Source of the DNA: Frankiales bacterium
GTDB taxonomy: Bacteria; Actinomycetota; Actinomycetes; Mycobacteriales; SCTD01
Assembly (NCBI GenBank): GCA_025465145.1
Contig: JAODNS010000136.1
Location: 1,069 to 65,068, forward strand
Length of the DNA stretch: 64,000 nt
Reading direction: 5' to 3'
The notes under the pieces are model-generated. The model saw only the letters and a program-made list of their open reading frames with translations. It searched no databases and was not told where the DNA came from. Shown piece by piece: positions 1 through 64,000 of the stretch. How positions within the stretch are numbered: position 1 is the first letter of the stretch; the number at the start of each line of letters is the position of its first letter. The translations under genes were made by a program, and so were the position numbers.

Positions 1-721
1 GCCCGAGGTCGTACGTGAAGGCTGCGTACAGGTGCAGCAGGTCCGCCTGGACGGGGCCGCGCGTCAAGGCCGCGAAGAACGCCACCGCGAAGAACATGCG
101 TCTGGGCGCGAAGACCTCCCGCCAGGGGAGGCTGGGGACGGCGGGGGCCGCAACGGCCGGTGTGGCGCCGGCGTCGTCCTGGGACACCAGGACAGGCACG
201 GCGGCGAGGAGCGACAGGACGGCGTAGGCGGCGAACGGCGCCCGGATCCCTCCGAGCTCCGCGAGAAAGCCCCCCACCAGCGGGCCCGCCATCTTGCCGG
301 TGTTGTCCATCCCGAACATCCAGGAGACGTGTCTGCCTCGCTGATCAGGAGGAGCGTTCTGCGAGATCGCGGCAAGGCGCCCGATCAGCCACATCTGCGC
401 TGCGCAGCCGCCAACGAAGCGGTACACCAACAGCTCGCCGAAGCTGTCTGCGTGGACGATGGCGAACCCGCTCGCAGCCGTCACGAGGGGGCCGCCGAGC
501 ATCACGCGGCGGCGACCGAATCGGTCGACCAGCCAGCCCGCGGGCAGGGTCCCCACGACGTTGCCGAGCAGGAACACCGTGACCACGCTGGTGGCGACGG
601 TAAACGTGACGCCGTAGGACCGCGCCAGCTGCGGAACCGCCGGCACGGCGACTCCCGCGCCAAGGGCGAAAATCAGCGCCGGCAGGTACGTGGAGAAGAC
701 CGAGCCGGCGGAGAGTGCGCC
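1..721 (-). CDS. MFS transporter, partial (C-terminal part lies left of the window); N-terminal boundary unresolved
   Basis: Absent from the ORF track because it has no stop inside the window. My minus-strand translation reads GALSAGSVFSTYLPALIFALGAGVAVPAVPQLARSYGV...LPAGWLVDRFGRRRVMLGGPLVTAASGF...YRFVGGCAAQMW...MFGMDNTGKMAGPLVGGFLAE, i.e. TM1, an MFS motif-A-like DRFGRRR loop and following helices. No ATG/GTG/TTG lies in frame between 646 and the in-frame stop at 833-835. Confidence 0.7.
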
Positions 722-762
722 TGACCGCCCGGGCGCACCCCGGCGGCGGCTGCCCCGACGTT

Positions 763-1818
763 CTACTGCGCGACCGTGACGCCGCGGCTGGCCAGGGCTG
801 CCTCGAACATCTCGCGGATCCGCGGGTCCTCGTCAGCCGTCTCGATCTGGTTTCCGCCGTGCTTGACGTCCTCGGCGATGCCCGTGTCCGCGAACACCTT
901 GTACTTGGCACTGTTCCAACGCAACGCCAGGTACTTCGCTGGCCGGTCTCCCACGTTGAAGTGCTGGTGGTACCACATGTTCGGAGGGACGACGAGGCTG
1001 CCTGGACCCCAGTCGAACCGCTGCGGCTCGCCGCCCTCCGGCCACATCAGCGTGTACCCCTCACCGCTCAGGATGACGACGTGCGCGCCCGGGCCGTGAC
1101 GGTGCGCCTTCTTGTAGCGGCCTACCGCGAACTCGGACACGTGCGCGCACATGCTGCTGTCCGCGAGCTCGATCATCCGGTTCGTGCTGCCCTTGCCTCG
1201 CTCGTCCCACAGGATCAGGGGGAGCTGGTCCACGTCGGCGACGAAGTTCGTGTCCCAGACGCGGCCCTCCAAGGCACGGCCCGCGCCGCTGAAGAAGTCG
1301 TCGTCCCCGTTGAACCGGTCCCTGAAGTCGAACGGGCAGTTGTACACGAAGTCGAGGTTGTGGAACAGGTTGATGATCAGGGGCGCCGAGGTGACCGCCA
1401 GGACGCGCGCCGTGTCGGCCCCACTCGCGTTGTGGTGCTGGTAGGACGCATTCAGGGGGATCGCGAACAGGCTGCCGGCGTGCCACTCGAACGTCCGCTT
1501 GTCGGACGGATCGAGCCAAACGCTCGTGGCGCCCCGGCCGGCGACCACGTAGACGAGCTCCTCGTACATGTGCTTCATCGGGTTGGTGCTCCTACCAGGA
1601 GCGATGTCCAGGACGTACCCGTCGTTCTTCTCGCCAGTGCCTTCGAGGTCGAGAAAGGCCCCCGCTCCACCCTTCCAAGGCCACGGTGCCGTCTCGACGG
1701 CGGCGATGTCGCGAACGTGGTAACCGGTGACGACCGGCACCGGATGCGCCTGCCGCCAGTCGTCGTAGGTGGAACGGCCTGTCGCGATTGCTCCGAGGCG
1801 GTCGGCGTCGATCGGCAC
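763..1818 (-). CDS. bicupin protein of unknown function (family often auto-annotated as ethanolamine ammonia-lyase activating protein / gentisate-dioxygenase-like)
   Basis: ORF 763..1989(-). Start trimmed to GTG 1816-1818, which sits 6 nt after AAGGAGG. Two cupin signatures: KHMYEELVYVVAGRG...YQHHN and AHRHGPGAHVVILSGEG...WYHQHFN. Clearly alignable to the paralog at 4977..6008. Confidence 0.8.
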   Translation of the reverse strand: MPIDADRLGAIATGRSTYDDWRQAHPVPVVTGYHVRDIAAVETAPWPWKGGAGAFLDLEGTGEKNDGYVLDIAPGRSTNPMKHMYEELVYVVAGRGATSVWLDPSDKRTFEWHAGSLFAIPLNASYQHHNASGADTARVLAVTSAPLIINLFHNLDFVYNCPFDFRDRFNGDDDFFSGAGRALEGRVWDTNFVADVDQLPLILWDERGKGSTNRMIELADSSMCAHVSEFAVGRYKKAHRHGPGAHVVILSGEGYTLMWPEGGEPQRFDWGPGSLVVPPNMWYHQHFNVGDRPAKYLALRWNSAKYKVFADTGIAEDVKHGGNQIETADEDPRIREMFEAALASRGVTVAQ

Positions 1819-1874
1819 GTGCACCCTCCTTCTTGGTCTGCTTGCGGGAATGAACGGGTCGCGTGAGGCGGTGC

Positions 1875-3383
1875 TCAGCGGAAGACGAGAGATTTGACGA
1901 CGACGGGCACGGCTCCTTGCTGCGGCTCGCCGATGTCCACGTAGCCCCAGTCGCCCACGTGCACCTGGTCGACCGCGAGGACGGGGCACGCGACCCCCAA
2001 CTCCCGGAACATGCCGCCGACCATGCCGGCCACGTCAGCATCTAGGAGCACGACGAGCAAGCGTGTGCCGTCGGCGCAGGTGCGCGGCAGCGCCTCCGCG
2101 AGCCCAGCGCAGACGGCCCGCAGCGTGGCGTAATCCACCGCGCCCGGCCATCTCACGGCGTAAGCCACCCGGTCCATGCCCTCGTCAAGGTCGCGCATCA
2201 CAAGGCCCTGCGCAACCTGCCCCGCCAGCGCTGCGCGCCAGCCACGTCCGGTGAGGTCCACTGGCACGACGGGGACGTCCCGGATCGGCAGCACCGGCAG
2301 CTCCGGCAGGCACAGCGTGTTGCCGCTGACCTGAACGCTGTACTGCGACGCTCCCACGACGGTCGCACGGATACCGATGTCCGGCATCACGGTGGCGAGC
2401 TCGTGCGTGTCCAGCTGTCGTTTGAGCTCCGCCGCCAGTTCCGGTCCGAGGTCGCTGACATCGACCGGGACGACGTCCCGGAAGTACTCGGAGACTCCGC
2501 CCGTGAGCGAGATGGCACTGATACCCGGGACAGGGGCCGGAAGGTCGGTGATCAAGAGCCGTCGAGTCGCCGCAGGCATCTGCGCGGCGCCGCGCAGATG
2601 CTCGATCATGTCCAGGAGCGCGTCCGCCATGCCACGAGCCGCAACGGCGCGGGTGCCGGGCGTCACTCGCGCCCCCAGTAGCGGCGGGTCGTCCACGAAC
2701 TGCGCGAACGACGCTTCCGCACGCGTCACCCTGCAGTCGTCGTCCCAGGCGACAAGGCGGGCGCCTACGGACATGGCCGCTGTCTGCACCACCCTCCCGT
2801 CAGCCACCACCGCGAACTTGGCGGTGCCCCCGCCGATGTCGAGGTTGAGCAGGACGCGCCCTTTGGAGAGCGCGAGCAGGCCGCTGCCCTGGGCAGCGAG
2901 CGAAGCCTCGAGGTGCGGCCCTGCGGTCGCACAGACGAAGTTGCCCGCTCGGGCGGAGAACAGCGCGAGGATCTTCTCTGCGTTCTCCTTCATCGCGGCC
3001 TCGCCAGTGATGATGACCGCGCCCGTGTCCACCGCGTCAGGCCGCAGGCCCGCCGCCGCGTACGCGGCGTCCAGCCGCTGGCCCAGCGCGTCGACGTCTA
3101 TGAGGGACGGCGCCTCATAAGGCGTCAGCGATACAGGGCTCTCGTACGTCGTCACCCGTTCCACGACTCTGTACGCGCTCGACAACCGCCTTCCGTCGCG
3201 TTCCAACACGAGGCGGGAGAACAGCAGGTGAGTGGTCGTCGAGCCGATGTCGATGCCGACGGTATGGAGGGTCAGAACCTCCGGGTGGTCCGACGGGCGC
3301 GGCCCGCCGCGTCCGTGTCGCTCCTGCACCGGCGGATCCGCAGCCAACTGCGCGCCCTCATCGGTACGGGACGCCGTTTCCAT
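1875..3383 (-). CDS. EutA-like ASKHA-fold ATPase (ethanolamine ammonia-lyase reactivating factor family), non-eut context
   Basis: ORF 1875..3725(-). Start trimmed to the in-frame ATG at 3381-3383 (METASRTDEG...). Actin-fold phosphate motifs VGIDIGSTTTH and LNLDIGGGTAKFAV. Length (about 500 aa) and order of conserved blocks (VIITGEAA, FVCATAGPHLEA) match EutA. Ends 56 nt upstream of the bicupin start, same strand. Confidence 0.75.
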   Translation of the reverse strand: METASRTDEGAQLAADPPVQERHGRGGPRPSDHPEVLTLHTVGIDIGSTTTHLLFSRLVLERDGRRLSSAYRVVERVTTYESPVSLTPYEAPSLIDVDALGQRLDAAYAAAGLRPDAVDTGAVIITGEAAMKENAEKILALFSARAGNFVCATAGPHLEASLAAQGSGLLALSKGRVLLNLDIGGGTAKFAVVADGRVVQTAAMSVGARLVAWDDDCRVTRAEASFAQFVDDPPLLGARVTPGTRAVAARGMADALLDMIEHLRGAAQMPAATRRLLITDLPAPVPGISAISLTGGVSEYFRDVVPVDVSDLGPELAAELKRQLDTHELATVMPDIGIRATVVGASQYSVQVSGNTLCLPELPVLPIRDVPVVPVDLTGRGWRAALAGQVAQGLVMRDLDEGMDRVAYAVRWPGAVDYATLRAVCAGLAEALPRTCADGTRLLVVLLDADVAGMVGGMFRELGVACPVLAVDQVHVGDWGYVDIGEPQQGAVPVVVKSLVFR

Positions 3384-3513
3384 CAGCGCAGCATGCCGCG
3401 CCACGACAACGCCGCGCGGGTCCGTGTTCCACTGCCCGGAACGCGCCCCCGCCGGCGCGTGCGCGGCCGCCCGACACTCCAGTGGGTGCCTGACCGAACC
3501 GAACGGAGACCTT

Positions 3514-3936
3514 GTGGAGCTCGACTGGTCCCGCGCGGCTGCCGCTGCCGCTGCGGCTGCGGCAGCGGCTGACGAGCAGGGCATCGCCGTCACCATCTGT
3601 CTTGCTGATTCGCACGGCGTGCCAGTCCTTCTGCGGAGGATGGATGGAGCGGCGTGGGCGACGGCGCGCATAGCCGAGGCCAAAGCGTTCGCGGCAGCCG
3701 CGTTCGGATCCTTCGCCGCCAGCACTCAGTCGATGCACGAGCGCGCGGCGTCGAGCGGCTTCTGGTCGACCGCGCCAGGGCTCTTCCCCGGACAGGTCGC
3801 CTACGGCGACGGGGGCCTGCCGCTGTTCCTTGGCGGCGTCGCTGTTGGTGCGGTAGGCATCAGCGGCGGGACGGGCGCCCAGGACAGGGCGTGTGCAGAC
3901 GCCGCGGCAGCTGCGCTGTCGCCGCCACAGCCATGA
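3514..3936 (+). CDS. GlcG/HbpS-like DUF336 protein (heme/corrinoid-binding fold) with an N-terminal 12-alanine run
   Basis: ORF 3232..3936(+). Start trimmed to GTG 3514 (GGAG 5 nt upstream). Block IAVTICLADSHGVPVLLRRMDGAAWATARIAEAKAFAAAAF...GGLPLF.GGVAVGAVGISGGTGAQD is typical of DUF336. Divergent from the EutA-like gene. Confidence 0.75.
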   Translation: MELDWSRAAAAAAAAAAAADEQGIAVTICLADSHGVPVLLRRMDGAAWATARIAEAKAFAAAAFGSFAASTQSMHERAASSGFWSTAPGLFPGQVAYGDGGLPLFLGGVAVGAVGISGGTGAQDRACADAAAAALSPPQP

Positions 3937-3985
3937 CGCGGGCGGCCTCGTCCCAGGCGCCCTTGGCGGCGGGAGGGTTCGGCAC

Positions 3986-4966
3986 GTGCGGCGGCTGACG
4001 GTGACGGCTGCTCTTGCCGGGTACGACCACGTGCGCGACCTCGCGACGGGCGACGTGTCGCCGCAGGGCGCAGACCTGCTTGTGCTGTCGTACCCGATCG
4101 AGGAGATGTTCGAGCGCTTCCTGAGGCTTCGCGAGTGGCACATCTCGGAGATGTCGCTCGCGAAGTATTGCGCGCTCCGGTCGCAGGGCGACACCTCGAT
4201 GGTCGGGCTGCCGGTCTTCCCGCTCCGCGCGTTCCGGCACTCCGCGATGTACGTGCGCGGCGACTCGCCGCTGTCGAATCCGTCACAGCTCGCCGGGCGC
4301 ACCGTCGGCGTTCCGGAATGGGCTCAGACAGCCGGCGTCTACGTGCGCGGGCTGCTCACCCACGAGTACGGCGTCGCCGTGCATGACGTGACGTGGGTGC
4401 AGGCGGGCGTCAACCAGCCGGGCAGGCTTGAAAAGGTCCGCGTCGCTCTTCCTGCCGGCGTCCGCTGCTCCTCCATGCCTGAGTCGTCCCTCAACGACCT
4501 CCTGCTTGCGGGCGCGATCGACGCCGTGTTCGCGGCGCACCCTCCCGACGGGACCGGGGACGGCAGCATCCGGCCCCTGCTCGCGGATCGGCGGGCCGAG
4601 GAGGCCGCCTACTGGTCACGGACCGGCATCTTCCCGATCATGCACCTGGTGGTGGTACGGGACGACGTGGTGGCGGATCATCCGTGGCTCCCGCTCTCGC
4701 TTTACCGGGCGTTCGACGAGGCGAAGCGCCGCAGCGCAGCGAGGATGCTCGACACCGTCGTGCCCAGGTTCCCGTCGCCGTGGGTCGCGGACGCGGCGCG
4801 GGACGTGGTCGCGGAGCACGGCGACCCGTGGCCGTACGGCATCCATCCGAACCGACCGACGTTGGAAGCCTTCCTCAGCTACTCATGGGAGCAAGGGCTG
4901 CTCGCGACGCCGTTGACGCCGGACGATCTCTTCCCCGCGGACACCGCCGACGGCTACCGCGTCTGA
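3986..4966 (+). CDS. 4,5-dihydroxyphthalate decarboxylase-like protein (PhtD family, periplasmic-binding-protein-like fold)
   Basis: ORF 3893..4966(+). Start trimmed to GTG 3986 (GGGAGGG 8 nt upstream). Blocks LTVTAALAGYDHVRDL..G.V.P.G, EEMFERFLRLREWHISEMSLAKY, LPVFPLRAFRHSAMYV and GVPEWAQTAGVYVRGLLTHEYGV match my memory of PhtD-type decarboxylases. About 326 aa. Confidence 0.7.
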   Translation: MRRLTVTAALAGYDHVRDLATGDVSPQGADLLVLSYPIEEMFERFLRLREWHISEMSLAKYCALRSQGDTSMVGLPVFPLRAFRHSAMYVRGDSPLSNPSQLAGRTVGVPEWAQTAGVYVRGLLTHEYGVAVHDVTWVQAGVNQPGRLEKVRVALPAGVRCSSMPESSLNDLLLAGAIDAVFAAHPPDGTGDGSIRPLLADRRAEEAAYWSRTGIFPIMHLVVVRDDVVADHPWLPLSLYRAFDEAKRRSAARMLDTVVPRFPSPWVADAARDVVAEHGDPWPYGIHPNRPTLEAFLSYSWEQGLLATPLTPDDLFPADTADGYRV

Positions 4967-4976
4967 GCCCGCGCGC

Positions 4977-6008
4977 TCAGCGGCCTCCGCGCGCGGCCGC
5001 GGCCCGCGCGCTGTCGAACATCTCTCTCACCTTCGGGTCCTCGTCCTCGTACTCGATCTGGTCGCCGCCGAGCCTGGTGCTCAGGTTCGACGACGGAATT
5101 CCATCCGCCGTGAACACCCGGTTGTCGAAGTACCGGAGCGCGAGGTACCTCGCGGGCTCGGTGCCGGTGTTGAAGTGCTGGTGGAACCAGCCATCCGGCG
5201 GCACGATGAGCGACCCCGGCCGCCAGTCGTAGCGCGCGAGCTCGGCGCCCTGACGCCACATCAGGCTGTAGCCGCATCCGTCCAGGATGACGACGTGAGC
5301 ACCGGCGCCATGCCGATGCGCCTTCTTGTACTCCCCGACCGCGAACTCTGAGATGTGCGCTTTCATGGAGTTGCCCGCCAGAGTCAGCTGGATGTTGCGT
5401 CCACCGCCGCCGCGTTCGGGGTAGTCGATTAGCCCGAAGGCGCGGACGTCCGCGATGAAGTTCGTACGCCACTCCCTCCCGTGCAGGACCCCCTCCCCGC
5501 TGAAGTACCCGGGATCCCCGTCGAAGCGGTCCTCGAACATGTGCTCGCAGCCGTAGACGAAGTCGAGCGACCTGAACATGTTCAGCACGACTGGGGCGTT
5601 CGTGACCATGAGCAGGCGCGCTGGCTCAGCGCCATCACCGTTGAAGTGCTGGTGCGCGGCGTTCAACGGCACTGCGAACAGACTCCCCGTTCGCCACTCG
5701 AACGCATGGACGTTGCCGCGGCCGTCAGCGACGCGCGTAGCGCCCCGCCCGGACAGCACGTAGACCATCTCCTCGAAGAGGTGGCGCTCCTCGGCCAGTT
5801 CCCCGCCCGGGGCGATTGCGACAATCCGGCAGTCATTGGAGTCGTTGCTCCGGTCATGGTTCAGGATCGCCGCCGCACCACCCACGCGCGGCCAAGGCTG
5901 GAGCGGCACCTCGAGCAGGTCCTCCTGGTAGTTCCCGGACAAGGCGACGAGGCCCTCGTCCCGGAGCCACGCGCTGTACGGACTGCGCACGCCACCTGCT
6001 TGGTTCAC
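4977..6008 (-). CDS. bicupin protein, paralog of 763..1818
   Basis: ORF 4977..6008(-). Motifs RHLFEEMVYVLSGRG...AAHQHFN and AHRHGAGAHVVILDGCG...WFHQHFN. The GTG start overlaps the stop of the upstream GntR gene (GTGA). Confidence 0.8.
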   Translation of the reverse strand: MNQAGGVRSPYSAWLRDEGLVALSGNYQEDLLEVPLQPWPRVGGAAAILNHDRSNDSNDCRIVAIAPGGELAEERHLFEEMVYVLSGRGATRVADGRGNVHAFEWRTGSLFAVPLNAAHQHFNGDGAEPARLLMVTNAPVVLNMFRSLDFVYGCEHMFEDRFDGDPGYFSGEGVLHGREWRTNFIADVRAFGLIDYPERGGGGRNIQLTLAGNSMKAHISEFAVGEYKKAHRHGAGAHVVILDGCGYSLMWRQGAELARYDWRPGSLIVPPDGWFHQHFNTGTEPARYLALRYFDNRVFTADGIPSSNLSTRLGGDQIEYEDEDPKVREMFDSARAAAARGGR

Positions 6009-6832
6009 TGGGAGGTCCCCTTCCGGACCGCCGCCTGAGCCCCGGTCGGCGCCGCCGCTCCGGCACCCGCCCGTCGGCGCAGCGCGGAACGCGCGCGGCC
6101 GCCTGTAGTGCGCGAGCCGCTGTAGTTGCCGTCAAGCCAGAGCCGGTGAAGCCGCCGGAGGTGGCGTTCGGTCTCCGCTATGGCCGACTCCGCGTCGCGT
6201 TCCTTCAAGTGCCTGAGCAGCCGCGAACGCGACGCCACCATCGACCGGTCCTGGATCGGTCCGACGGACAGGATGACGTCGCGCATGAGGTCGACGAGGG
6301 ACCGCATGGAGACGCTGAGGATCGGGTTGGCGCAGGTGTCGGCCAGCAGGTTGTGGAACTCCAGGTGGACGAGCGCCTTCCCGGTCCAGTCTCTGTGTGC
6401 GGTCAGCGCAGCGGCGTCGCGCACGTTCGCAGCCAGTGCGTCGAGATCACCGGCCGTCATGCGCTGGCAGGCGACCCGCAGAACGACGGACTCGATCCAG
6501 ATCCAGGCCTCGACGAGGTCTAGGAGCGAGAAGTCCGTGAGCTGCAGCGAATCGGAGAGAGTCCGCGCCACCCGGGCCGGCTCGACGCGAGACACAAATG
6601 CCCCACCGGTCGCGCCGAGCTTCAACGTCACCAGCCCGCTGATCTCCAGCATCCGGAGCGCTTCGCGCACCGTGTTCCGACTGACGCCGAACATTTCTGC
6701 CAGCTGCCGCTCCGCAGGCAGCCGGTCTCCGGGTTGCAACTCGCCGCTCAACACGTGCTCCCGGATCTGCGAGATGATCTCGTCGAAGGCGCGGCGGGGC
6801 TTCGCGCTGGTGAACAACGCACCAGCCGTCAC
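6005..6832 (-). CDS. GntR/FadR-family transcriptional regulator
   Basis: ORF 6005..6919(-). wHTH block PGDRLPAERQLAEMFGVSRNTVREALRMLEISGLV followed by an FCD-like helical domain. Start tentatively trimmed to the in-frame GTG at 6832; the track start is a TTG abutting the IclR stop. Confidence 0.8.
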   Translation of the reverse strand: MTAGALFTSAKPRRAFDEIISQIREHVLSGELQPGDRLPAERQLAEMFGVSRNTVREALRMLEISGLVTLKLGATGGAFVSRVEPARVARTLSDSLQLTDFSLLDLVEAWIWIESVVLRVACQRMTAGDLDALAANVRDAAALTAHRDWTGKALVHLEFHNLLADTCANPILSVSMRSLVDLMRDVILSVGPIQDRSMVASRSRLLRHLKERDAESAIAETERHLRRLHRLWLDGNYSGSRTTGGRARSALRRRAGAGAAAPTGAQAAVRKGTSQ

Positions 6833-6919
6833 GACCGGCCGAACGCGAGCGTCATCACGGACTTCCGGCTGCTTCAGGTGCCCCCTGGCCGCGGCTGCGG
6901 CGGGCGTCCGCGCGGGCAA

Positions 6920-7696
6920 CTAGGCGCCGCGGGCGAACGACTCAAGCGGCAGCGCGCGTGCGACGGCGTCGGCCGCCTGCCGCAGCATGACGGTCAGGCG
7001 CGGGACGCGAAGTTGACTGGACCAGCCACTGACAGACAGTGCTGCGACCGCAGATCCCTCACCGTCCCGTACGGGCACGGCAACACAGCCCACGCCGGCA
7101 GTGCACTCCTCCCGGTCGAAAGCCAGGTCCCGCTCTCGCACCGCCTTCAGCTCGCGACCGAGCAGTCCCACCATAGTGACCGTCCGCGGCGTCCGTCGAT
7201 CGAACTTCGCGTCACCGATCCACCCGAGGGCGTCCGTGCTCGCGTACGCGAGCAGCGCCTTGCCGACGCCGGTGCAGTGCGCGGGCATGCGACCGCCCAC
7301 CCGGGATGGCAGAACAGGGCCACTCGCCGGATTCAGCTTCTCGACGTACACGACGTCAGCGCCGTCGAGAACGGCGAGATGAACTGTGAGGCCGCTCTGC
7401 GCTTGGAGCTGTGCGAGGGCCGGCGCGGCGACCTCCCGGAGCTGACGCTGACGTGGCGCCAGTTGCCCGAGCTCGAACAGGCGGAGGCCAAGCCGCACTC
7501 CATCACCCGTGCGCTCGACCATCCCCCACGTCTCGAGTTCCTTCAGGAGGCGGTGGGCAGTGGGCTTCGGCAATCCGCTGCGCCGGCTCAGCTCGGTCAA
7601 CGTCAGCGCCTGGTCGTCCGCTCGGAAGCTGCTGAGCAGCGTCAGTGCTCGACCCAGAACCGATGGCGGAACGCCCGCTCGCGAGGTGTGACGCAT
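6920..7696 (-). CDS. IclR-family transcriptional regulator
   Basis: ORF 6920..7744(-). Start trimmed to ATG 7694-7696 (MRHTSRAG...). HTH LTLTELSRRSGLPKPTAHRLLKELETWGMV and effector domain GRMPAHCTGVGKALLA...ECTAGVGCVAVPV. Confidence 0.85.
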   Translation of the reverse strand: MRHTSRAGVPPSVLGRALTLLSSFRADDQALTLTELSRRSGLPKPTAHRLLKELETWGMVERTGDGVRLGLRLFELGQLAPRQRQLREVAAPALAQLQAQSGLTVHLAVLDGADVVYVEKLNPASGPVLPSRVGGRMPAHCTGVGKALLAYASTDALGWIGDAKFDRRTPRTVTMVGLLGRELKAVRERDLAFDREECTAGVGCVAVPVRDGEGSAVAALSVSGWSSQLRVPRLTVMLRQAADAVARALPLESFARGA

Positions 7697-8094
7697 AGCC
7701 GCATTGTGCACGTGACCGCCGTCACACGCCAGCGAAACGTCCAACCATTGACAGAATCTTTCCGTGACGCGCGGACGCGGGCGGCACGGGAGCTGCGTTC
7801 CAAGGTGACTGTGTGGGCATGACGATCAGCTAGAAGGGGGGCATCGTCCGGACTCAGCGTGAGGATCATTCGGTTTCTTCGAACGACCTGATGCAAAATC
7901 GTCCAGCCGCGCCCGGACGACGTGGGTGACGTATGGCGTGACCGCGGGACGCGTACAAGCGGCGTCGCTCGGGCTGCGCAACGGCTCTTTGCCTGGGCAC
8001 TAGGGAATTGTGGTCACGCTGCCGACGACCGTACGAGCCAGACTCCCGGCGCTGTTCTGCGGAGCCGTCCGACCGGGTCGTCGACCCGCTGCCG

Positions 8095-8646
8095 CTAGCA
8101 GCAGGAGTCGACGGTGGGCGCGTCCGCCGACGCGCTGGCGGTGCCGCAGCAGACGACGCCGTCCGTGACCTGGTCGGCGGCGACGACGGTCTGCGGACTG
8201 GCGCCGAAGGTGGGGCTGTCGGCGAGGACGGTGTAGACCTCCCAGCGCTCACCGTCCGGGCCGGTCACCCAGACCTTGTCCTGGGTGGCGAAGCAGCAGG
8301 TCGTGCCGATCTCCTCGTCGGTGAACAGCCCCTCGTCGGTGAGGCGAGCGATCTCTGCGTGGACCTTGTCGCTAGCCGTGACCTCGACGCCGAGGTGGTT
8401 GATGGTGCCTCCCTTGCCGGGGTTTTCCAGCAGGACCAGCTTGAGGGGCGGGGAGGCAACCGCGAAGTTCGCGTAGCCGGGCCGGACCTTCGCGGGCAGG
8501 GTGGCGAACAGCCTTGTGTAGAACGCGACTGCCTCGTCGAGGTCGTCGACGTTCAGAGCGAGCTGAAGTCGTCCGCCCTCGGGCGTCGGCGTCGGCGCCG
8601 GCGCGGTGTCGAGGGCGGGGGTCGTCGGGTCGGTCGTCGCGGTCAT
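8095..8646 (-). CDS. ArsI/CadI-family glyoxalase-fold metalloid/heavy-metal resistance enzyme
   Basis: C-terminal part of ORF 8095..9204(-), starting at ATG 8644-8646. VOC-fold blocks LQLALNVDDLDEAVAFY and INHLGVEV. Vicinal cysteines in GTTCCFATQDKVWV, plus a Cys-rich tail VCCG...DSCC. Confidence 0.75.
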   Translation of the reverse strand: MTATTDPTTPALDTAPAPTPTPEGGRLQLALNVDDLDEAVAFYTRLFATLPAKVRPGYANFAVASPPLKLVLLENPGKGGTINHLGVEVTASDKVHAEIARLTDEGLFTDEEIGTTCCFATQDKVWVTGPDGERWEVYTVLADSPTFGASPQTVVAADQVTDGVVCCGTASASADAPTVDSCC

Positions 8647-8659
8647 GCTGGCTCCCAGG

Positions 8660-8675
8660 TTAGATGAATGTCTAA
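8660..8675. promoter_or_regulatory. AT-rich inverted repeat TTAGA-N6-TCTAA in the cadI/arsR divergent region, candidate ArsR operator
   Basis: Read directly: TTAGATGAATGTCTAA, 14 nt from the ArsI/CadI start. The only AT-rich palindrome in the 105-nt divergent spacer. No binding data. Confidence 0.3.
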
Positions 8676-8751
8676 CGGACGCTACACCGCCTGACTCGAC
8701 GTTCGTCAAGTAATTGCTCGATGTTCGTCGAAGACATGGCAGGATGGCGAC

Positions 8752-9108
8752 ATGCCCAAGGCCCTGCCCGTGCTCGACACGACTGCTCCCGTCTGCTGCT
8801 CCCCGATGGCCGCTGGTCCGGTTGATGAAGGCGCCGCCCTGGAGATCGCGCTGCGTCTGAAAGCGCTTGCGGATCCGGTACGCGTGCGGCTGATGTCGCT
8901 CATCCTGGCGGAGGCAGAGCTCGGCGTCTGCACCTGCGACCTCGCGCCGGCGGTCGGCGTCACGGAGGCGACCGTGTCGCACCACCTGAAGCAGCTGCGC
9001 GATGCCGGCCTGGTCGAGGGAACGCGCAAGGGCACCAACGTGTACTACCGGCCCAACGCGGACGGGCTGGTCGCGCTGTGCCGGGTCATCGACCCGGACT
9101 GCTGCTGA
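8752..9108 (+). CDS. ArsR/SmtB-family metalloregulator
   Basis: ORF 8752..9108(+). LRLKALADPVRVRLMSLI, metal site GVCTCDL, HTH TEATVSHHLKQLRDAGLV. Extra Cys pairs at the N-terminus (VCC) and C-terminus (DCC). Confidence 0.9.
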   Translation: MPKALPVLDTTAPVCCSPMAAGPVDEGAALEIALRLKALADPVRVRLMSLILAEAELGVCTCDLAPAVGVTEATVSHHLKQLRDAGLVEGTRKGTNVYYRPNADGLVALCRVIDPDCC

Positions 9109-9824
9109 TGTCGCTGGGCCGCAAGGCGTTCGCGGAGCTGCTCGGCAGCGCACTGCTCGCCGCGACAGTCGTCGGTTCGGGCATCGCCGCGCAGACGCTG
9201 TCACCGGACGACCCCGGCCTGCAGCTGCTCGAGAACAGCCTGGTCACCGGGTGCGGCCTGGTCGCGCTGATCCTCGCGCTCGGCCCCGTCTCGGCCGCGT
9301 TCAACCCGGCGGTCACCCTGGCGGAGCGGGCGCTCGGCGCGATCACGACGACCGCGGCGGCAGTGCTCATCGCCGCGCAGGTGTTCGGCTGCTGCGCCGG
9401 CGTCGTCGTCGCCAACGTGATGTTCGCGCTGCCTGCCGTCGACGTCAGCCGGCACGACCGCTCGTCCGGCGGGCTCTGGCTCGGCGAGGCCGTGGCCACC
9501 TTCGGCCTGCTGGTCGTCATCTTCGGCGTCGTCCGCGCCGGACGGCAGGGGGCGGTCGCCTTCGCCGTCGGCGGCTACATCACGGCCGCCTACTGGTTCA
9601 CCAGCAGCACGTCCTTCGCCAACCCCGCCATCACCATCGGCCGCACCCTGTCCGACACCTTCGCGGGCATCGCCCCCTCGTCGGTGCCGATGTTCGTGCT
9701 CATGCAGCTCCTGGGCGCAGCACTGGGCGTGGGTGCGGTTCTGGCGCTCTACCCCGACGCCCGCGAGGTCGCGGAGGACGTCACGCACCTCGAGGCCGTC
9801 TCCCGTCAGGAGCCCGGCCCGTGA
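9108..9824 (+). CDS. MIP/aquaporin-family channel (AqpS/GlpF-like, probable arsenite/metalloid channel)
   Basis: ORF 9078..9824(+), trimmed to the ATG that overlaps the arsR stop (TGATG). Two NPA boxes (FNPAVT, ANPAIT) and six hydrophobic segments. Confidence 0.85.
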   Translation: MSLGRKAFAELLGSALLAATVVGSGIAAQTLSPDDPGLQLLENSLVTGCGLVALILALGPVSAAFNPAVTLAERALGAITTTAAAVLIAAQVFGCCAGVVVANVMFALPAVDVSRHDRSSGGLWLGEAVATFGLLVVIFGVVRAGRQGAVAFAVGGYITAAYWFTSSTSFANPAITIGRTLSDTFAGIAPSSVPMFVLMQLLGAALGVGAVLALYPDAREVAEDVTHLEAVSRQEPGP

Positions 9825-9875
9825 CCCACCAACGGCGGACTCAGCGTCGCGGCGACGTTGCTCCTGCCCGCCGCC

Positions 9876-10079
9876 TCAGCTGACGCTGAGCGCCCGCAGC
9901 CGCTCCCTGGCGACCCGCTGCGCCAGGACCGGCACGAACGTGCGGACGGGCGCGCCGGCGAACTCCGCCACCAGTCCACGCAGCTGCTCGCTCACGACCT
10001 GCTCGGTAAGCGCGGACGCGAACTCGCGGACGAGCTCCTCCTCCACGCGGGCGAGCTGGCGGTCCTCGTCCTGCTGCAT
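9876..10079 (-). CDS. small three-helix-bundle protein (resembles the N-terminal dimerisation domain of actinobacterial ArsC/LMW-phosphatase proteins)
   Basis: ORF 9876..10166(-), trimmed to ATG 10077-10079. Sequence MQQDEDRQLARVEEELVREFASALTEQVVSEQLRGLVAEFAGAPVRTFVPVLAQRVARERL. The family call is from memory only. Confidence 0.5.
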   Translation of the reverse strand: MQQDEDRQLARVEEELVREFASALTEQVVSEQLRGLVAEFAGAPVRTFVPVLAQRVARERLRALSVS

Positions 10080-10180
10080 GCGTTCTCCCTCAGGGATGCG
10101 GCGGAGCAGCCGCAGTCTGCGCAGGCGAGAGCGCGGGTGGCAACAGCGGCGCGCCCGGGTCCACAACGCGTTCGAAGGAC

Positions 10181-10960
10181 TCAGCCGAAACGGCCGGTGA
10201 TGTAGTCCTCTGTCCGCTTCTCGCTGGGGTTGCTGAAGATCTTCGGCGTCTCGTCGATCTCCACCAGCCGGCCGGGAGTGCCCGGTCCATCGATGGTGAA
10301 GAAGCCGGTGCGGTCAGAGACCCGGGCCGCCTGCTGCATGTTGTGCGTCACGATGATGATCGTGTAGCGGTCCTTCAGCTCGGTCATCAGGTCCTCGATG
10401 GCGAGCGTCGAGATCGGGTCCAGCGCAGAGCACGGCTCGTCCATGAGGAGCACCTGCGGCTCCACGGCGACCGCTCGCGCGATGCACAGCCGTTGCTGCT
10501 GCCCTCCCGACAGTCCCGCGCCGGGCTTGCCCAGGCGGTCCTTCACCTCGTTCCACAGGTTCGCCGACCGCAGCGACTGCTCGGCGGCGTCGTCCAGGTC
10601 CCCTTTCTTCTTGACGCCGTTGAGTCGCAGCCCTGCGACCACGTTGTCGTAGATCGACATGGTCGGGAACGGGTTCGGTCGCTGGAAGACCATGCCGATC
10701 GCGCGCCGTACCCCGACCGGGTCCACGCCCGGCCCGTACACGTCCTCGTCGTCGAGCAGCAGCTGCCCGGTGACGCGCGCGCCCGGCAGCACCTCGTGCA
10801 TCCGGTTGATGGTGCGCAGGAAGGTCGACTTCCCGCAGCCGGACGGGCCGATGAGGGCGGTGATGCTCTTCGGCTCGATCGTCAGCGTCACACCCTCGAT
10901 GGCCCGGAAGCCGCCGTAGTAGGCGTCCAGGTCCACAGCCTCGATGCGCTTGGCCATCAA
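10181..10960 (-). CDS. pstB: phosphate ABC transporter ATP-binding protein
   Basis: Walker [10 protein letters not shown], signature LSGGQQQRL, Walker B LLMDEP. Typical PstB N-terminus and C-terminus ([10 protein letters not shown]). 4-nt overlap with pstA. Confidence 0.95.
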
Positions 10961-12003
10961 CGGGATCCTTGTCGTCCGATGCGGCTGCGTCGGGTGAGCA
11001 GCCGGGCGAGCAGGTTCAGGACCATGACGACCAGGATGAGCGTCAGGGCGGCGGTCCAGGCCCGGTTGACGGCGGTCTCCTGCGCGTCGCCCGCCTGCTG
11101 GAAGACCATCAGCGGGAGGGACGACTGCGGACCCGAGAACGGGCTGTTGTTGATGGAGGCGGCGCCGAAGGCGGTCAGCAGTACGGGAGCGGTCTCGCCG
11201 GTGACCCGCGCGACCGCCAGCATGATGCCGGTGACGATCCCGGGCAGTGCGGTCGGGAGCACGATCCGCAGGATCGTCTTCCAGCGCGGGATCCCGAGCG
11301 CGAAGCTGGCCTCGCGCAGCGAGTCCGGCACCAGCTTCAGCATCTCCTCCGACGACCGCACGATGATGGGGAGCATCAGGACGGACAGCGCCAGCCCCGC
11401 GGCGAAACCGCTGAACCCCTGCCGCAGCCCGAGGATCCAGAACGACAGGACGAAAAGCCCGGCGACGATGGACGGGATGCCGGTCATGACGTCGACGAAG
11501 AAGCGGATCGTCGCGGCGAGCCGGCCGCGGCCGTACTCCACGATGTACACGGCGACCAGCAGGCCGATCGGCACGGACATCAGCGTGGTGATGGCCACCT
11601 GCTCGACGGTGCCGATGATCGCGTGGTACCCGCCGCCGCCGGCGTCGCGAGCGCCGATGCTGCGCAGGGACCTGGTGAAGAACTCGACGTCGAAGCGGGC
11701 AGCGCCCTCCTGCACCGTGTAGCCCAGGACCGAGAACAGCGGCACGAGCGCGAGCAGGAAGGCCAGGCTGACCAGAGCCGTGACGAACCGGTCCTTCGCG
11801 CGCCGCGATCCCTCGATCCGACGTGCGAGTGCCGTCTGCGCCGCCAGGAAGATCGTGGCGGCCACCAGCACCAGGCCCGGCACGCCCGCGAGCGGTGTCA
11901 GGGCGAACAGCAGCACCGTGACCAGCAGCGCGCAGGCAGCGACGGCAGCGACGGCCAGCAGCGGCAGCGTTCCGCGGCGGAGCGTGGGGGCGGCCGTGGT
12001 CAC
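10957..12003 (-). CDS. pstA: phosphate ABC transporter permease
   Basis: ORF 10957..12003(-). Multi-TM protein with EAA-type loop [25 protein letters not shown] overlap with pstC. Confidence 0.9.
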
Positions 12004-13061
12004 GCCGAACCGCCCGCGAAGTCGCGCCGCCGGTAGATGACGGCGCGCGCGATGACGTTGACGACCAGGGTGATGGCGAACAGGACGAGCCCCGAGGCGA
12101 TCAGGGCGCCACGCCCGGTCGCGGTTGCCTCACCGAACTGCAGCGCGATGTTGGCAGCGATCGTGTTGCCCTTGCCGGGCTCGAGGACGTGGAAGCTGAC
12201 GAGGAAGGCGGGCGACAGCACGAGTGCGACCGCGATCGTCTCGCCCAGAGCTCGGCCGAGACCCAGCATGGTGGCTCCGATGACGCCTGGCTTGCCGAAG
12301 GGGAGCACCGCCATGCGGATCATCTCCCAGCGCGTGGCGCCCAGTGCCAGCGCCGCCTCCTGGTTCGCCGCGGGCACCTGCAGGAAGACCTCGCGGGACA
12401 GCGACGCGATGATCGGCAGGATCATGATGGCGAGCACGACGCTGGCGAGCAGGATCGACCGGCCGTAGATCCCGTCCGCACGGAACAGCGGCACGAACCC
12501 CAGGTGGTCGTGCAGGAACGCCGACAAGCCCTTGATCCGGTCGTTGAGGAAGAAGATCCCCCACAGCCCGTAGACGACGCTGGGCACCGCGGCGAGCAGG
12601 TCCACGACGTAGCCGAGCGGTCCGGCGAAGCGGCGTGGCGCGTAGTGCGAGATGAACAGCGCGACGCCCATCGCCACGGGGAAGGCCATGGCCAGCGCCA
12701 GCACCGACGAGAGCACCGTGCCGAACGCCAGCGCGACGATGCCGAAGGCGGGCGGGGTGGCGTTCGGGTCCCAGCCGACATCGGTGAGGAAGCTGCCGGT
12801 GTTGTCGCGCAGGGCCGGCAGCGCGCGGTAGACGAGGAAGACACCGATCGCGACGATCACGCCGAGCAGCAGGAGGCCGGCGCCGAGCGACAGGCTCCGG
12901 AAGACGCGGTCGCCGCGTCGCTGGCCGGACGCGCTGGCGGTCCGGGGCAGGTCGCCAGCGGAGGACCCCGGCAGCAGGGGCGCGCCGCCGCCACCGTAGG
13001 CAGCGCTGGCGGTGTCAGCACCAGCGGCCGCGTCGGCGCGAGGAGCCGTCAGGTCAGGCAT
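12000..13061 (-). CDS. pstC: phosphate ABC transporter permease
   Basis: ORF 12000..13073(-). Loop [27 protein letters not shown]. Start set to ATG 13061, downstream of AGGAGG. Confidence 0.9.
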
Positions 13062-13147
13062 GAGCTCTCCCACCTCCTCGGGACCGAGCGTACGAAGTCC
13101 CGCCGCTCGGCGAGAGCGGCGGGACCTCCGTCACCAGCTGTGCGGGA

Positions 13148-14260
13148 TCAGGCGAGGGCGCTGACGGCAGCAGCGACCTTGCTGCGGATGCTCTCCGGCA
13201 GCGGTGCGTAGCCGAGGCCGGCCAGGACCTGCTGCCCGTCGCCGGCGGTGTAGCCGAGGAACCCCTTGACCAGGCCGAGCTTGTCGGCGGGCGTACCCGT
13301 CTCGCAGACGATCTCGTACGTCACCAGGATCAGCGGGTACGCGCCCTCGGCCTTGGTCGCGTAGTCGAGCTTCAGCGTCAGATCGCTGCCGCCGCTGCTC
13401 TCCACGGTCGCCGCCTCGACCGCCTTGGCCGCGCTGTCCGTGGTCAGCTCCACCGGGGCAGCCGCGCCAGTGGCGAGCTTCGCGACCCCGAGCTTGGCGT
13501 TCTCCGCGAAGGAGAGCTCGGCGTAGGTGACAGCGCCGGCGGTGGAGGTGACGGCCTGCGTCACCCCGTCGGAGCCCTTGGCGCTCTGGCCCCCGGGGGC
13601 GTTGAACTTCTTGCCCTTGCCGTAGGTCCAGTCGGCCGGGGCCGCGGCCGTCAGGTACTTCTGGAAGTTGTCCGTCGTCCCCGACTCGTCGGAGCGGTGG
13701 AACGCCTGGACCTTCGTGGACGGCAGCTTCGCGTCGGCGTTCAGCGCTGCGATGGCCTTGTCGTCCCAACTGATGATCTTGCCGGCGAACATCTTCGCGA
13801 TCGTGGGAGCGTCCAGCACCAGGTCCTCGACGCCGGGCAGGTTGTACGCCACGGCGATGGGGCCGACCACCATCGGCAGGTCGATGGCCTTGCCCGTCTT
13901 GCAGCGGGCGTCCGCCTGCGGGTGCTCCTCGGGCTTGAGCGCCGAGTCCGAGCCGGCGAAGTCGACCGTGCCGGCGATGAACTGCTGGACGCCGGCGCCG
14001 GAGCCGACGGGCTGGTAGTTGACGGTGGCGTCGCTGCAGGTGCTCTGGAAGTTCTTCGTCCACTCGTCCATGGCGTTCTTCTGGGCGCTGGAACCGGCGG
14101 CGGTGAGGCTGCCGGAGGCGCAGCTGCTGCTCGCGGAGGTGCCGGCGGACGCACCACCAGCGCTCGATGCGCCGGTGTTGTCGTCGCTGCCGCACGCGGT
14201 CAGCGTGAGGGACGACGCAAGGGCGAGACCGGCGATGACGCCGGACCGGTTGACCTTCAC
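13148..14260 (-). CDS. pstS: phosphate-binding lipoprotein
   Basis: ORF 13148..14260(-). Signal peptide with lipobox LTLTACG. Blocks GSSAQKNAM, YQPVGSGAG and SDESGTTDNF are typical of PstS. Confidence 0.93.
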   Translation of the reverse strand: MKVNRSGVIAGLALASSLTLTACGSDDNTGASSAGGASAGTSASSSCASGSLTAAGSSAQKNAMDEWTKNFQSTCSDATVNYQPVGSGAGVQQFIAGTVDFAGSDSALKPEEHPQADARCKTGKAIDLPMVVGPIAVAYNLPGVEDLVLDAPTIAKMFAGKIISWDDKAIAALNADAKLPSTKVQAFHRSDESGTTDNFQKYLTAAAPADWTYGKGKKFNAPGGQSAKGSDGVTQAVTSTAGAVTYAELSFAENAKLGVAKLATGAAAPVELTTDSAAKAVEAATVESSGGSDLTLKLDYATKAEGAYPLILVTYEIVCETGTPADKLGLVKGFLGYTAGDGQQVLAGLGYAPLPESIRSKVAAAVSALA

Positions 14261-14390
14261 TCGGGAGGCCCTTCTGGTTCGCGACTGCTGGCGCCGGAGG
14301 CGGTCTCGTCAGGGACGCCGGCCCAGCAGCCTCATGAGGTTGAGGCTGACGTCAGCGACGCTAGGGAGCAGACGTGGCTGGTCGGCGCAC

Positions 14391-14412
14391 ACCCGGTGAA
14401 CGCGGGATGAAC
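14391..14412 (-). promoter_or_regulatory. PHO box: two 11-nt direct repeat units GTTCATCCCGC GTTCACCGGGT upstream of pstS
   Basis: Minus-strand reading of 14391-14412. Matches the actinobacterial PhoP direct-repeat core GTTCACC with 11-nt periodicity. About 130 nt upstream of the pstS start. Confidence 0.55.
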
Positions 14413-14452
14413 GGCCCATGAGCAGTACCGCGGAGTCGGTCAGCGCCGACGC

Positions 14453-15097
14453 TCAGACCTCTGCGTGCTCGCCCGTCACCATGTACGTGACCCGGTGCCC
14501 CACCGCCACGGCGTGGTCGGCGAGCCGCTCGTAGTAGCGACCCGCGAGGGTGGCGTCGATGGCGGCCTCGATGTCCTGACCTCCGTCCTGCAGCACCAGG
14601 GTGAACAGCCGCTTCTGCAGCGCGTCCATCGCGTCGTCGTCCACCTCCAGCTCGGCTGCCAGCTCGAGGTCGCGGGTGGCGATGACGGTGCCGGTCTTGT
14701 CGAGAATCTGCTGGGCGGTCTGCCCCATCTCCAGGACCGTGCCGCGCAGCGCGTCCGGCACAGCTGACGCCGGATGCCGCCGGCGGGCGATCTTCGCGAG
14801 GTGGACGACGTAGTCGCCGGCCCGCTCCAGGTCCACGACGATGCGCAGGCTGGTGACGAGCACCCGCAGGTCTCCGGCCACCGGCTGCTGCCGCGCGAGC
14901 AGGTCGAAGGCCTGGGTCTCCACGCCGCGGTACAGGGCGTTGATGGCGTCGTCGCCCTCGATGACCTGCTCGGCGAGAGCGAGGTCGGCGCGGGTGAGAG
15001 CAGCCGTGGCCTGGGTGACCCCGCGTGCCACCAGCTGACTCATCTGGAACAGGTCCTGGACGATGGCGTCGAGCTGGTCGTGGTACGTGTCGCGCAT
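14453..15097 (-). CDS. phoU: phosphate signalling complex protein PhoU
   Basis: ORF 14453..15319(-), trimmed to ATG 15095-15097 (MRDTYHDQLD...). Duplicated PhoU repeats with E(R/D)xGD-type motifs (DLERAGDYVVH, YERLADHAV). 2-nt gap after the upstream regulator gene. Confidence 0.9.
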   Translation of the reverse strand: MRDTYHDQLDAIVQDLFQMSQLVARGVTQATAALTRADLALAEQVIEGDDAINALYRGVETQAFDLLARQQPVAGDLRVLVTSLRIVVDLERAGDYVVHLAKIARRRHPASAVPDALRGTVLEMGQTAQQILDKTGTVIATRDLELAAELEVDDDAMDALQKRLFTLVLQDGGQDIEAAIDATLAGRYYERLADHAVAVGHRVTYMVTGEHAEV

Positions 15098-15099
15098 GG

Positions 15100-15879
15100 T
15101 CACCTCTCGTCGGGGAGCGAGCGTACGCGGGCGTGTCCGCCTGGCGCGGCGGCCGCCGCGGCCGGAGTTGTGCCTGACGACGCCAGGCGATAGCCCTGAC
15201 GCCGCACCGTGATGATCAGTGACGCCCCCGGAACGGGGTCGACCTTCGTGCGCAGCCGGCGGACGTAGACGTCCAGCAGCTTGTCGCCCGGCGGCAGCTG
15301 CCGCTCCCACACGGCCCACTGCAGCTGGGCCCTCGTCAGGAGCCTGCCGCCGGCGCGGGCCAGTGCGCTCACCAGGCGGAACTCCAGCGGGCTGAGCGAG
15401 ACCCGACGCCCAGCCAGCTCCACGGCCACCCCCACCGGGTGCAGGACCAGCTGGCCGAGATCGGTCGGTACCTCGAGCAGCTTCGGCTGCGGTCGGTGGC
15501 GGCGACGCAGCACGGCTGCGACCCGCAGCAGCAGCTCGCGCTCGGAGTACGGCCGCGTGATGTAGTCGTCGGCGCCCATCTCCAGCGCCAGCACCTTGTC
15601 GACCTCAGCAGAGCTGCGACTGCAGACGATCAGCGGGATGTCCGACACCGCGCGCAGGAGCCGACAGAGGTCGAGACCCGTCACCGGGCCGACCACCATC
15701 TCCGTGATCACGAGGTCGACTCGTCCCGTCTCGCACAGGCCCAGGCAGGCGAGCGGGTCGACCGTGCAGGTGACGCCGTAGCCGGCGTCCGTGAGCAGCC
15801 GCGCCAGCTGTTCCGAGCCGTTCGGCTCGGTGTCCACGAGGACCACCGCCCCGCGCGGCGCGCCATCAGGTGTCATCAC
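15100..15879 (-). CDS. OmpR/PhoB-family winged-helix response regulator with atypical (Asp-less) receiver; orphan
   Basis: ORF 15100..15879(-). Receiver region: VVLVDTEPN...DLVITEMVVGP...PLIVCSRSS...GADDYITRPYS. Winged helix: LSPLEFRLVSAL...LDVYVRRLRTKV...TVRRQGYRL. Glu occupies the phospho-acceptor Asp position and Arg the conserved Lys position. Confidence 0.85.
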   Translation of the reverse strand: MMTPDGAPRGAVVLVDTEPNGSEQLARLLTDAGYGVTCTVDPLACLGLCETGRVDLVITEMVVGPVTGLDLCRLLRAVSDIPLIVCSRSSAEVDKVLALEMGADDYITRPYSERELLLRVAAVLRRRHRPQPKLLEVPTDLGQLVLHPVGVAVELAGRRVSLSPLEFRLVSALARAGGRLLTRAQLQWAVWERQLPPGDKLLDVYVRRLRTKVDPVPGASLIITVRRQGYRLASSGTTPAAAAAAPGGHARVRSLPDER

Positions 15880-15935
15880 ACGTCCCGCCGACGGAGCGAC
15901 GCCACGGGAGACATCAGATCAACATCAGGCTCGCA

Positions 15936-15957
15936 GGTGTACAGCGGGTGTACGCGG
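15936..15957 (-). promoter_or_regulatory. PHO-box-like direct repeat GTACACCCGCT GTACACCTGCG upstream of the atypical regulator gene
   Basis: On the plus strand, GGTGTAC occurs at 15936-15942 and again at 15947-15953 (11-nt period), 57-78 nt upstream of the start at 15879. Confidence 0.35.
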
Positions 15958-16190
15958 ACCGGCGTCAGAGCGAACATCCGCGTACCGGTCGGGTGTCAGT
16001 CGCTGGCAAGCGGTGAGCGGCGGCGCGCACTCAGCCGCGCACGGATCGCCGCGCTGCACCGCGTCGGCGAACGGCTGGCTGACGTGAGGCAAGGGTGTGC
16101 TCGAGTGCGCTTTTCGACGGTGCTCCGCGGTGCCCGATGATCTGCATGGCGCCACCATGGGGCGCGCGGAGGACCCGCGGACGCCGTAGC

Positions 16191-16212
16191 GGTGTACGCC
16201 TGATGAACATGC
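16191..16212 (-). promoter_or_regulatory. PHO-box-like direct repeat (GTTCATCAGGC GTACACC...)
   Basis: On the plus strand, GGTGTAC at 16191-16197 and GATGAAC at 16202-16208 (11-nt period). Lies between the divergent regulator gene and the 16322 gene. Confidence 0.3.
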
Positions 16213-16321
16213 CGCGACACGTGGTGGCCGGTCCGCCCGCCTATCCTGGGACGTCGCGGCGGCGCAGGAGCTCTGGAGGCCCAGCGGTGCACGGAACGGC
16301 GGCAGCAGCACCGCGATCGCG

Positions 16322-17689
16322 GTGCTGCTGCTCGTCCTGGGCCACAGCTGGCTGCTCCGCCGGAGGCGCCGTTCAGCGCTCGTGGCGGTCCCCCTCGCCC
16401 TGGTGCTGCTCGTGGCGGCCGCCGGGATCGGCGAGGCGCGGCAGCCGGCGCGGCCCGAGCGGGCCACTCCGGTCGATGCCGCCGAGTTCACCGCGGCCAG
16501 CACGGCCCTGCTCGCACGCCGGGCGGGGGCTGTGCTCACGCGGGACCGGGCGGCTTGGCGCGCCGACCTCGACCCCCACGACCAGCAGTTCCTGGCACGG
16601 CAGGAGAGGGTCTTCGACGCGCTGGTGCAGCTGCGCTTCGACAGCTGGCGGTACGAGCTGCTCGGCCGGAACTACACCGTGCCGGCGCTCGCCTCCCGGT
16701 ACGGCGCCACCCCGTACGTGCTGCCCGGCGTGCTGCTGCACTACGCGCTCAGGGGCTACGACCCCGCACCCGTGGCCCGCGCGCAGATCCTCACGTTGGC
16801 CCGTCGGGACGGGCGCTGGCTGCTGAGCGCCGACAGCGACGTCGACGAGCTGCTGCCGCCGGCCGGGCACGCGGACCCCTGGGACCGGCGCGCCGTCGCG
16901 ATCGGCCAGGGGCGCCACTCCCTGGTCCTGGCCGACGAGCGCGACCGCGATCACCTGGACGACCTCGTGCGCACCGCGGACGAGGCGGTGGAGCGGGTGA
17001 CATGCCTGTGGCCCATGGGCTGGCGCCGCAAGGTGGTCGTCGTGGCCGTCCGCGACCAGCAGCTGCTCGAGACCTACTTCCGCCTGCCTGAGGCGGACTC
17101 CCGTGACGTCGGCGCCATCACCGTCCGCGCCTTCGACGACGTGCCCGGTTGGTCGCAACGGCCGGCACCGGAGCCGGCTCAGCCGCCGAGCCGCGTCATC
17201 GTCAACCCGCGCTTCTTCGACCCCGACAACGCCCAGAACCTGGACCTGCTGACCCACGAGATCGCGCACGTGGCGACGCTGCCGACGGTGGGCGTCGGCA
17301 CGCCGGAGTGGCTCGTCGAGGGCATCGCCGAGTACGCCGCGTACCGCACGTACGACAGCGACGAGCTCGACCCGGTGCAGGTGAGCCGCGAGCTCCGCGC
17401 GGAGGCGGTCGCCGGCAGCGTCGCCCTGAGCACGACCGGCTTCTACTCCGGCGCCGTCAGTGACCACTACACGGCGGGCTGGCTGGCGTGCCGGCTCATC
17501 GAGCAGCGCGTCGGGGAACGCGGGCTGCGCACCTTCTTCGCCCGGTTCCGCAGCACGATGCGGGTGTACGACGCCGTGCCCGCGCAGGAGGCGGCACTGC
17601 AGGCGGTCCTCGGCCTGAGCAGCGCGGAGTTCGAGCAAGCGCTGGCGACGTACACGGTGCAGCACGCCGCGGTCGACGAGCAGGGCTGA
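16322..17689 (+). CDS. membrane-anchored hypothetical protein with HExxH zinc-metallopeptidase motif
   Basis: ORF 16322..17689(+). N-terminal TM segment ALVAVPLALVLLVAAAGI. THEIAHV followed by EWLVEGIAEY (gluzincin-like third ligand). No closer family recognised. Confidence 0.6.
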   Translation: MLLLVLGHSWLLRRRRRSALVAVPLALVLLVAAAGIGEARQPARPERATPVDAAEFTAASTALLARRAGAVLTRDRAAWRADLDPHDQQFLARQERVFDALVQLRFDSWRYELLGRNYTVPALASRYGATPYVLPGVLLHYALRGYDPAPVARAQILTLARRDGRWLLSADSDVDELLPPAGHADPWDRRAVAIGQGRHSLVLADERDRDHLDDLVRTADEAVERVTCLWPMGWRRKVVVVAVRDQQLLETYFRLPEADSRDVGAITVRAFDDVPGWSQRPAPEPAQPPSRVIVNPRFFDPDNAQNLDLLTHEIAHVATLPTVGVGTPEWLVEGIAEYAAYRTYDSDELDPVQVSRELRAEAVAGSVALSTTGFYSGAVSDHYTAGWLACRLIEQRVGERGLRTFFARFRSTMRVYDAVPAQEAALQAVLGLSSAEFEQALATYTVQHAAVDEQG

Positions 17690-17702
17690 CCGAACGTCGG
17701 CG

Positions 17703-18398
17703 TCAGGTGTCGACGATCATCACGATCCTGGCCACGTCGGCCGGCTGGATGCCGGCTCGACTGGCAGCGAAGCGGATGCGCTCGCCGGCCTCGTCGGCCT
17801 CCCACCCGTGCAGGCCGGCCAGGACGCCCGCCGCCTGGTGCAGCTGCTCGTGGTCGTCGAGCCGCTGCCCCAGCTCGCGGGCGTCGTCGCGGGTCATGAA
17901 CGACAGGTCGGCGTTCTCCACCAGCTGAGCGACGTGGACGCCGAACAGGGCGGCCAGCTGCGCCTGCACGCCGTGGAAGGCGTGCGGATCCGAGGCGTAC
18001 AGGTTCAACGCGCCGGCCGGCACGTCTCCCGCCTGCGGGAGGGGCAGCGACATGCTGGAGCGCACCCCGGAGGCAGCTGCGGCCTGCGAGTACAGCTGCC
18101 AGCGCGGCTCGTCGAGCACGTCATCGACACGGATGGGCTCCCGGGTGGACGCAGCCTCGACGCACGGCCCACCGCCGAGGTACTGGATCGCGTCGAGGCT
18201 CGCGACGTGCGCCGGCGTGGCGGTGACCGTGAAGGGGTCGCCGTCGACCACGACCGTCAGGCTCACGCCGACGCAGGACGGCAGCAGCGTGAGCGCGAGA
18301 GCTGACACGGCTTCCAGGCGCTGCACCAGGTCGAGCGTCTCGTCCGCCAGCGCGGCGAGGCGCGTTGCCGCCTCGCGGACCTCAGGTATCGCTTCCAT
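17703..18398 (-). CDS. GAF + ANTAR domain RNA-binding regulator
   Basis: ORF 17703..18488(-), trimmed to ATG 18396-18398 (MEAIPEV...). GAF-like N-terminal part. C-terminal ANTAR block LGQRLDDHEQLHQAAGVLAGLHGWEADEAGERIRFAASRAGIQPADVARIV. Confidence 0.75.
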   Translation of the reverse strand: MEAIPEVREAATRLAALADETLDLVQRLEAVSALALTLLPSCVGVSLTVVVDGDPFTVTATPAHVASLDAIQYLGGGPCVEAASTREPIRVDDVLDEPRWQLYSQAAAASGVRSSMSLPLPQAGDVPAGALNLYASDPHAFHGVQAQLAALFGVHVAQLVENADLSFMTRDDARELGQRLDDHEQLHQAAGVLAGLHGWEADEAGERIRFAASRAGIQPADVARIVMIVDT

Positions 18399-18474
18399 CG
18401 TCGGTGCGGCTACCCGCCCTTGCGCAGCCTGAACATGTGGTCGCCCCGGTCGCTGCGTCGGGCCGGCGAACCGG

Positions 18475-19137
18475 TCAGAACTGGCCAACGGCGAGCAGCC
18501 CCGCCAGCTCCTCAGCGACGTCGACGGGCGGCACCCGGCGGCTGAACGCCGTCCGGGCCCCGGCGTCGAGGAACGTCCCGAGGTCGTGGTCCCTCGCCAC
18601 CTGCACGGCGCAGATCGTGTGCGGCGCGTGCTCGGTGAGCCACCGGATCACCTCGGATGCCCCGATCATCGGCAGCCGGTCCTCGAGCAGGACGAGGTCG
18701 GGCTGCTCCGCGATCGCCGCACCCACCGCGTCGGCGCCGTTCTCCAGGGCGCACACGACGTGCACGCCGGCATCCCGCAGCGCCGAGGCAACCTTTCCCC
18801 GGAACCACTCGTTGCGGTGGACCACGATCACGCGCGGGGCCGCGGTGGCGGCCAGCGGGCGCGCCGGGTCGGCCATCTGCTGCCGGGTCCGCTCGATCAA
18901 CGTCTCCTGCACCCGCTGCAGGACGTCTCGTCGGCGGGCCTGGTCCAGACGCGACTCGCGGCTGCCGCCCTCGGCCGGCGCGGCCTCGGCGGCTCGACGG
19001 GCGGCGTTCCAGGAGTCGATCCCGAGAACCTGGTCGTGCAGCACGTCCGGCTCCAGTCGCCGCTGGGCAGGTGCCTCCCACGCGCGGGCCGGAGCTGAGG
19101 GTCGGTCGATCATCGTCACTGCGCACCCCACTGGCAT
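18475..19137 (-). CDS. receiver-domain protein with N-terminal coiled extension; receiver lacks canonical acidic pocket and Asp
   Basis: ORF 18475..19137(-). Receiver region PRVIVVHRNEW...PDLVLLEDRLPM...AGARTAFSRRVP aligns to a CheY-like fold with HR for DD, E at the acceptor position and R for K. Start ambiguous (ATG 19137 or 19113). Confidence 0.6.
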   Translation of the reverse strand: MPVGCAVTMIDRPSAPARAWEAPAQRRLEPDVLHDQVLGIDSWNAARRAAEAAPAEGGSRESRLDQARRRDVLQRVQETLIERTRQQMADPARPLAATAAPRVIVVHRNEWFRGKVASALRDAGVHVVCALENGADAVGAAIAEQPDLVLLEDRLPMIGASEVIRWLTEHAPHTICAVQVARDHDLGTFLDAGARTAFSRRVPPVDVAEELAGLLAVGQF

Positions 19138-19699
19138 CGGGTGGCGCCATCGCGCTACGGGGAGTCGCAGCCGCGGACCTGACGCCCGGCGGGCTGACTG
19201 CTCAACCGGGCGAACCGTAACAACAGTGTCAAGAGCATCACCGCCGTCACTCTGAACCCCCTTGGGCCAGTTTCCGCCGGCCGACCCGGCACAGCGGCCC
19301 TCCGCGGCGTACCGTCAGCCGCCTCCCGTCGTACGCGTCCAACTCCGGTGACTCGGCTACCGAGCGGACCAGCCATGGACATTGCACGCGCCCTCGGCCT
19401 GCAGGCGCGATCGCGACGCGACGCGCGGATGTCGCTCGGACGGCTGCGGCGCGCTCGGTCCGACAGCGTGGCGGCCGCTGCGGCGGTCGCGAAGCCGGGA
19501 CCCGACTGGGGACCGGCCGGCAGCCGCAGGAGCCCGCAGGAGCGCCGTCCGGGCGGGTGACGGGCGACCGCGCGCACGCCGACGCGGACCCGGGCGCCGG
19601 GGCGAAGGCTCGCTCCCTGCACACAGATCCGCGGTCGGGGTCAGCGTCGAGGCCGCGCTCCCCGGTCGACGGCGCGGGGGTCACAGCAGCGACCGGCCG

Positions 19700-20197
19700 T
19701 CATGACGTCGGGCGCACCGGGCGAGCCACCACCCGCAGGGCGAGGCCGATGAGGACGAAGACGAGGCCGAGGCCCATCGCCATGGCGGCGATGCCGAAGC
19801 TCACGACCGACGTGAACAGGCTGGCCCGCAGGAACGACCCGTTCATGACGGTCGCGCGGACGGGGTCCTCCCGGCCGAGCTCGGCGTAGGTCTTGCCACC
19901 GCTCGCCTCGAGTGAGTGGTGCTCGATGATGTCCGCCTGGTAGTACGCGGTGAGCGGACCGTTGACGAGCTGTCCGCCGAAGTGGGCGGCGTCCTCCGCC
20001 ACGGTGATCTTCTCGTCGGCCAGGCTGGTCTGGACCATCACCCAGGTGCCGGCACCGGCAGCGCCCAGCAGGAGCCCCGCGACGACGACGAGCGTGCCGA
20101 GCAGGCCGACCCTCCGGTCCGTCTCTCGTACGGGCACGGCCGTGCTGACAGTGGCGTCGCGGTCGCTGGAGCGGGGGGGCAGTGCGGTGGTGGTCAC
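19700..20197 (-). CDS. hypothetical membrane protein (two TM segments flanking a soluble loop)
   Basis: 3' part of ORF 19700..21976(-). Start GTG 20195-20197, 6 nt after GAGGAG. TM1 LLGTLVVVAGLLLGAAGAGTWVMV, TM2 FTSVVSFGIAAMAMGLGLVFVLIGLAL. The rest of the 758-aa ORF is antisense to the kinase gene. Confidence 0.6.
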   Translation of the reverse strand: MTTTALPPRSSDRDATVSTAVPVRETDRRVGLLGTLVVVAGLLLGAAGAGTWVMVQTSLADEKITVAEDAAHFGGQLVNGPLTAYYQADIIEHHSLEASGGKTYAELGREDPVRATVMNGSFLRASLFTSVVSFGIAAMAMGLGLVFVLIGLALRVVARPVRPTS

Positions 20198-20368
20198 GAT
20201 GGGCTCCTCGATGTGGGGCCGACTCCGGGACGGTGCCGGCGCGCAGGTCGATCCCACTGCGCGTCGCGGCTGCCCGACAGAGACCAACGGCCCCGGCCCG
20301 GTGCCGCAGGTCCCTGCGAGGGCGGGAAGTGCTGCCCTTCCGAGCGGGTGGGGTGCCATGGTGTGTCC

Positions 20369-22000
20369 ATGGACAGAGCCGCGGACGTCAAGCTCCGCAG
20401 CCTGCTCCACGCGGTCATCGCGATCGCCGAGGACCTCGACCTGCAGACGGCCCTGCACCACATCACCGAGGTGGCGGCGGCACTGGTCGACGCCGAGTAC
20501 GGCGCGCTCGGGGTCATCAACGAGGACGGCCGCGGGCTCGCCCAGTTCATCGTCGTGGGACTCGACCCGGAGGTCGCCGAGAAGATCGGCCGCCTGCCCG
20601 AAGGCCACGGCGTCCTGGGCAAGCTGATCGCCGACCCGAACCCGCTGCGGCTGGACCCTCTCGCCGACCACCCGGAGTCCTTTGGCTTCCCGCCCAACCA
20701 CCCGCCGATGCACACCTTCCTCGGGGTGCCGATCCGGGTCCGCGACGCGGTCTTCGGCAACCTGTACCTGACGCAGAAGCGCGGTGGCGGCGCCTTCGAC
20801 GAGCAGGACGAGGCGGTGGTCCTCGGGCTCGCTGCCGCCGCCGGCGTCGCGATCGAGAACGCGCGCCTGTTCAGCGAGTCGCGGCAGCGCGAGCGGTGGC
20901 TCGAGGCGAGCAGCGAGGTGTCGACGGCCCTGCTCTCGGGCAGCGAGCCGGAGGAGGTGCTGCAGCTGGTGGCGCGGCAGGCCCGCCGCGTGACCGTGGC
21001 CGCGCTGGCGTTCGTCGCTCTGCCGGCTGGTCCCGGGCGGCTCCTCGTCGAGGTGGCCGACGGGGAGGGCGCTGACGAGCAGCGAGGCCGGTCGATCCAG
21101 CAGAGCGGCCTGCTCGACGAGGTGATCACCTTCGACGAGGCGCGCCACGTCCCGGCGATCCAGCTGCCCGCAACGGCCGGCGGGGGCGGCGGGCTGGCCG
21201 TACCGCTCGGCGCCGCGGGTGGTCAGCCGCGCGGCGTCCTCGTCGTCACCGGCCTGGTCGGCGCGGACACAGCGGTCGCCGTGCGTGCCCTGACGAGCTT
21301 CGCCGGGCAGGCCGGCGTCGCGCTCGAACTGGCCGAGCGACGTCGCGAGGCCGAGCGGTTCGCCGTGTTCGAGGACAGGGACCGCATCGCCCGCGACCTG
21401 CACGACCTCGTGATCCAGCGGCTGTTCGCCACGGGGATGCAGCTGGAGAGCGCTTCGCGGCTCATCGACGACCGTCCCGCCGAGGCGCACGTACGGGTGC
21501 ACCGCGCCGTCGACGACCTGGACGCCACCATCCGCGAGCTCCGCTCCACGATCTACGGCCTGCAGGCGCCGGCTGATGCGAGGGCCTCCCTGCGAGCGCT
21601 CCTCCTCCAGGTCGTCGACAGCGGCGCGGAGCAGCTCGGCTTCGCCCCGTCCCTGCGGATGGACGGCCTGCTCGACACGCTCGTCACGTCCGTCGCCGCC
21701 GACCACCTCCTCGCGGCTGCCCGAGAGGCGCTCAGCAACGCCGCCCGCCACGCATGCGCGACCGCGGTGACCGTCTCGGTGGCCGTACGCGACGACGAGG
21801 TGGTGCTCGAGGTGGCGGACAACGGGATCGGCATGAAGGCGGACGGGCGCCGCAGCGGCCTGACCAACCTGGCGGCGAGGGCGACGCAGCTCGGGGGGAC
21901 TCTCAGCACGGCTCCCGCGGCAGGCGGCGGGACGGCTCTGACATGGCGGGCTCCGCTTGCGGCTGAGCCGGTGCACCCGGCGGCACCCAGCGGCCGGTGA
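20369..22000 (+). CDS. DevS/DosT-like GAF-GAF sensor histidine kinase (HisKA_3 class)
   Basis: ORF 19916..22000(+), trimmed to ATG 20369. GAF blocks GALGVINEDG...HPPMHTFLGVPIRVRDAVFGNLYLTQK. H-box DRDRIARDLHDLVIQRLFATGMQL. HATPase REALSNAARHA...DNGIGM...GLTNL. Confidence 0.85.
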   Translation: MDRAADVKLRSLLHAVIAIAEDLDLQTALHHITEVAAALVDAEYGALGVINEDGRGLAQFIVVGLDPEVAEKIGRLPEGHGVLGKLIADPNPLRLDPLADHPESFGFPPNHPPMHTFLGVPIRVRDAVFGNLYLTQKRGGGAFDEQDEAVVLGLAAAAGVAIENARLFSESRQRERWLEASSEVSTALLSGSEPEEVLQLVARQARRVTVAALAFVALPAGPGRLLVEVADGEGADEQRGRSIQQSGLLDEVITFDEARHVPAIQLPATAGGGGGLAVPLGAAGGQPRGVLVVTGLVGADTAVAVRALTSFAGQAGVALELAERRREAERFAVFEDRDRIARDLHDLVIQRLFATGMQLESASRLIDDRPAEAHVRVHRAVDDLDATIRELRSTIYGLQAPADARASLRALLLQVVDSGAEQLGFAPSLRMDGLLDTLVTSVAADHLLAAAREALSNAARHACATAVTVSVAVRDDEVVLEVADNGIGMKADGRRSGLTNLAARATQLGGTLSTAPAAGGGTALTWRAPLAAEPVHPAAPSGR

Positions 22001-22316
22001 TCAGGCGGGAGTCGATCCGCACGAGGTCGCTCCCCGCGTCGCCGTCGAGGAGGCGGGCAGCCAGACCGCGCACCATGACGCTCCACCCGGCCTCGGACCC
22101 GATGCCGGGCTCGTCGACGGCGAACGCCACGACCTGCCCGTCCAGACGCTGCGCAAGGCGGCCGGACCGCGTCTGCACGACGACGTCCTCGCCGACCAGC
22201 TCGTACGGGAGCGACCGGATCGCCGGCAGTGCGCGCGCGGTGAATGCGACGCGCCCGATGCTGCCCTGCCGCAGTAGGTGCAGGCAGTCGCCCCGCGCCA
22301 TCTCGTAGAGCCCCAT
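21903..22316 (-). CDS. pyridoxamine 5'-phosphate oxidase-family (split-barrel flavin/F420-binding) protein
   Basis: ORF 21903..22319(-). LYEMARGDCLHLLRQGSIGRVAFTARALPAIRSLPYEL...GWSVMVRGLA is typical of the Pyridox_ox_2 type. Start overlaps the GNAT stop (GTGATG). The 3' tail overlaps the kinase 3' end. Confidence 0.7.
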   Translation of the reverse strand: MGLYEMARGDCLHLLRQGSIGRVAFTARALPAIRSLPYELVGEDVVVQTRSGRLAQRLDGQVVAFAVDEPGIGSEAGWSVMVRGLAARLLDGDAGSDLVRIDSRLITGRWVPPGAPAQPQAEPAMSEPSRRLPREPC

Positions 22317-22876
22317 CACCGGCTCGCCCCCGCGCGCGGACCGAGGTGCGCCGGGAGGGTCTGGGCGCGTGGCAGCGGCAGGACGACGTGCGCGACGCCG
22401 TGGTCGTACTCGGGCGTGCCCAGCAGGCCGGCGTCGCGGAAGGCCGCGAACATGCGGCCGTTGTCGGCGAGGACGTCCGCCGTGAAGCGCTGGACACCCT
22501 GCTCGCGCGCATGCGCCGTCAGCAGGCGCAGCAGCGCCGTGCCCAGCCCGAGGTGCTGGTGGTCGTCCTGGACGACGACGGCCACCTCGGCGTCCTCGGC
22601 ACCCGGCGCGCGGTCGTAGCGGGCCACCCCCAGGAGGTCGCCGCCGACGTCGACGGCCACCAGCGCCGCGCGGTCCGTTCCGTCGACGGCACAGAAGTGC
22701 GCTGCCTGCTGCTCGCCGAGCTCGGGCTGCACCGCGAAGAAGCGGCGGGCCACGGAGGTCGGTGACAGCCGGCGGTGCATCGCGCGCAGCGGCTCAGCGT
22801 CGTCCGGGCCCAGACGCCGGACCGTCACCTGGCGCCCGTCCGTCAGGACGACGGACGACGGCGCGGGGACGGTCAT
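22316..22876 (-). CDS. GNAT-family N-acetyltransferase
   Basis: ORF 22316..22876(-). Acetyl-CoA motif VVVQDDHQHLGLGTALLRLL. Confidence 0.8.
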   Translation of the reverse strand: MTVPAPSSVVLTDGRQVTVRRLGPDDAEPLRAMHRRLSPTSVARRFFAVQPELGEQQAAHFCAVDGTDRAALVAVDVGGDLLGVARYDRAPGAEDAEVAVVVQDDHQHLGLGTALLRLLTAHAREQGVQRFTADVLADNGRMFAAFRDAGLLGTPEYDHGVAHVVLPLPRAQTLPAHLGPRAGASR

Positions 22877-23034
22877 GGCGCAGCTCGTTGCACGGGCAGC
22901 TGCGCGAGCGTCGCTGCGGCCGCAGGGGTGTCCAGCAGCGTGCCGCGCTCGGTGGCGCGGGCGAGCAGTGCCGCCAGGGCCAGCTGGAGACCAGCGACGG
23001 CGGCGACCTCGGCAGTCATGGCGGTCCGGTTCAT
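22873..23034 (-). CDS. candidate 53-aa small protein, translationally coupled to the GNAT gene
   Basis: Tail of the spurious ORF 22873..24228(-): MNRTAMTAEVAAVAGLQLALAALLARATERGTLLDTPAAAATLAQLPVQRAAP. ATG is preceded by GAGAGG (6-nt spacer). Its TGA overlaps the GNAT ATG (ATGA). No recognised family. Confidence 0.3.
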   Translation of the reverse strand: MNRTAMTAEVAAVAGLQLALAALLARATERGTLLDTPAAAATLAQLPVQRAAP

Positions 23035-23277
23035 GCTCGGCCTCTCGGACGCTCGGCGAATGCGTCGACGGTGCTCCCCTGCGTCGCCGGCGGACAGGGC
23101 CGAAGGTCCCGGGCCGGGACCGTTGGTCTTCCCTGCGCCGGGACGTTGTGCCCTGTTCCGCGGTGACCGCGCGGACGCAGGGTGGACGAGCGCCCGACCA
23201 GCCCGCTCCCAGGGCTCCTCGCCCGCACGGCGCCGGTTCTCCCGGCGTCGAGGGAACACCGACAATTGGAGCGCACC

Positions 23278-24318
23278 ATGAAGGCCCTCGTGTACCACGG
23301 CCCCGGCAGCAAGAGCTGGGACGACGTCCCGAACGCCGAGCTCGTCGACGCGACCGACGCGGTCGTCCGCGTCACGTCCTCCACCATCTTCGGATCCGAC
23401 CTGCACATCCTCAAGGGCGACGTGCCCGACACCGCCGCCGGTCGGGTCCTCGGCCACGAGGCGGTCGGCATCGTCGAGTCCGTCGGCAGCGCCGTCACGA
23501 CCGTCCGCCCCGGCGACCGCGTCCTCGTCTCCTGCGTCAGTGCCTGCGGCCGTTGCCGCTACTGCCGCGAGGCCCGGTACGGCCAGTGCCTCGGCGGCGG
23601 CGGCTGGATCCTCGGCTACAAGATCGACGGTACGCAGGCCGAGCTGGTGCGCGTCCCGTTCGCCGACACCTCGACCTACCTCGTACCGGAGGGCCTGCAC
23701 GACGAGGCGGTCCTCATGCTGGCCGACATCCTCCCGACCTCGTACGAGGTCGGCGTGGTCAACGGCGGCATCCGCCCCGGTGACACCGTCGCCATCGTGG
23801 GCGCAGGACCGATCGGGCTGGCCGCCATCAGCACCGCCAAGCTGTTCAGCCCGGCGCAGATCATCGCGATCGACCTGGCCGACAGCCGGCTCGACGCGGC
23901 CAAGCAGTTCGGCGCCGACGTCGTCGTGAACAACTCTCGCGAGGACGCGCAGGCGATCGTCACGTCGCTGACCGACGGCCTCGGCGCCGACGTGGCCATC
24001 GAGGCGGTCGGCGTACCGGACACGTTCGAGCTGTGCACCCGGCTCATCCGGGCGGGTGGTCGCGTGGCCAACGTGGGCGTCCACGGCAAGCCGGCGGCCC
24101 TGCACCTCGAGGACCTGTGGGCACGCGACGTCACGATCACCACCGGTCTGGTGGACACCTGGTCGACGCCGACGCTGCTCAAGCTCGTGCGCTCCGGCCA
24201 GCTGAACACCGATGCGTTCATCACGCACCGGCTGGCGCTGGCGGACATCGAGAAGGCGTACGACGTCTTCGGCAAGGCGGCCGACACCGGCGCGCTCAAG
24301 GTCGTGCTCACCGCATGA
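23278..24318 (+). CDS. zinc-dependent alcohol dehydrogenase (MDR superfamily)
   Basis: ORF 23182..24318(+), trimmed to ATG 23278. GHEAVGIVESVG, structural zinc CGRCRYC, Rossmann IVGAGPIGL. Confidence 0.9.
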   Translation: MKALVYHGPGSKSWDDVPNAELVDATDAVVRVTSSTIFGSDLHILKGDVPDTAAGRVLGHEAVGIVESVGSAVTTVRPGDRVLVSCVSACGRCRYCREARYGQCLGGGGWILGYKIDGTQAELVRVPFADTSTYLVPEGLHDEAVLMLADILPTSYEVGVVNGGIRPGDTVAIVGAGPIGLAAISTAKLFSPAQIIAIDLADSRLDAAKQFGADVVVNNSREDAQAIVTSLTDGLGADVAIEAVGVPDTFELCTRLIRAGGRVANVGVHGKPAALHLEDLWARDVTITTGLVDTWSTPTLLKLVRSGQLNTDAFITHRLALADIEKAYDVFGKAADTGALKVVLTA

Positions 24319-24716
24319 CGGTGACCGCGCCTCCGGTGCGCGTGGGCGGCGGCGTGCGCCTGCTGCTCTCGCGGGCCTCCGCCGGGCCAGCCGCCGTGGA
24401 CGGCAGCTGGCGCCCGCGCAGCAGGGACCTCGCTGCTGAGCTCGTCCCGCTCCTCGACGAGCTGCAGCGAGCGGGGCACGTGGTGCGGCGGGTCACGTAC
24501 GACCTCGACGCGTGGGAGCCGGCGGCGCGGCGGCTGACGGAGCAGGGCGTGGAGGTGCGCCTGAACGGCTTCCACCTGCCCCGCCCGGAGACCGTGCGGC
24601 TGTCCGCCGCCGGCAGCCCCGCCCTGCTGCTCGCCGTCGTGGACCCGGGTCCCCCGGACCCGGTCGTCCCCGTACCTCGCAACTCCGCGGCGGCACCGGC
24701 CGGAGCCCGCCCATGA
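24315..24716 (+). CDS. DUF5994-family protein
   Basis: Internal ATG 24315 of ORF 24033..24716(+), overlapping the ADH stop (ATGA). VDGSWRPRSRDLAAELVPLLDEL...VRRVTYDLDAW matches the DGAWWPRSRDL..EL signature as I remember it. Confidence 0.7.
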   Translation: MTVTAPPVRVGGGVRLLLSRASAGPAAVDGSWRPRSRDLAAELVPLLDELQRAGHVVRRVTYDLDAWEPAARRLTEQGVEVRLNGFHLPRPETVRLSAAGSPALLLAVVDPGPPDPVVPVPRNSAAAPAGARP

Positions 24717-25606
24717 GCGCCCAGATGCCCGGCGTGGTCGTCGGCATCGACGGCTCCCCCGCCAGCGACGCCGCGCTCACCTACGCCGGCGAGCAGGCGG
24801 CGGCCCGGCGACTCCCGCTGACCGTGCTGCACAGCTGGCACGCGGTGCCCGTGGTGGCGGCGAACATGTGGGGTCCCACGGCTCCGATGGTCACCGACGC
24901 CGACGTGCAGCAGTGCGCGCAGGAGGTGCTGGACCGGGCCGGAGCGACGATCTCGCAGCGGTACCCGCAGCTCGCACACAGCGAGCAGCTGGGCCAGGGC
25001 ACGGCGGCGAACGCGCTCATCGCGGCCAGTGAGAGCGCGCTGCTCGTCGTCGTGGGCGGCCGCGACCGACCGAAGCACGAGCCGGGCTGGCTCGGCGGCG
25101 TGCCGCTTCGCCTCGTGGCTGCCGCCTCGTGCCCGGTGGTCGTCGTACCCGGCTCCCCGCAGCTCGCCGGCGACATCGTCGTCGGCGTGGACGGCTCTGC
25201 CGCCTCCGAGGAGGCAGTGGCGTTCGCCTTCGAGGAGGCGTCGCGCTCAGGTCGCCCGCTGCGGGCGCTGCACGCGATCGACGGGATGGGCGGCCTCAGC
25301 GACGGCATCAGCGACGAGGTCTTCACGACCGCGGAGCGGCAGCTGAGCGAGGCTCTTGCCGGCTGGCAGGAGAAGTACCCGGACGTGGCACTCACCCGCG
25401 TGGTCTGCCCGGAGTCGCCGCTGCACGAGCTGCGGTACGCGTCGCACAGCGCCTCGCTGGTCGTGGTCGGCAGCCACGGCCGCGGGTTCTTCCTCCGGCA
25501 CGTGCTGGGTTCTGTCAGCTCGGCCCTGCTGCGCGTCAGCACCTGCCCGGTGGCCGTCGTCGGCGCCGCCGCCTCCTCGGAGCCGCCGTGGGGCAACGGG
25601 TCGTGA
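24713..25606 (+). CDS. tandem universal stress protein (two UspA domains)
   Basis: ORF 24512..25606(+), trimmed to ATG 24713 (ATGA overlap). VVVGIDGSPASDAAL... and IVVGVDGSAASEEAV...VVGSHGRG...LGSVSSALLRVSTCPVAVV. Confidence 0.85.
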   Translation: MSAQMPGVVVGIDGSPASDAALTYAGEQAAARRLPLTVLHSWHAVPVVAANMWGPTAPMVTDADVQQCAQEVLDRAGATISQRYPQLAHSEQLGQGTAANALIAASESALLVVVGGRDRPKHEPGWLGGVPLRLVAAASCPVVVVPGSPQLAGDIVVGVDGSAASEEAVAFAFEEASRSGRPLRALHAIDGMGGLSDGISDEVFTTAERQLSEALAGWQEKYPDVALTRVVCPESPLHELRYASHSASLVVVGSHGRGFFLRHVLGSVSSALLRVSTCPVAVVGAAASSEPPWGNGS

Positions 25607-26343
25607 CCGCGGCGGTCCCGACGACGCCGGCCGCGCCTCCTCAGCACCGGGTGCGCACCGTCGTCGGGGCCCTCGTCGTCGCCCTCTTGCTGGTGTGGGG
25701 GGTCAACGGGTTCCAGGAGTACCGCAGCGTCGCGACGGCACGCGAGTACTGGTTGTCACCGCGCGGCGAGGCAGGCGGGATCGTGTACGTCGCGCTCGGC
25801 GACTCCACTGCACAGGGGGTGGGCGCCAGCCGCCCGGAGCGCGGCTACGTGGGCCGGCTGGCTGACGACCTGCGCCGCCGCACGAGGTCTTCCGTGCTGG
25901 TCGTCAACCTCAGCTCGAGCGGCGCGACGGTCTCCGACGTGCTGGCGGAGCAGGTGCCCCGGCTGCGCGCGCTGGACGCCGACGTCGTGACAGTGGCCGT
26001 GCGGGGCAACGACGTCCGCTCCTACGACGCGGCCGCCTTCCCGGACCAGGTGGAGAAGCTGGCCGGCGCACTGCCCGCAGGGGCCTTCGTCGCGGACGCG
26101 CCGTGGTTCATGCACGGGAAGTGGGAGCGACAGGCGCGCCTGGCCAGCGCCGCTCTCACCCGCAGCGCCAGCGCGCACGGGCTCCACGTCGTCCCGCTGC
26201 ACGACACGCTCGAGGCGCGCGGCTGGACCTCCATGCTGACCGACTTCGCCCCGGACTGGTTCCACCCGAACGACCGCGGCCACCGGGTGTGGGCCGAGGC
26301 GTTCTGGACGAGCATGTCCCCGAGCATCCTCAGCAGCGGCTGA
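25603..26343 (+). CDS. SGNH/GDSL-family hydrolase with N-terminal membrane anchor
   Basis: ORF 25129..26343(+), trimmed to GTG 25603 (GTGA overlap). TM VVGALVVALLLVW. Block I VALGDSTAQG, block III GNDV, block V WFHPNDRGH. Confidence 0.8.
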   Translation: MTAAVPTTPAAPPQHRVRTVVGALVVALLLVWGVNGFQEYRSVATAREYWLSPRGEAGGIVYVALGDSTAQGVGASRPERGYVGRLADDLRRRTRSSVLVVNLSSSGATVSDVLAEQVPRLRALDADVVTVAVRGNDVRSYDAAAFPDQVEKLAGALPAGAFVADAPWFMHGKWERQARLASAALTRSASAHGLHVVPLHDTLEARGWTSMLTDFAPDWFHPNDRGHRVWAEAFWTSMSPSILSSG

Positions 26344-26352
26344 CCGGACCCG

Positions 26353-26760
26353 TCACGCGGTGCCGGTGGGCCGCAGCTCGAACCAGACGGCCTTGCCGAC
26401 GCCGTGCTCGTCCTGGACCGGCTCGACGCCCCACGCGTCGCTCATCAGGTCGACGATCGTCAGCCCGCGCCCCGACTCGTCGCCCCCGCGTGCCTGTCGC
26501 TGCAGGGGGAGCACCGTCGACCCGTCGCGCACCCGCACCTTCAGCCCGCCGCCACCGTCGCACTCCACGGCCAGCAGGACTGGCGGCCTGCCGTACGACA
26601 CCGAGTTCGTGACCAGCTCGCTGATCAGCAGCAGGGCTGCCTCGAGGACCTGCGCGGCGTGCTCTGTGCAGTCGTTTTCCCGCGCGAACGCGCGCGCAGC
26701 CGCCGGCGCGGTGTCGTTGGCGGGCAGCAGGAGCTCTGCTCGCTCCGTCGTGTCGCACAT
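26353..26760 (-). CDS. RsbW-like anti-sigma-factor-type ATP-binding protein (HATPase_c_2)
   Basis: ORF 26353..27048(-), trimmed to the Met at codon 97 (MCDTTERAELLLPAND...). LLISELVTNSVSYG...GRGLTIVDLMSDAWGV. Confidence 0.7.
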   Translation of the reverse strand: MCDTTERAELLLPANDTAPAAARAFARENDCTEHAAQVLEAALLLISELVTNSVSYGRPPVLLAVECDGGGGLKVRVRDGSTVLPLQRQARGGDESGRGLTIVDLMSDAWGVEPVQDEHGVGKAVWFELRPTGTA

Positions 26761-26962
26761 GCCGCGGCACTCCCGGGTACGCCGTCGTCGGGTGCGGGCG
26801 GCTGACCTCCACGGTACGCGGTGCAGACCGAAGCAGCATGCGGAACAAGGAGCGCGCCGTCGCTGCAGCGGGTCGTGCTGCGGATCGACGTCGATCGGCT
26901 GCTGACAGGTACGTGGACGTCCAGGTATCTTGGTCCGACCGCCCGCCGCCCGAGGAGTTCCC

Positions 26963-29900
26963 GTGGACCTGCACGTACCCGTGCACCCGGTTCGTTTCGT
27001 CACCGCCGCCAGCCTGTTCGACGGGCACGACGCGGCCATCAACATCATGCGGCGGGTGCTGCAGGCGCAGGGCGCCGAGGTGGTTCACCTCGGCCACGAC
27101 AGGAGCGTCGAGGACGTCGTCACCGCGGCCGTGCAGGAGGACGTCCAGGGCGTGGCCGTCTCCTCGTACCAGGGCGGGCACGTCGAGTACTTCAGCTACC
27201 TGGTCGAGCGGCTGTGCGAGGTCGGTGCCGGCCACGTCAGGGTGTTCGGGGGCGGCGGCGGCGTCATCGTGCCGGAGGAGATCGCGCTGCTGAAGTCCCG
27301 GGGCGTCACCATCTTCGCGCCCGAGGACGGCCAGCGGCTGGGCCTCGCCGGCATGATCAACACCCTCGTCCGCGACTGCGACGTCGACCTCGCCAGCACC
27401 GCCCCCGACCTCACGGCGCTGCGGTCCGGCGACCCGGCCGCGCTGGCCCGCGCCATCACGGTGCTGGAGGCCGGTCGCTCGCCCGAGTTCGCGGCGGCCG
27501 TGCGCGAGGGCGCGCCGCAGGTGCCGGTCCTCGGCATCACCGGCACCGGCGGCTCCGGCAAGTCTTCCCTCACCGACGAGCTGCTCCGCCGGCTGCGGCT
27601 GGACCAGGAGGACAAGCTCCGCGTCGCCGTCCTCGCCATCGACCCGACCCGCCGACGCGGCGGCGGTGCGCTCCTCGGCGACCGCATCCGGATGAACTCG
27701 CTGGCCGGCGGCCACGTGTTCTTCCGCTCCATGGCCACGCGCGGCAGCACCGCCGTGCCGGAGAACCTCGCCGACGCAATCGCGGCCTGCAAGGCGTCCG
27801 GCGTCGACCTCGTCGTCGTGGAGACGCCGGGTGTCGGCCAGGGCGATGCGACCATCGGCGACTACTGCGACGTGTCCCTGTACGTGATGACAGCGGAGTA
27901 CGGCGCGGCGTCGCAGCTCGAGAAGATCGACATGCTCGACCACGCGGACGTCATCGCCATCAACAAGTTCGAGCGACGCGGCAGCGAGGACGCCCGGCGC
28001 GACGTCGCACGCCAGGTCGTGCGCAACCGGTCCGCGTTCGGCGCGCGCTGGGAGGACATGCCGGTCTTCGGCACCAGCGCCGCGCGCTTCCACGACGACG
28101 GCGTCACCGCGCTGTACCAGCACCTGCGCGGCCTGCTGGTCGAGAAGGGGCTGCAGGTGACGGAGGGCGTGCTGCCGCCCGTGGCGACGAAGACGTCCAC
28201 CGGCCTGACCAGCGTGCTGCCGTCCTCGCGCGAGCGGTACCTCGCCGAGATCAGCGAGACCGTCCGCAGCTACCACCGCACGACCGCCGAGCAGGCGGAG
28301 AAGGCCGAGCGGCGCCAGCACCTGACGTACGCGCGCGAGGTCGTCCAGGAGGCGGCCGAGATCGACCGGCTGCTGGTCGACGTCGCCCTCGCGCCGGACG
28401 TCGAGCAGCTGCTCGCGCAGTGGCCGGCACGCGTCGAGGAGTATTCCGGCGAGGAACTCGTCTACACGGTGCGTGGCAAGGAGATCCGCACCGCGCTGCG
28501 GCGCACGACCCTGTCCGGCAGCACCGTCTCGCGGGTGTCGCTGCCCCGGCTGACCGGCCACGCCGACCTCGTGCGCCATCTGCGCAGCGAGAACCTGCCG
28601 GGCTATTTCCCTTACACAGCAGGCGTCTTCCCGTTCAAGCGCGAGGGCGAGGCCCCGGCCCGCATGTTCGCCGGCGAGGGCGACGCGTTCCGCACCAACA
28701 AGCGCTTCAAGGTGCTGTCCGGCAGCAGCCCGGCGACGCGCCTGTCGACCGCGTTCGACTCCGTCACGCTGTACGGCCGCGACCCCGACCTACGCCCCGA
28801 CATCTACGGCAAGGTTGGCACGTCCGGCGTCTCGATCGCGACGCTGGACGACATGAAGGTCCTGTACGACGGCTTCGACCTGTGCTCGCCGACCACGTCG
28901 GTGTCGATGACCATCAACGGCCCGGCGCCCGCGATCCTGGCGATGTTCCTCAACACGGCCATCGACCAGCGGCTCGCGGAGCAGCCCGACGCCGACCCGG
29001 CGGAGGTCCGTCGATGGGTGCTGTCGAACGTGCGCGGGACCGTGCAGGCCGACATCCTCAAGGAGGACCAGGGCCAGAACACGTGCATCTTCTCGACCGA
29101 GTTCGCGCTGCGTGCCATGGCCGACATCCAGCAGTGGTTCGTCGACCACGAGGTGCGCAACTTCTACTCGGTCAGCATCTCCGGCTACCACATCGCCGAG
29201 GCCGGGGCGAACCCGATCAGCCAGCTGGCCTTCACCCTGGCCAACGGGTTCACCTACGTCGAGGCCTATCTCGCGCGCGGCATGACCATCGACGACTTCG
29301 CGCCGAACCTGTCCTTCTTCTTCTCCAACGGCATGGACGCGGAGTACACCGTGCTCGGCCGGGTGGCCCGCCGCATCTGGGCCATCGCGATGCGGGACCG
29401 CTACGGCGCGTCCGAGCGCTCGCAGAAGCTGAAGTACCACGTGCAGACGTCTGGTCGTTCCCTGCACGCGCAGGAGATGGACTTCAACGACATCCGCACG
29501 ACGCTGCAGGCGCTCTGCGCGCTGTACGACAACGCCAACAGCCTGCACACCAACGCCTACGACGAGGCCGTCACGACGCCGACGACCGAGTCAGTCCGGC
29601 GAGCCCTCGCGATCCAGATGATCATCGACCAGGAGTGGGGCCTGTCGAGCAACGAGAACCCGCTGCAGGGCTCGTTCATCGCGCAGGAGCTGACCGACCT
29701 GGTCGAGGCAGCGGTGCTGGCCGAGTTCGACGCCATCGCCGCGCGCGGCGGCGTCCTCGGCGCCATGGAGACCGGCTACCAGCGCGGGCGCATCCAGGAC
29801 GAGTCGATGCTGTACGAGCACAAGAAGCACGACGGCTCGCTCCCGATCATCGGCGTCAACACCTTCCTCGCCGAGAGGACGGACGAGGAGCCGGCGACCG

Positions 29901-30133
29901 TGGAGCTCGCCCGCGCGACCGAGGCGGAGAAGCAGTCGCAGCTGGACCGGCTGCAGGCGTTCCAGGCCGCGCACGCGCACGAGGCGTCGGCGGCGCTGGA
30001 CACGCTGCGGCAGGCGGCGACCAGCGGCGGCAACGTGTTCGACGCGCTCATGGACGCCGTCCGCTGCTGCTCCCTGGGGCAGATCAGCGAGGCGTTCTTC
30101 GAGGTCGGCGGCCAGTACCGCCGGAACGTCTAG
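26963..30133 (+). CDS. icmF: fused isobutyryl-CoA mutase (B12-binding domain + MeaB-like G-protein + mutase barrel)
   Basis: ORF 26930..30133(+). Start set to GTG 26963, 5 nt after GAGGAG. HPVRFVTAASLFDGHDAAINIMRRVLQ, P-loop GITGTGGSGKSS, FPYTAGVFPFKR, STAFDSVTLYG, HTNAYDEA. About 1056 aa. Confidence 0.9.
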   Translation: MDLHVPVHPVRFVTAASLFDGHDAAINIMRRVLQAQGAEVVHLGHDRSVEDVVTAAVQEDVQGVAVSSYQGGHVEYFSYLVERLCEVGAGHVRVFGGGGGVIVPEEIALLKSRGVTIFAPEDGQRLGLAGMINTLVRDCDVDLASTAPDLTALRSGDPAALARAITVLEAGRSPEFAAAVREGAPQVPVLGITGTGGSGKSSLTDELLRRLRLDQEDKLRVAVLAIDPTRRRGGGALLGDRIRMNSLAGGHVFFRSMATRGSTAVPENLADAIAACKASGVDLVVVETPGVGQGDATIGDYCDVSLYVMTAEYGAASQLEKIDMLDHADVIAINKFERRGSEDARRDVARQVVRNRSAFGARWEDMPVFGTSAARFHDDGVTALYQHLRGLLVEKGLQVTEGVLPPVATKTSTGLTSVLPSSRERYLAEISETVRSYHRTTAEQAEKAERRQHLTYAREVVQEAAEIDRLLVDVALAPDVEQLLAQWPARVEEYSGEELVYTVRGKEIRTALRRTTLSGSTVSRVSLPRLTGHADLVRHLRSENLPGYFPYTAGVFPFKREGEAPARMFAGEGDAFRTNKRFKVLSGSSPATRLSTAFDSVTLYGRDPDLRPDIYGKVGTSGVSIATLDDMKVLYDGFDLCSPTTSVSMTINGPAPAILAMFLNTAIDQRLAEQPDADPAEVRRWVLSNVRGTVQADILKEDQGQNTCIFSTEFALRAMADIQQWFVDHEVRNFYSVSISGYHIAEAGANPISQLAFTLANGFTYVEAYLARGMTIDDFAPNLSFFFSNGMDAEYTVLGRVARRIWAIAMRDRYGASERSQKLKYHVQTSGRSLHAQEMDFNDIRTTLQALCALYDNANSLHTNAYDEAVTTPTTESVRRALAIQMIIDQEWGLSSNENPLQGSFIAQELTDLVEAAVLAEFDAIAARGGVLGAMETGYQRGRIQDESMLYEHKKHDGSLPIIGVNTFLAERTDEEPATVELARATEAEKQSQLDRLQAFQAAHAHEASAALDTLRQAATSGGNVFDALMDAVRCCSLGQISEAFFEVGGQYRRNV

Positions 30134-30136
30134 GCC

Positions 30137-30652
30137 GTGGACCTGCCCTTCGACCCCGTCGAGGAGGCCCGCCGGCACTGGCGCGAGCACGGCTGGGCGG
30201 AGGCGGCCGACGGCATGGCCGCCGTCACGTCCGTGATGCGGGCGCACCAGCTGATGCAGGCGCGGGTCGACGAGGTGCTGCGGCCGCTCGGCCTCACGTT
30301 CGCCCGCTACGAGCTGCTGATGCTGCTGCACTTCAGCAGCTCCGGCGCGCTGCCGGTGACCAAGGCGAGTCGCCGGCTGCAGGTGCACCCGACCAGCGTC
30401 ACGAACGCCGTCGACCGGCTCGAGGCGGCCGCCCTCGTCGTGCGGCGGCCGCACCCGACCGACGGCCGCGGCACGCTCATCGCCATCACCGCAGCCGGTC
30501 GGCGGCTCGCGCTCACCTGCACCGCGCGGCTGAACGACGAGGTCTTCAGCCGGCCCGGTCTGCCGCCGGACCAGGTGGAGGTGCTGGTCGAGGTCGTTGC
30601 CGACCTGCGCGAGCGGGCCGGCGACTTCCGGACGGCGGAGCGGGCCGGCTGA
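30137..30652 (+). CDS. MarR-family transcriptional regulator
   Basis: ORF 30137..30652(+). LGLTFARYELLMLL...LQVHPTSVTNAVDRLEAAALVVRRPHPTDGRGTLIAIT. Starts 3 nt after the icmF stop. Confidence 0.85.
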   Translation: MDLPFDPVEEARRHWREHGWAEAADGMAAVTSVMRAHQLMQARVDEVLRPLGLTFARYELLMLLHFSSSGALPVTKASRRLQVHPTSVTNAVDRLEAAALVVRRPHPTDGRGTLIAITAAGRRLALTCTARLNDEVFSRPGLPPDQVEVLVEVVADLRERAGDFRTAERAG

Positions 30653-30656
30653 GCCG

Positions 30657-30944
30657 TCAGATCTGGACGGGGTACGTCTCGATGACGGGTGGGCCGGCCA
30701 GCAGCTCGTCGGCCCGCCCGAGCAGCTCGACGAGGTGCGGCGTGCCGAAGTGCGCGTCGAGCGCCGCCTGGTCCCGCCAGGTCTCCACGGACAGGTAGCG
30801 GTCCTCGTCCTCGAGGTCGCGAGCAAAGGCGTAGGACAGGCACCCCTCCTCGTCGCGCGAGGCGGCGGCGGCCTTGGTCAGGGCCGCCGCGATCTCCGCC
30901 CGCTTGTCGGGACGGCCGGGCAGGGTGGCGAGGACGACGAGCAC
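30657..30944 (-). CDS. antibiotic-biosynthesis-monooxygenase (ABM) domain protein
   Basis: ORF 30657..31067(-), trimmed to GTG 30944 (GGAG 5 nt upstream). VLVVLATLPGRPDKRAEI...EGCLSYAFARDLEDEDRYLSVETWRDQAALDAHFGTPH. About 95 aa. Confidence 0.7.
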   Translation of the reverse strand: MLVVLATLPGRPDKRAEIAAALTKAAAASRDEEGCLSYAFARDLEDEDRYLSVETWRDQAALDAHFGTPHLVELLGRADELLAGPPVIETYPVQI

Positions 30945-31164
30945 AGCAGCTCCAGGGCCAGGGTGGAGCGGCAGTGCGTCAGGCGCTGCGGCGCGCGCAA
31001 CCGCGGGCGCGGCGCAGCAGGCGGTCCTCGTACGACCCGACGCTGTAGCCGGTCGAGGGGTGATCACCCACGGCCTGTACTCGGTGCCACGCGCAACCCC
31101 AGCAGCCAGCAGCGCAGCCGGGTCCGGCGAGGAGGGACGAGCATCCGCACATCCGTCCCCGCGG

Positions 31165-34100
31165 TCAGGGGCCGACGCCGCCGCGGAGCTGCGGGTACGC
31201 CAGGTCGCTGATCACACGCGCGACGCTGGCCCGGTGCCAGCGCAGGCCCTGCGGCGTGCGGAAGCCGGCCGCGTTCAGCGCGGAGGCGATCGTCGCCAGC
31301 GAGGCGCCGTTCCCGTGCATGCGGACGAGCTCATCGCGTCCGTGCTGCGGCGTCACCTCCTCGCGCCGGCGCCGACCAGCGGGGGCGGCCGCCGGGACGT
31401 CGGTGCTGACGACGAACCGCCGGTCGGGCAGGGCGGCGACGAGGTCGACGAGGTCGTCCACCAGCCGCGCCGGGCTCCACAGGAAGCCCTGTCCGGACGT
31501 GCAGCCGAGTCGGCGCAGCAGCGCGAGCTGCTCCGGCGTCTCCACCCCCTCCGCCGTGGTGCGCAGGCCGAGGGTGCGACCGAGGTCGGCGATCGCGGCC
31601 GCGATGGCGAACGCGTCCGGGTCTTCGGTGAGGGCGAGGACGAAGCTCCGGTCGATCTTCATCGTCTGCACGGGCAGCTGGTTGAGGTACGCCAGCGAGC
31701 TGTAGCCGGTGCCGAAGTCGTCGATCGCGATCGAGACGCCGTGCGCCCGCAGCCGCTCCAGCGAGGCCTTCGCCACCTCCGGGTGCGCCATCAGGGTCGT
31801 CTCGGTGACCTCCAGCACGAGCGCCTCGGGAGCGACGTTGCGGCGCGTCACCGCGGCCACCACCTGCTCCTCGAGCCGGCGCTCCCCGAGGTTCGCCGCC
31901 GTGATGTTGACGCCGATGGTCACGTCGGCACCGAGCCCGGCCCGCAACTGCGCCACGTCGGCGCAGGCGCGGTCCAGCGCCCATGCGTCCAGCGCCGGTG
32001 CCTGCCCGGTCAGCTCGGCCACCCGCACGAACCTCGAGGGTGCCACCGGACCGCGTCCGGCGTGGTCCCACCGCGCCAGCCCCTCGACACCGACGACGAC
32101 GCCGGACGTGAGGTCGACGATCGGCTGGTACTGCAGGCGGAGCGTGCCGGCTCCGAGCGCCTCGCGCAGGTCGTTGCCCAGCACGAGCCGGTCAGCGGCC
32201 GCCTCGGCGAGCTCCTGGCCGAACAGCTGCGCGCGGTTGCGCCCGCGGGCCTTCGCGTCGTACATGGCCGCGTCGGCAAACCGGACGAGGTGGTCGGGGC
32301 ACTCGGGAGGTGACATGGCGATGCCGACGCTGACGCCGACGTAGGTGGCGTGGCCGTCCACCTCACCGCGCTCTCCGACGGCCGCGATGAGCCGTTCCGC
32401 GAGGGCGAGCACCTCCGCCTCGTCGAGCCCCTCGCACACGACGACGAACTCGTCACCGCCGAAGCGGGCGACGGTGTCGGACGGTCGTACCGCTGCGGCC
32501 AGCCGGTCGGCCACGGTCTGCAGGAGCTGGTCGCCCGCCGCGTGACCCCAGGTGTCGTTGACGAGCTTGAAGTCGTCCAGGTCGAGCAGCAGGACGGCCA
32601 CCGGGGCGGAGTCCTCCGCGCCCCGCGCCAGCGCCTGGTCGAGGCGGTCCAGCAGCAGCGCGCGGTTCGGCAGTCCGGTGAGCTCGTCGTACAGCGCGCG
32701 GTGGCGGAGCTCTGCCTCGATCCGCCGTACTTCCGTCACGTCGCTGACCATGGCTAGCCAGCCGCTCCCGCCGGCGTGCTGCAGCACGCTGACGGCCACG
32801 TGCAGGCGGCGGTCCGTCCCGTCGGGGTGGCGGTAGCCGAGCTCGTGCTTGTCCGGTCCGCTGCCCGACGCACCGGTCAGGACAGCGTGTCGAAGCGTGT
32901 CCGGGTCGTCAGGCGCCAGCAGGAGCGACGGCGTCGTGTCGTCGAGCACGTCGCGCTCCACCCCGAGGATGCGCAGCAGCTCGTCGTTGGCGAAGAGCGT
33001 GCCGCCGGCGGCGTCGATCGCCCAGATCCCCTCCTGCGCGGTCGCGGCGATGTTGCGGAACCACTCCTCGGACGCCTTCAGCGCCTGCTCGGACTCGACC
33101 CGCGCGGCGATGTCGCGGCCGAGGCAGACGATGCCGCCGATGGCGGGCTCGCCGAGCCGGTTGGTGAGGACCTCCTCGTACCAGACCCAGCGCCCGTCGG
33201 CGTGCCGGATGCGCAGCTGCACAGCCTCCCGTCGCCCCGGCTCGGCGACAACCCGTTCCATGGCCGCAGCCACGGCCGGTACGTCGTCGGGGTGGGCGAA
33301 GGACCAGCCGGACCGCCCGACGACGTCCGCCACGTCGTAGCCCAGCGCCGCCGGCACCGCTGCCGACGCGTAGAGCAGCTCTCCTGCGACGTCGACGACC
33401 ACCAGCCAGTCGGAGGCGTGCGCCATCAGCGCCTCGTGGCGGTCGGTGACCGCCTGCAGTCGCTCCTCCGCGGCGCGCAGCTGCGTCAGGTCCTGCACGA
33501 AGCAGGCGATCGACTCCGGGCTGCCGTCCGCGGCGCGCACCAGCGTCGCGTTGACGAAGACGGGCAGCGCGGTCCCGTCCGGCAGCTGGAAGACGCGCTC
33601 CCACTGGTCGGTGTCGCGTCCGCCGCTGAGGAGCTCGACGCCGCGCAGCTGCCCGTGCCGCTCATCCGACGGGTGGTGCAAGTGCTCCGTGGTGCGAGCG
33701 AGCAGGTCTTCGCGGGGTCGGCCCAGCAGCTGGCACAGCGCGTCGTTGACCGCCACGCAGCGCAGGTCGAGCCCGAAGATCGCTTGCGGCAGGGCGGCCT
33801 GCTCGAACCGGGCGCGGAACCTGCGCTCGCTCGCGCCGAGCTCGGCCTCGACCGCGCGGACCCGGCTCAGGTCGGAGGACACCCCGAGAAGGCCGACGAG
33901 CTCGCCGCTGTCGTCGCGAACGGCGGAGCTGGTGACATGCACCGGGAAGACGCGCCTCGCCTTGTCGTGGACCGTCCACGCGCCGCTGTAGACCTTGCCG
34001 CCGACGAGCCGAGCCGCTTCCTCCCGGGCGGACGCGTGCCCGTCCGACGGGATGACGAGGTCGCGCAGCACGCGACCGACCGCCTCGTCGGCGCGGTAGC

Positions 34101-34257
34101 CGTACAGCTGCTCCGCTGCGGCGTTCCACAGCAGGACGACCCCGTCCAGGTCCGTGAGGACGGCCGCCTGCCCCATGCTCGCGAGGGCGGCAGCGGCGAG
34201 CGCGTCGGACAGAGCGGTGGTGTTCAGGAGGTCTCCTCGTACGGGCGGTTCGTCCAT
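31165..34257 (-). CDS. multi-PAS GGDEF-EAL c-di-GMP turnover protein with C-terminal recombinase-like HTH tail
   Basis: ORF 31165..34257(-). At least four PAS-like repeats. GGDEF domain (LTGLPNR...RFGGDEFVV). EAL domain (LQYQPIV...VEGLARW...LEVTETT...IDDFGTGYSSL...KIDRSF). 65-aa tail ELVRMHGNGASLATIASALNAAGFRTPQGLRWHRASVARVI. Confidence 0.9.
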   Translation of the reverse strand: MDEPPVRGDLLNTTALSDALAAAALASMGQAAVLTDLDGVVLLWNAAAEQLYGYRADEAVGRVLRDLVIPSDGHASAREEAARLVGGKVYSGAWTVHDKARRVFPVHVTSSAVRDDSGELVGLLGVSSDLSRVRAVEAELGASERRFRARFEQAALPQAIFGLDLRCVAVNDALCQLLGRPREDLLARTTEHLHHPSDERHGQLRGVELLSGGRDTDQWERVFQLPDGTALPVFVNATLVRAADGSPESIACFVQDLTQLRAAEERLQAVTDRHEALMAHASDWLVVVDVAGELLYASAAVPAALGYDVADVVGRSGWSFAHPDDVPAVAAAMERVVAEPGRREAVQLRIRHADGRWVWYEEVLTNRLGEPAIGGIVCLGRDIAARVESEQALKASEEWFRNIAATAQEGIWAIDAAGGTLFANDELLRILGVERDVLDDTTPSLLLAPDDPDTLRHAVLTGASGSGPDKHELGYRHPDGTDRRLHVAVSVLQHAGGSGWLAMVSDVTEVRRIEAELRHRALYDELTGLPNRALLLDRLDQALARGAEDSAPVAVLLLDLDDFKLVNDTWGHAAGDQLLQTVADRLAAAVRPSDTVARFGGDEFVVVCEGLDEAEVLALAERLIAAVGERGEVDGHATYVGVSVGIAMSPPECPDHLVRFADAAMYDAKARGRNRAQLFGQELAEAAADRLVLGNDLREALGAGTLRLQYQPIVDLTSGVVVGVEGLARWDHAGRGPVAPSRFVRVAELTGQAPALDAWALDRACADVAQLRAGLGADVTIGVNITAANLGERRLEEQVVAAVTRRNVAPEALVLEVTETTLMAHPEVAKASLERLRAHGVSIAIDDFGTGYSSLAYLNQLPVQTMKIDRSFVLALTEDPDAFAIAAAIADLGRTLGLRTTAEGVETPEQLALLRRLGCTSGQGFLWSPARLVDDLVDLVAALPDRRFVVSTDVPAAAPAGRRRREEVTPQHGRDELVRMHGNGASLATIASALNAAGFRTPQGLRWHRASVARVISDLAYPQLRGGVGP

Positions 34258-34515
34258 CGTGCACCGCTTCCGGCCGGTCCGTGGCCTTACCGATGAGTAG
34301 CTCCACGAGCAGTCCGACGGGAGTGGCCGGGGCCATCCCGGCGGCCGCGGACACGGCCCGAGGGGCTGTTCGCCTCCAGCGGAGCCGGCATCCGTCGATG
34401 CCCCCTCCGTCGGCCTCTGCCCAGCGACCGCAACGGAGCACCGCGGTGCCGTGCGCGGTCAGGTCAACGGCGGGCAGGCCGAGCGACGCCGGCGGTCGCG
34501 CCGCCGCCTGATCAG

Positions 34516-35907
34516 CTAGTCGCGCGAGGCGACCAGCCGGTCGACCGCGGCCAGCAGCAGCTCCGCGACATGGGGCGTCTCCGCCTCGAGCGCGTCGGCG
34601 AGGTACCGGGAGCCGTCCGGGAGCACCACCGCGGGCACACCACGTGCCCGCAGCAGCCGGTCCAGCCACTGCAGCAGCTCGTCCAGCAGCCGTGGGTCGC
34701 GGCACGCGTGCGCAGCCGCGGCGTGCCGCGCGATCCAGCGCAGGTCCGCGACGCTGTGCCGCTGCTGCCACGGGTTCATGCGCCGGATCCAGTCGCTGCC
34801 CTCGGCCTGCCGCTCCAGTGCCATGAGCAGCAGCGCGTCGGGAACGGCGTCCGCAAGGCGAGCCTGCTGCGGCACCTGCCCGGCGTCCGGGCGCTGGCGC
34901 AGGCCCTGCACCAGGTCGGCGAGGCCGCCCGCGCTCGCGGCCCAGGCGTCCGCGCCGAGGGCCAGCGCACGTGCGTCGTCGGTGCCGAACGCGCGGCCGC
35001 CTGCCACCACGGGCACCCCGACCTCGTGTGCGGCGGCGATGGTGTCCGCGGCCGCGATGAGGCTCGTGGCGATCGTGCAGGAGAGCGCGAGGGCGGCCGG
35101 CCGCGCCTCCTCGAGGTAGCGGCCCAGGTGCTCGGCCGGAACGCCTGGGCCGAGGACGACGGCGCGTACGCCCCCGGCTGCCACGGCGGCGAGCCGGCCG
35201 GGCAGCGTGTGCCACTCCTCCGCCGGCGCGGCGAAGACGACGACCGGGCCCGTTGTGGGCAGCGGCAGGGACGCTGCGGCAGCCTCCGTCAGCGACGTCG
35301 CCGCGTGCTCGTCGGCAACCGACCAGCGGCCGGCGTACCAGCGCTCGCCGACCTCGCGCTGCGCCGGGGCGAGCACGTGCTCGGCCACCGACTCGGCCCG
35401 CACACCGGACAGCAGCAGCCGCCGGACGACCGCGGCGGTGGCGTTGCCGTCGCCGGCCGCAAGGGCGTCGACGTAGCGCCCGAGCGCCTCCGGCTCCGCG
35501 TTGCGGGTGCCCGCCGCCATGGGGGCGGACGCGGGCAGGCGGTGCAGCGCGAGGCGGGCGTCCTCGACCAGCTGCGGCAGGACGGCGCGCAGCTCGAGGG
35601 TGGCCACGCTGAGCGGGTCGGCGACGACGAGCACGGGCTCGGACAGGCCCAGCGAGACGTCGACGCCGAGCACGTCGTCCGGCTCGAGCCGGGCTGGTAC
35701 GCAGGCCCCGCCGAGGTCCGCGACCGCGGTGCGGACCACGGCGGCGACGTCGTCGGCCGTGGACGTCCGCAGGAGCGCCCGGGTGGCGGCGAGGGCCACC
35801 TGCGCGGCGCCGTCGGGGCAGAGCGGGTACGGCCGCTCGGTCGGGCGCTGCCGGCGGCCCGCACGCCGGCCGGCCTGCGACGCGGGACCGAGCTCGGGCG
35901 CGGTCAT
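34516..35907 (-). CDS. cobalamin (B12)-binding domain protein, CarH-like sensor module without DNA-binding domain
   Basis: ORF 34516..35934(-), trimmed to ATG 35905-35907, which overlaps the upstream stop (ATGA). Four-helix-bundle signature YVDALAAGDGNATAA...VGERWYAGRWSVADEHAAT (W-x9-EH). Rossmann part VVFAAPAEEWHTLPGRL...LALSCT...VPVVAGGRAFG. N- and C-terminal extra domains are unassigned. Confidence 0.7.
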   Translation of the reverse strand: MTAPELGPASQAGRRAGRRQRPTERPYPLCPDGAAQVALAATRALLRTSTADDVAAVVRTAVADLGGACVPARLEPDDVLGVDVSLGLSEPVLVVADPLSVATLELRAVLPQLVEDARLALHRLPASAPMAAGTRNAEPEALGRYVDALAAGDGNATAAVVRRLLLSGVRAESVAEHVLAPAQREVGERWYAGRWSVADEHAATSLTEAAAASLPLPTTGPVVVFAAPAEEWHTLPGRLAAVAAGGVRAVVLGPGVPAEHLGRYLEEARPAALALSCTIATSLIAAADTIAAAHEVGVPVVAGGRAFGTDDARALALGADAWAASAGGLADLVQGLRQRPDAGQVPQQARLADAVPDALLLMALERQAEGSDWIRRMNPWQQRHSVADLRWIARHAAAAHACRDPRLLDELLQWLDRLLRARGVPAVVLPDGSRYLADALEAETPHVAELLLAAVDRLVASRD

Positions 35908-38165
35908 GCCGTGGCCGAGCTCGCCGCGAGGCACCGGCCGACGGTGTGCGCGTGCCAGCGGCGGCCCTCAGGGTTCAGGGCGCCCTCGCCGTTGAGGACG
36001 GCGGCGATCGTGTGTGTGCTCGCGCCGTGCCCGTACATCTGGTGCATGCGCGCCAGCACAGCACGGTCCACGGCAGGACGGCCGCGTCGAGGACGAAGCG
36101 GCTGCGGCTCCAGCGGTCGTTCGGTGCCCGCAAGCGCTGCCGCCAGCTCGTCCGCTGGCACCGGCCGGGCGAACAGGTAGCCCTGCGCATCCGTGCAGCC
36201 GAGCTGCACCAGCCGATGGCGCTGCGCTTCGGTCTCCACGCCTTCGGCTATCAGGCCGAGTCCGACGTCGCGACCGAGGCGGACGACGCTCGCGACGATC
36301 GCCGCGTCGTCCGGGCTCTCCAGCATCCCGGCCACGAACGAGCGGTCGATCTTGAGCAGGTCCACCGGGAACCGCTTGAGGTACAGGAAGCTCGAGTACC
36401 CGGTGCCGAAGTCGTCGATCGCCGTACGGACGCCCAGCTCCTTCAGCGCCGTCATCGCGCGAAGGGCGGCCTCCGCGTCCTCGACCACGGCGCTCTCGGT
36501 CACCTCGAGCACGAGCCGGTCGGCGGCGAGGCCGCTGCGTCGAAGGCTCGCCTCCACCGTCGCGACAACGTCGGGCTGAGCAAGCTGCCGGGTCGAGAGG
36601 TTGACGGCGACCGTGAGCGCAGCCGCGTTCCCGCTCCACGACGCCGCCTCGGCGCAGGCCTTGTCGAGGACGGCAGCCCCCATCGGGACGATGAGCCCGA
36701 CCCGCTCCGCGACCTCGATGAACTCTCCGGGTGAGACCAGTCGGCCGTCACGGTCCCGTACGCGCACCAGCGCCTCGACGCCCGTCGGGCGTCCGGTCGC
36801 CAGCTGCACCACCGGTTGGTAGTGCACCTCCAGGCGGTCGTCCTCGAGCGCCTCCTCGACCAGCCGCTCGACACGGCGGCGGCGGTCCATCTGGGCGCGC
36901 AGCTCGGTCGACGCCATGTCGAGGCGCGCGCCGCCGTGGCTCTTCGCGGCATACATCGCCTCGTCCGCCGCCCGCAGCAGCTCCTCGGCCGTCGTCTCCG
37001 CCGTGCCGACGGCGAGGCCGGCGCTGGCCGTTACGGGCACCTCGCGACCCTCGATCTCGACGGTGCCGTTGACGGCGGCGACGACGCGCTCGCTGCGGGT
37101 GCGCGCCCCGGCCTCCGAGGTGTCCACCCACACGACGACGAACTCGTCGCCGGAGACACGCGCGACCGTGTCCGTCGCCCGGCTGACCCGGAGCAGGCGG
37201 TGCGACAGCTCGACGAGAACACGGTCGCCGGCGGCGTGCCCGAGGGTGTCGTTGACGCCCTTGAACCGGTCCACGTCGAGGAACAGCGCCGCCACGACGC
37301 CGCCGGAACGGGCGGTGTGCACGAACGCCTGGTCCATCCGGTCGAGCAGCAGCGTCCGGTTGGGCAGGCCGGTGAGGCCGTCGTGCAGCGCGGCCCTGCG
37401 CAGCTCCTGCTGGGCGCGCTTCATCGCGGTCACGTCGACGGTCATCACCACGGCGCCGGTTTCGGCGGGGAGCGGTGTGATGCGGATGCTCCACCACACG
37501 TCGTCCGGCGCCTCGTACTCCAGCTCGAACCGCGGCCGCCGGCCCTCCAGCACGTCGCGCAGGCCGATCAGCAGCAGCTGTGCCTCTGCCTCCGGCGACT
37601 CCCCGCGCCACAGGACCGACAAGTCGTCGCCTGGCTCGCAGGTCAGCAAGGAGCCTTCGCTCTGGTGCCGCATCGGCTTGTTCACGGCCAGCACCCGGCC
37701 AGCGCCGTCGACGGCGCAGGTCGGCGCCTCGAGACCGTCCAGCAGCGCCGCCGAGAGCCGCGCGGCGCGGCGTGCTGCCGCATCGGCGCGGGCGCGCTCG
37801 CAGGCGTAGCGCAGCGCCCGCAGCACCAGCTGCGGCGTCAGCTCGGATTTGCTCACGTAGTCCTGCGCGCCGCTCGCGAGGGCGTCGAGCGCCATCGTCT
37901 CGTCCTCGAGCCCGGTCAGGACGACCAGCGGCAGCTCGGGGTACGCGGCGCGCAGCGTCTCCACGACGTCGAGGCCCCAGGCGTCCGGCAGGGACAGGTC
38001 GACGAGCGCCACGTCCCACGGCGCTGCGGAGAGGGCGGTCAGTGCGCCGCTGAGGCTCGGCGCGTGCTCGACCAGCACGGGCACCCGCCCCTCCTCGAGC
38101 AGGGCGGTGACGAGGTCCGCGTCCGCGAGGCTGTCCTCGACGAGCAGCACGCGCAGTCCCGTCAT
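35904..38165 (-). CDS. REC-PAS-GGDEF-EAL response regulator with C-terminal recombinase-like HTH tail
   Basis: ORF 35904..39377(-), trimmed to ATG 38163-38165 (MTGLRVLLVEDS...). Canonical receiver (DVALVDLSLPD, VVLTG, YVSKS). GGDEF domain (VSGDEFVVV). EAL domain (GVEALVRV...EVTES...IDDFGTGYSSF...KIDRSF). Tail LARMHQMYGHGASTHTIAAVLNGEGALNPEGRRWHAHTV. Confidence 0.9.
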   Translation of the reverse strand: MTGLRVLLVEDSLADADLVTALLEEGRVPVLVEHAPSLSGALTALSAAPWDVALVDLSLPDAWGLDVVETLRAAYPELPLVVLTGLEDETMALDALASGAQDYVSKSELTPQLVLRALRYACERARADAAARRAARLSAALLDGLEAPTCAVDGAGRVLAVNKPMRHQSEGSLLTCEPGDDLSVLWRGESPEAEAQLLLIGLRDVLEGRRPRFELEYEAPDDVWWSIRITPLPAETGAVVMTVDVTAMKRAQQELRRAALHDGLTGLPNRTLLLDRMDQAFVHTARSGGVVAALFLDVDRFKGVNDTLGHAAGDRVLVELSHRLLRVSRATDTVARVSGDEFVVVWVDTSEAGARTRSERVVAAVNGTVEIEGREVPVTASAGLAVGTAETTAEELLRAADEAMYAAKSHGGARLDMASTELRAQMDRRRRVERLVEEALEDDRLEVHYQPVVQLATGRPTGVEALVRVRDRDGRLVSPGEFIEVAERVGLIVPMGAAVLDKACAEAASWSGNAAALTVAVNLSTRQLAQPDVVATVEASLRRSGLAADRLVLEVTESAVVEDAEAALRAMTALKELGVRTAIDDFGTGYSSFLYLKRFPVDLLKIDRSFVAGMLESPDDAAIVASVVRLGRDVGLGLIAEGVETEAQRHRLVQLGCTDAQGYLFARPVPADELAAALAGTERPLEPQPLRPRRGRPAVDRAVLARMHQMYGHGASTHTIAAVLNGEGALNPEGRRWHAHTVGRCLAASSATA

Positions 38166-38327
38166 CGTGCCTCCCTTCGTGCGGCTGGATGCCCACCCTG
38201 ACCGGCCGCCGGCCCCCTCGCCAGCGGTTCGGCCGCGAAGGGTGCGCAGACGGCACATGCGCCCCCCGGTCGCACTAGTTCCTGGGGACCGGGCCTGCCG
38301 ACGCCGCGCCTCGGGCAGGATGCCCGG

Positions 38328-39482
38328 GTGTCCGCCACCACCACCACCACCGCCGCCGACCTGCTGGCGCAGGCCGCTCAGGTGGCTGCCGACGCAATTG
38401 TCGGCGAGGACGTGGACGGTGTGGTGATGGCCTGGAACGACGCCGCCTCCCGGCTCTACGGCCTGGCTGCGCGCGATGCCGTCGGCAGCAGCGCCGAACC
38501 GCTGCTGCGGCCGGACGGCGAGTCCTCGGCTCCGGCCGCGGCACGCGCTCGTGCGCTGACGGGCACGCGGGTCGATGCGTTCGACAGCTGGCACGCCCGG
38601 GCCGACGGCAGCCGCGTTCCCGTCTCGACCTCGGTCGCGCCGCTGCGGCGGCCCGACGGGAGCGTCTGCGGGACGGCCACCAGCGCGATCGACATCAGCG
38701 GACGCCTCCGCCTCGACGCCGACCTGCAGGACGCGCGCCGGGCGCTGGAGCAGCAGAACGCGGTGCTGGTCCGGAGCAACCGCGACCTGGAGCAGTTCGC
38801 CTATGTCGCCTCGCACGACCTGTCCGAGCCGCTGCGGGTGATCACCGGCTTCATCACGCAGATCGAGCGCCGGTACGGGGGCAGCTTCGACGAGCGCGGC
38901 GAGCGGTACCTGCGGCACATCGTCGAGGGGGCCGCGCGGATGCGGGCGCTCATCGACGACCTGTTGGAGTACTCCCGGTTCCTGCGCGCGGACCACACCC
39001 GTACCGAGGTGCCGCTGCGGGAGGTCGTGGACGCGGCGCTCGGCCGGCTGTCCGCGGCCGTGCAGGACACGGGCGCAGAGGTCGAGGTCGGGGAGCTGCC
39101 CGTCGTCCTCGGCGATCGCGCGCAGCTGCAGAGCATGGTCCAGAACCTGCTGTCCAACGCGCTGAAGTTCACCGCGCCGGGGGAGGTCCCGCGGCTGCGG
39201 GTGAGCGGCGACGTCGCTGGCGCCTCCGGAGTGCTGCACGTGGACGACGCCGGGATCGGGATCGAGCCGGAGTTCCGCGACCGGGTGTTCCGGATGTTCC
39301 AGCGCCTGCACGTACGCGAGGACTACAGCGGCACCGGGATCGGCCTGGCCGTCGTCCAGCAGGTGGTCGAGCTGCACGACGGCAGCATCACCGTCGAAGA
39401 CTCACCGCTCGGAGGCGCGCGCTTCCGGGTCGCCCTCCCGCTGGCAACGACCGGAGGTGGCCCGCGTGGCGACGACCGCTGA
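38328..39482 (+). CDS. PAS sensor histidine kinase (HisKA of the phytochrome-associated type)
   Basis: ORF 38328..39482(+). PAS block [16 protein letters not shown]-box [23 protein letters not shown] box LLSNALKF, G boxes DDAGIGI and GTGIGLAVV. Confidence 0.9.
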
Positions 39483-39906
39483 CCTGCTGCAGATCCTGCT
39501 CGTCGAGGACAGCCTGCCCGACATCGAGCTCACCCTCGAGGCGCTCGAGGCCGCGAAGGTGGCGAACCAGGTGCACGTGGTGCGCGACGGTGAGTCCGCG
39601 CTCGACTACCTGCACCGCCGGGGCAAGCATGCCGACGCGACCCGGCCGGACCTGGTCATCCTCGACCTCAACCTGCCCCGCCGCAGCGGCCAGGAGGTGC
39701 TCGCCGACGTGAAGGCGGACGCGGACCTGCGCCGCATCCCCATCGCCGTGCTGACGACCTCGGCCGCGCAGGCAGACGTGGTGCGGTCCTACGACCTCGG
39801 TGCGAACTGCTACCTCACCAAGCCGGTCGACGTGGAGCAGTTCCTCAACGTCGTGCAGTCGATCGAGGACTTCTGGCTCGGGCTGGTCCGCCTGCCGCCT
39901 CCGTGA
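39457..39906 (+). CDS. single-domain response regulator (Rcp1/CheY-like)
   Basis: ORF 39457..39906(+). [10 protein letters not shown]...[14 protein letters not shown]...VLTTS...NCYLTKP with all phosphorylation residues present. Overlaps the kinase 3' end; an alternative GTG start is at 39466. Confidence 0.9.
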
Positions 39907-39910
39907 CAGC

Positions 39911-39945
39911 CGACGGCCCCCGAGCGGATCGCTCGGGGGCCGTCG
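39911..39945. terminator. bidirectional intrinsic terminator hairpin (15-bp perfect stem, 5-nt loop)
   Basis: CGACGGCCCCCGAGC-GGATC-GCTCGGGGGCCGTCG, between convergent genes ending at 39906(+) and 39961(-). Confidence 0.7.
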
Positions 39946-39960
39946 TACGGGCAGGAACCG

Positions 39961-40740
39961 CTAGCGGTTCTGGTCCTGGCGCTGCGTCGTGCCGGAGGTG
40001 CCCTCCGGGTAGACACCGTCGACCTCGATCTGCTCCTTGCGGACGGTGTCGGTCACCTGCTGCTGCTCGGTGACGGTCTCCGTGTCCAGGCGTACGCGCT
40101 CGACCGGCACGGTCTCCTTGGCGACCACCGCTCGGTCCGCGGTCAGGCTGACCTCGTGCTCCTCCTCGGAGATGTCCGGGCCGTCGAGCGCCTGTCCGAT
40201 GTTGGCGTCGGTGATCGGCTCGCGCTCGACCCGGACCTCCTCGTGCGACACGGGCACGGTCTTGGAGACCTCCTCGGTCGTGACGTACTTGCGCAGCTTC
40301 GCGACGCCGGTCTGCACCTTCTCTGTGCCGACGTGCAGCTCCTCCTCGGAGCGGGTCATCGCGGTGTCCGTCGTCGGGCCGCTGGTGTCGCCGCCGACCA
40401 CGCCCTGCTCCTGGCCGCCGCTGAAGCCGCCGCCGATGCCGTAGTGCTGGTAGAGGCGCGCCTCCTCAGCCGGGTCCAGGTCGCCGTCGCCGTCGATGCG
40501 CGGCGCCTCGGTGATGAGGTCCTTGTTGTACGGCACGGTCACGGTGTCGCCCTGCAGCGTGGCCTCGGCCAGCGGCACGAACGAGGTGGCGGTGCCGAAC
40601 GCGCCGGTGTGCACGGTCGCGAAGGTCGGCTCGGTGCCGTCGCGGTCGACGTACAGCGCCTCCAGACGGCCGAGGTCGGCACCGTCGGTGCCGACGAGCT
40701 TCTTGCCGGACAGTCCTGCGAGCTGGTCTACGGAGATCAT
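39961..40740 (-). CDS. PRC-barrel + DUF2382 (YsnF/AvaK-like) stress protein
   Basis: ORF 39961..40740(-). PRC-barrel-like block VGTDGADLGRLEALYVD...FVPL. Repeated C-terminal region EELHVGTEKVQTGVAKLRKYVTTEEV...VSHEEVRVEREP...VAKETVPVERVRLDTETV. Confidence 0.8.
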   Translation of the reverse strand: MISVDQLAGLSGKKLVGTDGADLGRLEALYVDRDGTEPTFATVHTGAFGTATSFVPLAEATLQGDTVTVPYNKDLITEAPRIDGDGDLDPAEEARLYQHYGIGGGFSGGQEQGVVGGDTSGPTTDTAMTRSEEELHVGTEKVQTGVAKLRKYVTTEEVSKTVPVSHEEVRVEREPITDANIGQALDGPDISEEEHEVSLTADRAVVAKETVPVERVRLDTETVTEQQQVTDTVRKEQIEVDGVYPEGTSGTTQRQDQNR

Positions 40741-40819
40741 GGTGTTCCTCTCGTACGGGATCAGGGTTCGGAGAACGCCGCAGCCGGGCCCGCGAGGCGG
40801 ACCCGGCTGCGACCTGCTG

Positions 40820-41053
40820 CTAGTGGTTGTGCGTGTCGGCGGTCTCGCGGCGACGCGCCAGGCCGGCCAGGCCCGCGAGGCCGAGCAGGCCCCACAGACC
40901 GGTCTTGTCCTGGTTGTCGTCGCTCTGGTTGGTGTCGTCAGCGGTCACCTGCGTGCCAGGGGCCGAGACGGGGCCCGTCGCGGCGCTGGCGGTGGCGATA
41001 CCGGTGAAGCTGAGCGCGGCGGTGGTGGCCACGACGGCGAGGGTCTTGCGCAT
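40820..41053 (-). CDS. small secreted protein with WGxxGxxG C-terminal tail (77 aa)
   Basis: 3' part of ORF 40820..41488(-). ATG 41051-41053, 4 nt after AGGAGG. Signal peptide MRKTLAVVATTAALSFTGIATASA, acidic linker, then GLWGLLGLAGLAGLARRR. Confidence 0.7.
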   Translation of the reverse strand: MRKTLAVVATTAALSFTGIATASAATGPVSAPGTQVTADDTNQSDDNQDKTGLWGLLGLAGLAGLARRRETADTHNH

Positions 41054-41105
41054 GAGTCCTCCTGAGGACGTAGGTCGTGCGGAGAGGGAGGGAGTGGCGC
41101 GTCGG

Positions 41106-41390
41106 TCAGACGCGGCGGCTGCCGGAGCCGTCCGTGTCGACGCCGCCGATGCGGGTGCCGGTCGCGGCGCGGGAGTCCTTGTACTTCTTGTAGCCGAACA
41201 GGCCGAGCATCCCGGCGAGGCCGGCGAGGCCCCACTTGCCGGTGTCGTCGCCGCTGTTCTCATTGCTGGTGTCAGCGGCGACAACGACGGAGGCGTCCGT
41301 GGTCGAGGCCAGGGCGGGGGCAGCGGTGACGCCGAGCCCGCCGAGGGTGAGGCCACCGAGAAGGGCGGCCGAGGCGAGGGTTCTGCGCAT
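41106..41390 (-). CDS. small secreted protein with WGxxGxxG C-terminal tail (94 aa), paralog of 40820..41053
   Basis: 3' part of ORF 41106..42311(-). ATG 41388-41390 (GGAG 6 nt upstream). Signal peptide MRRTLASAALLGGLTLGGLGVTAAPALA, acidic linker, then GKWGLAGLAGMLGLFGYKKYK. Confidence 0.7.
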   Translation of the reverse strand: MRRTLASAALLGGLTLGGLGVTAAPALASTTDASVVVAADTSNENSGDDTGKWGLAGLAGMLGLFGYKKYKDSRAATGTRIGGVDTDGSGSRRV

Positions 41391-41552
41391 GCAGCACTCC
41401 AGGTGTTCGGCAGGGATCGGGGGTCCGGCGTGGTCCGCCGGTGCCGCCCTGCAGGGTCGGCTGTCTGGTGCCCGGGCGCCTCCGACAAGCACCTGTCGCG
41501 ACCGCCACCCCCGGCTTACTCGCGGCAAGGCTTCTGACAGCGCCCGGTACGT

Positions 41553-42812
41553 GTGAGTCGCGAACGGGCTGATGCGGCCGTCGCTGCGTACCGTGTGCGG
41601 GTGCAGCACCGACGACACCGGAAGCGGAGGCCCGGCCTCCCCCTGCTCCTCGCCGGACTGGTGGTCGCGCCCGTGGCTGTGCTGGCCGCTGCTCCGGGTC
41701 CGGTGCGTCGCGCCGTCGCGGCCGTCACAGACGCCGCGCCCGCGCAGCCCGTGGCAGCCGCCACGCCGACCGCCGCGGCGTGCACACCCGCGCCGCTGGA
41801 GCGGCGCGCCGGCGCAGTCATCATGGTCGGGATGCCAGGCGTCACCCGAGCTGACGACCCGCTGGCCAAGGAGGTCGTCGCCCTCGGCGTCTCCGGCGTC
41901 TTCCTCGCCGCCGGCAACGTGCAGAACCCCGGCCAAGTGCGCGACCTCACCACCGGACTGCGAGCCCTCGCCGGCCGTCCGCTGCTCGTCTCGACCGACG
42001 AGGAGTCCGGCCGCGTCGCGGCCACCCGCGCCGTCGTGGGCGAGGGACCATCGCCGCGCCGGCTCGCCCGGCAGCGGACGCCCGAGCAGGTGCGCGAGCT
42101 GGCCGCCGAGATCGGCCGCGACCTGCACCGCGTCGGCATCGACCTCGACTTCGCACCGCTGGTGGATCTCGACGACGGGCCGTCGGGACAGGTCATCGGC
42201 GACCGCTCGTTCAGCAAGGACCCCGCCACGACGACGCGCTACGCCGGCGCTTTCGCCGAGGGGCTGTCCGCCGGCGGCGTCACCCCCACGATCAAGCACT
42301 TCCCAGGCCACGGACGGTCAGCTGCCGACAGCCACCGGGGCTCGTCCACCGTCCCCGCATCGCTCGAGGAGCTCGAGACCACCGACCTCGCGCCGTTCCA
42401 GCAGCTCATCGAGCGGGGCGCGCCGGTCGTCATGATGAACCACCTCGACTACGCGGCACTCGATCCGGCTCTGCCCGCGTCCCTGTCCCCCAAGGCGTAC
42501 GCGCTGCTGCGCTCTCTGGGCTTCCAGGGCGTCGCGGTCACCGACAGCCTCGGCATGGGCGCGGTCAACCTGCGGTGGGACTTCCCGGAGGCCGCCGTAC
42601 GCGCCATCGAGGCCGGCGCCGACTCGGCCTTCGCCACCGACGGCAACCAGGCGAAGCGGATGCGCGCCGCGATCGTCGCCGCCGTGCGCAGCGGCCGGAT
42701 ATCGGAGCAGCGCCTCAACGAGGCGGCGGCTCGGCTGACCGCACTGGCCGGCGGCGACCCGGTCGCCCTCACCTGCACAGCCGCCAGCAAGGTCGCGTTC
42801 CCCGCCGGCTGA
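41553..42812 (+). CDS. glycoside hydrolase family 3 N-terminal-domain protein (NagZ-like beta-N-acetylhexosaminidase), exported
   Basis: ORF 41553..42812(+). LVSTDEESGRV, DLDFAPLVDL, IKHFPGHG, VVMMNH, AVTDSLGM. N-terminal basic + hydrophobic segment. The true start may be a downstream GTG (41595 or 41601). Confidence 0.8.
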   Translation: MSRERADAAVAAYRVRVQHRRHRKRRPGLPLLLAGLVVAPVAVLAAAPGPVRRAVAAVTDAAPAQPVAAATPTAAACTPAPLERRAGAVIMVGMPGVTRADDPLAKEVVALGVSGVFLAAGNVQNPGQVRDLTTGLRALAGRPLLVSTDEESGRVAATRAVVGEGPSPRRLARQRTPEQVRELAAEIGRDLHRVGIDLDFAPLVDLDDGPSGQVIGDRSFSKDPATTTRYAGAFAEGLSAGGVTPTIKHFPGHGRSAADSHRGSSTVPASLEELETTDLAPFQQLIERGAPVVMMNHLDYAALDPALPASLSPKAYALLRSLGFQGVAVTDSLGMGAVNLRWDFPEAAVRAIEAGADSAFATDGNQAKRMRAAIVAAVRSGRISEQRLNEAAARLTALAGGDPVALTCTAASKVAFPAG

Positions 42813-42880
42813 GCCGTTTCCGCGGGCGGGCACCGGGCACGCGACCGGGAGTCCTCGACCCCGGCAGACAAGGCAGCGGC

Positions 42881-44062
42881 ATGAAGGCAGTGACCTGGCA
42901 CGGCAAGCGCGACGTCCGGGTGGACGAGGTGCCCGACCCGACCATCCAGGAGCCGACGGACGCGATCATCAAGATCACGACGACGAACATCTGCGGCAGC
43001 GACCTGCACCTGTACGAGGTGCTCGGCCCGTTCATGAGCAAGGGCGACATCATCGGCCACGAGCCGATGGGGATCGTCGAGGAGGTCGGCAGCGCGACCG
43101 GCGACCTCGAGGTCGGCGACCGCGTCGTCATCCCGTTCCAGATGTCGTGCGGCACCTGCTGGATGTGCAGCAAGGGCCTGTTCACCCAGTGCGAGACGAC
43201 GCAGGTCCGCGACCAGGGCAGCGGCGCAGCGCTCTTCGGCTACTCCGAGCTGTACGGCTCGGTGCCGGGCGGGCAGGCGGAGTACCTGCGCGTGCCGCAG
43301 GCGCAGTTCACCCACATCAAGGTGCCGGACGGCCCGCCGGACGAGCGGTTCGTGTACCTGTCCGACGTGCTGCCGACGGCGTGGCAGGCGTTCGAGTACG
43401 CGTCGGTGCCGCACGGCGGGACCCTCGTCGTCCTCGGCCTCGGCCCGATCGGCGACATGTGCTCGCGCATCGCCCACCACCGCGGCTTCCGCGTCATCGG
43501 CGTGGACCGCGTGCCAGAGCGGCTGCAGCGCGGCCGCGACTTCGGCTACGAGGTCGTCGACCTCGAGGCCGTCAACGGCGACCTCGGCGAAGCTGTCCGA
43601 TCGGTGACGGCCGGCCGTGGCGCGGACTCCGTCGTGGACGCGGTCGGCATGGAGGCGCACGGCTCGCCGGTCACGAAGCTGGTGCAGCAGATGGCCGGGA
43701 TGCTGCCCGACGTGATCGCCGCGCCCGTCTTCAAGCAGGCCGGCGTCGACCGGCTCGGTGCGCTGTACGCGGCCATCGACGTCGTCCGCCGGGGCGGGAC
43801 CATCTCGCTGTCCGGCGTCTACGGCGGCATGGCCGACCCGATGCCGATGCTGACGCTGTTCGACAAGCAGATCCAGCTGCGGATGGGCCAGGCCAACGTC
43901 AAGCGCTGGGTGCCCGAGATCCTGCCGCTGCTCACCGACGCGGACCCGCTGGGCGTCGACAGCTTCCACACGCACCGGGTCCCGCTGGCCGACGCGCCGG
44001 AGATGTACAAGATCTTCCAGAAGAAGCAGGACGGCTGCGTGAAGGTCCTGCTCAAGCCGTAG
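42881..44062 (+). CDS. zinc-dependent dehydrogenase (glutathione-independent formaldehyde dehydrogenase-like MDR)
   Basis: ORF 42575..44062(+), trimmed to ATG 42881. ICGSDLHLY, GHEPMGIVEEVG, CGTCWMC, VLGLGPIG, DAVGMEAHG. Confidence 0.85.
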   Translation: MKAVTWHGKRDVRVDEVPDPTIQEPTDAIIKITTTNICGSDLHLYEVLGPFMSKGDIIGHEPMGIVEEVGSATGDLEVGDRVVIPFQMSCGTCWMCSKGLFTQCETTQVRDQGSGAALFGYSELYGSVPGGQAEYLRVPQAQFTHIKVPDGPPDERFVYLSDVLPTAWQAFEYASVPHGGTLVVLGLGPIGDMCSRIAHHRGFRVIGVDRVPERLQRGRDFGYEVVDLEAVNGDLGEAVRSVTAGRGADSVVDAVGMEAHGSPVTKLVQQMAGMLPDVIAAPVFKQAGVDRLGALYAAIDVVRRGGTISLSGVYGGMADPMPMLTLFDKQIQLRMGQANVKRWVPEILPLLTDADPLGVDSFHTHRVPLADAPEMYKIFQKKQDGCVKVLLKP

Positions 44063-44069
44063 CCCGGTC

Positions 44070-44537
44070 TCAGGGTCCGGCCGCCGCCTCGACCAGCGGC
44101 AGCACCCGGTACGGCACCTGCGTCTCCAGCGCGATGACCGTCGCGCTGCGGTTGATGCCCTCGGCGGAGACCATCTGGTCGATGACGCGCTGCAGGTCGG
44201 CGTTCGACCGGGCGACGATCCGCACGAGGATGTCGCCGCTGCCCGTGATGGTGTGCGCCTCCAGCACCTCCGGGATGGCGGCCAGGTGGTCGTTCAGCGC
44301 CGTGTGCCCGCGCGCCTGGCTGATCTCCAGCGTCACGAAGGCCATCACGCCGTAGCCGAGGGCGGCCGGGTCGACCTCTGGCCCGAACGAGCTGACGATG
44401 CCGCGCTCCACCAGCTTGTCCAGCCGCGCCTGGACGGTGCCGCGGGCGACGCCCAGCCGCCGGGACGCCTCCAGCACGCCGATCCGCGGCTCGGCGCGCC
44501 ACAGGCTGAGCAGGTCGGCGTCCAGACGATCGATCAC
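44070..44537 (-). CDS. Lrp/AsnC-family transcriptional regulator
   Basis: 3' part of ORF 44070..45233(-). GTG 44535-44537. IDRLDADLLSLWRAEPRIGVLEASRRLGVARGTVQARLDKL...AFVTLEI...VLEAHTITGSGDILVRI. Divergent from hppD. Confidence 0.85.
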   Translation of the reverse strand: MIDRLDADLLSLWRAEPRIGVLEASRRLGVARGTVQARLDKLVERGIVSSFGPEVDPAALGYGVMAFVTLEISQARGHTALNDHLAAIPEVLEAHTITGSGDILVRIVARSNADLQRVIDQMVSAEGINRSATVIALETQVPYRVLPLVEAAAGP

Positions 44538-44591
44538 CCTGCAGTGTGTACGGCAGATCCGGACAGCAGCTGCGCAGACCGACCACGTTGA

Positions 44592-45818
<1,227 letters not shown>

Positions 45819-45821
45819 CCG

Positions 45822-47021
45822 GTGGCGCACTACCGGTCCGTCGGCGACGTCCCGCGCAAGCGGCACACCCAGCACCGCCGGCCCGACGGCGGCCTCTACT
45901 ACGAGGAGCTGATGGGCGAGGAGGGGTTCTCCTCCGACTCGTCCCTGCTGTACCACCGGGACATCCCGTCGGCGATCGTCGACGCCCGTTCGTGGACGCT
46001 GCCGGACCAGCGCACCGCGCCCAACGCGCCGCTGCTGCCGCGGCACCTGAAGCTGCACGCGCTGTTCCCGGACGAGTCCTGGCGCGGCTGCGATGCCGTC
46101 AACGGCCGCCGGCTGGTGCTCGGCAACGGCGACGTGCGGATCTCGTACGCCGTCGCCGGCACCGCGAGCCCGCTGTACCGCAACGCCGTGGGCGACGAGT
46201 GCGTCTACGTCGAGTCCGGAGCGGCGACCGTCGACACCCAGTTCGGCCCGCTGGAGGTGCGCCAGGGCGACTACGTCGTGCTGCCGCGCTCGACCACCCA
46301 CCGGTGGGTGCCGCTCGGCGACGAGCCGCTGCGCGTGTACGCGATCGAGGCGAGCGGGCACATCGCCCCGCCGAAGCGGTACCTGAGCAAGTACGGCCAG
46401 TTCCTCGAGCACGCGCCGTACTGCGAGCGCGACCTGCGGCAGCCCGACGCGCCGGTGCTGCACGAGGGCGAGGACGTCGAGGTGCTGGTGAAGCACCGGG
46501 CGGCAAGCGGCCTCGCCGGCACGGTCTACACCTACCCGAGGCACCCGTTCGACGTCGTCGGGTGGGACGGCTGCCTCTACCCGTACGCCTTCAACATCAG
46601 CGACTTCGAGCCGATCACCGGCCGGGTCCACCAGCCGCCGCCGGTCCACCAGGTGTTCGAGGGCAGCGGCTTCGTCGTCTGCAACTTCGTGCCGCGCAAG
46701 GTGGACTACCACCCGCTCGCGGTGCCGGTGCCGTACTACCACTCCAACGTCGACAGCGACGAGGTCATGTTCTACGTGGGCGGCGACTACGAGGCGCGCA
46801 AGGGCAGCGGCATCGGGCTGGGCTCGGTCAGCCTGCACCCCGGCGGCCACGCGCACGGCCCGCAGCCAGGCGCGGTCGAGCGCAGCCTCGGTGCCGAGTT
46901 CTTCGACGAGCTCGCCGTCATGGTCGACACGTTCCGACCGCTGGAACTCGGCGAGGGCGCCAGGGCCTCGGAGGACCCGGCGTACCCCTGGTCCTGGTCC
47001 GGGCGCGGCCCCAGCAGGTGA
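45822..47021 (+). CDS. hmgA: homogentisate 1,2-dioxygenase (short actinobacterial type)
   Basis: ORF 45822..47021(+), 3 nt after hppD. YYEELMGEEGFSSDSSLLYH, VHQPPPVHQVFE, YYHSNVDSDEVMFY, SLHPGGHAHGPQPG. Confidence 0.85.
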   Translation: MAHYRSVGDVPRKRHTQHRRPDGGLYYEELMGEEGFSSDSSLLYHRDIPSAIVDARSWTLPDQRTAPNAPLLPRHLKLHALFPDESWRGCDAVNGRRLVLGNGDVRISYAVAGTASPLYRNAVGDECVYVESGAATVDTQFGPLEVRQGDYVVLPRSTTHRWVPLGDEPLRVYAIEASGHIAPPKRYLSKYGQFLEHAPYCERDLRQPDAPVLHEGEDVEVLVKHRAASGLAGTVYTYPRHPFDVVGWDGCLYPYAFNISDFEPITGRVHQPPPVHQVFEGSGFVVCNFVPRKVDYHPLAVPVPYYHSNVDSDEVMFYVGGDYEARKGSGIGLGSVSLHPGGHAHGPQPGAVERSLGAEFFDELAVMVDTFRPLELGEGARASEDPAYPWSWSGRGPSR

Positions 47022-47049
47022 TCGGGGCGCGACGTCGAACTAGGCGACC

Positions 47050-48216
47050 ATGCCCCGTTCCGTCGTCGCGCTCCTCGTCGCCCTCGCCGTCGGCTTGACC
47101 GCGCCCACGTCCGGCGCAGCGGCCCCCGCCGCTCCGGCCGACGGCCACGTCAAGCGCGCCCAGGTCTCCCCGCTGGTCGCCCGCGCACTCGGCTCCGCCG
47201 GCGAGATGCGCGGCATGGCCATCAACGACGTGAGCGGCACCGGCCGGGCGATCGTCGCCACCACCGCCGACTTCTCGCGGATGGTCGCCGACGGCATCAC
47301 CTCGGTCAGCATCCACCAGTACCTCTACATGGACAGCCCGACCGGCTCGGTCATCACCACCGGCCGCAACACCCTGACCGACGCCGAGCTGGAGCTCGTC
47401 GTGCAGCGCGCGCACGAGGCCGGGCTCGGCGTGCAGCTGGCACCCGTTCTGCTCAACAACGTCGACACCAGCTGGCGCGGCACGTACGTCCCGAAGGACA
47501 TGGCGGCGTTCTTCCGCAACTACACCGTCGAGGTGCTGAAGCTGGCCGACCTCGCGCAGCGCCTCGACGTCGAGCTGTTCATGGTCGGCAGCGAGAACGA
47601 CGCGATCGCCAACCAGACGGCCTCGTGGCGCGCGCTGGTCAAGGAGACGCGCAAGCACTACCGCGGCGCCGTGTCGTACATGTCGACCGGCTACACCCCG
47701 CTGGTCGTGAAGTTCTGGGACGCGCTCGACCTGTGCTCGCTGTCGATCTACTTCTCGATGGGCGAGGACGCGAACCCGACCTACAACCGCTTCCGGTCCG
47801 CCTGGCGCGAGGTCCACACGCCGTACATGGCCGACATCGCGAAGAAGATCCGCAGGCCGATCATCTACGCGGAGGTCGGCTACAGCTCGCAGCAGCACTC
47901 GTTCGCGCACCCGGAGCGAGCCGCCAAGGGCACCGACCTGGCCGCGCCCGCCGCGCAGGCCGACGGCTACGCCGCTTTCCTCGACGTGCTCAAGGACAAC
48001 CCATCGGTGTACGGGATGACCTGGTGGCGCTGGACGACCGGCGCCAACGCGGCGGACACGAGCTACTCCCCGAACAACAAGCCGGCCGAGTGCGTGCTCG
48101 CGCTGCGCTGGTCGCGCGACCCGCAGGTCCGCGAGGCGGCTGCGGCCGGCACCGCCTGCGACCTGCACGCGTTCGACCAGGCTCTGAGCACCGTCCGGGG
48201 ACTGGTCCCCGCCTAG
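47050..48216 (+). CDS. secreted TIM-barrel glycoside-hydrolase-like protein (clan GH-A-type acid/base and nucleophile Glu candidates)
   Basis: ORF 47050..48216(+). Signal peptide MPRSVVALLVALAVGLTAPTSGAAA. MVGSENDA (candidate acid/base) and IIYAEVGYS (candidate nucleophile). Family not resolved. Confidence 0.5.
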   Translation: MPRSVVALLVALAVGLTAPTSGAAAPAAPADGHVKRAQVSPLVARALGSAGEMRGMAINDVSGTGRAIVATTADFSRMVADGITSVSIHQYLYMDSPTGSVITTGRNTLTDAELELVVQRAHEAGLGVQLAPVLLNNVDTSWRGTYVPKDMAAFFRNYTVEVLKLADLAQRLDVELFMVGSENDAIANQTASWRALVKETRKHYRGAVSYMSTGYTPLVVKFWDALDLCSLSIYFSMGEDANPTYNRFRSAWREVHTPYMADIAKKIRRPIIYAEVGYSSQQHSFAHPERAAKGTDLAAPAAQADGYAAFLDVLKDNPSVYGMTWWRWTTGANAADTSYSPNNKPAECVLALRWSRDPQVREAAAAGTACDLHAFDQALSTVRGLVPA

Positions 48217-48497
48217 GGGCGGCGCGGGTACCGCTGCCAGGGCCGGCGGTCGGACCGCGGCCCCCCGGCGCCCTTCGCGCAGCGCGGGCACACCCGCGCG
48301 ACCTCGTCGGCCGACCGGCCCGACTCAGGAAAGGCGTCCTCCCAGCGCACGTGCGGGAACCGGGCCAGCGACGACCGGCTGAGCTGCAGCCCGCACACGG
48401 TCGCGTTCGCGCCGGGCAACCACGCGTGCACCTCGCCGGTGGGTAGCCGGACGCCGTCCGGGTCCGTCCAGCTGCCGCTCGCCGCCACCTGCGCCAC
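48213..48497 (-). CDS. hypothetical small protein with CxxC pair (about 94 aa)
   Basis: 3' part of ORF 48213..49229(-). In-frame GTG at 48497. Third-position GC is very high across the frame. ...ATVCGLQLSRSSLARFPHVRWEDAF...VARVCPRCAKG. The rest of the long ORF is antisense to the next gene. Confidence 0.45.
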   Translation of the reverse strand: MAQVAASGSWTDPDGVRLPTGEVHAWLPGANATVCGLQLSRSSLARFPHVRWEDAFPESGRSADEVARVCPRCAKGAGGPRSDRRPWQRYPRRP

Positions 48498-48527
48498 CCC
48501 CGCCGTCTGCCCTGCGATGCTCGGCCC

Positions 48528-49205
48528 ATGCGCCAGCTGCTGCCGACGTACGACGCGCGGCCCGACCTGCTCGCGCTGTACGGCACCGCCGGCCCGTACG
48601 TCCGCGGGGGGTTCGTCCTCAGCGCCGACGGTGTGGCGGTGCGCGACGGCGGCTCGCGGGTGCTGTCGAGCCCGCCCGACCGGGCGGTGTTCCGGACGCT
48701 GCGCGCGGTGTGCGACGTGCTGCTCGTCGGTGCCGGTACGACCCGCGCCGAGGACTACGGCACGATCCGGCTGCCCCACGGCGCAGCCCAGTGGCGCGCG
48801 GCTCGGGGGCTGCCGCCGCTGCCCCAGGTCGCCGTCGTCACCCGGTCCGGACAGGTGGACGAGCGGGTGCTCGCCGGCCCGCGGCCGCTGGTCCTGCACG
48901 TCGGCGGCGAGGGCCGCGTCGACCCGCGGGCGGAGGTGCTCGAGGTGCCGGACGTGGCCACGGGGCTGGACCGGCTGCAGCAGCGCGGGCTGGGCCGCGT
49001 GCTGTGCGAGGGCGGGCCGACGCTGCTGACGGACGTGCTGCGCGCCGGGCGGCTGGACGAGCTGTGTCTCACGCAGGCCGCGCTGCTCGCCGGGCGCGGC
49101 ACCGGCCTGCTCGCCGAGGAGCTGGGGAGTCCGGTCGGACTGCGGCTGCGGATCCTGTTGGAGGAGGACGGGGTGCTGCTCGGCTGGTACGACGTGCAGC
49201 GCTGA
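48528..49205 (+). CDS. RibD C-terminal-domain / dihydrofolate-reductase-like family protein
   Basis: ORF 48528..49205(+). FRTLRAVCDVLLVGAGTTRAEDY...VLCEGGPTLLTDVLRAGRLDELCLT. Confidence 0.75.
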   Translation: MRQLLPTYDARPDLLALYGTAGPYVRGGFVLSADGVAVRDGGSRVLSSPPDRAVFRTLRAVCDVLLVGAGTTRAEDYGTIRLPHGAAQWRAARGLPPLPQVAVVTRSGQVDERVLAGPRPLVLHVGGEGRVDPRAEVLEVPDVATGLDRLQQRGLGRVLCEGGPTLLTDVLRAGRLDELCLTQAALLAGRGTGLLAEELGSPVGLRLRILLEEDGVLLGWYDVQR

Positions 49206-49256
49206 GCAGTACCTGCGGAGGATGGCCAACCGGCAGGTTCCGGTCGAGGATCAGGT

Positions 49257-50582
49257 GTGCGCCTCTCCCCTGCCCTGACCACGCCGGTCGTCCCGGTCCA
49301 GCGGACCCCCGAGGACGTGACCGCGCCGGTGGCGCGGGCGCTCGACGCCGTCCGCCCCGAGCGCCTCGTCGCGCTGCTCCAGGAGCTGCTGGCCATCCCG
49401 TCCATCACCGGCAGCGCGGCCGAGAGCGACGCGCAGTACCGGCTCGCCCAGCACCTCGACGCGGCCGCGCTCAGCACCGACCTCTGGGCAATCGACCTGC
49501 CGGCGACCATGGCGGACCCGGACTTCCCCGGCCTGGAGGCGCCGCGCGACGACGCGTACGGCCTCGTCGGCACCTGGGCCGGAACCGACCCCGACGGCCC
49601 CGTCCTCGTGCTGAACGGGCACATCGACGTCGTCCCTCCCGGCGACCCGACGGCCTGGTCCGACCAGCCGTGGAGCGGCACCGTCCGTGGCGGCAGCGTC
49701 TACGGCCGCGGGGCGTGCGACATGAAGGGCGGGCTGGTCTGCCAGGTCGTCGCCTTGGAGGCGCTCCGCGAGGCGGGCGTCACGCTGCGCTCCACCGTCC
49801 AGCTGCAGAGCGTCGTGGGCGAGGAGGACGGCGGCCTCGGCACGTTCGCCACCCTGCGACGCGGCTACCGCGGCGACCTCGCCGTCGTCTGCGAGCCGAC
49901 GGGCACCAACCTCGTGACCGCCAACGCCGGAGCGCTGACCTTCCGGCTCACCGTCCCCGGGCTGGCCGTCCACGCCAGCGTCCGCGACCACGGCGTGGAC
50001 GCCATCGAGAAGTACCTGCTCGTGCACACCGCGCTGCGCGAGCTCGAGGCGCGCCGCAACGACGACCCGCACCGGCTGATGCAGCACCTGACGCTGCCGT
50101 ACCCGCTGTCCGTCGGCACCGTCCGCGCCGGCGACTGGGCCAGCAGCGTGCCCGACCTGCTCGTCGCCGAGGGGCGCCTGGGCGTCGCGCTCGGCGAGCC
50201 GGTGGCGGACGCCCGCGCCGACCTGCAGCGCACGGTCGACGAGGTCTGCGCTGCGGACCCCTGGCTGACCGAGAACCCGGTCCGGCTCGAGTGGGTCGGC
50301 GGCCAGTTCGGCAGCAGCCTCCTCGACGACGGAGACCCGCTGGTGGCGCGCGTGTCGGCCGCCCATCATCGGCTCACCGGCCGTACCCCAGGAATCGAAG
50401 GAGCGCCGTGGGGCTCAGACATCCGGCTGCTCACCGACCTGGGCGGCATCCCCGGCCTGCACTACGGCCCGGGCGACGTCCGCAAGGCGCACGGGCCGGA
50501 CGAGTCGGTGCCCGTCGCGGACCTCCTGACCGTGACGCGCACCCTGGTGATGCTCATCGCTGCGACGTGCGGCGCCTCCTGA
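49257..50582 (+). CDS. M20-family metallohydrolase (ArgE/DapE-like deacylase)
   Basis: ORF 49257..50582(+). LNGHIDVVPPGD, GRGACDMKGG, VVGEEDGGLG, GPGDVRKAHGPDESV. Confidence 0.85.
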   Translation: MRLSPALTTPVVPVQRTPEDVTAPVARALDAVRPERLVALLQELLAIPSITGSAAESDAQYRLAQHLDAAALSTDLWAIDLPATMADPDFPGLEAPRDDAYGLVGTWAGTDPDGPVLVLNGHIDVVPPGDPTAWSDQPWSGTVRGGSVYGRGACDMKGGLVCQVVALEALREAGVTLRSTVQLQSVVGEEDGGLGTFATLRRGYRGDLAVVCEPTGTNLVTANAGALTFRLTVPGLAVHASVRDHGVDAIEKYLLVHTALRELEARRNDDPHRLMQHLTLPYPLSVGTVRAGDWASSVPDLLVAEGRLGVALGEPVADARADLQRTVDEVCAADPWLTENPVRLEWVGGQFGSSLLDDGDPLVARVSAAHHRLTGRTPGIEGAPWGSDIRLLTDLGGIPGLHYGPGDVRKAHGPDESVPVADLLTVTRTLVMLIAATCGAS

Positions 50583-50625
50583 CCTGGGTAAGGCTCGACC
50601 GAGCCCACAACAGGAGGAGCACGCA

Positions 50626-50820
50626 ATGAGCGAGCAGCCCGCAACGGACGCCGGCACCACGAAGCCGGCCGGCGAAGGCGTCGACGACCAGGAGCTGGCC
50701 GAGCAGGTCGGCGAGCAGACGTCGAGCGACCTGCAGGCCGAGGACGTCTTCGAGCGCGAGGGCGACGGCGCGGCGAGCGACACCGAGGCCGCCAAGGCCG
50801 ACGGTTCCGACCTGTCCTGA
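50626..50820 (+). CDS. small acidic hypothetical protein (64 aa)
   Basis: ORF 50626..50820(+). AGGAGG 7 nt upstream of the ATG. Low-complexity D/E-rich sequence, no family recognised. Confidence 0.5.
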   Translation: MSEQPATDAGTTKPAGEGVDDQELAEQVGEQTSSDLQAEDVFEREGDGAASDTEAAKADGSDLS

Positions 50821-50831
50821 TGCGCGGCGGG

Positions 50832-50858
50832 GCGGCTGGGTCCTACAGGCCCAGCCGC
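50832..50858. terminator. hairpin (9-bp stem GCGGCTGGG/CCCAGCCGC) between convergent genes
   Basis: Read directly. The right arm lies in the last codons of the acyl-CoA dehydrogenase gene. Confidence 0.45.
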
Positions 50859-51994
50859 TTCGCGATCACCTCGTTCATGATCTCGTCGGTGCCGCCGCCG
50901 ATCCGGAGGATCCGGCTGTCCCGGTAGTGCCGCTCCACCTCGCTCTCGCGCATGTAGCCGAGCCCGCCGAACAGCTGCACCGCCTCGTCCACCACGAAGT
51001 CGCACGCCGCGCAGGCGGTGTTCTTCGCCATCGACACCTCGAGCACGGCTGAGTCGACACGGTCGCCGCCGAGCCACTTCTCGTACGCCGCACGCGTGTA
51101 CGTCCGCGCCACGTCCGTCTGCCGCGCCATCTCGGCCACCTTGTGCCGCACGACCTGCCGGGCGACGAGCGGCTTGCCGAACGTCTCGCGGTCCTTCACC
51201 CACTGCACGGTCAGGTCCAGGCAGCGCTGCGCGGTGGCATACGCGTGCACCGCCAGGCCGAGCCGCTCCGACTGGAAGTTCTGCAGAATCTGCACAAATC
51301 CTGAGCCCTCCGCCCCGACCAGGTTCGCCGCCGGCACCCGCACGTCGCTGAACGACAGCTCGGCGGTGTCCGAGGAGCGCCAGCCCATCTTGTCGAGCGG
51401 CCCGCTGACGGTGAACCCGGACAGCCCCTTGTCGATGACCAGCAGGCTGATCCCGCCGTAGCCCTCGTCGCCGGTGCGGACGGCGGTGGTGACGAAGTCC
51501 GCCCGGATCCCGCTGGTGATGTACGTCTTGGCGCCGTTCACCACGTACTCGTTGCCGTCGCGCACCGCCGTCGTCCGCAGCCCGGCGACGTCCGACCCGC
51601 CGCCGGGTTCCGTCACCGCCAGCGCGCCGATCAGGTCGCCGGCGAGCGTCGGCCGGACGTACCGGTCGACCAGCTCCGGCGACCCGTTGCGGGCGATGTG
51701 CGGCAGCGCGATCCCGTGCGTGAACAGCGACGCGATGACGCCGCCGGAGCCGCCGCCGAGCATGACCTCCTCGGCGAGGATCGCGGAGTCGACAGCATCA
51801 CCGCCTGCGCCCCCGACGTGCTCCGGAAAGGACACGCCCAGCAGGCCCGCGTCGGCGAAGGTCTTGTGCAGGCTGCGCGGAAGCAGTCCGTCGCGCTCCC
51901 AGTCGTCGACGTGCGGCGCGATCTCCTTGGCGACGACCTGCTTCGCGAGCGCCCGCAGTGCCAGGCGCTCCGGCGTGGTCCAGCGGTCGGTCAT
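50843..51994 (-). CDS. acyl-CoA dehydrogenase
   Basis: ORF 50843..52654(-), trimmed to ATG 51992-51994 (MTDRWTTPER...). ALAVTEPGGGSD, NGAKTYITSG, GYMRESEVERHYRDSRILRIGGGTDEIM. The ATG overlaps the upstream stop (ATGA). Confidence 0.9.
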   Translation of the reverse strand: MTDRWTTPERLALRALAKQVVAKEIAPHVDDWERDGLLPRSLHKTFADAGLLGVSFPEHVGGAGGDAVDSAILAEEVMLGGGSGGVIASLFTHGIALPHIARNGSPELVDRYVRPTLAGDLIGALAVTEPGGGSDVAGLRTTAVRDGNEYVVNGAKTYITSGIRADFVTTAVRTGDEGYGGISLLVIDKGLSGFTVSGPLDKMGWRSSDTAELSFSDVRVPAANLVGAEGSGFVQILQNFQSERLGLAVHAYATAQRCLDLTVQWVKDRETFGKPLVARQVVRHKVAEMARQTDVARTYTRAAYEKWLGGDRVDSAVLEVSMAKNTACAACDFVVDEAVQLFGGLGYMRESEVERHYRDSRILRIGGGTDEIMNEVIAKRLGL

Positions 51995-52761
51995 GCCTTG
52001 GCCCTCCCCGTGCCGGGCGGACCGGCAAAGCACTGCGCGATGTCCAGCCACTCCTCCGCGAGCGGCCCGGTGGCGACGAGCCCTGTGTCCTCCCTGTGCC
52101 GCCGCTGGGTCACCAGCAGGCAGAAGTCGAGCGCGCTGCCGGTGACGCGGTCCTCGCCCTCGCCGTACGTCCAGCTGCTCCCGTCTGGCGCCGTCAGCTC
52201 CACCCGCACCCCGCCGTCGGGCACCGCCAGCCCGCGGTTGACGTAGCTGAAGCCGCGCGTCCGGACGCCGAGGTGGCAGATGTGCCGGAGCCGGTCGGTC
52301 GGCTCCCGGATGGCCCCCAGGCCGTCGACGACGTCCTGCCCGTGCGCCCAGTACTCCATCAGCCGGGCGGTCGCGAACGACGCCGGGCTCATCGGCGGGC
52401 CGTACCAGGGCACCTTCGTCCCCGGCTCGAGCCGGCCGAGCGCGTCGAGCAGCCGGTCGAAGCCCTGCTGCCAGCTCGCGACCAGCTGGGCCTGGGGCAG
52501 GTCGCGGCGCTCGGCGAGCTGGCCGGTGAGGAAGCCGTCGATGTCGGTGGCGATGGCCGGGAGCTTCGCCACGAAGCCGGCCGGGTCCTCGGCCGCCAGG
52601 AGCGCCTCGACGTCGGTGCCGGCGAGGTGGCTCACGGCTTCGCGGACGTCCCACCCCTCCGCGGGCGTCGGCGTCGTCAGGTCGGCGTGCTCGACCACTC
52701 GCCGGAGGTCGGCCTGCTCGGCCCGCAGGTCGTCGAGAAGCGGACGTACGTCGGCAGCGAT
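51991..52761 (-). CDS. DinB-fold, maleylpyruvate-isomerase-family (TIGR03084-like, mycothiol-dependent-enzyme family) protein; start codon unresolved
   Basis: 3' part of ORF 51991..53385(-). LLDDLRAEQADLRRVV...TPTPAEGWDVREAVSHLAGTD...FATARLMEYWAHGQDV. No ATG/GTG/TTG sits upstream of the conserved N-terminal helix before the divergent TetR gene. An ATC at 52759-52761 lies 6 nt after GAGAGGAG. Confidence 0.6.
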   Translation of the reverse strand: MAADVRPLLDDLRAEQADLRRVVEHADLTTPTPAEGWDVREAVSHLAGTDVEALLAAEDPAGFVAKLPAIATDIDGFLTGQLAERRDLPQAQLVASWQQGFDRLLDALGRLEPGTKVPWYGPPMSPASFATARLMEYWAHGQDVVDGLGAIREPTDRLRHICHLGVRTRGFSYVNRGLAVPDGGVRVELTAPDGSSWTYGEGEDRVTGSALDFCLLVTQRRHREDTGLVATGPLAEEWLDIAQCFAGPPGTGRAKA

Positions 52762-52797
52762 GACGAGCTCCTCTCCCGGATGTGAACGGAGGCTAAC

Positions 52798-53388
52798 GTG
52801 AGCCGCGTGACGACGACCGCGCGGCCGCGCAGGGAGCTCCTGCTGCAGTCGGCGGCGGACCTGTTCTCGGCCCGCGGATACCACGCGGTCGGCATCGACG
52901 ACATCGGGGCGGCCGCCGGCATCAGTGGCCCTGGGGTCTACCGGCACTTCGCCTCGAAGCAGGCGCTGCTCGAAGCGCTGTGCGACCGCGCGCTCGACTC
53001 GATGCTCGAGGGCGCGCGCGAGATCCCTGCCCACCAGGCGGATCCGGCCAAGGCGCTGGCCGCGCTCGTCGACCTGCACGTCGACTTCGCGGTCGGCCGC
53101 CGCACGCTGCTCGGCGTGTGGACGCGCGAGCAGCGCGCCCTGCCGGACGAGGTACGCCGGTCGCTGCGCCGCCGGCTGCGGGCCTACGAGCAGCCGTGGC
53201 GCGAGGTGCTCGGCCGGCTGCGGGAGGACCTGCCGCCGGACGAGGTCGCCGTCGCCGTCACGGCCACCCTGTCGATGCTGAACACCGCCGCGATCGTCGA
53301 CGCGGACGTGTCGCCGGATCGGCTCGCCCGTCTGCTGCGCCGGATGGCGCTGTCCGCCCTGCTGGGCCGCCGCGCGCCCCGGCACTGA
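52798..53388 (+). CDS. TetR/AcrR-family transcriptional regulator
   Basis: ORF 52798..53388(+). LLQSAADLFSARGYHAVGIDDIGAAAGISGPGVYRHFASKQALL. Confidence 0.9.
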   Translation: MSRVTTTARPRRELLLQSAADLFSARGYHAVGIDDIGAAAGISGPGVYRHFASKQALLEALCDRALDSMLEGAREIPAHQADPAKALAALVDLHVDFAVGRRTLLGVWTREQRALPDEVRRSLRRRLRAYEQPWREVLGRLREDLPPDEVAVAVTATLSMLNTAAIVDADVSPDRLARLLRRMALSALLGRRAPRH

Positions 53389-53412
53389 CCGCTACGTCCA
53401 AGGCCGCGTCGC

Positions 53413-53492
53413 GGATGATCTTCTGACTGCGCAGCCCGCACCTGAACACGCCGGCGCGCCGCGCCCGCCGCTCCGAGATCAGAAGATCATCC
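53413..53492. repeat. 14-bp perfect inverted repeat GGATGATCTTCTGA / TCAGAAGATCATCC flanking a 52-nt GC-rich spacer
   Basis: Read directly: arms at 53413-53426 and 53479-53492. The arms are markedly AT-richer than the surrounding DNA. Located between convergent TetR and thioesterase genes. Confidence 0.6.
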
Positions 53493-53496
53493 AGGG

Positions 53497-53997
53497 CTAG
53501 GGAGCAACGGGGTCCCGACCGTCCGAGACGGCGTCGGCGAAGTGCTCGAGCCGCACCTCGAGGAAGAGCGCCCTGGCGGTGAAGGTGACCGTGCCGTCCG
53601 GGGCGGTGCATTCGCAGGACACCCAGAGCTTGCGGCCGTCCCGCGAGTCGATGCGGGCGCGCACGACGTAGGGGACGCCGACGACGACCGGCTTGAGGTA
53701 CTCCACCTCGAGGTGCCGTGTCACCCCCGCCATCCGCGCGACGTAGAGCAGGAAGCCGAGCACGTCGTCGACCACGGTCGCGACGGCGCCGCCGTGGGCG
53801 ATGCCGGGCGCCCCGCTGTGCCGGTCGGCGAACCTGTGCTCGGCGACCAGCTCGTCGCCGTCGCGCCGCACCTGCAGGTGGAACCCGCTCGGGTTGTCCT
53901 TCCCGCAGCCGAGGCAGGTCGGCCAGTGCGCCGGCAGGACGTCCGCGTCCAGCTCGCCGGCGATCTGCGTGACGTAGGTCCGCAGGTCGTCAGACAC
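53497..53997 (-). CDS. PaaI-family (hotdog-fold) thioesterase
   Basis: ORF 53497..53997(-). PGIAHGGAVATVVDDVLG...RHLEVEYLKPV. 8-nt overlap with the upstream ACAD stop. Confidence 0.8.
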   Translation of the reverse strand: MSDDLRTYVTQIAGELDADVLPAHWPTCLGCGKDNPSGFHLQVRRDGDELVAEHRFADRHSGAPGIAHGGAVATVVDDVLGFLLYVARMAGVTRHLEVEYLKPVVVGVPYVVRARIDSRDGRKLWVSCECTAPDGTVTFTARALFLEVRLEHFADAVSDGRDPVAP

Positions 53998-55132
53998 CGA
54001 GCGACCGCCCGATGATCTCCTTCATGATCTCGGTCGTGCCGCCGTAGATCGTCTGCACGCGAGAGTCCACGAACGCCCGCGCGACGGGGTACTCGAGCAT
54101 GTACCCATAGCCGCCGTGCAGCTGCACGCACCTGTCGACGACGCGCTTCTGCAGTTCGGTCGTCCACCACTTGGCCATGGCCGCGTCCTGCACCGTGAAC
54201 CGGCCCTCGTTGTGCTCGCGGACCGCCTTCTCCAGGTAGGTCTCGGCGATCTCGATCTCGGTCGCCATCTCAGCGAGCATGAAGCGGTTGTACTGGAACG
54301 AGCCGATGCTCTTGCCGAACGCCTTGCGCTCCTTGCAGTAGTCCAGCGTGATGTCGAAGATCTTGCGGCTGGCAGCGACGGCAACGACCGCGATCGACAG
54401 CCGCTCCTGCGGCAGGGCGTTCATGAGGTGGATGAAGCCGCCGTTGAGCTCGCCGATGAGGTTGTCCGCCGGCACCCGCACGTCGTCGAAGAACAGCTCG
54501 GCGGTGTCCTGCGCGTGCATGCCGACCTTGTCCAGGTTGAGGCCGCGCTCGAACCCCTTCGCGCCGCGCTCCACGGCGATGAGGCTGAAGCCGCGCGCGC
54601 CCGCCTCCGGATCGGTCTGCGCGACGACGATGACCAGGTCGGAGTTGATGCCGTTGGTGATGAACGTCTTCGAGCCGTTGACGACGAAGTCGCTGCCGTC
54701 CCGCTTCGCCGTGGTCTTCAGCCCCTGCAGGTCCGATCCCGCACCCGGCTCGCTCATGGCGATCGCCGTGATCATCTCGCCGCTGACGAAGCGCGGCAGC
54801 CAGCGGTCCTTCTGCTCGTCCGTCGTGAGGTTCAGCAGGTACGGAGCGACGACGTCGTTGTGCAGCGTGAAGCCGATGCCGCTGGCGCCGGCCCGCGTGG
54901 TCTCCTCGCCGATGACCGCGTTGTAGCGGAAGTCCTTCACGCCGCCGCCCCCGTACTGCTCCGGGACGTCCATCCCGAGCAGCCCCTGCTTGCCCGCCTC
55001 GATCCAGACGGCCCGGTCGACGATGCCGGCCTTCTCCCACTCGGCGTGGAACGGCTTCACGTGCTTGTCGAAGAAGCCGCGGACGGAGTCGCGGAACGCC
55101 TCGTGCTCGGGCTCGTACAGCGTGGTCTTCAT
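53990..55132 (-). CDS. acyl-CoA dehydrogenase
   Basis: ORF 53990..55132(-). AIAMSEPGAGSD, NGSKTFITNG, FGKSIGSFQ, GGYGYMLEYPVARAFVDSRVQTIYGGTTEIM. Confidence 0.92.
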   Translation of the reverse strand: MKTTLYEPEHEAFRDSVRGFFDKHVKPFHAEWEKAGIVDRAVWIEAGKQGLLGMDVPEQYGGGGVKDFRYNAVIGEETTRAGASGIGFTLHNDVVAPYLLNLTTDEQKDRWLPRFVSGEMITAIAMSEPGAGSDLQGLKTTAKRDGSDFVVNGSKTFITNGINSDLVIVVAQTDPEAGARGFSLIAVERGAKGFERGLNLDKVGMHAQDTAELFFDDVRVPADNLIGELNGGFIHLMNALPQERLSIAVVAVAASRKIFDITLDYCKERKAFGKSIGSFQYNRFMLAEMATEIEIAETYLEKAVREHNEGRFTVQDAAMAKWWTTELQKRVVDRCVQLHGGYGYMLEYPVARAFVDSRVQTIYGGTTEIMKEIIGRSLGV

Positions 55133-55181
55133 GCGCGCTACGTTAGCCGCCGTTCACACGCCCGTCCTCGGAGGTCGCACC

Positions 55182-56780
55182 GTGCCCGTGCTCGCCGACC
55201 GGCTGGACCGCCGCGCTCCCGAGGCTGCCGCGAACCGCGACGCCATGCTGGCGCTGCTGGCCGGCCTGGAGACGCACCTCGACGCCGCCCGCGGCGGCGG
55301 CGGCGAGAAGTACGTGGAGCGGCACCGCAAGCGCGGCAAGCTGCTCCCCCGCGAGCGGATCGAGCTGCTCGTCGACCGCGACTCAGCGTTCCTGGAGCTG
55401 TCGCCGCTGGCGGCGTACGGCACGACCTTCCCCGTCGGCGCCAGCGTCGTCACCGGGATCGGCGTCGTCGAGGGGGTCGAGTGCCTGCTGATCGCGAACG
55501 ACCCGACGGTGCGCGGCGGGGCCACCAACCCGATGACGGCGAAGAAGGTCGGCCGGGCGATGGAGATCGCGCGGGAGAACCGGCTGCCGGTGATCAACCT
55601 GGTCGAGTCCGGCGGCGCCGACCTGCCCACGCAGGCGGAGATCTTCATCCCCGGCGGCGGGATGTTCCGCAACCTCACCCAGTTCAGCGCTGCCGGCATC
55701 CCCACGGTCGCGCTGGTGTTCGGCAACTCCACGGCCGGCGGCGCCTACACCCCCGGGATGTGCGACCACGTCGTGATGGTCAAGGAACGCGCGAAGGTGT
55801 TCCTCGGCGGCCCGCCGCTGGTGAAGATGGCCACCGGCGAGGACAGCGACGACGAGTCGCTCGGCGGCGCGGAGATGCACGCCCGCACCTCCGGCCTCGC
55901 CGACCACCTGGCGGAGGACGAGGTGGACGCGATCCGGATCGGGCGGTCGATCGTCCGGCGGCTCAACTGGCGCAAGGCTGGGCCGGGTCCGTCCGAGAGC
56001 GCTGACCCGCCGCTGTACGACGAGGACGAGCTGCTCGCGATCCCGTCGGCCGACCTGCGGGTGCCGTTCGACCCGCGCGACGTCCTCGCCCGCGTCGTCG
56101 ACGGCAGCCGATTCGACGAGTTCAAGCCGCTGTACGGCAGCTCGCTCGTCACCGGCTGGGCGTCGATCCACGGGTACCCGGTCGGGATCCTCGCCAACGC
56201 GCGCGGCGTGCTGTTCAGCGAGGAGAGCGAGAAGGCGGCGCAGTTCATCCAGCTCGCGAACTCCGCGGACACGCCCCTGGTCTTCCTGCAGAACACGACC
56301 GGGTACATGGTCGGGCAGTCGTACGAGCAGAACGGCATCATCAAGGACGGCGCCAAGATGATCAACGCCGTCAGCAACAGCACGGTCCCGCACCTGACGC
56401 TGATCCTCGGCGCCTCCTACGGCGCAGGCCACTACGGCATGTGCGGCCGCGCGTACGGGCCGCGCTTCCTGTTCTCCTGGCCGAACGCCAAGTCCGCGGT
56501 CATGGGCCCGGCCCAGCTCGCCGGCGTGCTGTCGATCGTCAGCCGGCAGTCCGCTGAGGCGCGCGGGCTGCCGTACGACGAGGACGCCGACACGCAGATG
56601 CGCGATCTGGTGGAGGCGCAGATCGAGAGCGAGTCGCTGGCGCTGGCCAACTCGGGCCGGGTCTACGACGACGGAATCATCGACCCGCGGGACACCCGTA
56701 CCGTCCTCGGACTGGCGCTGTCGGTGGTGCACAACGGGCCTGTGCAGGGCGCGCGCGGCTACGGCGTGTGGCGGCACTGA
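55182..56780 (+). CDS. acyl-CoA carboxylase carboxyltransferase (beta) subunit, methylcrotonyl-CoA carboxylase-like
   Basis: ORF 54990..56780(+), trimmed to GTG 55182 (GGAGG 7 nt upstream). GKLLPRERIELLVD, ANDPTVRGG, GNSTAGGAY, FLQNTTGYMVG, ILGASYGAG. Confidence 0.9.
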   Translation: MPVLADRLDRRAPEAAANRDAMLALLAGLETHLDAARGGGGEKYVERHRKRGKLLPRERIELLVDRDSAFLELSPLAAYGTTFPVGASVVTGIGVVEGVECLLIANDPTVRGGATNPMTAKKVGRAMEIARENRLPVINLVESGGADLPTQAEIFIPGGGMFRNLTQFSAAGIPTVALVFGNSTAGGAYTPGMCDHVVMVKERAKVFLGGPPLVKMATGEDSDDESLGGAEMHARTSGLADHLAEDEVDAIRIGRSIVRRLNWRKAGPGPSESADPPLYDEDELLAIPSADLRVPFDPRDVLARVVDGSRFDEFKPLYGSSLVTGWASIHGYPVGILANARGVLFSEESEKAAQFIQLANSADTPLVFLQNTTGYMVGQSYEQNGIIKDGAKMINAVSNSTVPHLTLILGASYGAGHYGMCGRAYGPRFLFSWPNAKSAVMGPAQLAGVLSIVSRQSAEARGLPYDEDADTQMRDLVEAQIESESLALANSGRVYDDGIIDPRDTRTVLGLALSVVHNGPVQGARGYGVWRH

Positions 56781-56892
56781 TGGCCAGCCCCAGAACCCGG
56801 AGCATCCAGCCGCGGCGCGTCGCGCCCGCTCCGTCGTCCGGCCGCCTTCGACATGCCCGGCCGGATGTTCTGGGTTCCGCGGGAGCGATCGG

Positions 56893-58824
56893 ATGATGCG
56901 CCGGGTCCTGGTCGCCAATCGCGGCGAGATCGCCCGCCGCGTCTTCCGCACCTGCCGCGAGATGGGGCTCGGCACCGTCGCCGTCTTCTCCGACCCGGAC
57001 GCCGCCCTGCCGTTCGTCCGCGAGGCTGACGCGGCAGTCCGGCTGCCTGGTGCAACACCGGCCGAGACCTACCTGCGGGGCGACCTGGTCCTCGAAGCCG
57101 CCGCGAGGACCGGCGCGGACGCGATCCACCCCGGCTACGGCTTCCTGTCCGAGGACGCCGCGTTCGCGCGGGCGGTCATCGCCGCCGGACTGACGTGGAT
57201 CGGCCCGCCGCCGGAGGCGGTCGAGGCGATGGGCTCGAAGCTGACGGCGAAGCGGCTCATGGCCGCGGCGGGTGTGCCCGTGCTGCCGGGTGCGGAGGTG
57301 ACGCCGGAGGACGCGCTCGCGGCGGCCGAGGACATCGGCTACCCGGTGCTGGTCAAGGCGTCCTACGGCGGCGGCGGGCGCGGCATGCGCATCGTCCGCA
57401 CGCCGGGCGAGCTGGTCGAGGCGGTCACGAGCGCGCAGCGCGAGGCGGCCTCGGCGTTCGGCAACGCGACCGTCTTCCTCGAGCGGTACGTCGAGCGGCC
57501 GAAGCACATCGAGGTGCAGGTGATGGCCGACCAGCACGGCAACGTCGTCAGCCTGTTCGAGCGCGACTGCTCCACCCAGCGCCGACACCAGAAGGTCATC
57601 GAGGAGGCGCCCTCGCCGGTCGTCACGCCCGAGCTGCGTGCGCGACTGTCGGAGGCGTCCGTCGCGGCGGCCCGCGCCGTCGACTACGTCGGCGCGGGCA
57701 CCGTCGAGTTCGTCGTCTCCTCCGACGGCGAGCCGGCGTTCCTCGAGATGAACACGCGGCTGCAGGTCGAGCACCCGGTCACCGAGCTGGTCACCGGGCT
57801 GGACCTGGTGCGGCTCCAGCTCCTGGTGGCGCAGGGGCTTCCGCTTCCCGCGGCGGCGCTGGCGCCGACCCTCAGCGGGCACGCCGTGGAGGCCCGGCTG
57901 TACGCCGAGGACGTGCCCGCCGGCTACCTCCCCGCCACCGGCACAGTCCGCCTGCTGGAGCTGCCGGAGGGCGTGCGCGTCGACAGCGGCGTCGAGACCG
58001 GCTCGGTCGTCAGCCCGTACTACGACGCGATGGTCGCCAAGGTGGTCGCGCACGGGCCCACCCGCGCGGAGGCGGTCGGCCGGCTCGCCGACGCACTCGC
58101 GCGAACCCGGCTGCACGGCCTGACGAGCAACCGCCACCTGCTGGTGAACCTCCTGCGCAGCAAGGACTTCGCCGATGCGGAGGTGGACACCGGCTACCTC
58201 GACCGCGTCGACCCGGCAGAGGTGGGACGGCCGCTGCTGACCGGCTCCCGCGTCCTTGCGGTCGCCGCGGCGCTCGCCTCGGCGGCCGAGCGCCGCGCGG
58301 CCGCGAGGGTGCAGCCGGGGCTGCCGTCCGGCTGGCGCAGCGTTCCGAGCGCGCTGCAGCGCACGACGTACGACGGCGTCGAGGTCGGGTATGCGTTCCG
58401 CCGCGACGGCCTCGTCGTGGAGGTCGACGGCGAGCGGCTGGACGTACGGCTGGTGCACGCGTCCGCGGAGCTGGTCGACCTGGAGGTGGCCGGTGTCCGC
58501 CGCCGCGTCCGGGTGCACCGCGTCGGGGAGGTTGCATACGTCGACTCCGCCCTCGGCTCCTCGGTGCTCCTCGAGCTGCCCCGGTTCCCGGAGCCGGGTG
58601 CGAACGTCGCGGCCGGGTCGCTGACCGCCCCGATGCCGGGCACGGTGGTGCGCGTGGCCGCCGAGGTGGGCGCGTCCGTGGCGGCCGGCGACGTGCTGGT
58701 CGTGCTCGAGGCGATGAAGATGGAGCACCCGGTGCGGGCGTCCGTCGACGGCGAGGTGACCGAGGTGCTGGTGACGGCTGGTCAGCAGGTCGACTCCGGC
58801 GCGGTGCTCGTCGTCCTCAGCTGA
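56893..58824 (+). CDS. acyl-CoA carboxylase alpha subunit (biotin carboxylase + BCCP)
   Basis: ORF 56893..58824(+). VLVANRGEIARRV, GYPVLVKASYGGGGRGMR, EMNTRLQVEHPVTE, biotinylation motif LEAMKMEH. Confidence 0.93.
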   Translation: MMRRVLVANRGEIARRVFRTCREMGLGTVAVFSDPDAALPFVREADAAVRLPGATPAETYLRGDLVLEAAARTGADAIHPGYGFLSEDAAFARAVIAAGLTWIGPPPEAVEAMGSKLTAKRLMAAAGVPVLPGAEVTPEDALAAAEDIGYPVLVKASYGGGGRGMRIVRTPGELVEAVTSAQREAASAFGNATVFLERYVERPKHIEVQVMADQHGNVVSLFERDCSTQRRHQKVIEEAPSPVVTPELRARLSEASVAAARAVDYVGAGTVEFVVSSDGEPAFLEMNTRLQVEHPVTELVTGLDLVRLQLLVAQGLPLPAAALAPTLSGHAVEARLYAEDVPAGYLPATGTVRLLELPEGVRVDSGVETGSVVSPYYDAMVAKVVAHGPTRAEAVGRLADALARTRLHGLTSNRHLLVNLLRSKDFADAEVDTGYLDRVDPAEVGRPLLTGSRVLAVAAALASAAERRAAARVQPGLPSGWRSVPSALQRTTYDGVEVGYAFRRDGLVVEVDGERLDVRLVHASAELVDLEVAGVRRRVRVHRVGEVAYVDSALGSSVLLELPRFPEPGANVAAGSLTAPMPGTVVRVAAEVGASVAAGDVLVVLEAMKMEHPVRASVDGEVTEVLVTAGQQVDSGAVLVVLS

Positions 58825-59308
58825 TCCGCGACCAGAGCGTCGCGTCGCCGCGGATCCCGTCGCGCAGGTGCAGCGACCGCAGCACGCCCTCCTGCTGATA
58901 CCCGTTGCGCATGGCCACCTTCTCCGAGGCGACGTTGCCGGCGCTGATCCGCAGCTCGAGCCGGACCATCCCCAGCTGCAGCGCCCGCTCCGTCAGCAGC
59001 CGCAGCACCTCGGTGGCCACGCCGCGGCCGCGGGCGGCCGGCGCCGTCATGTACCCGAGCATGCACTCAGCCGCGGTCACGTCGATGCCACCGAGCATCC
59101 CGAAGCCGAGGAACTCGCCGTCATCGCCGACGGCCGCGTACCCCTCGCGGTCCGGGGCCTCGGCGTACGCCGCCACCATCCGCGCCGCCTGGTCCGGCGC
59201 GGGCGGCTGCGGGATCGGCGTGAACTCCGCGATCAACGGATCGACCAGCATCGCCTGCAGGGCAGCGCCGTGCTGCTCGGCCAGCGGCTCGAGTCGTACG
59301 TCAGCCAT
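58817..59308 (-). CDS. GNAT-family N-acetyltransferase (RimJ/RimL-like)
   Basis: ORF 58817..59308(-). ARGRGVATEVLRLLTERAL...NVASEKVAMRNGYQQEG. The 3' end overlaps the carboxylase 3' end by 8 nt. Confidence 0.8.
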   Translation of the reverse strand: MADVRLEPLAEQHGAALQAMLVDPLIAEFTPIPQPPAPDQAARMVAAYAEAPDREGYAAVGDDGEFLGFGMLGGIDVTAAECMLGYMTAPAARGRGVATEVLRLLTERALQLGMVRLELRISAGNVASEKVAMRNGYQQEGVLRSLHLRDGIRGDATLWSRIS

Positions 59309-60727
59309 CGACGGTCGTGACCTTGAGCTGCTCCTCCGCGTACTGCCGGCGCAGCACCTTCTTGTCGAACTTGCCGACGCTGGTCTTCGGCACAGCGGGG
59401 ATGAACGTCCAGCGCTCCGGCAGCTGCCAGCGCGCGACGTGCGCGCCGAGGTGCTCGCGCAGCTCGGCGGGCGTCGCGTCCGCGTCCGGCCGCAGCACGA
59501 CGCAGGCGAGCGGCCGCTCGTCCCACCGCTCGTCCGGCACCGCGACGACCGCGGCCTTGAAGACGGCGGGGTGCGCCATGAGCGCGTTCTCCAGGTCGAC
59601 CGCCTCGCCGTCCCACGGCAGCTCGGTCCCGTCGTCGCCGACGATTCGCATCCGCACGCCCATCGCGAGCCGGCCGGTGCGGGCCCGCCAGTCCCAGGTT
59701 TCCGCCTCGTCCGCCCCCGCGGGCACGTGCGCGACCGCCGCCAGCGGCGAGGTCTCCGTCATGTCCCAGCCCTGGATGATCCGCATGCCGTGCCGCTCCT
59801 CGAACGACTGCATCAGCGCCCGCGGCACGGCCGACCCGCCGCAGACGACCAGCCGCAGCGACGACAGGTCGGTGCCGTGCTCGTCGACGTGCTGCAGCAG
59901 GTCGTTCCAGATGGTCGGCACCGCGCCGGCGAACGTCGGCCGCAGCTCGCTGATCATCTGCGCCAGCGCCTCGGCCTGCAGGAAGCGGCCGGGCATGACG
60001 AAGTCGGTGCCCGCCATCCAGCCGGCGTACGGCAGGCCCCACGCGTTCGCGTGGAACATCGGCACGACGGGCAGGACGGAGTCGCTCTCGCGCAGCGCGA
60101 AGGTGTTGCCGCCGACGACCGACATCGAGTGCAGGTACGTGGACCGGTGGCTGTAGACGACGCCCTTCGGGTTGCCCGTGGTGCCGCTCGTGTAGCACAT
60201 GGCCGCCGGCGCGAGCTCGCTCAGCTCGGGCCAGTCGTAGGTCTCCGGCGCCTGCGCCAGCAGGTCCTCGTACCGGTGCACCGGCATGTTGCCCAGGCCA
60301 CTCGTGTCACCGTCGCCGATCAGCACGTAGTGCTCGACGGTCGTCAGCTCCGGCGCGATCTGGACGAGCAGCGGCAGCACCGTGGCGACGACGACGACGA
60401 CCTTGTCGGCGCCGTGCTCGATCACGTACGCCAGCTGCTCCGAGAACAGCCGGAGGTTCAGCGTGTGCAGGACGGCACCCGTGCACGGCACGGCCAGGTA
60501 CGCCTCCAGGTGCTCCTGCGTGTTCCACAGCAGGGTTCCCACCCGGTCGCCCTCGCCGACGCCGAGCCCGGCACGCGCCCCCGCGAGCCGCGCCGCGCGC
60601 GTCGCCACCTGCGCGTACGTCGCCGACCTGCTGCGGCCCTCCCCTCCCACGTCGTCACGACGCTGCCCGCGTAGACGGTTGCGCCGTGCCGCATCAGGTC
60701 CGTGATGGTGAGCGGGTGCTCCTGCAT
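59301..60727 (-). pseudogene. acyl-CoA synthetase (AMP-forming, FadD-like) pseudogene: 5' frameshift plus loss of the A7-A8 motif region
   Basis: N-terminus MQEHPLTITDLMRHGATVYAGSVVTTWEG is in the frame of ORF 60458..60751(-). The rest (GEGRSRSATYAQVA...YTSGTTGNPKG...PKTSVGKFDKK) is in the frame of ORF 59301..60803(-). The frames switch inside a G/C run at 60637-60648. PWDGEAV joins directly to DLENALMAHP, with no TGD or hinge DR.KD / GGE.IS motifs. Confidence 0.65.
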
Positions 60728-60811
60728 GGTGCTGACGACGCGGCCGGCCACGGGCCCTCCAGGGTGAGGATCGCAACCTCCCGCACAGCAGCGGTCTGCT
60801 CAAGCCGTACG

Positions 60812-61147
60812 GTGTCGGACGTGAGCAGCTGGCGGCGGTGCGACTCGTGCCGCAAGGTGAAGGCGGTCGACGAGTACGACGACGACGCGGCGGTCTGCCG
60901 GGCCTGCCTCACCGCTCCGGCGCCGAAGAAGAAGGCCGCTCCGGTCACGCGCACCCGGGTCGCGACGGCGACGCCGGTGCCGGACGCGCCGCGGCGGCAG
61001 CTGGTCGGTGCCGTGGGCAGCGGCGACCTCGAGGCACGCGAGCGGCGCGCGAAGCGGACTGCGTGGGAGCAGCTGGCCGAGCTGCACGCGGAGGAGTACG
61101 AGCAGCTGCTGCAGGTGGCGCGGCGGGCCGAGGGCCTGCGTACCTAG
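60812..61147 (+). CDS. hypothetical protein with N-terminal CxxC...CxxC zinc-ribbon-like motif
   Basis: ORF 60686..61147(+), trimmed to GTG 60812. WRRCDSCRKVKAVDEYDDDAAVCRACL, Lys-rich linker, C-terminal helix ERRAKRTAWEQLAELHAEEYEQLL. Confidence 0.45.
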   Translation: MSDVSSWRRCDSCRKVKAVDEYDDDAAVCRACLTAPAPKKKAAPVTRTRVATATPVPDAPRRQLVGAVGSGDLEARERRAKRTAWEQLAELHAEEYEQLLQVARRAEGLRT

Positions 61148-61362
61148 TACGCGCTGGGGCTCGGCTTCTTGTTGATGGTCTCGCTGCCGTCCTCGACGAC
61201 GAGCGCCTTGGCGGCCAGCGCCTCGCCGTACTCGCGCCCGTGGTGCGCGCAGAACAGCAGGTCGCCTGAGGTGAGGACGGCGCGGACGAACGCCTGGGCG
61301 CCGCAGCGATCGCAGCGGTCGAGCGCGGTGAAGGCGTGCGGGGCGAGAGCGGCGGTGGTCAT
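61144..61362 (-). CDS. conserved actinobacterial small protein (72 aa) with CDRCG...CAHH metal-binding-like motif
   Basis: ORF 61144..61521(-), trimmed to ATG 61360-61362 (AGGAGG 8 nt upstream). LDRCDRCGAQAFVRAVLTSGDLLFCAHHGREY. Confidence 0.65.
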   Translation of the reverse strand: MTTAALAPHAFTALDRCDRCGAQAFVRAVLTSGDLLFCAHHGREYGEALAAKALVVEDGSETINKKPSPSAY

Positions 61363-61578
61363 GGTCCCTGCCTCCTGGCTCGACGTGGGGTGCTTGCTGT
61401 ATCGGCAGCGGTTCGCCGGACAGGAGCGCCGTGTGGCCGAGTGTGTGCCCCCGATCCGCTGGTCTACGTGCGACACGCGCCTCGACTTGGTCACGGTGTC
61501 CCGGATGTCCGCCGGCGCCACCTTCGTCCGCCGGGAACGGCCCGGAACTGACTGCTATCGTTCCTGCCCGAACGACCA

Positions 61579-61651
61579 GCGCCGCTAGCTCAATTGGCAG
61601 AGCAGCGGACTCTTAATCCGCGGGTTCGGGGTTCGAGTCCCTGGCGGCGCA
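61579..61651 (+). tRNA. tRNA-Lys (anticodon CTT)
   Basis: Folded by hand. Acceptor GCGCCGC/GCGGCGC, D arm GCTC-AATTGGCA-GAGC, anticodon arm GCGGA-CTCTTAA-TCCGC, variable GGGTT, T arm CGGGG-TTCGAGT-CCCTG, discriminator A. CCA is not encoded. Confidence 0.93.
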
Positions 61652-61662
61652 CCCCGTGTGAC

Positions 61663-61694
61663 CTGGCCCTTCACCTTCCGAGGTGCGGGGCCAG
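61663..61694 (+). terminator. hairpin directly downstream of tRNA-Lys
   Basis: CTGGCCC-TT-CACCT-TCCG-AGGTG-CG-GGGCCAG: two stacked stems of 7 and 5 bp. Confidence 0.45.
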
Positions 61695-62163
61695 AGTCGT
61701 CTCCGGCGAGATCGTCAGTTCAGACTCAGTTTCAGCCGGAGCTGATCTTCTCTCCGTGGCGGTGCGCCCGGGTGCCCACGGGGCCCCACGATCGCTGGAG
61801 TTGCCTGCTGCGCGACAGTGTCCTTGACTGCTGAGCCTGCGAGCGCAAAGGCTGACGGACGCGCTACCCGGTGACGGCCTCGCCACCTCCGGTGCCGACG
61901 GCCGCGACCCCGTGGGGTAGTTCCGGCGGCCCAGGCGCGAAGGCCTTGGCTCGCGACGGTCTCGTGGCCCACCGCGCGTCAGGTGCCCTCAGGCCTGCGC
62001 TGCGCTACAGGTCCTGGCCGGTGCCACCGAGCGCGAGTCGCACCCTGTCGCCCTGTAGCTCAGGGACGCGTCCGGTTCGAGCCCCGTGATCCGCCGGTCC
62101 CTGCCGCAGCCAGCGCCTCGTCGTCCCGCGGGTGGGAGACGGCACCCAACGGGGAGGGCTGAC

Positions 62164-63867
62164 TCACCCGGCGAGCGTCGAGACGCGAGCCGGTGCCGCC
62201 GACCAGAGCGCGCCGCGGGCGTGCGGGGGGACCGCTGGAGACATCGGCGGTACCGCGGTGAGGCGCACGTACTCCTCCCCCTGCGCCGGGCGCACGTCCT
62301 GCTCGCCCTTGTTCGGCCACAGCGCCAGCGCCCGCTCTGCCTGGGCCGTGATGGTGAGCGACGGGTTGACCCCGAGGTTGGCGCTGATGGCCGAGCCGTC
62401 GACGACGGAGATCGACGGGTGTCCCCAGAGCCGCTGGTACGGGTCGACGACCCCGGTCGCCGGCGACTCACTGATCGGGCAGCCGCCGATGAAGTGGGCG
62501 GTCATCGGCACGTTCGCGAGCTCCCCGACCGTGCCGGTCGTGTAGCCGCCCATCTTCTCGGCGAGTCGGGTCGCGACCTCGTCGCCGGCCGGGATCCACG
62601 TGGGATTCGGCGCGCCATGGCCCTGGCGCGACGTGAGCCGGCCGCGCCGCAGGAACGTGGTCACGGAGTTGTCAAGGGTCTGCATCACGAGCACGACGAC
62701 GGACCGCTCCGACCACCGGTACGGGACCAGGGTGCGCAGGAAGACCAGTGGGTGGCGGAGGGGACCGGCCAGACCGCGCAGCCAACGCGGCAGCCGGCCG
62801 CTGCCGCCGATCATCACCGTGGTGACGAAGGCCATCGCGTTCGAGCCCTTGCCGTACCGGCAGGGCTCCACGTGCGTCACGTCGTCGGGGTGGAAGGACG
62901 AGGTGATCGCGACCCCTCGGGTGAAGTCGTCCTTCGTCGTCCACTGCGCCGCGACGCGCAGCGACTCGCTGTTGGTGCGGGTGAGGTGGCCGAGCCGCTC
63001 GGACAACCGGGGCAGGGTGCCGGCGTCGCGGTGGGAGTGCAGCAGCGTCTGCGTGCCGAGCGCCCCCGCGGCCAGGACGACGTGGCGGGCGCGGAACACG
63101 GTCCTGCGGCCGCCGAGGGCCCGCGTCGCGCGGGCGGTGACCCGCACGCCGTCGCCGAGGTCGCGCAGCTCGGTCACGGTGGTGTCGGGGACGATCCGTG
63201 CGCCGAGGCCCTCGGCCAGGTGCAGGTAGTTCTTCACGAGCGTGTTCTTGGCACCGACACGGCACCCCGTCATGCAGGAGCCGCACTCCGTGCAGCCGGT
63301 GCGCTCGGGGCCTGCCCCGCCGAAGTAGGGGTCGGCGACCTTCGTGCCCGGCTGCTTCTGCCCGTCACCGAAGAAGACGCCAACGGGGGTGAGGCGGAAG
63401 CTGCGCCCGACACCCATGTCGTTCGCGACGTCGCGCATCAGCTCGTCGCTGCGGGTCACCGTCGTGTTGTCCGTGACCCCGAGCATGCGGCTCGCCTGCT
63501 CGTACCAGGGCGACAGCTCGGCGTCCCAGTCGGTGATGTGCGACCACTGCGGGTCGCGGAAGAACGGCGACGGCGGCTTGTAGAGCGTGTTCGCGTAGTT
63601 CAGCGACCCGCCACCGACTCCGGCGCCCGCGAGCACCAGCACCTGGCCGACCTTGACGATGCGCTGGATGCCGTGGAGCCCGAGCCGGGGTGCCCACACG
63701 AACCTGCGGATCGACCAGGACGTCGTGGGAAGCTCGTCGTCGGCCCACCGGCGCCCGGCCTCCAGCACGACGACCGAGTAGCCCTTCTCGGCGAGGCGCA
63801 GCGCGGCGACGCTCCCGCCGAAGCCGGATCCCACGACCACGACGTCGACGTCCTCAGTGCTGGGCAT
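62164..63867 (-). CDS. GMC-family FAD oxidoreductase (cholesterol-oxidase/ChoD-like)
   Basis: ORF 62164..63867(-). FAD fold VVVVGSGFGGSVAALRLAEKGYSVVVLEAG, GGGSLNYAN, C-terminal AHFIGGC...VVDGSAISANLGVNPSLTI. Confidence 0.88.
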   Translation of the reverse strand: MPSTEDVDVVVVGSGFGGSVAALRLAEKGYSVVVLEAGRRWADDELPTTSWSIRRFVWAPRLGLHGIQRIVKVGQVLVLAGAGVGGGSLNYANTLYKPPSPFFRDPQWSHITDWDAELSPWYEQASRMLGVTDNTTVTRSDELMRDVANDMGVGRSFRLTPVGVFFGDGQKQPGTKVADPYFGGAGPERTGCTECGSCMTGCRVGAKNTLVKNYLHLAEGLGARIVPDTTVTELRDLGDGVRVTARATRALGGRRTVFRARHVVLAAGALGTQTLLHSHRDAGTLPRLSERLGHLTRTNSESLRVAAQWTTKDDFTRGVAITSSFHPDDVTHVEPCRYGKGSNAMAFVTTVMIGGSGRLPRWLRGLAGPLRHPLVFLRTLVPYRWSERSVVVLVMQTLDNSVTTFLRRGRLTSRQGHGAPNPTWIPAGDEVATRLAEKMGGYTTGTVGELANVPMTAHFIGGCPISESPATGVVDPYQRLWGHPSISVVDGSAISANLGVNPSLTITAQAERALALWPNKGEQDVRPAQGEEYVRLTAVPPMSPAVPPHARGALWSAAPARVSTLAG

Positions 63868-63953
63868 GCGTGCTTCTCCTTCGTTCGACGTGCGGTGACG
63901 GCTGGGTGAGGGCGGGCGCCACCCGTCGGCGGCCAGGAGGCGGAGGAACGGGT

Positions 63954-64000
63954 CAGCGGGTGACAGCGAGGACGTCCAGCTCGCGCGCGAACGTCACCGC
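63954..64000 (-). CDS. 3' end of an unidentified gene running off the right edge
   Basis: Minus-strand reading ...AVTFARELDVLAVTR-stop with high third-position GC. Only 15 codons are visible. Confidence 0.25.

Follow-up and report, generated by a model that had tools for sequence, protein, structure and literature searches.

Which enzyme does a EutA-family ATPase serve where no ethanolamine ammonia-lyase is encoded nearby? The question is raised by a gene cluster at the left end of the 64 kb stretch of DNA analysed here (the window), in which such an ATPase lies beside a double-cupin protein, bicupin A (Table 1). The original prediction had listed a EutA-like ATPase, two bicupins, a DUF336 protein, a PhtD-like decarboxylase, GntR and IclR regulators and an MFS transporter, and a gene-for-gene check of the sequence found each of them in place. 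The MFS transporter gene, which encodes MFS motif A (GWLVDRFGRRRV), is the last gene in the minus-strand transcription unit of the EutA-like ATPase and bicupin A and is cut by the left edge of the window. Bicupin A starts with a GTG at 1824 behind the ribosome-binding site AAGGAGG, with AAGAAGGAGG preceding. The PhtD-like gene also has a GTG start, behind GGGAGGG, and runs convergent with the gene for bicupin B, for which the gene caller chose an alternative start at 5990 (P0121; 337 aa). In the sequence, the TGA stop of the GntR gene and the GTG start of bicupin B overlap as GTGA; the maximal ORF of the regulator reaches 6919. No operator could be assigned in the divergent intergenic region, where the only palindromes are GC-rich and at chance level. 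The GC3 of the cluster is 0.77–0.90, somewhat below that of other window genes (0.90–0.96).

Table 1. Positions of the features of the EutA-like/bicupin cluster in the window.
Feature	Position	Strand	Size and supporting match
MFS transporter, N-terminal part	about 1–721	-	PF07690 MFS_1 E=2e-36 on translation of 2–721
Bicupin A	763–1824	-	353 aa; two Cupin_2 stretches
EutA-like ATPase	1875–3383	-	502 aa; PF06277 E=1.6e-97
Divergent intergenic (promoter) region between EutA-like and DUF336 operons	3384–3513	.	bounded by gene starts
DUF336/HbpS-GlcG-like protein	3514–3936	+	140 aa; PF03928 E=8.3e-26
PhtD-like decarboxylase	3986–4966	+	326 aa; PDB 9jp7 E=2.1e-67
Bicupin B	4977–6008	-	343 aa; two Cupin_2 stretches
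GntR/FCD regulator	6005–6832	-	PF00392 E=1.5e-21, PF07729 E=6.4e-14
IclR regulator (PcaR/PobR-like)	6920–7696	-	PF09339, PF01614

The ATPase is a genuine member of the EutA family. Its ORF extends from 1875 to 3725 on the minus strand, with the likeliest start at ATG 3383, and the resulting 502-aa form is an exact entry (P0001) in the protein collection. A missing match to PF06277 had been named beforehand as a refutation; the match proved strong and covers the full model (3–474 of 475). The protein is 36% identical to E. coli EutA (b2451) over 477 aa and shares its ASKHA ATP-binding motifs, the phosphate motifs GIDIGSTTTH and NLDIGGGTAKF being intact, and it probably likewise spends ATP in restoring the cofactor site of a partner. 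It also misses all four NCBIfam EutA equivalog cut-offs (176–257 bits vs 598–952). Foldseek returned only generic ASKHA matches (TM 0.3–0.37), which are uninformative on specific function. We read the window ATPase, a member of the EutA family, as something other than an ethanolamine-lyase reactivase.

The expected clients are missing. Using E. coli queries in tblastn, no EutB, EutC, EutK/L/M/N or EutT/J/H/E/G/D was detected in the 64 kb window, and no dehydratase family was matched in Pfam by its ten largest ORFs (483–1165 aa). EutB and EutC were likewise found in none of 80 related loci collected around bicupins and none of 80 collected around EutA-like genes, and these ~160 loci held no B12-binding or mutase homolog, no microcompartment (BMC) gene and no other eut gene. 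The absence of eutB/eutC and microcompartment genes, originally noted for the window, is thereby confirmed there and in its relatives, and none of the three refuting tests set beforehand went against the prediction. DUF336, as the original prediction pointed out, also occurs fused to PduO adenosyltransferases, a hint of B12. This hint is not borne out: a homolog occurs in just one of the ~160 related loci (L051), and the DUF336 protein, which has a run of 12 Ala near its N-terminus, is an accessory specific to the window, not a conserved member of the module. Elsewhere in the window lie a gene for one AdoCbl enzyme, an IcmF-like fusion of B12-binding, MeaB and mutase parts (26906–30133, plus strand), and one for a B12-binding-domain protein (34516–35967, minus strand); both are >23 kb away and unrelated to the cluster.

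What the ATPase is conserved with is the bicupin, and in this it differs from E. coli EutA. Two scans were made, one anchored on the bicupin in species-representative genomes (80 loci, 55 of them ≥15 kb) and one anchored on EutA in metagenomes (80 loci, 36 of them ≥8 kb). A EutA-like gene lies ≤10 kb from the bicupin in 42 of the 55 long genome loci. Conversely, a bicupin is present in 50 of the 80 metagenome loci (27 of the 36 long ones), adjacent and on the same strand in 46 of these 50. The pair recurs in at least six phyla or classes, mostly with both genes on one strand and <200 bp between them; it is found in Actinobacteria, Firmicutes, Chloroflexi, Acidobacteria and Alpha-, Beta- and Gammaproteobacteria. 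The same pair was seen in annotated contexts from Streptomyces, Effusibacillus, an Acidobacteria MAG, a Phyllobacterium plasmid and the closest relatives of the window. The genes around it vary widely between loci, yet the pair itself persists; many loci have additional bicupin or small-cupin paralogs. Conservation of the pairing in other genomes, on which the original prediction had been staked, thus holds at about 75% each way, and in about a quarter of loci the partner is absent within 10 kb in either direction. Cupin-free EutA-likes in three loci (L004–L006) adjoin UbiD, amidohydrolase or CoA-transferase genes. An in-frame bicupin-EutA fusion was found in L073 only; it is not recurrent and may be an assembly error.

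The two proteins also vary together. Pairwise distances among adjacent EutA-like and bicupin proteins correlate with r=0.79, a value reached by none of 500 permutations but not separable from shared organismal phylogeny. The same two loci (L001 and L002) are nearest for both the window EutA-like protein and the window bicupin. The earlier suggestion that a EutA-type chaperone services the bicupin is strengthened by the conserved linkage and by this correlation, while the chaperone role itself is only inferred from linkage. We consider it very probable that the functional partner of the EutA-like protein is the bicupin and not an ethanolamine lyase. A ~350-aa 4-His bicupin and a EutA-family ASKHA ATPase form a conserved two-gene module, and their partnership is well supported. 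Literature searches found no earlier description of it.

The bicupins provide some indication of the chemistry that is served. Bicupins A and B are 51% identical to one another; the closest relatives of A are the bicupins of L002 (65%) and L001 (56%), both adjoining EutA-likes, and B is >50% identical to family members across phyla. The family has a 4-His metal site in the C-terminal barrel (H-R-H-G-x-G-A-H ... H-Q-H-F-N) with invariant H231, H233, H238, H276, H278 and N280, and no conserved His pair in the N-terminal barrel. Both window bicupins keep the 4-His motif, in bicupin A as HRHGPGAH and HQHFN. An AF2 model of bicupin B has a bicupin fold (pLDDT 89.5), and Foldseek returned only generic bicupins (TM about 0.5) that point to no specific function. 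The only matches to enzyme families are remote, to gentisate and 5-aminosalicylate dioxygenases (18–21 bits against TIGR02272, cut-off 442; E=5e-7 against PDB 3bu7, in one barrel only). Class III (cupin) gentisate, salicylate and 5-aminosalicylate 1,2-dioxygenases have the same ~350-aa bicupin architecture, likewise carry A-H-R-H in their metal-binding barrel and are also set among aromatic-acid genes. However, beyond the remoteness of this similarity, the window family has four His, with His at the usual Glu position, and its metal site is in the C-terminal instead of the N-terminal barrel. The bicupins most likely act as O2-dependent metalloenzymes of the ring-cleaving type, with chemistry and substrate inferred. 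The database label "ethanolamine ammonia lyase-activating protein", anticipated for this family, is real and was found among NCBI names of bicupin relatives (P0150, P0155, P0160, P0188, P0198, P0215 and P0238).

The gene setting is that of aromatic-acid catabolism, as had been predicted. The PhtD-like protein has no Pfam match, but over its whole length it aligns with 9jp7, a 4,5-dihydroxyphthalate decarboxylase of known structure (query 11–356, chain 6–348; E=2e-67). Unlike the PhtD system, the cluster has no phthalate 4,5-dioxygenase or cis-dihydrodiol dehydrogenase, and the substrate is therefore probably a different hydroxylated diacid, for which there are no specificity data. The IclR regulator is of PcaR/PobR type (151 bits against TIGR02431 pcaR_pcaU, under the cut-off of 284.75). 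In related loci, PhtD-like genes (12 of 55 bicupin-anchored and 7 of 36 EutA-anchored long loci) are recurrent neighbours of the pair, as are class II aldolase-family genes; the only aldolase neighbour scored, in L007, is PhtC-like (NF053537, 190 bits vs a cut-off of 200). Phthalate-family Rieske oxygenases and a gentisate-pathway gene set also occur near the pair, and these neighbours support the aromatic-acid reading.

The evidence points to metal handling in preference to corrinoid handling. Many EutA-likes adjoining bicupins carry a conserved N-terminal extension (H..DH....H.H..ADHDHDH) or poly-His/Asp N- or C-terminal tails, and such tails, absent from E. coli EutA, are often present and keep a conserved sequence across proteobacterial members. 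NicO-family permeases are encoded 0.1–3 kb from the EutA-like gene in five loci from at least two phyla, and on the Phyllobacterium plasmid the neighbour of that gene encodes a TerC/YjbE metal transporter. The EutA-likes of the window and of L002 lack the His-rich tail, with just ERHGRGGPRPSDHPE left; therefore, the metal-donor feature is not universal and is missing in the window instance itself. The identity of the metal is inferred: Ni/Co is hinted at by the NicO neighbours, and Fe/Mn is equally possible. His-rich tails are also found in the NTPase metallochaperones HypB, UreG/UreE, CooJ/CooC, COG0523/CobW and the nitrile-hydratase activators, which are encoded beside their client metalloenzyme; some, for instance in Co-type nitrile hydratase and urease clusters, also adjoin a NiCoT/NicO permease. 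These have a SIMIBI/G3E P-loop fold, whereas the EutA-like protein has the ASKHA fold; from literature searches and to our knowledge, no ASKHA-fold metallochaperone or dedicated cupin chaperone has been described.

Our favoured proposal is that the EutA-like protein is the dedicated activase of the bicupin, harnessing conformational changes driven by ATP to put metal into the 4-His site, exchange it or restore it, by analogy with the exchange of damaged cobalamin by canonical EutA and DdrAB. The conceptual model comes from DdrAB and GdrAB, the diol and glycerol dehydratase reactivases, ASKHA/Hsp70-like ATPases whose genes adjoin those of the enzyme that they reactivate through cofactor exchange. 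However, neither sequence nor structure gave a match to them that stood out, the 50 best Foldseek matches of the EutA-like protein including no DdrA or GdrA chain; the window system has no B12 client, and no small beta subunit was identified. Dedicated accessory proteins of ring-cleaving dioxygenases have a precedent in XylT, whose gene belongs to an aromatic catabolic operon and which reactivates catechol 2,3-dioxygenase by restoring its metal centre. XylT, however, acts by reducing Fe(III) and is a small [2Fe-2S] ferredoxin, neither an ATPase nor homologous to the EutA-like protein. In the window, the module, with two bicupin paralogs, may be embedded in a cluster for catabolism of hydroxylated aromatic (di)carboxylic acids: the MFS transporter would be the importer, the PhtD-like enzyme would convert a dihydroxy-diacid to a hydroxybenzoate, the bicupins would act on this product or a close relative, and the GntR and IclR proteins would be the regulators. 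The full statement, hydroxy-aromatic-acid catabolism around a bicupin metalloenzyme with a dedicated EutA-family ATP-dependent metallocentre activase, is tentative, a serious possibility that falls somewhat short of being probable. Physical interaction of the two proteins, the metal-centre mechanism, the metal, the substrate and the chemistry are all inferred. A EutA relative tied to an uncharacterised double cupin across many phyla suggests loading or repair of the metal centre of that enzyme.

The linkage could also mean that a single enzyme has the EutA-like protein and the bicupin(s) as its subunits and spends ATP stoichiometrically in catalysis, e.g. to phosphorylate or activate the substrate, to carboxylate or decarboxylate it or to open a ring, thus resembling the ASKHA-containing hydantoinase, oxoprolinase and acetone-carboxylase systems and not maturation or repair. 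Tight same-strand adjacency, co-variation, intact ATP-binding motifs, the use of the ASKHA fold by kinases and phosphatases and the one possible fusion are all compatible with this. We consider it unlikely, since the sole characterised PF06277 member is a reactivase, the EutA-like protein has no hydantoinase or oxoprolinase match in Pfam (E≤0.01), His-rich tails and nearby metal permeases typify metallochaperones and not catalytic subunits, the fusion does not recur, and ~25% of bicupins have no EutA-like gene ≤10 kb away, a strange finding if the subunit were obligate. A Hsp70-like factor that assists the bicupin without delivering metal, by assembling oligomers, removing an inhibitory ligand or releasing an oxidised inactive state, draws on the same linkage evidence as the metallocentre activase. 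It would suit the window protein and those relatives that lack His-rich tails, and canonical EutA reportedly releases the damaged cofactor and does not synthesise it. The frequent, conserved His/Asp-rich tails of proteobacterial members and the occasional metal permease neighbours count against such a factor, which we rate as rather unlikely, just behind the single enzyme.

That the protein is a true AdoCbl-enzyme reactivase with a client from another locus (the IcmF-like mutase at 26.9–30.1 kb, or eutBC beyond the window), its adjacency to the bicupin being incidental, would be in keeping with the full-length PF06277 match and the identity to E. coli EutA, with the use of B12 that the IcmF-like and B12-binding proteins imply for the organism, and with the PduO fusions of DUF336. 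It is very improbable given the lack of EutB, EutC, BMC, mutase and B12-binding domains in all ~160 related loci, the MeaB chaperone domain that IcmF itself contains, the shortfall of >300 bits against the equivalog cut-offs and the failure of DUF336 to accompany the pair. Least credible, and already disfavoured, is the absence of any functional relation, both genes co-travelling on a mobile catabolic island; the lowered GC3 of the cluster hints at horizontal acquisition, but, while the genes around them change greatly from locus to locus, the two stay together in at least six phyla or classes, mostly on one strand and <200 bp apart.

The EutA-like ATPase matches PF06277 over its full length, covering model positions 3-474 of 475 with 327.8 bits (cut-off 27; E=1.6e-97). 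The absence of such a match had been named in advance as a refutation of the original prediction, which held that an EutA-type chaperone serves a non-lyase partner in this cluster, most plausibly the bicupin. The protein shares 36% identity with E. coli EutA over 477 residues and falls below the cut-off of every NCBIfam EutA equivalog (NF007991-NF007994; 257.5, 243.5, 200.3, and 176.3 bits vs 598, 769, 799, and 952). As had been expected from reading the sequence, no homolog of EutB, EutC, EutK/L/M/N or EutT/J/H/E/G/D was found in the 64 kb window by tblastn with the E. coli K-12 proteins (locus L010) as queries, and neither EutB, EutC nor other eut or BMC homologs were found in the window or in the ~160 related loci from other genomes and metagenomes. 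Because the curated equivalog tests and the genomic-context test both failed, the protein should be called a PF06277 family member and not an ethanolamine-lyase reactivase. The view that the window lacks an ethanolamine system is thus upheld, but the original picture needs one correction, in that the window does encode an AdoCbl enzyme, the IcmF-like protein listed in the Table.

The genes originally read from the sequence were all recovered where they had been placed, from the MFS transporter to the IclR regulator, in a map drawn up from the list of ORFs, from scans with Pfam and NCBIfam, and from a survey of start codons (Table). The region has a G+C content of ~70%, and the window version of the cluster is minimal, comprising an importer, a decarboxylase, two bicupins, an ATPase, and two regulators. 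Directly to its right is an ars-like trio (8095-9824) of a glyoxalase-fold protein (possibly ArsI-like), an ArsR-family regulator, and a MIP channel, followed by a pstBAC phosphate transporter at 10181-13073; the cluster is taken to end near 7.7 kb because of these genes. Third-position GC is 0.77-0.90 in the cluster genes (763-7696) vs 0.90-0.96 in other genes of the window, which is a weak hint of horizontal acquisition. A search for an operator shared by the divergent promoter and the regions ahead of the regulator genes gave only chance-level, GC-rich palindromes. The DUF336 protein has a run of 12 consecutive alanine codons near its N-terminus (VELDWSR-A12-DEQG; about 3535-3570, plus strand), and the opposite strand likewise reads as poly-Ala, in a non-coding 5' extension of the EutA-like ORF.

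Table. Genes of the cluster and other features of the window, with permease genes found near EutA-like genes at related loci (L numbers)
Feature	Position	Strand	Remarks
MFS transporter, cut by window edge	about 1-721	-	PF07690, E=2e-36
Bicupin A	763-1824	-	GTG start, AAGGAGG ahead of start
EutA-like ATPase	1875-3383	-	502-aa form identical to database entry P0001
Divergent intergenic region, 130 bp	3384-3513	.	gap between EutA-like and DUF336 genes
DUF336/HbpS-like protein	3514-3936	+	PF03928, E=8e-26
PhtD-like protein	3986-4966	+	full-length alignment to 9jp7
Bicupin B	4977-6008	-	convergent with PhtD-like gene
GntR/FCD regulator	6005-6832 (maximal ORF to 6919)	-	stop overlaps bicupin B start as GTGA
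IclR regulator	6920-7696	-	
IcmF-like fused B12-binding/MeaB GTPase/methylmalonyl-CoA-mutase protein	26906-30133	+	PF02310, PF03308, PF01642
B12-binding_2 + B12-binding domain protein	34516-35967	-	
NicO/NiCoT-like permease	L008 13719-14435		H-x4-D-H signature
NicO/NiCoT-like permease	L019 9031-9585		H-x4-D-H signature
NicO/NiCoT-like permease	L043 13022-13672		H-x4-D-H signature
NicO/NiCoT-like permease	L072 13082-13660		H-x4-D-H signature
NicO/NiCoT-like permease	L100 2575-3213		H-x4-D-H signature

The partner of the EutA-like protein is very probably the bicupin. The nearest relatives of the window ATPase are only 47-52% identical to it, and in the closest ones with genomic context (loci L001 and L002/L003) two bicupins of about 350 aa follow the EutA-like gene in tandem, without eutBC. 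An EutA-like gene is similarly found within 10 kb of a bicupin in Streptomyces sp. GMY02, Effusibacillus lacus, and an Acidobacteria MAG, and a Phyllobacterium plasmid carries the same pair annotated as "hypothetical protein" and "EutA". The pairing was scored from both sides. A bicupin alignment was run against one genome per GTDB species, and the best 80 of at least 576 confirmed relatives (576 of the first 600 pattern matches listed) were scored by tblastn; among the 55 of these 80 loci that span 15 kb or more, 42 (76%) have an EutA-like gene within 10 kb, and none of the 80 has EutB/EutC. Conversely, an EutA-like alignment was run against metagenome contigs, and of the 80 loci whose EutA-like protein is nearest to that of the window, 50 had a bicupin (27/36 for loci of at least 8 kb), directly adjacent and on the same strand in 46 of these 50, with EutB/EutC again absent from all 80. 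Pairwise distances of EutA-like proteins and bicupins are correlated over 75 adjacent pairs (r=0.79; 0/500 permutations as high), and the window EutA-like protein and bicupin A have the same nearest loci. The correlation argues for co-inheritance as a unit, to which shared organismal phylogeny contributes. The proposal of a non-lyase partner, namely the bicupin, has therefore survived the tests set for its refutation, including that of conservation in other genomes.

About a quarter of the family members on each side have no partner nearby. An EutA-like sub-clade at loci L004-L006 (about 7400-16500; database entry P0012, 48% identical to the window protein) lacks a bicupin in its vicinity and is instead surrounded by two UbiD decarboxylases, an amidohydrolase_2, two family-III CoA-transferases, a class II aldolase, and a GntR regulator, for which reason the EutA-like family may serve other clients too. 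An apparent Rosetta-stone fusion was considered and set aside. In an alphaproteobacterial MAG (L073, 4940-7540, minus strand), a 1074-codon frame without a stop between its parts encodes bicupin and EutA-like domains; the entries most similar to it (93% identity) are stand-alone proteins of 493 aa, and a database search with the fusion returned only two odd-length entries carrying both domains. The frame may be a genuine but rare fusion or an artifact of assembly; we treat it as unreliable, and the architecture is not recurrent.

Both window bicupins have two PF07883 stretches and thus a bicupin architecture. In an alignment of 14 diverse members, H231, H233, H238, H276, H278, and N280 of the C-terminal barrel are invariant, within a motif (Y-K-K-A-H-R-H-G-x-G-A-H ... 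H-Q-H-F-N) kept in both paralogs, and no His pair is conserved in the N-terminal barrel. By cupin motif rules, this predicts four His metal ligands, with His in the usual Glu position. The bicupin differs in this respect from oxalate decarboxylase and MncA-type Mn bicupins, which have an HxH...E...H Mn site in both barrels and match it with a profile E-value of 1.7e-4 at best (one barrel only), and from gentisate 1,2-dioxygenase (TIGR02272, 18-21 bits vs a cut-off of 442), in which a 3-His Fe site is found in the N-terminal barrel. Remote sequence similarity is limited to gentisate and 5-aminosalicylate dioxygenases, auxin-binding protein, and oxalate decarboxylase, and the only solved structures recognized by sequence are remote single-barrel matches. 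A confident AF2 model (pLDDT 89.5) matches MncA, OxdC, and vicilins in Foldseek (E ~1e-17, TM ~0.5). With generic matches to solved bicupins and remote ones by sequence, the family is structurally and biochemically uncharacterized. Our best guess, from the A-H-R-H motif and the genomic context, is an O2-dependent reaction of the ring-cleaving type.

The bicupin family is large and unusually well conserved, with >50% identity across Streptomyces, Bacillota, Chloroflexota, Acidobacteriota, and Pseudomonadota. Several members are named "ethanolamine ammonia lyase-activating protein" at NCBI, as the original prediction had stated. Clustering of 155 bicupins gave no evidence of an obligate hetero-pair, and a fixed alpha/beta orthogroup pair was rejected since co-resident copies usually fall in the same cluster. 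Paired single-domain cupins (~180 and ~200 aa) that are homologs of the bicupin halves recur just upstream of the bicupin (L014, L017, L021, L023, L028, L032, and many other loci); the ~180-aa protein is found in 26 of the 55 loci that span 15 kb or more, from the best 80 of at least 576 relatives. These could be a split bicupin or swap-in subunits.

The ATP-binding motifs of the ATPase are intact. Its ASKHA phosphate-1 (DxGxT; GIDIGSTTTH) and phosphate-2 (DxGGGT; NLDIGGGTAKF) motifs are present in the window protein and invariant in the alignment. No solved structure was found that matches it by sequence. The AF2 model (pLDDT 84.9) shows the two-lobed, actin-like ASKHA fold in a generic form, to which a further C-terminal domain is added, and matches PPX/GppA, HgdC-type activators, MreB, and PilM in Foldseek with probability 1.0, without close structural likeness to any solved protein. 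Since the fold matches of ATPase and bicupin are generic only, no function can be assigned from structure.

A possible link to metals comes from His/Asp-rich tracts in many EutA-like ORFs of the related loci, which E. coli EutA lacks. Proteobacterial members have a conserved N-terminal extension (roughly K-x-H-T-L-x-D-H-x-x-G-...-H-x-H-D-G-x-A-D-H-D-H-D-H-...-N-P-I-W-x-Q-D), poly-His/Asp runs of greater length are found in members from firmicutes and actinobacteria, and some members also have C-terminal tails, e.g., the Rhodobacter protein of L019, which ends ...HGHGHGHGHGHSHGHSHDHGHSHSHGHSHAHTHHHTH. By a crude criterion (a minimum of five His either in the C-terminal tail or in the 70 residues that precede the ASKHA motif), His-rich tails are found in 39/75 EutA-like proteins adjacent to a bicupin, 23/24 with a bicupin nearby, and 14/31 in which no bicupin was seen (many of these on short contigs). 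In the window protein the tract is absent or degenerate, and the L002 protein has no tail either; the window instance is an atypical, tail-less member in which the tail was lost or never present. Five loci from at least two phyla have a NicO-family permease gene 0.1-3 kb from the EutA-like gene (Table). The copies at L008 and L019 match the Pfam NicO model (30.6 and 31.7 vs a gathering score of 27.7); the L100 copy has no match to it. In a similar place on the Phyllobacterium plasmid (L171, 12805-13446), a TerC/YjbE metal transporter is encoded beside the pair. Maturation systems for urease, hydrogenase, and Co-nitrile hydratase classically combine a His-rich NTPase, a client metalloenzyme, and a NiCoT permease. 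NTPase metallochaperones of this kind are a functional class rather than a homologous family; they carry the His-rich tract on the NTPase, as do many EutA-like relatives (in the window protein it is missing or degenerate), and the likeness lies in the proposed function and not in the fold. The EutA-like protein resembles B12 reactivases in proposed function as well.

We propose that the EutA-like protein acts as the ATP-dependent activase of the bicupin and would load, exchange, or restore the metal of its 4-His site, such that the cofactor-exchange logic of EutA and DdrAB would be generalized from cobalamin to a metal ion. Nitrile-hydratase chaperones work by "self-subunit swapping" and DdrB is likewise a swap-in subunit; by analogy, the extra bicupin and small-cupin paralogs might be swap-in subunits. 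The activase mechanism is inferred without data on metal binding or transfer, and we consider it tentative, with the odds slightly against it. A shade more doubtful is the wider claim that non-eut EutA-family proteins form an unrecognized class of ASKHA-fold, ATP-driven metallocenter chaperones or reactivases with the widespread 4-His bicupin as client. The weak points of the activase proposal are the tail-less window and L002 proteins, the members without a partner, the UbiD, amidohydrolase, and CoA-transferase neighbors, the non-recurrent L073 fusion, and the absence of interaction evidence.

Among the rivals, we give most weight to an ATP-consuming holoenzyme formed by the EutA-like protein and the bicupin, and next to a chaperone that assists assembly or redox repair of the bicupin without handling metal; both accommodate the conserved pairing, and the His-rich tails and neighboring permeases are the observations that point to metal. 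A true B12 reactivase with a distant client is ranked third. The organism uses B12, as seen from the IcmF-like AdoCbl enzyme, and this enzyme and the B12-binding protein were considered as clients. Both are rejected: they lie >23 kb away, no mutase or B12-binding homolog was found in any related locus, and the IcmF-like protein, which is unrelated to the EutA-like cluster, carries its own built-in G-protein chaperone (MeaB). Mere hitch-hiking of the two genes is placed last; the pair recurs across phyla.

The activase proposal is set in an aromatic-acid context, as originally predicted. The PhtD-like gene has no Pfam match, and its product aligns end to end with 9jp7_A (E=2.1e-67, 230.7 bits, query 11-356 vs chain 6-348), a solved 4,5-dihydroxyphthalate decarboxylase. 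An enzyme acting on 4,5-dihydroxyphthalate would be expected alongside phthalate 4,5-dioxygenase and the dihydrodiol dehydrogenase; a tblastn search of the window with a query from the phthalate family detected no Rieske oxygenase. At related loci (55 of at least 15 kb, from the best 80 of at least 576 relatives), PhtD-like decarboxylases occur in 12, class II aldolase-family genes in seven, phthalate-family (alpha-only, LigXa-type) Rieske oxygenases in 19, and a TPP enzyme, often with a HIBADH-like dehydrogenase, in 12. The only one of these aldolases to be scored resembles PhtC, a 3,4-dihydroxyphthalate decarboxylase (NF053537, 190 bits vs a cut-off of 200). TctABC or ABC transporters are frequent near the pair, and in Streptomyces a complete gentisate-pathway set is located between the EutA-like gene and the bicupins. 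The presence of two non-homologous dihydroxyphthalate-decarboxylase-like families beside the pair argues for a pathway for hydroxylated aromatic di-acids and their hydroxybenzoate products, as far as gene content can tell. The DUF336 protein (91 bits vs a PF03928 cut-off of 25) had been read as a hint of a B12 link; with a homolog in only 1 of about 160 related loci, it is rejected as a conserved, B12-flavored member of the module.

In a full-text literature search, no paper was found to describe a link between EutA homologs and cupins or metals; its "EutA" matches concerned the unrelated ectoine-utilization EutA, and a 2026 review of phthalate degradation does not mention a cupin or EutA-like component. 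The linkage has left no trace in public data other than the odd label of the bicupin, and we classify the finding as a reactivase/chaperone family with a new client class. If the proposal is true, the EutA-like protein would be the first ATPase dedicated to metal insertion or repair in a cupin and a mechanistic sibling of the B12 reactivases, extending the reactivase concept beyond B12 enzymes and giving a role in aromatic and organic-acid catabolic clusters to a large cross-phylum pair of unknown function. Metalation of cytoplasmic cupins against the Irving-Williams order is a long-standing problem, with MncA/CucA as the textbook case. A cupin-dedicated ATPase would be a new solution, directly testable with two recombinant proteins. 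Thousands of entries would then be misnamed as "ethanolamine ammonia-lyase reactivating factor EutA" or "ethanolamine ammonia lyase-activating protein", and the correction would remove two systematic annotation errors, by which genomes without eutBC are wrongly credited with ethanolamine metabolism. Heterologous expression of the bicupin, as in valorization of phthalate or plastic monomers, may fail without the co-expressed EutA-like partner. The cross-phylum pairing and the His-rich tails should surprise specialists in cupins, metalation, or B12 reactivases, with chemistry and mechanism still unproven.

Two further observations concern the remainder of the window. The B12-binding_2 protein is flanked by two large PAS/REC-GGDEF-EAL proteins (31165-34458 and 35904-39401, minus strand), and the stretch at 31165-39401 may be a cobalamin- or light-responsive c-di-GMP signaling unit. 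The gene at 51991-53391 on the minus strand encodes a protein whose N-terminal domain is of the mycothiol maleylpyruvate isomerase type (PF11716), which fits an actinobacterial host with gentisate-type chemistry elsewhere.

Follow-up and report, generated by a model that had tools for sequence, protein, structure and literature searches.

A predicted photocobilin light sensor with a conserved N-terminal domain, encoded beside c-di-GMP enzymes in a Frankiales bacterium

What does a cobalamin-binding protein without a DNA-binding domain act on, when its gene lies among c-di-GMP and two-component genes? The question arises at one locus in the window, by which we mean the whole 64-kb stretch of Frankiales DNA analysed here. 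The initial annotation took the 34516..35907 product for a CarH-like sensor that lacks a DNA-binding domain. It was right to see a cobalamin-type light sensor without such a domain (Pfam found no MerR or other HTH at E<=0.1), but judging by sequence and predicted fold the protein is a photocobilin (Pcob), a bacterial light sensor combining B12-binding and photoglobin domains, rather than a truncated CarH. Its chromophores would be vitamin B12 and a bile pigment (biliverdin), the latter probably held by the photoglobin. The features of the locus are as follows, with domains of the neighboring genes assigned by Pfam.

31165..34257, minus strand: 4xPAS-GGDEF-EAL gene, 1030 aa, with the same HTH-like tail as the product of 35904..38165; 258 nt downstream of the sensor gene
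34516..35907, minus strand: Ndom-photocobilin gene (the sensor), 463 aa; Ndom, B12-binding four-helix bundle, Rossmann B12-binding domain, photoglobin
34522..34875, minus strand: photoglobin (bilin-binding) domain, aa ~345-462; D388, D404, W414
34945..35241, minus strand: Rossmann-type B12-binding domain, aa 223-321; E231-x-H233 (lower axial His), G253-x3-P257
35275..35478, minus strand: B12-binding_2 four-helix bundle, aa 144-211; G187-x-x-W190 and W190-x9-E200-H201, expected to cap the adenosyl group
35533..35820, minus strand: Ndom, aa ~30-125; predicted alpha-alpha-beta-beta-beta-long helix
35904..38165, minus strand: REC-PAS-GGDEF-EAL gene, 753 aa, with a recombinase-like HTH tail; upstream of the sensor gene
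38328..39482, plus strand: PAS-HisKA-HATPase histidine kinase, divergent from the sensor operon
39457..39906, plus strand: single-domain (REC-only) response regulator of the RcpA/Rcp1 type, divergent

The sensor gene lies within an open reading frame at 34516..35934 on the minus strand, and starting at the ATG at 35907 it encodes 463 aa; the start called on two identical JGI metagenome contigs is the same, and the N-termini of all homologues agree with it. Searching PDB sequences (phmmer) gave the photocobilin structures 8J2Y, 8J2W and 8J2X as best matches, at E 5.5e-40 to 3.6e-37 over aa 146-454. The same three were the closest folds to an AF2 model of the sensor alone (pLDDT 92, pTM 0.85), with Foldseek TM of 0.85–0.86 and E 1e-18; the model superposed on 8J2W and 8J2Y with an rmsd of 2.6–3.2 Å over about 330 residues. 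By contrast, CarH cobalamin-binding domains matched the model at E 1e-8 only and covered about 200 residues. The alignment to 8J2Y continues through aa 454 and, like the superposition on 8J2W and 8J2Y, takes in the C-terminal five-helix photoglobin, which packs against both B12 subdomains. This is the identity of the ~120 C-terminal residues that the initial annotation had left unassigned, thereby missing the bilin-binding domain. In about 20 full-length homologues (457–465 aa, 48–62% identity) no motif has been lost from any of the three domains, a sign that the sensor's architecture is under purifying selection.

Cobalamin-site residues read earlier from the sequence were all confirmed. The W-x9-EH signature is W190-x9-E200-H201 (WYAGRWSVADEH), and the Rossmann half carries EEWHTLPG (with H233), LALSCT and VVAGGRAFG. 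Both B12 families suggested for the protein scored above their Pfam cut-offs, PF02607 (B12-binding_2) clearly (E 4.9e-14, 52.7 bits against 23) and PF02310 (B12-binding) barely (E 8.9e-8, 32.4 bits against 32.1); DICT, also suggested, matched neither the whole sensor at E<=0.1 nor 15 Ndom sequences at E<=10. In alignment columns, G187, W190, E200, H201, H233, G253, P257, D404 and W414 were present in 40 of 40 homologues, the bilin-binding Asp D388 in 35, and position 231 was Glu in 38 and Asp in the other two. The signatures of photoactive cobalamin-binding domains are GxxW, EH, the His ligand, GxxxP and GxxH (PMC11796333), and the sensor has all of them except the Gly of GxxH. There, next to the cobalt-binding His, it has E230, at a position that is Gly in 37 of 40 relatives; this deviation, together with the PF02310 score just over threshold, suggests that B12 binding could be weakened.

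On the bilin side, residue-by-residue alignment to 8J2W and 8J2Y, which also supplied the numbering offset, equates D388 with Asp270 and W414 with Trp296 of the photocobilin SasPcob, residues with described bilin-contacting roles (PMC10979010). The 21 kb of annotated DNA surrounding the sensor gene showed no heme oxygenase gene. The residue beside the capping W190 is Tyr191, as in SasPcob, and not His; nor was His among the commonest residues at position 191 in the 40-homologue alignment. In TtCarH the His beside the capping Trp is His132, in line with the titles of PDB entries that describe an H132A variant. The bis-His light state of CarH and its role have been described (PMC10979010); with that His lacking in SasPcob and in the sensor, no such state would be expected in either.

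The ~140 N-terminal residues, also set aside earlier as unassigned, hold a real conserved domain whose significance had been missed. This domain, Ndom, has the conserved motifs ATRALL, DLGG, D-x-S-x-G-x-x-EP and DAR, and modeled alone by AF2 (pLDDT 87) it has three predicted strands. It matched nothing in Pfam (15 Ndom sequences, E<=10), among PDB sequences or in NCBIfam; the top Foldseek match was the KdpD GAF domain (E 0.5, TM 0.44), and Pfam GAF was not matched. At E<1e-3 the family runs to 517 representative clusters. Of 146 Ndom proteins inspected for other domains, 56 carry GGDEF, 21 MerR, 15 EAL, five HTH_17 and two ANTAR, and Ndom is paired with kinase domains as well. A metagenome search with an Ndom motif alone yielded 80 loci, 61 of them with enough downstream DNA to judge. 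A Pcob core was fused to Ndom or encoded immediately downstream of it at 58 of these 61: 26 were MerR-Ndom + Pcob, 18 Ndom-GGDEF + Pcob, nine Ndom-GGDEF-Pcob, two Ndom-Pcob, and three Ndom + Pcob with Ndom cut by the contig start. The MerR-Ndom + Pcob gene pairs resemble a two-protein counterpart of CarH.

Gene order ties the sensor to c-di-GMP enzymes. As noted in the initial annotation, its ATG overlaps the stop codon of the REC-PAS-GGDEF-EAL gene (ATGA, in '...ggcATGAccg...'). A REC-PAS-GGDEF-EAL / Ndom-Pcob pair with the same 4-nt overlap recurs at L004, L006 and L007, where the sensors are 55–59% identical, and three more loci (L009, L010, L028) have a GGDEF-EAL gene directly upstream of the sensor gene. 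At six others (L003, L005, L011, L027, L031, L056) no GGDEF/EAL gene is directly adjacent, indicating that the partner is not fixed. In a broader comparison, Pcob loci with Ndom had GGDEF/EAL within 1.5 kb in 22 of 31 cases and those lacking Ndom in 1 of 53 (Fisher p 4e-12, with related genomes counted as independent and no phylogeny correction). Covalent fusions also exist. P0184 (1594 aa), one gene on a 200-kb contig, joins five PAS domains, GGDEF, EAL, Ndom, B12-binding domains and photoglobin; the order REC-PAS-GGDEF-EAL-Ndom-GGDEF occurs in P0097 and L018, and EAL-Ndom-GGDEF in P0103 and P0110. The conserved overlapping pair and these fusions make c-di-GMP turnover by protein-protein contact, the output proposed earlier, the most likely one.

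The upstream enzyme is the likely primary target. It has an RxxD I-site and a full set of intact EAL motifs, and its GGDEF motif reads SGDEF. With this substitution cyclase activity may be low, and what the sensor controls may be the phosphodiesterase. A second multi-PAS GGDEF-EAL gene on the same strand, reported earlier and found here to be the 4xPAS-GGDEF-EAL gene, encodes GGDEF with RxxD, and EGL with the other EAL motifs intact. Its product is a possible second target; the downstream gene is absent at L004 and L007, and its adjacency is not kept in relatives.

The divergent genes had been called a phytochrome-type kinase and an Rcp1-like regulator, fair as statements of similarity given the PDB matches. 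The kinase core is most like bacteriophytochrome kinase modules (E 1e-39), and the regulator matched RcpA at E 6e-41 and Rcp1 at E 9e-38. The sensory part of the kinase is PAS only, with the GAF/PHY chromophore module absent. The kinase may be the phospho-donor of the REC domain in the GGDEF-EAL protein; away from the window, homologous kinase-regulator pairs were found near the sensor gene at just two loci, L016 and L023. Of the neighborhood, only the upstream GGDEF-EAL gene is conserved; the rest of the island (the 4xPAS-GGDEF-EAL gene, the kinase and the regulator) is not kept in most relatives.

Our preferred reading, to which we give a probability of roughly 60%, is that the protein senses light with AdoCbl and a bilin and, by way of Ndom, regulates the c-di-GMP enzyme translated along with it. 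AdoCbl would be bound base-off/His-on beneath the W-x9-EH cap, and the C-terminal photoglobin would probably hold biliverdin. The sensor would be a head-to-tail dimer in the dark; green light, or red light by way of the bilin, would cleave the Co-C bond and break or rearrange the dimer. Ndom would relay this change to the REC-PAS-GGDEF-EAL protein, whose translation is coupled to that of the sensor on a shared mRNA, and the balance of c-di-GMP synthesis and hydrolysis would shift in one direction or the other. Phosphorylation of the enzyme's REC domain, plausibly by the divergent PAS kinase, would add a further input.

The protein could instead be a photocobilin light sensor whose Ndom-Pcob acts on a partner encoded elsewhere (for example an anti-sigma/STAS module, a transcription factor or the kinase-regulator pair), adjacency to the GGDEF-EAL gene reflecting only the co-expression of signaling genes related to light. 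That would fit the six loci without an adjacent GGDEF/EAL gene, two relatives in which moeA is instead directly downstream of the sensor gene, the pairing of Ndom with MerR, HTH_17, ANTAR and kinase domains, and the STAS, SpoIIE and PP2C partners predicted for the standalone SasPcob (Zhang et al., PMC10979010). We nonetheless think it unlikely: the 4-nt overlap is kept in four loci although their sensors are only 55–62% identical, EAL-Ndom-GGDEF and PAS-GGDEF-EAL-Ndom-Pcob are joined covalently in some proteins, GGDEF/EAL is strongly enriched at Ndom loci, and within the 64-kb window Ndom is encoded nowhere else, and MerR-Ndom not at all.

It is quite improbable that the sensor reads cobalamin availability or redox state rather than light, reporting B12 status to c-di-GMP signaling in an AerR/PpaA-like manner. 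The nearest characterized proteins are photoreceptors, the bilin-binding Asp and Trp of the photoglobin are kept, and of the light-sensor signatures (PMC11796333) just the Gly of GxxH is missing; still, E230 next to the His ligand could change which cobalamin form binds, and an AdoCbl-dependent IcmF-like mutase encoded 5 kb from the sensor gene indicates that the organism uses B12. We give very little credence to an ordinary methyltransferase corrinoid carrier or a decayed, functionless remnant. The carrier derives from an automatic JGI name, 'methanogenic corrinoid protein MtbC1', against which stand a score of 22.6 bits for NCBIfam MtgC NF047996 (cut-off 370), no methyltransferase genes in the 21-kb context, and W-x9-EH, a photoreceptor feature. 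A remnant could have arisen by deletion of GGDEF from an Ndom-GGDEF-Pcob fusion such as P0037, P0039 or P0064, which would leave the architecture seen in the window; the purifying selection argued from the full-length homologues speaks against it.

The sensor has close characterized relatives. Photocobilins bind AdoCbl and biliverdin; SasPcob goes from dimer to monomer in the light; a fused diguanylate cyclase is activated >10-fold by light, and a cyclase is modulated in trans by the standalone photocobilin or by isolated photocobilin domains (Zhang et al. 2024, PMC10979010). SasPcob, from Saccharothrix syringae (PDB 8J2W dark, 8J2X light), has the same domain order and packing as the sensor (TM 0.85, 34% identity) and shares its W-x9-EH, E-x-H, bilin Asp and Trp. 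Like the sensor it has no output domain of its own, and it works on a cyclase in trans in vitro. The sensor differs in its ~135 extra N-terminal residues, which contain Ndom, and in E230 where relatives carry Gly; in our count, short SasPcob-type photocobilin loci had GGDEF/EAL neighbors in 1 of 53 cases, and their predicted partners are STAS/SpoIIE (PMC10979010). AbDPcob from Acidimicrobiaceae (HAS09818; sensor part 8J2Y) is the top sequence match to the sensor (E 5.5e-40) and also has a c-di-GMP output. Its cyclase lies within the polypeptide, between N-terminus and sensor, whereas the window protein has no GGDEF and is accompanied by a separate REC-PAS-GGDEF-EAL enzyme; where the window sensor keeps the bilin Asp, AbDPcob has His, and its biliverdin binding is poor. 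The nearest full-length database relatives of AbDPcob (P0272, P0274, P0037, P0039), as distinct from AbDPcob itself, start with an Ndom homologous to that in the window.

CarH/LitR proteins (MerR-family AdoCbl photoreceptor-repressors; PDB 5C8D and related entries) share the cobalamin-binding module with W-x9-EH and E-x-H, and by analogy AdoCbl Co-C photolysis and light-driven loss of oligomers would be expected of the sensor. The sensor differs in having no MerR HTH, in Tyr191 replacing the bis-His His, and in its additional photoglobin and Ndom; CarH/LitR acts by operator binding, while the output proposed for the sensor is protein contact. We tried and rejected a CarH/LitR identity: the NCBIfam CarH equivalog NF052513 scored 54.8 bits against a cut-off of 400, matching the cobalamin-binding part only, with no MerR HTH. 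AerR/PpaA co-regulators of CrtJ/PpsR bind B12, lack a DNA-binding domain and contact another regulator (PMC9144470). Proteins of the AerR type are not known to have photoglobin or Ndom, and their target is a transcription factor, not c-di-GMP enzymes.

The initial annotation knew of no described CarH mode with this wiring. Wiring from light sensor to c-di-GMP is in fact already described in the photocobilin literature. Schneider et al. 2022 (PMC8717448) report operons of photoglobin + B12-binding 'regulatory bundle' with two-component, GGDEF and EAL genes, sometimes with ABM monooxygenases, and predict from genomics exactly the kind of locus found in the window; in 2024 light was shown to activate a diguanylate cyclase fused to a photocobilin, and a standalone photocobilin to modulate a cyclase in trans (PMC10979010). 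The searched passages of the 2022 paper mention neither a conserved domain equivalent to Ndom nor a rule by which the bundle would find its output. What appears to be new here is the N-terminal ~100 residues: from its gene contexts, we propose that Ndom is an adaptor-like module by which photocobilins would talk to their outputs.

The best matches among solved structures to the 463-aa sensor encoded at 34516..35907 (-) were not CarH, as the initial annotation of a CarH-like B12 sensor would have it, but photocobilins: 8J2Y (the sensor part of the cyclase-fused AbDPcob) and 8J2W and 8J2X (the standalone SasPcob, dark and light), at E-values of 5.5e-40 to 3.6e-37 over residues ~146 to ~454. CarH-type PDB entries ranked after these (E ~1e-14), with alignments ending at residue ~330. 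The three structures are those of Zhang et al. 2024 (PMC10979010), the first characterization of photocobilins, in which a CarH-like cobalamin-binding module is joined to a C-terminal globin-like, biliverdin-binding "photoglobin". Predicted alone by AlphaFold2 from 40 homologues, the sensor took the photocobilin fold (pLDDT 92, pTM 0.85) and superposed on the photocobilin structures with TM 0.85–0.86. Its ~120 C-terminal residues, previously left unassigned, are therefore a photoglobin domain. The features that had been quoted from the protein are all present, and both Pfam families proposed for it, B12-binding_2 and B12-binding, match. Automated annotation as "methanogenic corrinoid protein MtbC1" is not supported (22.6 bits; cut-off 370).

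In the B12 part, the residues of documented function are conserved (G187-x-x-W190, W190-x9-E200-H201, E231-x-H233 and G253-x3-P257). Where CarH has a His that gives the bis-His light state, the sensor has a Tyr next to W190, in which it again matches photocobilins. In the photoglobin part, D388 and W414 correspond to Asp270 and Trp296 of SasPcob, which contact the bilin; the numbering offset was derived from the PDB sequence alignment. The bilin-site Asp is found in the sensor and 35 of 40 relatives; AbPcob, by contrast, has His at this position and binds biliverdin poorly. Fold and chromophore-site residues alike are those of a photocobilin. The sensor belongs to a known class of photoreceptor, and we regard its assignment as a photocobilin as nearly certain. 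One departure was noted: E230 occupies the position, directly before the E-x-H motif, where 37 of 40 relatives carry the Gly of GxxH. Lying near the cobalt-ligating His233, it could alter cobalamin affinity or specificity.

Around the sensor locus the GC content is 72–74%. Identical copies of the locus are carried by two JGI metagenome contigs, and the closest genome, a Mycobacteriales MAG, has a sensor homologue of 59% identity, so the source is an uncultured actinobacterium. The sensor gene is the middle one of three consecutive minus-strand genes, facing a divergent pair (domains by Pfam):

35904..38165 (-), REC-PAS-GGDEF-EAL enzyme, 753 aa
34516..35907 (-), sensor, 463 aa, both B12-binding families
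31165..34257 (-), 4xPAS-GGDEF-EAL protein, 1030 aa, after a gap of 258 nt from the sensor gene
38328..39482 (strand opposite to the sensor), PAS-HisKA-HATPase kinase
39457..39906 (strand opposite to the sensor), REC-only regulator

The overlap of the upstream stop codon with the sensor ATG (ATGA) was correctly annotated, and the sensor is translationally coupled to the REC-PAS-GGDEF-EAL enzyme. So too was the divergent pair, in which the kinase core is closest to bacteriophytochrome kinase modules (E 1e-39) and the regulator to RcpA and Rcp1. The upstream enzyme has SGDEF, an intact RxxD I-site, complete EAL catalytic motifs and the usual acidic residues in its REC domain; judged from the SGDEF and full EAL motifs, the activity under sensor control may be mainly phosphodiesterase. 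GGDEF is intact in the 31165..34257 product, a possible further target of the sensor. Adjacency of this second GGDEF-EAL gene, the kinase and the regulator to the sensor is mostly specific to the window genome.

Several other genes and signals in the window were noted. The second GGDEF-EAL gene is closely followed by an ABM-family monooxygenase gene (95 aa, 30657..30944, -). We considered it as a heme-degrading source of bilin, which is unlikely: on visual inspection, the Asn-Trp-His catalytic arrangement of IsdG/MhuD is missing. An IcmF-like fused AdoCbl-dependent mutase of 1056 aa (~26963..30133, +; B12-binding, MeaB and MM_CoA_mutase domains), followed by a MarR regulator, indicates that the organism uses AdoCbl metabolically. 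Rfam found no cobalamin or other riboswitch in the 64-kb window, intergenic gaps included, its sole match being a tRNA gene (61579..61651, +). No sigma-70 promoters or intrinsic terminators were called in 30.9–40 kb, by a scan of low power at 73% GC.

The N-terminal ~100 residues of the sensor, which we term Ndom, belong to an extension common to ~20 homologues of 457–465 aa (48–62% identity) and missing from shorter photocobilins of ~335 aa. The conserved core spans residues ~30–125, with motifs ATRALL, DLGG, D-x-S-x-G-x-x-EP and DAR, and is predicted, both in the full model and as a domain alone, to form two helices, three strands and a long C-terminal helix. Ndom had no Pfam match even at E<=10, GAF included, nor to DICT, a family suggested in the initial annotation. 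NCBIfam had no match to the region, and a sequence-profile search of the PDB returned only noise. The best Foldseek neighbour in the PDB was weakly GAF-like (E 0.5), and viral structures gave no Foldseek match. Searched as a profile against 1.84 billion representative proteins, Ndom nevertheless yielded 517 clusters at E<1e-3, 364 of them at E<1e-10. The window has a single copy.

Association of Ndom with its neighbours was assessed in both directions. Among 84 genome and metagenome loci retrieved through the photocobilin part, a GGDEF or EAL domain lay within 1.5 kb at 22 of the 31 photocobilin loci with Ndom versus 1 of the 53 without (Fisher p 4e-12, a value that overstates the case, the loci being phylogenetically non-independent). 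These loci span Mycobacteriales, Frankiales, Nocardioidaceae, Acidimicrobiales, Nitriliruptorales and Dormibacteria MAGs. The REC-PAS-GGDEF-EAL gene recurs upstream of an Ndom-photocobilin fusion gene, with the same 4-nt overlap, at L004, L006 and L007, and a GGDEF-EAL gene is directly upstream of such a fusion at L009, L010 and L028; at twelve further loci only ~0–25 nt separate the end of an Ndom-GGDEF gene from a distinct photocobilin gene. In the reverse direction, an Ndom peptide pattern alone retrieved 80 metagenome loci, 61 of them with enough downstream DNA to be judged, and the photocobilin core was fused or immediately downstream in 58 of the 61. These 58 comprised 26 MerR-Ndom genes followed by a photocobilin gene, 18 Ndom-GGDEF genes likewise followed, nine Ndom-GGDEF-photocobilin fusions, two Ndom-photocobilin fusions and three in which Ndom was cut by the contig start. 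Taken together, the two tests indicate that Ndom nearly always accompanies a photocobilin and that output domains attach to Ndom. It is a companion domain, specific to photocobilins, that bears the outputs.

The variety of outputs was surveyed by Pfam in the top 150 Ndom proteins by score, less those already known from the first search, which left 146. GGDEF was found in 56, MerR HTH in 21, EAL in 15, B12-binding domains in 7–8, HisKA/HATPase in 6–8, HTH_17 in five and ANTAR in two; an ABM domain was also seen in 2 of the 146. Representative arrangements, with homologous proteins (P) or loci (L), were:

Ndom-GGDEF, ~300 aa
Ndom-GGDEF-photocobilin: P0037, P0039, P0064
REC-PAS-GGDEF-EAL-Ndom-GGDEF: P0097, L018
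EAL-Ndom-GGDEF: P0103, P0110
PAS-GAF-Ndom-GGDEF: P0137
MerR-Ndom: P0091
5xPAS-GGDEF-EAL-Ndom-B12-photoglobin: P0184, 1594 aa, a single gene on a 200-kb contig

In P0184, the two kinds of protein whose genes overlap in the window are covalently joined. In the MerR class, a MerR-HTH-Ndom gene of ~240–270 aa precedes a separate ~340-aa photocobilin gene (26 metagenome loci, L096–L129 and others; also L087), the photocobilin core starting a median of ~125 nt past the Ndom end; at L087:1985-4061 the pair is visible in called genes.

Other features of these neighbourhoods were recorded. Both window GGDEF-EAL proteins end in a recombinase-type HTH-like tail of ~50 residues (35904..36140, -, and 31165..31450, -; Pfam Recombinase E 0.034 and 6e-4, HTH_62 E 9e-4). 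Seven other loci (L004, L006, L007, L009, L019, L028 and L029) have a GGDEF-EAL gene with this tail upstream of the photocobilin gene, and in P0145 the tail directly precedes an Ndom. For a c-di-GMP enzyme, a DNA-binding tail would be out of the ordinary. A moeA gene (molybdopterin molybdenumtransferase) directly follows the Ndom-photocobilin gene in two relatives (L003:9412-10587, L004:9421-10575), and a divergent 400-aa protein with PilZ, a c-di-GMP receptor domain, adjoins the enzyme/sensor pair at L006:4195-5397. L003 (JGI Ga0604931_0001674), from the same metagenome sample as the window's contig, holds a 57%-identical Ndom-photocobilin gene, P0013. Its context differs from that of the window, with SpoIIE, PucR-like, lone GGDEF and MerR genes nearby, and P0013 is either a paralogue or a gene from a related organism.

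A link from B12 to c-di-GMP is already published. Schneider et al. 2022 (PMC8717448) defined photoglobin and described photoglobin/B12 bundle operons with two-component systems, GGDEF, EAL/HD-GYP enzymes, ABM monooxygenases and heme oxygenases. In AbDPcob, where the cyclase is N-terminal to the sensor part, light raises turnover by the fused cyclase >10-fold (PMC10979010). Photocobilin domains taken in isolation, the standalone SasPcob among them, cause a concentration-dependent change in the activity of the separated cyclase; the authors consider that standalone photocobilins may act through protein-protein contacts, their function being unclear. The c-di-GMP wiring in the initial annotation is thus mechanistically reasonable, but its claimed novelty falls to these two papers. 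The closest match to AbDPcob in the protein collection is 82% identical, and the closest database relatives of AbDPcob begin with Ndom, so the published AbDPcob "DGC domain" may, by homology, include part of Ndom.

We propose that Ndom is a dedicated photocobilin transmitter that docks on the B12/photoglobin bundle and passes the bundle's light state on to any attached output, a modular family with several outputs, the window encoding a c-di-GMP switch gated by light and phosphorylation; we put the probability of this at about 0.5. The sensor would bind AdoCbl and probably biliverdin, as a dimer in the dark. Light-driven Co-C cleavage would shift its oligomeric or conformational state, and Ndom would pass this change to the neighbouring enzyme, whose REC domain could also accept phosphate from the divergent kinase, giving one enzyme two inputs. 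This whole chain, from light sensor through Ndom to the neighbouring c-di-GMP enzyme, we hold at somewhat better than even odds.

The sensor could instead act on a partner encoded elsewhere, as several relatives without an adjacent GGDEF/EAL gene would allow; on the other side stands the pairing with the REC-PAS-GGDEF-EAL enzyme, which is conserved and sometimes fused. It could also report B12 status rather than light, given E230, while the bilin-site Asp is retained. That it is a decayed remnant is unlikely, since all three domains are conserved in ~20 homologues.

If the transmitter proposal is true, Ndom outputs would include diguanylate cyclases (Ndom-GGDEF), bifunctional GGDEF-EAL enzymes, MerR repressors, ANTAR, HTH_17 and kinase, and the window switch would consist of the Ndom-photocobilin fusion with its translationally coupled REC-PAS-GGDEF-EAL protein. 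The MerR-Ndom and photocobilin gene pair resembles CarH, the single-chain light-dependent repressor, divided over two proteins, and would be its two-protein analogue. Term searches of PMC10979010 and PMC8717448 found no Ndom-like domain. Within that literature, Ndom as a domain in its own right, its nearly obligatory partnership with photocobilin, the pairing of an Ndom-photocobilin fusion with a bifunctional GGDEF-EAL enzyme, and the "split CarH" arrangement all seem undescribed.

How a photocobilin chooses its target gains a concrete, testable answer in a domain that bears the outputs and lies beside or within a photocobilin at 58 of 61 informative loci. Such a portable sensor/adaptor pair would be of interest for green- and red-light optogenetic tools. 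The MerR-Ndom loci point to a natural two-protein CarH light switch, and the window locus points to light-controlled bifunctional c-di-GMP enzymes in uncultured soil-type actinobacteria.

Follow-up and report, generated by a model that had tools for sequence, protein, structure and literature searches.

A recombinase-like helix-turn-helix module at the C-terminus of actinobacterial c-di-GMP enzymes

The window, by which we mean the whole stretch of 64,000 nucleotides of DNA that was analyzed, codes for two GGDEF-EAL proteins that terminate in the same module of about 55 residues, which is almost certainly a helix-turn-helix (HTH) of the recombinase type. The sequence relationships presented below identify this tail as a domesticated version of the HTH that forms the core of the serine recombinases' 'recombinase domain'. 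By analogy with characterized proteins, we posit that it functions as a DNA-binding output, which would make the enzymes bearing it DNA-bound 'trigger' phosphodiesterases; we place the probability of this reading at around 0.55.

Two GGDEF-EAL proteins with a common C-terminal module

The window has a GC content of about 73% and sits on a contig of a fragmented MAG of 3.04 Mb, which is about 90% complete. Gene 1 (P0001; 31165..34257, minus strand), as delimited by its open reading frame, translation and Pfam matches, codes for a protein of 1030 residues, in which four PAS domains are followed by GGDEF and EAL domains and the C-terminal tail. Gene 2 (P0003; 35904..38165, minus strand) codes for one of 753 residues, in which the translation and Pfam reveal Response_reg (REC), PAS_4, GGDEF and EAL domains ahead of the tail. 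The GGDEF domain of gene 1 (32233..32697, minus strand; Pfam GGDEF 159 bits, E 9.6e-47) retains both the GGDEF motif and the RxxD site (RPSDTVARFGGDEF), and the catalytic residues of its EAL domain (31471..32175, minus strand; Pfam EAL 238 bits, E 1.2e-70) are intact. In gene 2, the REC domain (37824..38111, minus strand; Pfam Response_reg 55.4 bits) is accompanied by a GGDEF domain (Pfam, 139 bits) with the motif SGDEF in place of GGDEF and by an EAL domain (36162..36860, minus strand; Pfam EAL 241 bits, E 1.6e-71). Both proteins score above the Pfam cut-offs for GGDEF and EAL and thus qualify as GGDEF-EAL proteins of c-di-GMP turnover. Given that an alignment of 52 tail-bearing proteins shows no or almost no variation at the EAL signature residues (E-x-L-x-R, N, E-x-T-E, DDFGTG, K, E-G-x-E and Q-G), the tail is attached to apparently active enzymes; the EAL domains of both proteins apparently represent catalytically competent phosphodiesterases rather than degenerate receptors, as far as their sequences can tell. 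The model of the gene 1 EAL domain superimposes on solved EAL structures with an rmsd of 1.6-2 A (Foldseek).

The C-terminus of the gene 1 protein is encoded by 31165..31362 (minus strand) and reads EEVTPQHGRDELVRMHGNGASLATIASALNAAGFRTPQGLRWHRASVARVISDLAYPQLRGGVGP, and that of the gene 2 protein by 35904..36086 (minus strand) and reads RGRPAVDRAVLARMHQMYGHGASTHTIAAVLNGEGALNPEGRRWHAHTVGRCLAASSATA, each followed by the stop codon. The two tails share 23 identities over 51 positions (45%; BLASTP E 2e-11), and the alignment places their similarity far beyond chance; a profile of the tail scores tail 2 at 92.7 bits in the genome search. The HTH core was delimited in tail 1 at 31192..31344 (minus strand; residues 972-1022, HGRDELVRMHGNGASLATIASALNAAGFRTPQGLRWHRASVARVISDLAYP) by Pfam, AF2 and hhalign, and in tail 2 at 35928..36062 (minus strand; AVLARMHQMYGHGASTHTIAAVLNGEGALNPEGRRWHAHTVGRCL) by Pfam and by BLASTP against tail 1. 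As read in the sequence, each is preceded by a basic arm, namely the Arg-rich RRRR of tail 1 (31363..31374, minus strand) and the RPRRGRP of tail 2 (36075..36095, minus strand). The latter holds RGRP, an AT-hook-like core, and is an arm that we take to resemble the GRP(R) arms of the invertase and resolvase HTH domains. A preliminary description of this DNA had claimed that the two proteins share an end module at these intervals, and the matched peptides, together with the retention of the tail in orthologs and in 134 distinct EAL-linked copies, bear this out. Of its boundaries, the first interval (31165..31362) does hold tail 1, but the conserved unit begins slightly further upstream, with the Arg-rich arm that precedes helix 1.

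Relationship of the tail to the serine recombinases

The Pfam Recombinase profile (PF07508; gathering cut-off 21.1 bits) matches tail 1 alone with 25.7 bits (E 1.4e-5, profile positions 10-54 of 102) and the same tail inside the full protein with 20.5 bits, just under the cut-off; tail 2 scores 20.1 bits alone (E 7.7e-4) and 14.8 bits in the full protein, both below it. The 'recombinase-like HTH' profile HTH_62 (PF20552; cut-off 27 bits) gives weaker matches, with 22.6 bits for tail 1 (E 1.1e-4) and 13 bits for tail 2, both below its cut-off. Among the matches listed, PF07508 is matched at E<0.001 in 72 of the 111 relatives of at least 140 residues, and HTH_62 at E<0.001 in 17 relatives. Further, comparison of the EAL-linked tails with the modules of recombinases possessing a Resolvase domain yielded an hhalign probability of 98.9% (E 1e-17 over 51 columns), the recombinase modules having themselves been chosen as phmmer matches of the tail. 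The earlier suggestion of a recombinase-like HTH is thus upheld by the Recombinase matches to both tails and by the hhalign comparison; of the profiles concerned, Recombinase matches both tails, above its cut-off only for tail 1 taken alone, and HTH_62 does so more weakly, whereas the Pfam scan found no match of HTH_7 to either.

The predicted structure is in keeping with this assignment. AF2, applied to a 10-sequence alignment of the tail, produced three helices (positions 16-24, 29-39 and 51-62) with a pLDDT of 86, that is, a confident fold and not the disordered segment that the preliminary description had allowed for. The top match of this model in the PDB is the Bxb1 integrase, a large serine recombinase (Foldseek E 0.22, probability 0.85), and further matches include other HTH DNA binders, such as the Sin resolvase (rmsd 0.9 A over 44 residues), although every E exceeds 0.1 and none is significant, such that the ranking of recombinase and HTH structures is suggestive only. 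Among the PDB sequences, neither tail 1 nor the tail profile found anything beyond chance-level matches.

What the tails retain is a part of the recombinase domain. PF07508 is matched only over positions 5-54 of 102, and the proteins stop 8-10 residues later; the complete domain, a four-helix bundle with a four-stranded sheet, is absent, and the AF2 model of the tail shows helices only. The Pfam scan likewise found neither the Resolvase domain (PF00239) nor the zinc ribbon in the two proteins. Hence, the tail, devoid of the catalytic, beta-sheet and zinc-ribbon parts, cannot recombine DNA. Conversely, in the Resolvase-domain relatives the same module of about 50 residues is repeated 2-7 times in tandem, and one relative fuses three copies with a WhiB domain. 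The tandem copies in true serine recombinases and the WhiB fusion indicate, at the level of domain architecture, that the module is a self-contained unit that DNA-binding proteins employ.

Phyletic distribution and domain architectures

A phmmer search of the whole library with tail 1 (E<=1e-3) recovered 301 representative proteins that carry the module, nearly always about 15 residues or less from the C-terminus. The preliminary description had proposed a survey for EAL domains followed by such a tail, and this combination dominates: among the matches listed, 85 of the 111 relatives of at least 140 residues (about 77%) contain an EAL domain, which nearly always lies directly upstream of the module, and only 7 of the 111 are true serine recombinases, equipped with a Resolvase catalytic domain. 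The architectures range from an EAL domain and tail alone (330-390 residues, without GGDEF) to PAS/REC-GGDEF-EAL-tail. Orthologs of gene 1 retain the tail with 57-77% identity, as had been anticipated. Precomputed Pfam annotation flags PF07508 on some members, and the architecture is to that extent visible in databases.

When one genome of each prokaryotic species was scanned, 67 loci emerged, all in Actinomycetota and labeled as Frankiales, Frankiaceae, Mycobacteriales and Acidothermaceae, plus one Acidimicrobiales. Among the 69 tail-bearing genomic open reading frames, 61-63 possess an EAL domain (the DDFGxG signature is present in 61, and at least one more is recognized by Pfam). Within the family to which the window's own genome belongs, the tail occurs in 41 of 61 genomes, with up to seven copies in each, often on one contig; at the class level it was found in 28 of 151 genomes. 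A third copy of the tail in the source genome is frameshifted. The carriers are almost all MAGs, with no model organism found among them and a single cultured strain, Acidothermaceae bacterium B102.

Conservation, charge and spacing

Across the 134 distinct EAL-linked tails, G26, S28 and W49 are invariant, and helix 2 (GASLxTIAAALN, or more generally GASLxTIAxxLN), the loop RTPxGxRW and V54-A55-R56 are near-invariant; R42, R48, H50 and R56 are conserved among the tails. Most of helix 3, whose motif is HxxSVARV, is kept across paralogs (W49, S/T53, V54, A55 and R56), whereas positions 51-52, at its start, vary among them. Such variable positions amid a fixed fold core are what one would expect if DNA specificity diverges between the paralogs. 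In the arm, Arg is the commonest residue at positions 4-7 (22-40 of the 62-77 tails aligned there). The net charge of the tails averages +3.5, with 93% of them positive, as against an average of -12 for the acidic EAL domain. From the EGVE motif of the EAL domain to the GAS motif of the tail, the distance varies little, with 90% of cases falling in the range of 64-78 residues.

Gene neighborhoods

Genes 1 and 2 flank a gene for a B12-binding-domain protein (34516..35907, minus strand; Pfam B12-binding_2 and B12-binding), whose ATG shares bases with the gene 2 stop codon (ATGA), and a homolog of this protein follows a tail-bearing EAL gene in two other loci. Divergently transcribed from gene 2 is a gene for a PAS histidine kinase (38328..39482, plus strand; Pfam), beside which lies one for a single-domain receiver (39457..39906, plus strand; Pfam). 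The same pair of kinase and receiver adjoins the gene 2 orthologs in nine related loci, and in one locus the ortholog of gene 2 was recognized as REC-PAS-GGDEF-EAL. The kinase and receiver pair (38328..39906) is thus likely to be the partner of gene 2. Reading of the sequence yielded no candidate operator in the 258-nt spacer ahead of gene 1 or in the divergent promoter of gene 2; at the locus of the closest ortholog the upstream gene differs, which precluded phylogenetic footprinting.

Functional predictions

In the Listeria integrase, the recombinase domain contains an HTH core resembling the HTH of resolvases, the helix alphaH of which is inserted in the major groove, while the preceding linker follows the minor groove (PMC3783163). 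By analogy with this third helix and linker, the tail most likely binds DNA. This prediction draws support from the homology to recombinases, the fold, the basic tail as against the acidic EAL domain, the Arg-rich arm and the variable positions 51-52. We accordingly envisage a mechanism in which dimerization of the EAL domains would pair two HTHs on DNA, and the DNA-bound enzymes would regulate promoters in response to c-di-GMP and sensor input, in the manner of PdeL and VieA. An alternative output might be the local breakdown of c-di-GMP at the nucleoid. In the case of gene 2, the signal could be received from the adjacent histidine kinase via its own REC domain. The targets and the coupling of DNA binding to catalysis are, like DNA binding itself, what we infer by analogy with these systems.

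Several observations weigh against DNA binding: no candidate operator was seen in the two promoter regions, the Foldseek E-values of the tail all exceed 0.1, and the PDB sequence searches yielded nothing significant. The apparent packing of the tail on the EAL domain in the AF2 model, the narrow spacing and the conservation of helix 3 weigh against it as well and fit the principal alternative. The tail could be homologous to the recombinase HTH and yet have no role in DNA binding, packing instead on the EAL domain or a partner as a regulatory or oligomerization element that tunes the phosphodiesterase. A model of the EAL domain with the tail, built from 52 sequences, has a pLDDT of 94.6 and a pTM of 0.92. 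In it the 30-residue linker reaches a pLDDT of 88-94, while that of the Arg arm is about 90 as against 63 in the model of the tail alone, the arm being ordered only in the EAL context; from these values, AF2 appears to pack both arm and tail onto the surface of the EAL domain, a docking that is judged from confidence scores only. When this model was searched with Foldseek, it retrieved EAL domains only, and no solved EAL structure with a comparable C-terminal module was found. The constrained distance between EAL domain and tail would fit a fixed intramolecular arrangement, for which the basic tail and the acidic EAL domain offer opposite charges, and the tail is almost exclusively EAL-linked, both in the longer relatives among the matches listed and in the genomic open reading frames. 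The conservation of most of helix 3 among paralogs fits a shared non-DNA partner equally well. Nevertheless, the nearest relatives of the module are all in DNA-binding proteins, be they serine recombinases or the WhiB fusion, the first positions of helix 3 do vary among paralogs, and docking on the EAL domain is compatible with simultaneous DNA binding. We therefore consider a tail with a regulatory or oligomerization role alone a serious contender, albeit a less likely one than the DNA-binding output.

Other families of c-di-GMP effectors use Arg-rich segments to bind the nucleotide. The tail might, by the same token, bind a nucleotide or RNA, for instance c-di-GMP or pGpG via the Arg arm, and thereby provide a second sensing or product-handling site. 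While the Arg-rich arm and the conserved R42, R48, H50 and R56 would suit such a role, Pfam and NCBIfam searches matched no known c-di-GMP-binding motif or family, and all the detected homology leads to DNA-binding HTH modules, which renders this proposal improbable.

Finally, the notion of a chance or low-complexity similarity, or of a functionless mobile-element remnant or assembly artifact, might be entertained given a high-GC genome with many spurious Ala/Arg-rich reading frames and a fragmented MAG as the source, with its frameshifted third copy, but its probability is negligible in light of the pairwise E-value, the confident fold, the presence of the tail in two-thirds of the family's genomes, the same in-frame C-terminal position in 301 representative proteins and the three invariant residues, and the conservation data rule out chance similarity, disorder and a pseudogene or mobile-element remnant alike.

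Returning to the DNA-binding output, the multiplication of the family within genomes invites a more far-reaching conjecture, in which the variable start of helix 3 would direct each paralog to a set of DNA sites of its own, and the paralogs together would constitute a chromosome-addressed second-messenger network. We regard this extension as unlikely. Were it true, the breakdown of c-di-GMP would occur locally, at particular places on the chromosome, or else the enzyme itself would set transcription, and such a network has not been described in any organism.

Significance

How many parallel c-di-GMP enzymes reach specific outputs is a long-standing question, and one of the few clear mechanisms for such specificity is the fusion of an enzyme with a DNA-binding domain, as in PdeL and VieA. 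The tail family adds to these a different type of HTH, recruited from the recombinases of mobile elements, on sensor-rich and apparently active phosphodiesterases. It is sizeable and has multiplied in poorly studied, mostly uncultured soil actinobacteria. Should the tails prove to bind DNA, the sites they recognize would directly map the c-di-GMP outputs of these organisms, and the family would furnish a clean case of a recombinase module domesticated for signaling. The cultured carrier, Acidothermaceae bacterium B102 (AP028633.1), makes the idea of DNA binding testable.

Comparison with known systems

The preliminary description had also held that no architecture joining an EAL domain to a DNA-binding module has been characterized. 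This was too broad, as both VieA (PMC4352251) and PdeL (PMC5052742) are known; what does appear to be uncharacterized is an HTH of the recombinase type on an EAL enzyme. Our survey of the literature brought up no paper on GGDEF-EAL or EAL enzymes that end in a recombinase-type HTH, and none on PF07508 together with EAL or on HTH_62 (PF20552).

The closest relatives of the tail are the recombinase domains of the large serine recombinases, such as those of LI/A118 and Bxb1 (PF07508 and the related PF20552), with which it shares the pattern G-x-S-x-x-x-I-A-x-x-L-N-x-x-G-x-x-T-P-x-G-x-x-W-x-x-x-x-V, a three-helix HTH and a basic segment in front. The tails differ in comprising only the first half of that domain, without the beta-sheet, zinc ribbon, coiled coil and Resolvase domain, and in being joined to an EAL enzyme, at its C-terminus, instead of forming part of a recombinase. 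The HTH domains of the gamma-delta resolvase, Hin and Sin (HTH_7) are comparable as small three-helix domains that follow a basic minor-groove arm; unlike them, the tails have a long RTPxGxRW loop between helices 2 and 3, which is typical of the large-recombinase type.

Among the enzymes, VieA of Vibrio cholerae is a response regulator with the architecture REC-EAL-HTH (PMC4352251). Of the two genes in the window, gene 2 alone is similar, with REC, EAL and C-terminal HTH in the same order and a sensor kinase, its likely partner, encoded nearby, a likeness that is architectural only; it differs from VieA in the additional PAS domain and SGDEF-type GGDEF domain and in its provenance from Actinomycetota. 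PdeL (YahA), the HTH-EAL trigger phosphodiesterase of E. coli, binds the promoter of its own gene in a way that depends on c-di-GMP and thereby couples the c-di-GMP level to transcription (PMC5052742). The tail family resembles it in the union of an EAL phosphodiesterase with an HTH, most closely in the 330-390-residue proteins that consist of EAL domain and tail without GGDEF. In PdeL the HTH is N-terminal and of the LuxR type, whereas in the tail family it is C-terminal, of the recombinase type and a predicted DNA binder, and usually follows a PAS/REC-GGDEF-EAL assembly. Thus, the prerequisites of a trigger phosphodiesterase, namely an apparently active EAL domain and a predicted HTH, seem to be present in the tail-bearing enzymes.

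Gene neighborhoods and paralogous copies of the tail-bearing enzymes

The gene coding for the REC-PAS-GGDEF-EAL protein (gene 2; 35904..38165, minus strand) is followed on the same strand by one whose product combines a B12-binding_2 with a B12-binding domain (34516..35934). The ATG of this downstream gene overlaps the gene 2 stop codon (ATGA). No DNA-binding domain was found in this B12-binding protein. A homolog likewise lies downstream of a tail-bearing EAL gene in two further loci (L021 and L031), and this recurrence hints that the tail-bearing enzymes have the B12-binding protein as a light- or cobalamin-sensing partner. In the window, the B12-binding gene is flanked by the two tail-bearing genes, with an unusually long spacer of 258 nt (34258..34515) separating it from the co-directional gene for the 4xPAS-GGDEF-EAL protein (gene 1; 31165..34257).

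We also observed that the REC-PAS-GGDEF-EAL-tail genes belong to a conserved cassette with two further genes (38328..39906, plus strand), one coding for a PAS histidine kinase and the other for a single-domain receiver. This cassette recurs in loci L035, L037, L039, L047, L056, L059, L066, L068 and L069. The kinase and receiver genes are divergent from the tail-bearing gene in the window but co-directional with it in the related loci.

As in the window, neighboring tail-bearing paralogs a few kb apart are frequent in related genomes (e.g. genome:contig G033:C30:68293-68744, G149:C2:70345-73838, G079:C5:2676-6154 and G120:C40:52005-56828), with two tails convergent within ~80 bp in one case. 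This clustering suggests that tail-bearing genes multiplied through repeated local duplication. The window's own genome also contains a third tail copy (locus L004; contig C59, 1240..1740, plus strand), which is joined directly to a short PAS-like fragment and lacks an EAL domain. It is broken by a frameshift after ...GASLHTIAAALNAEGS, with the remainder, RTAGVRWSSTAVAQVLAAD, in another frame. This copy represents either a pseudogene or a misassembly.

Tandem modules were recovered in the metagenomic proteins P0051, P0089, P0028, P0146, P0156, P0076 and P0083. Metagenomic small serine recombinases display a Resolvase domain followed by two to seven tandem recombinase-HTH modules of ~50 residues, and one WhiB protein contains three copies of this module, a multi-HTH architecture that is unusual.
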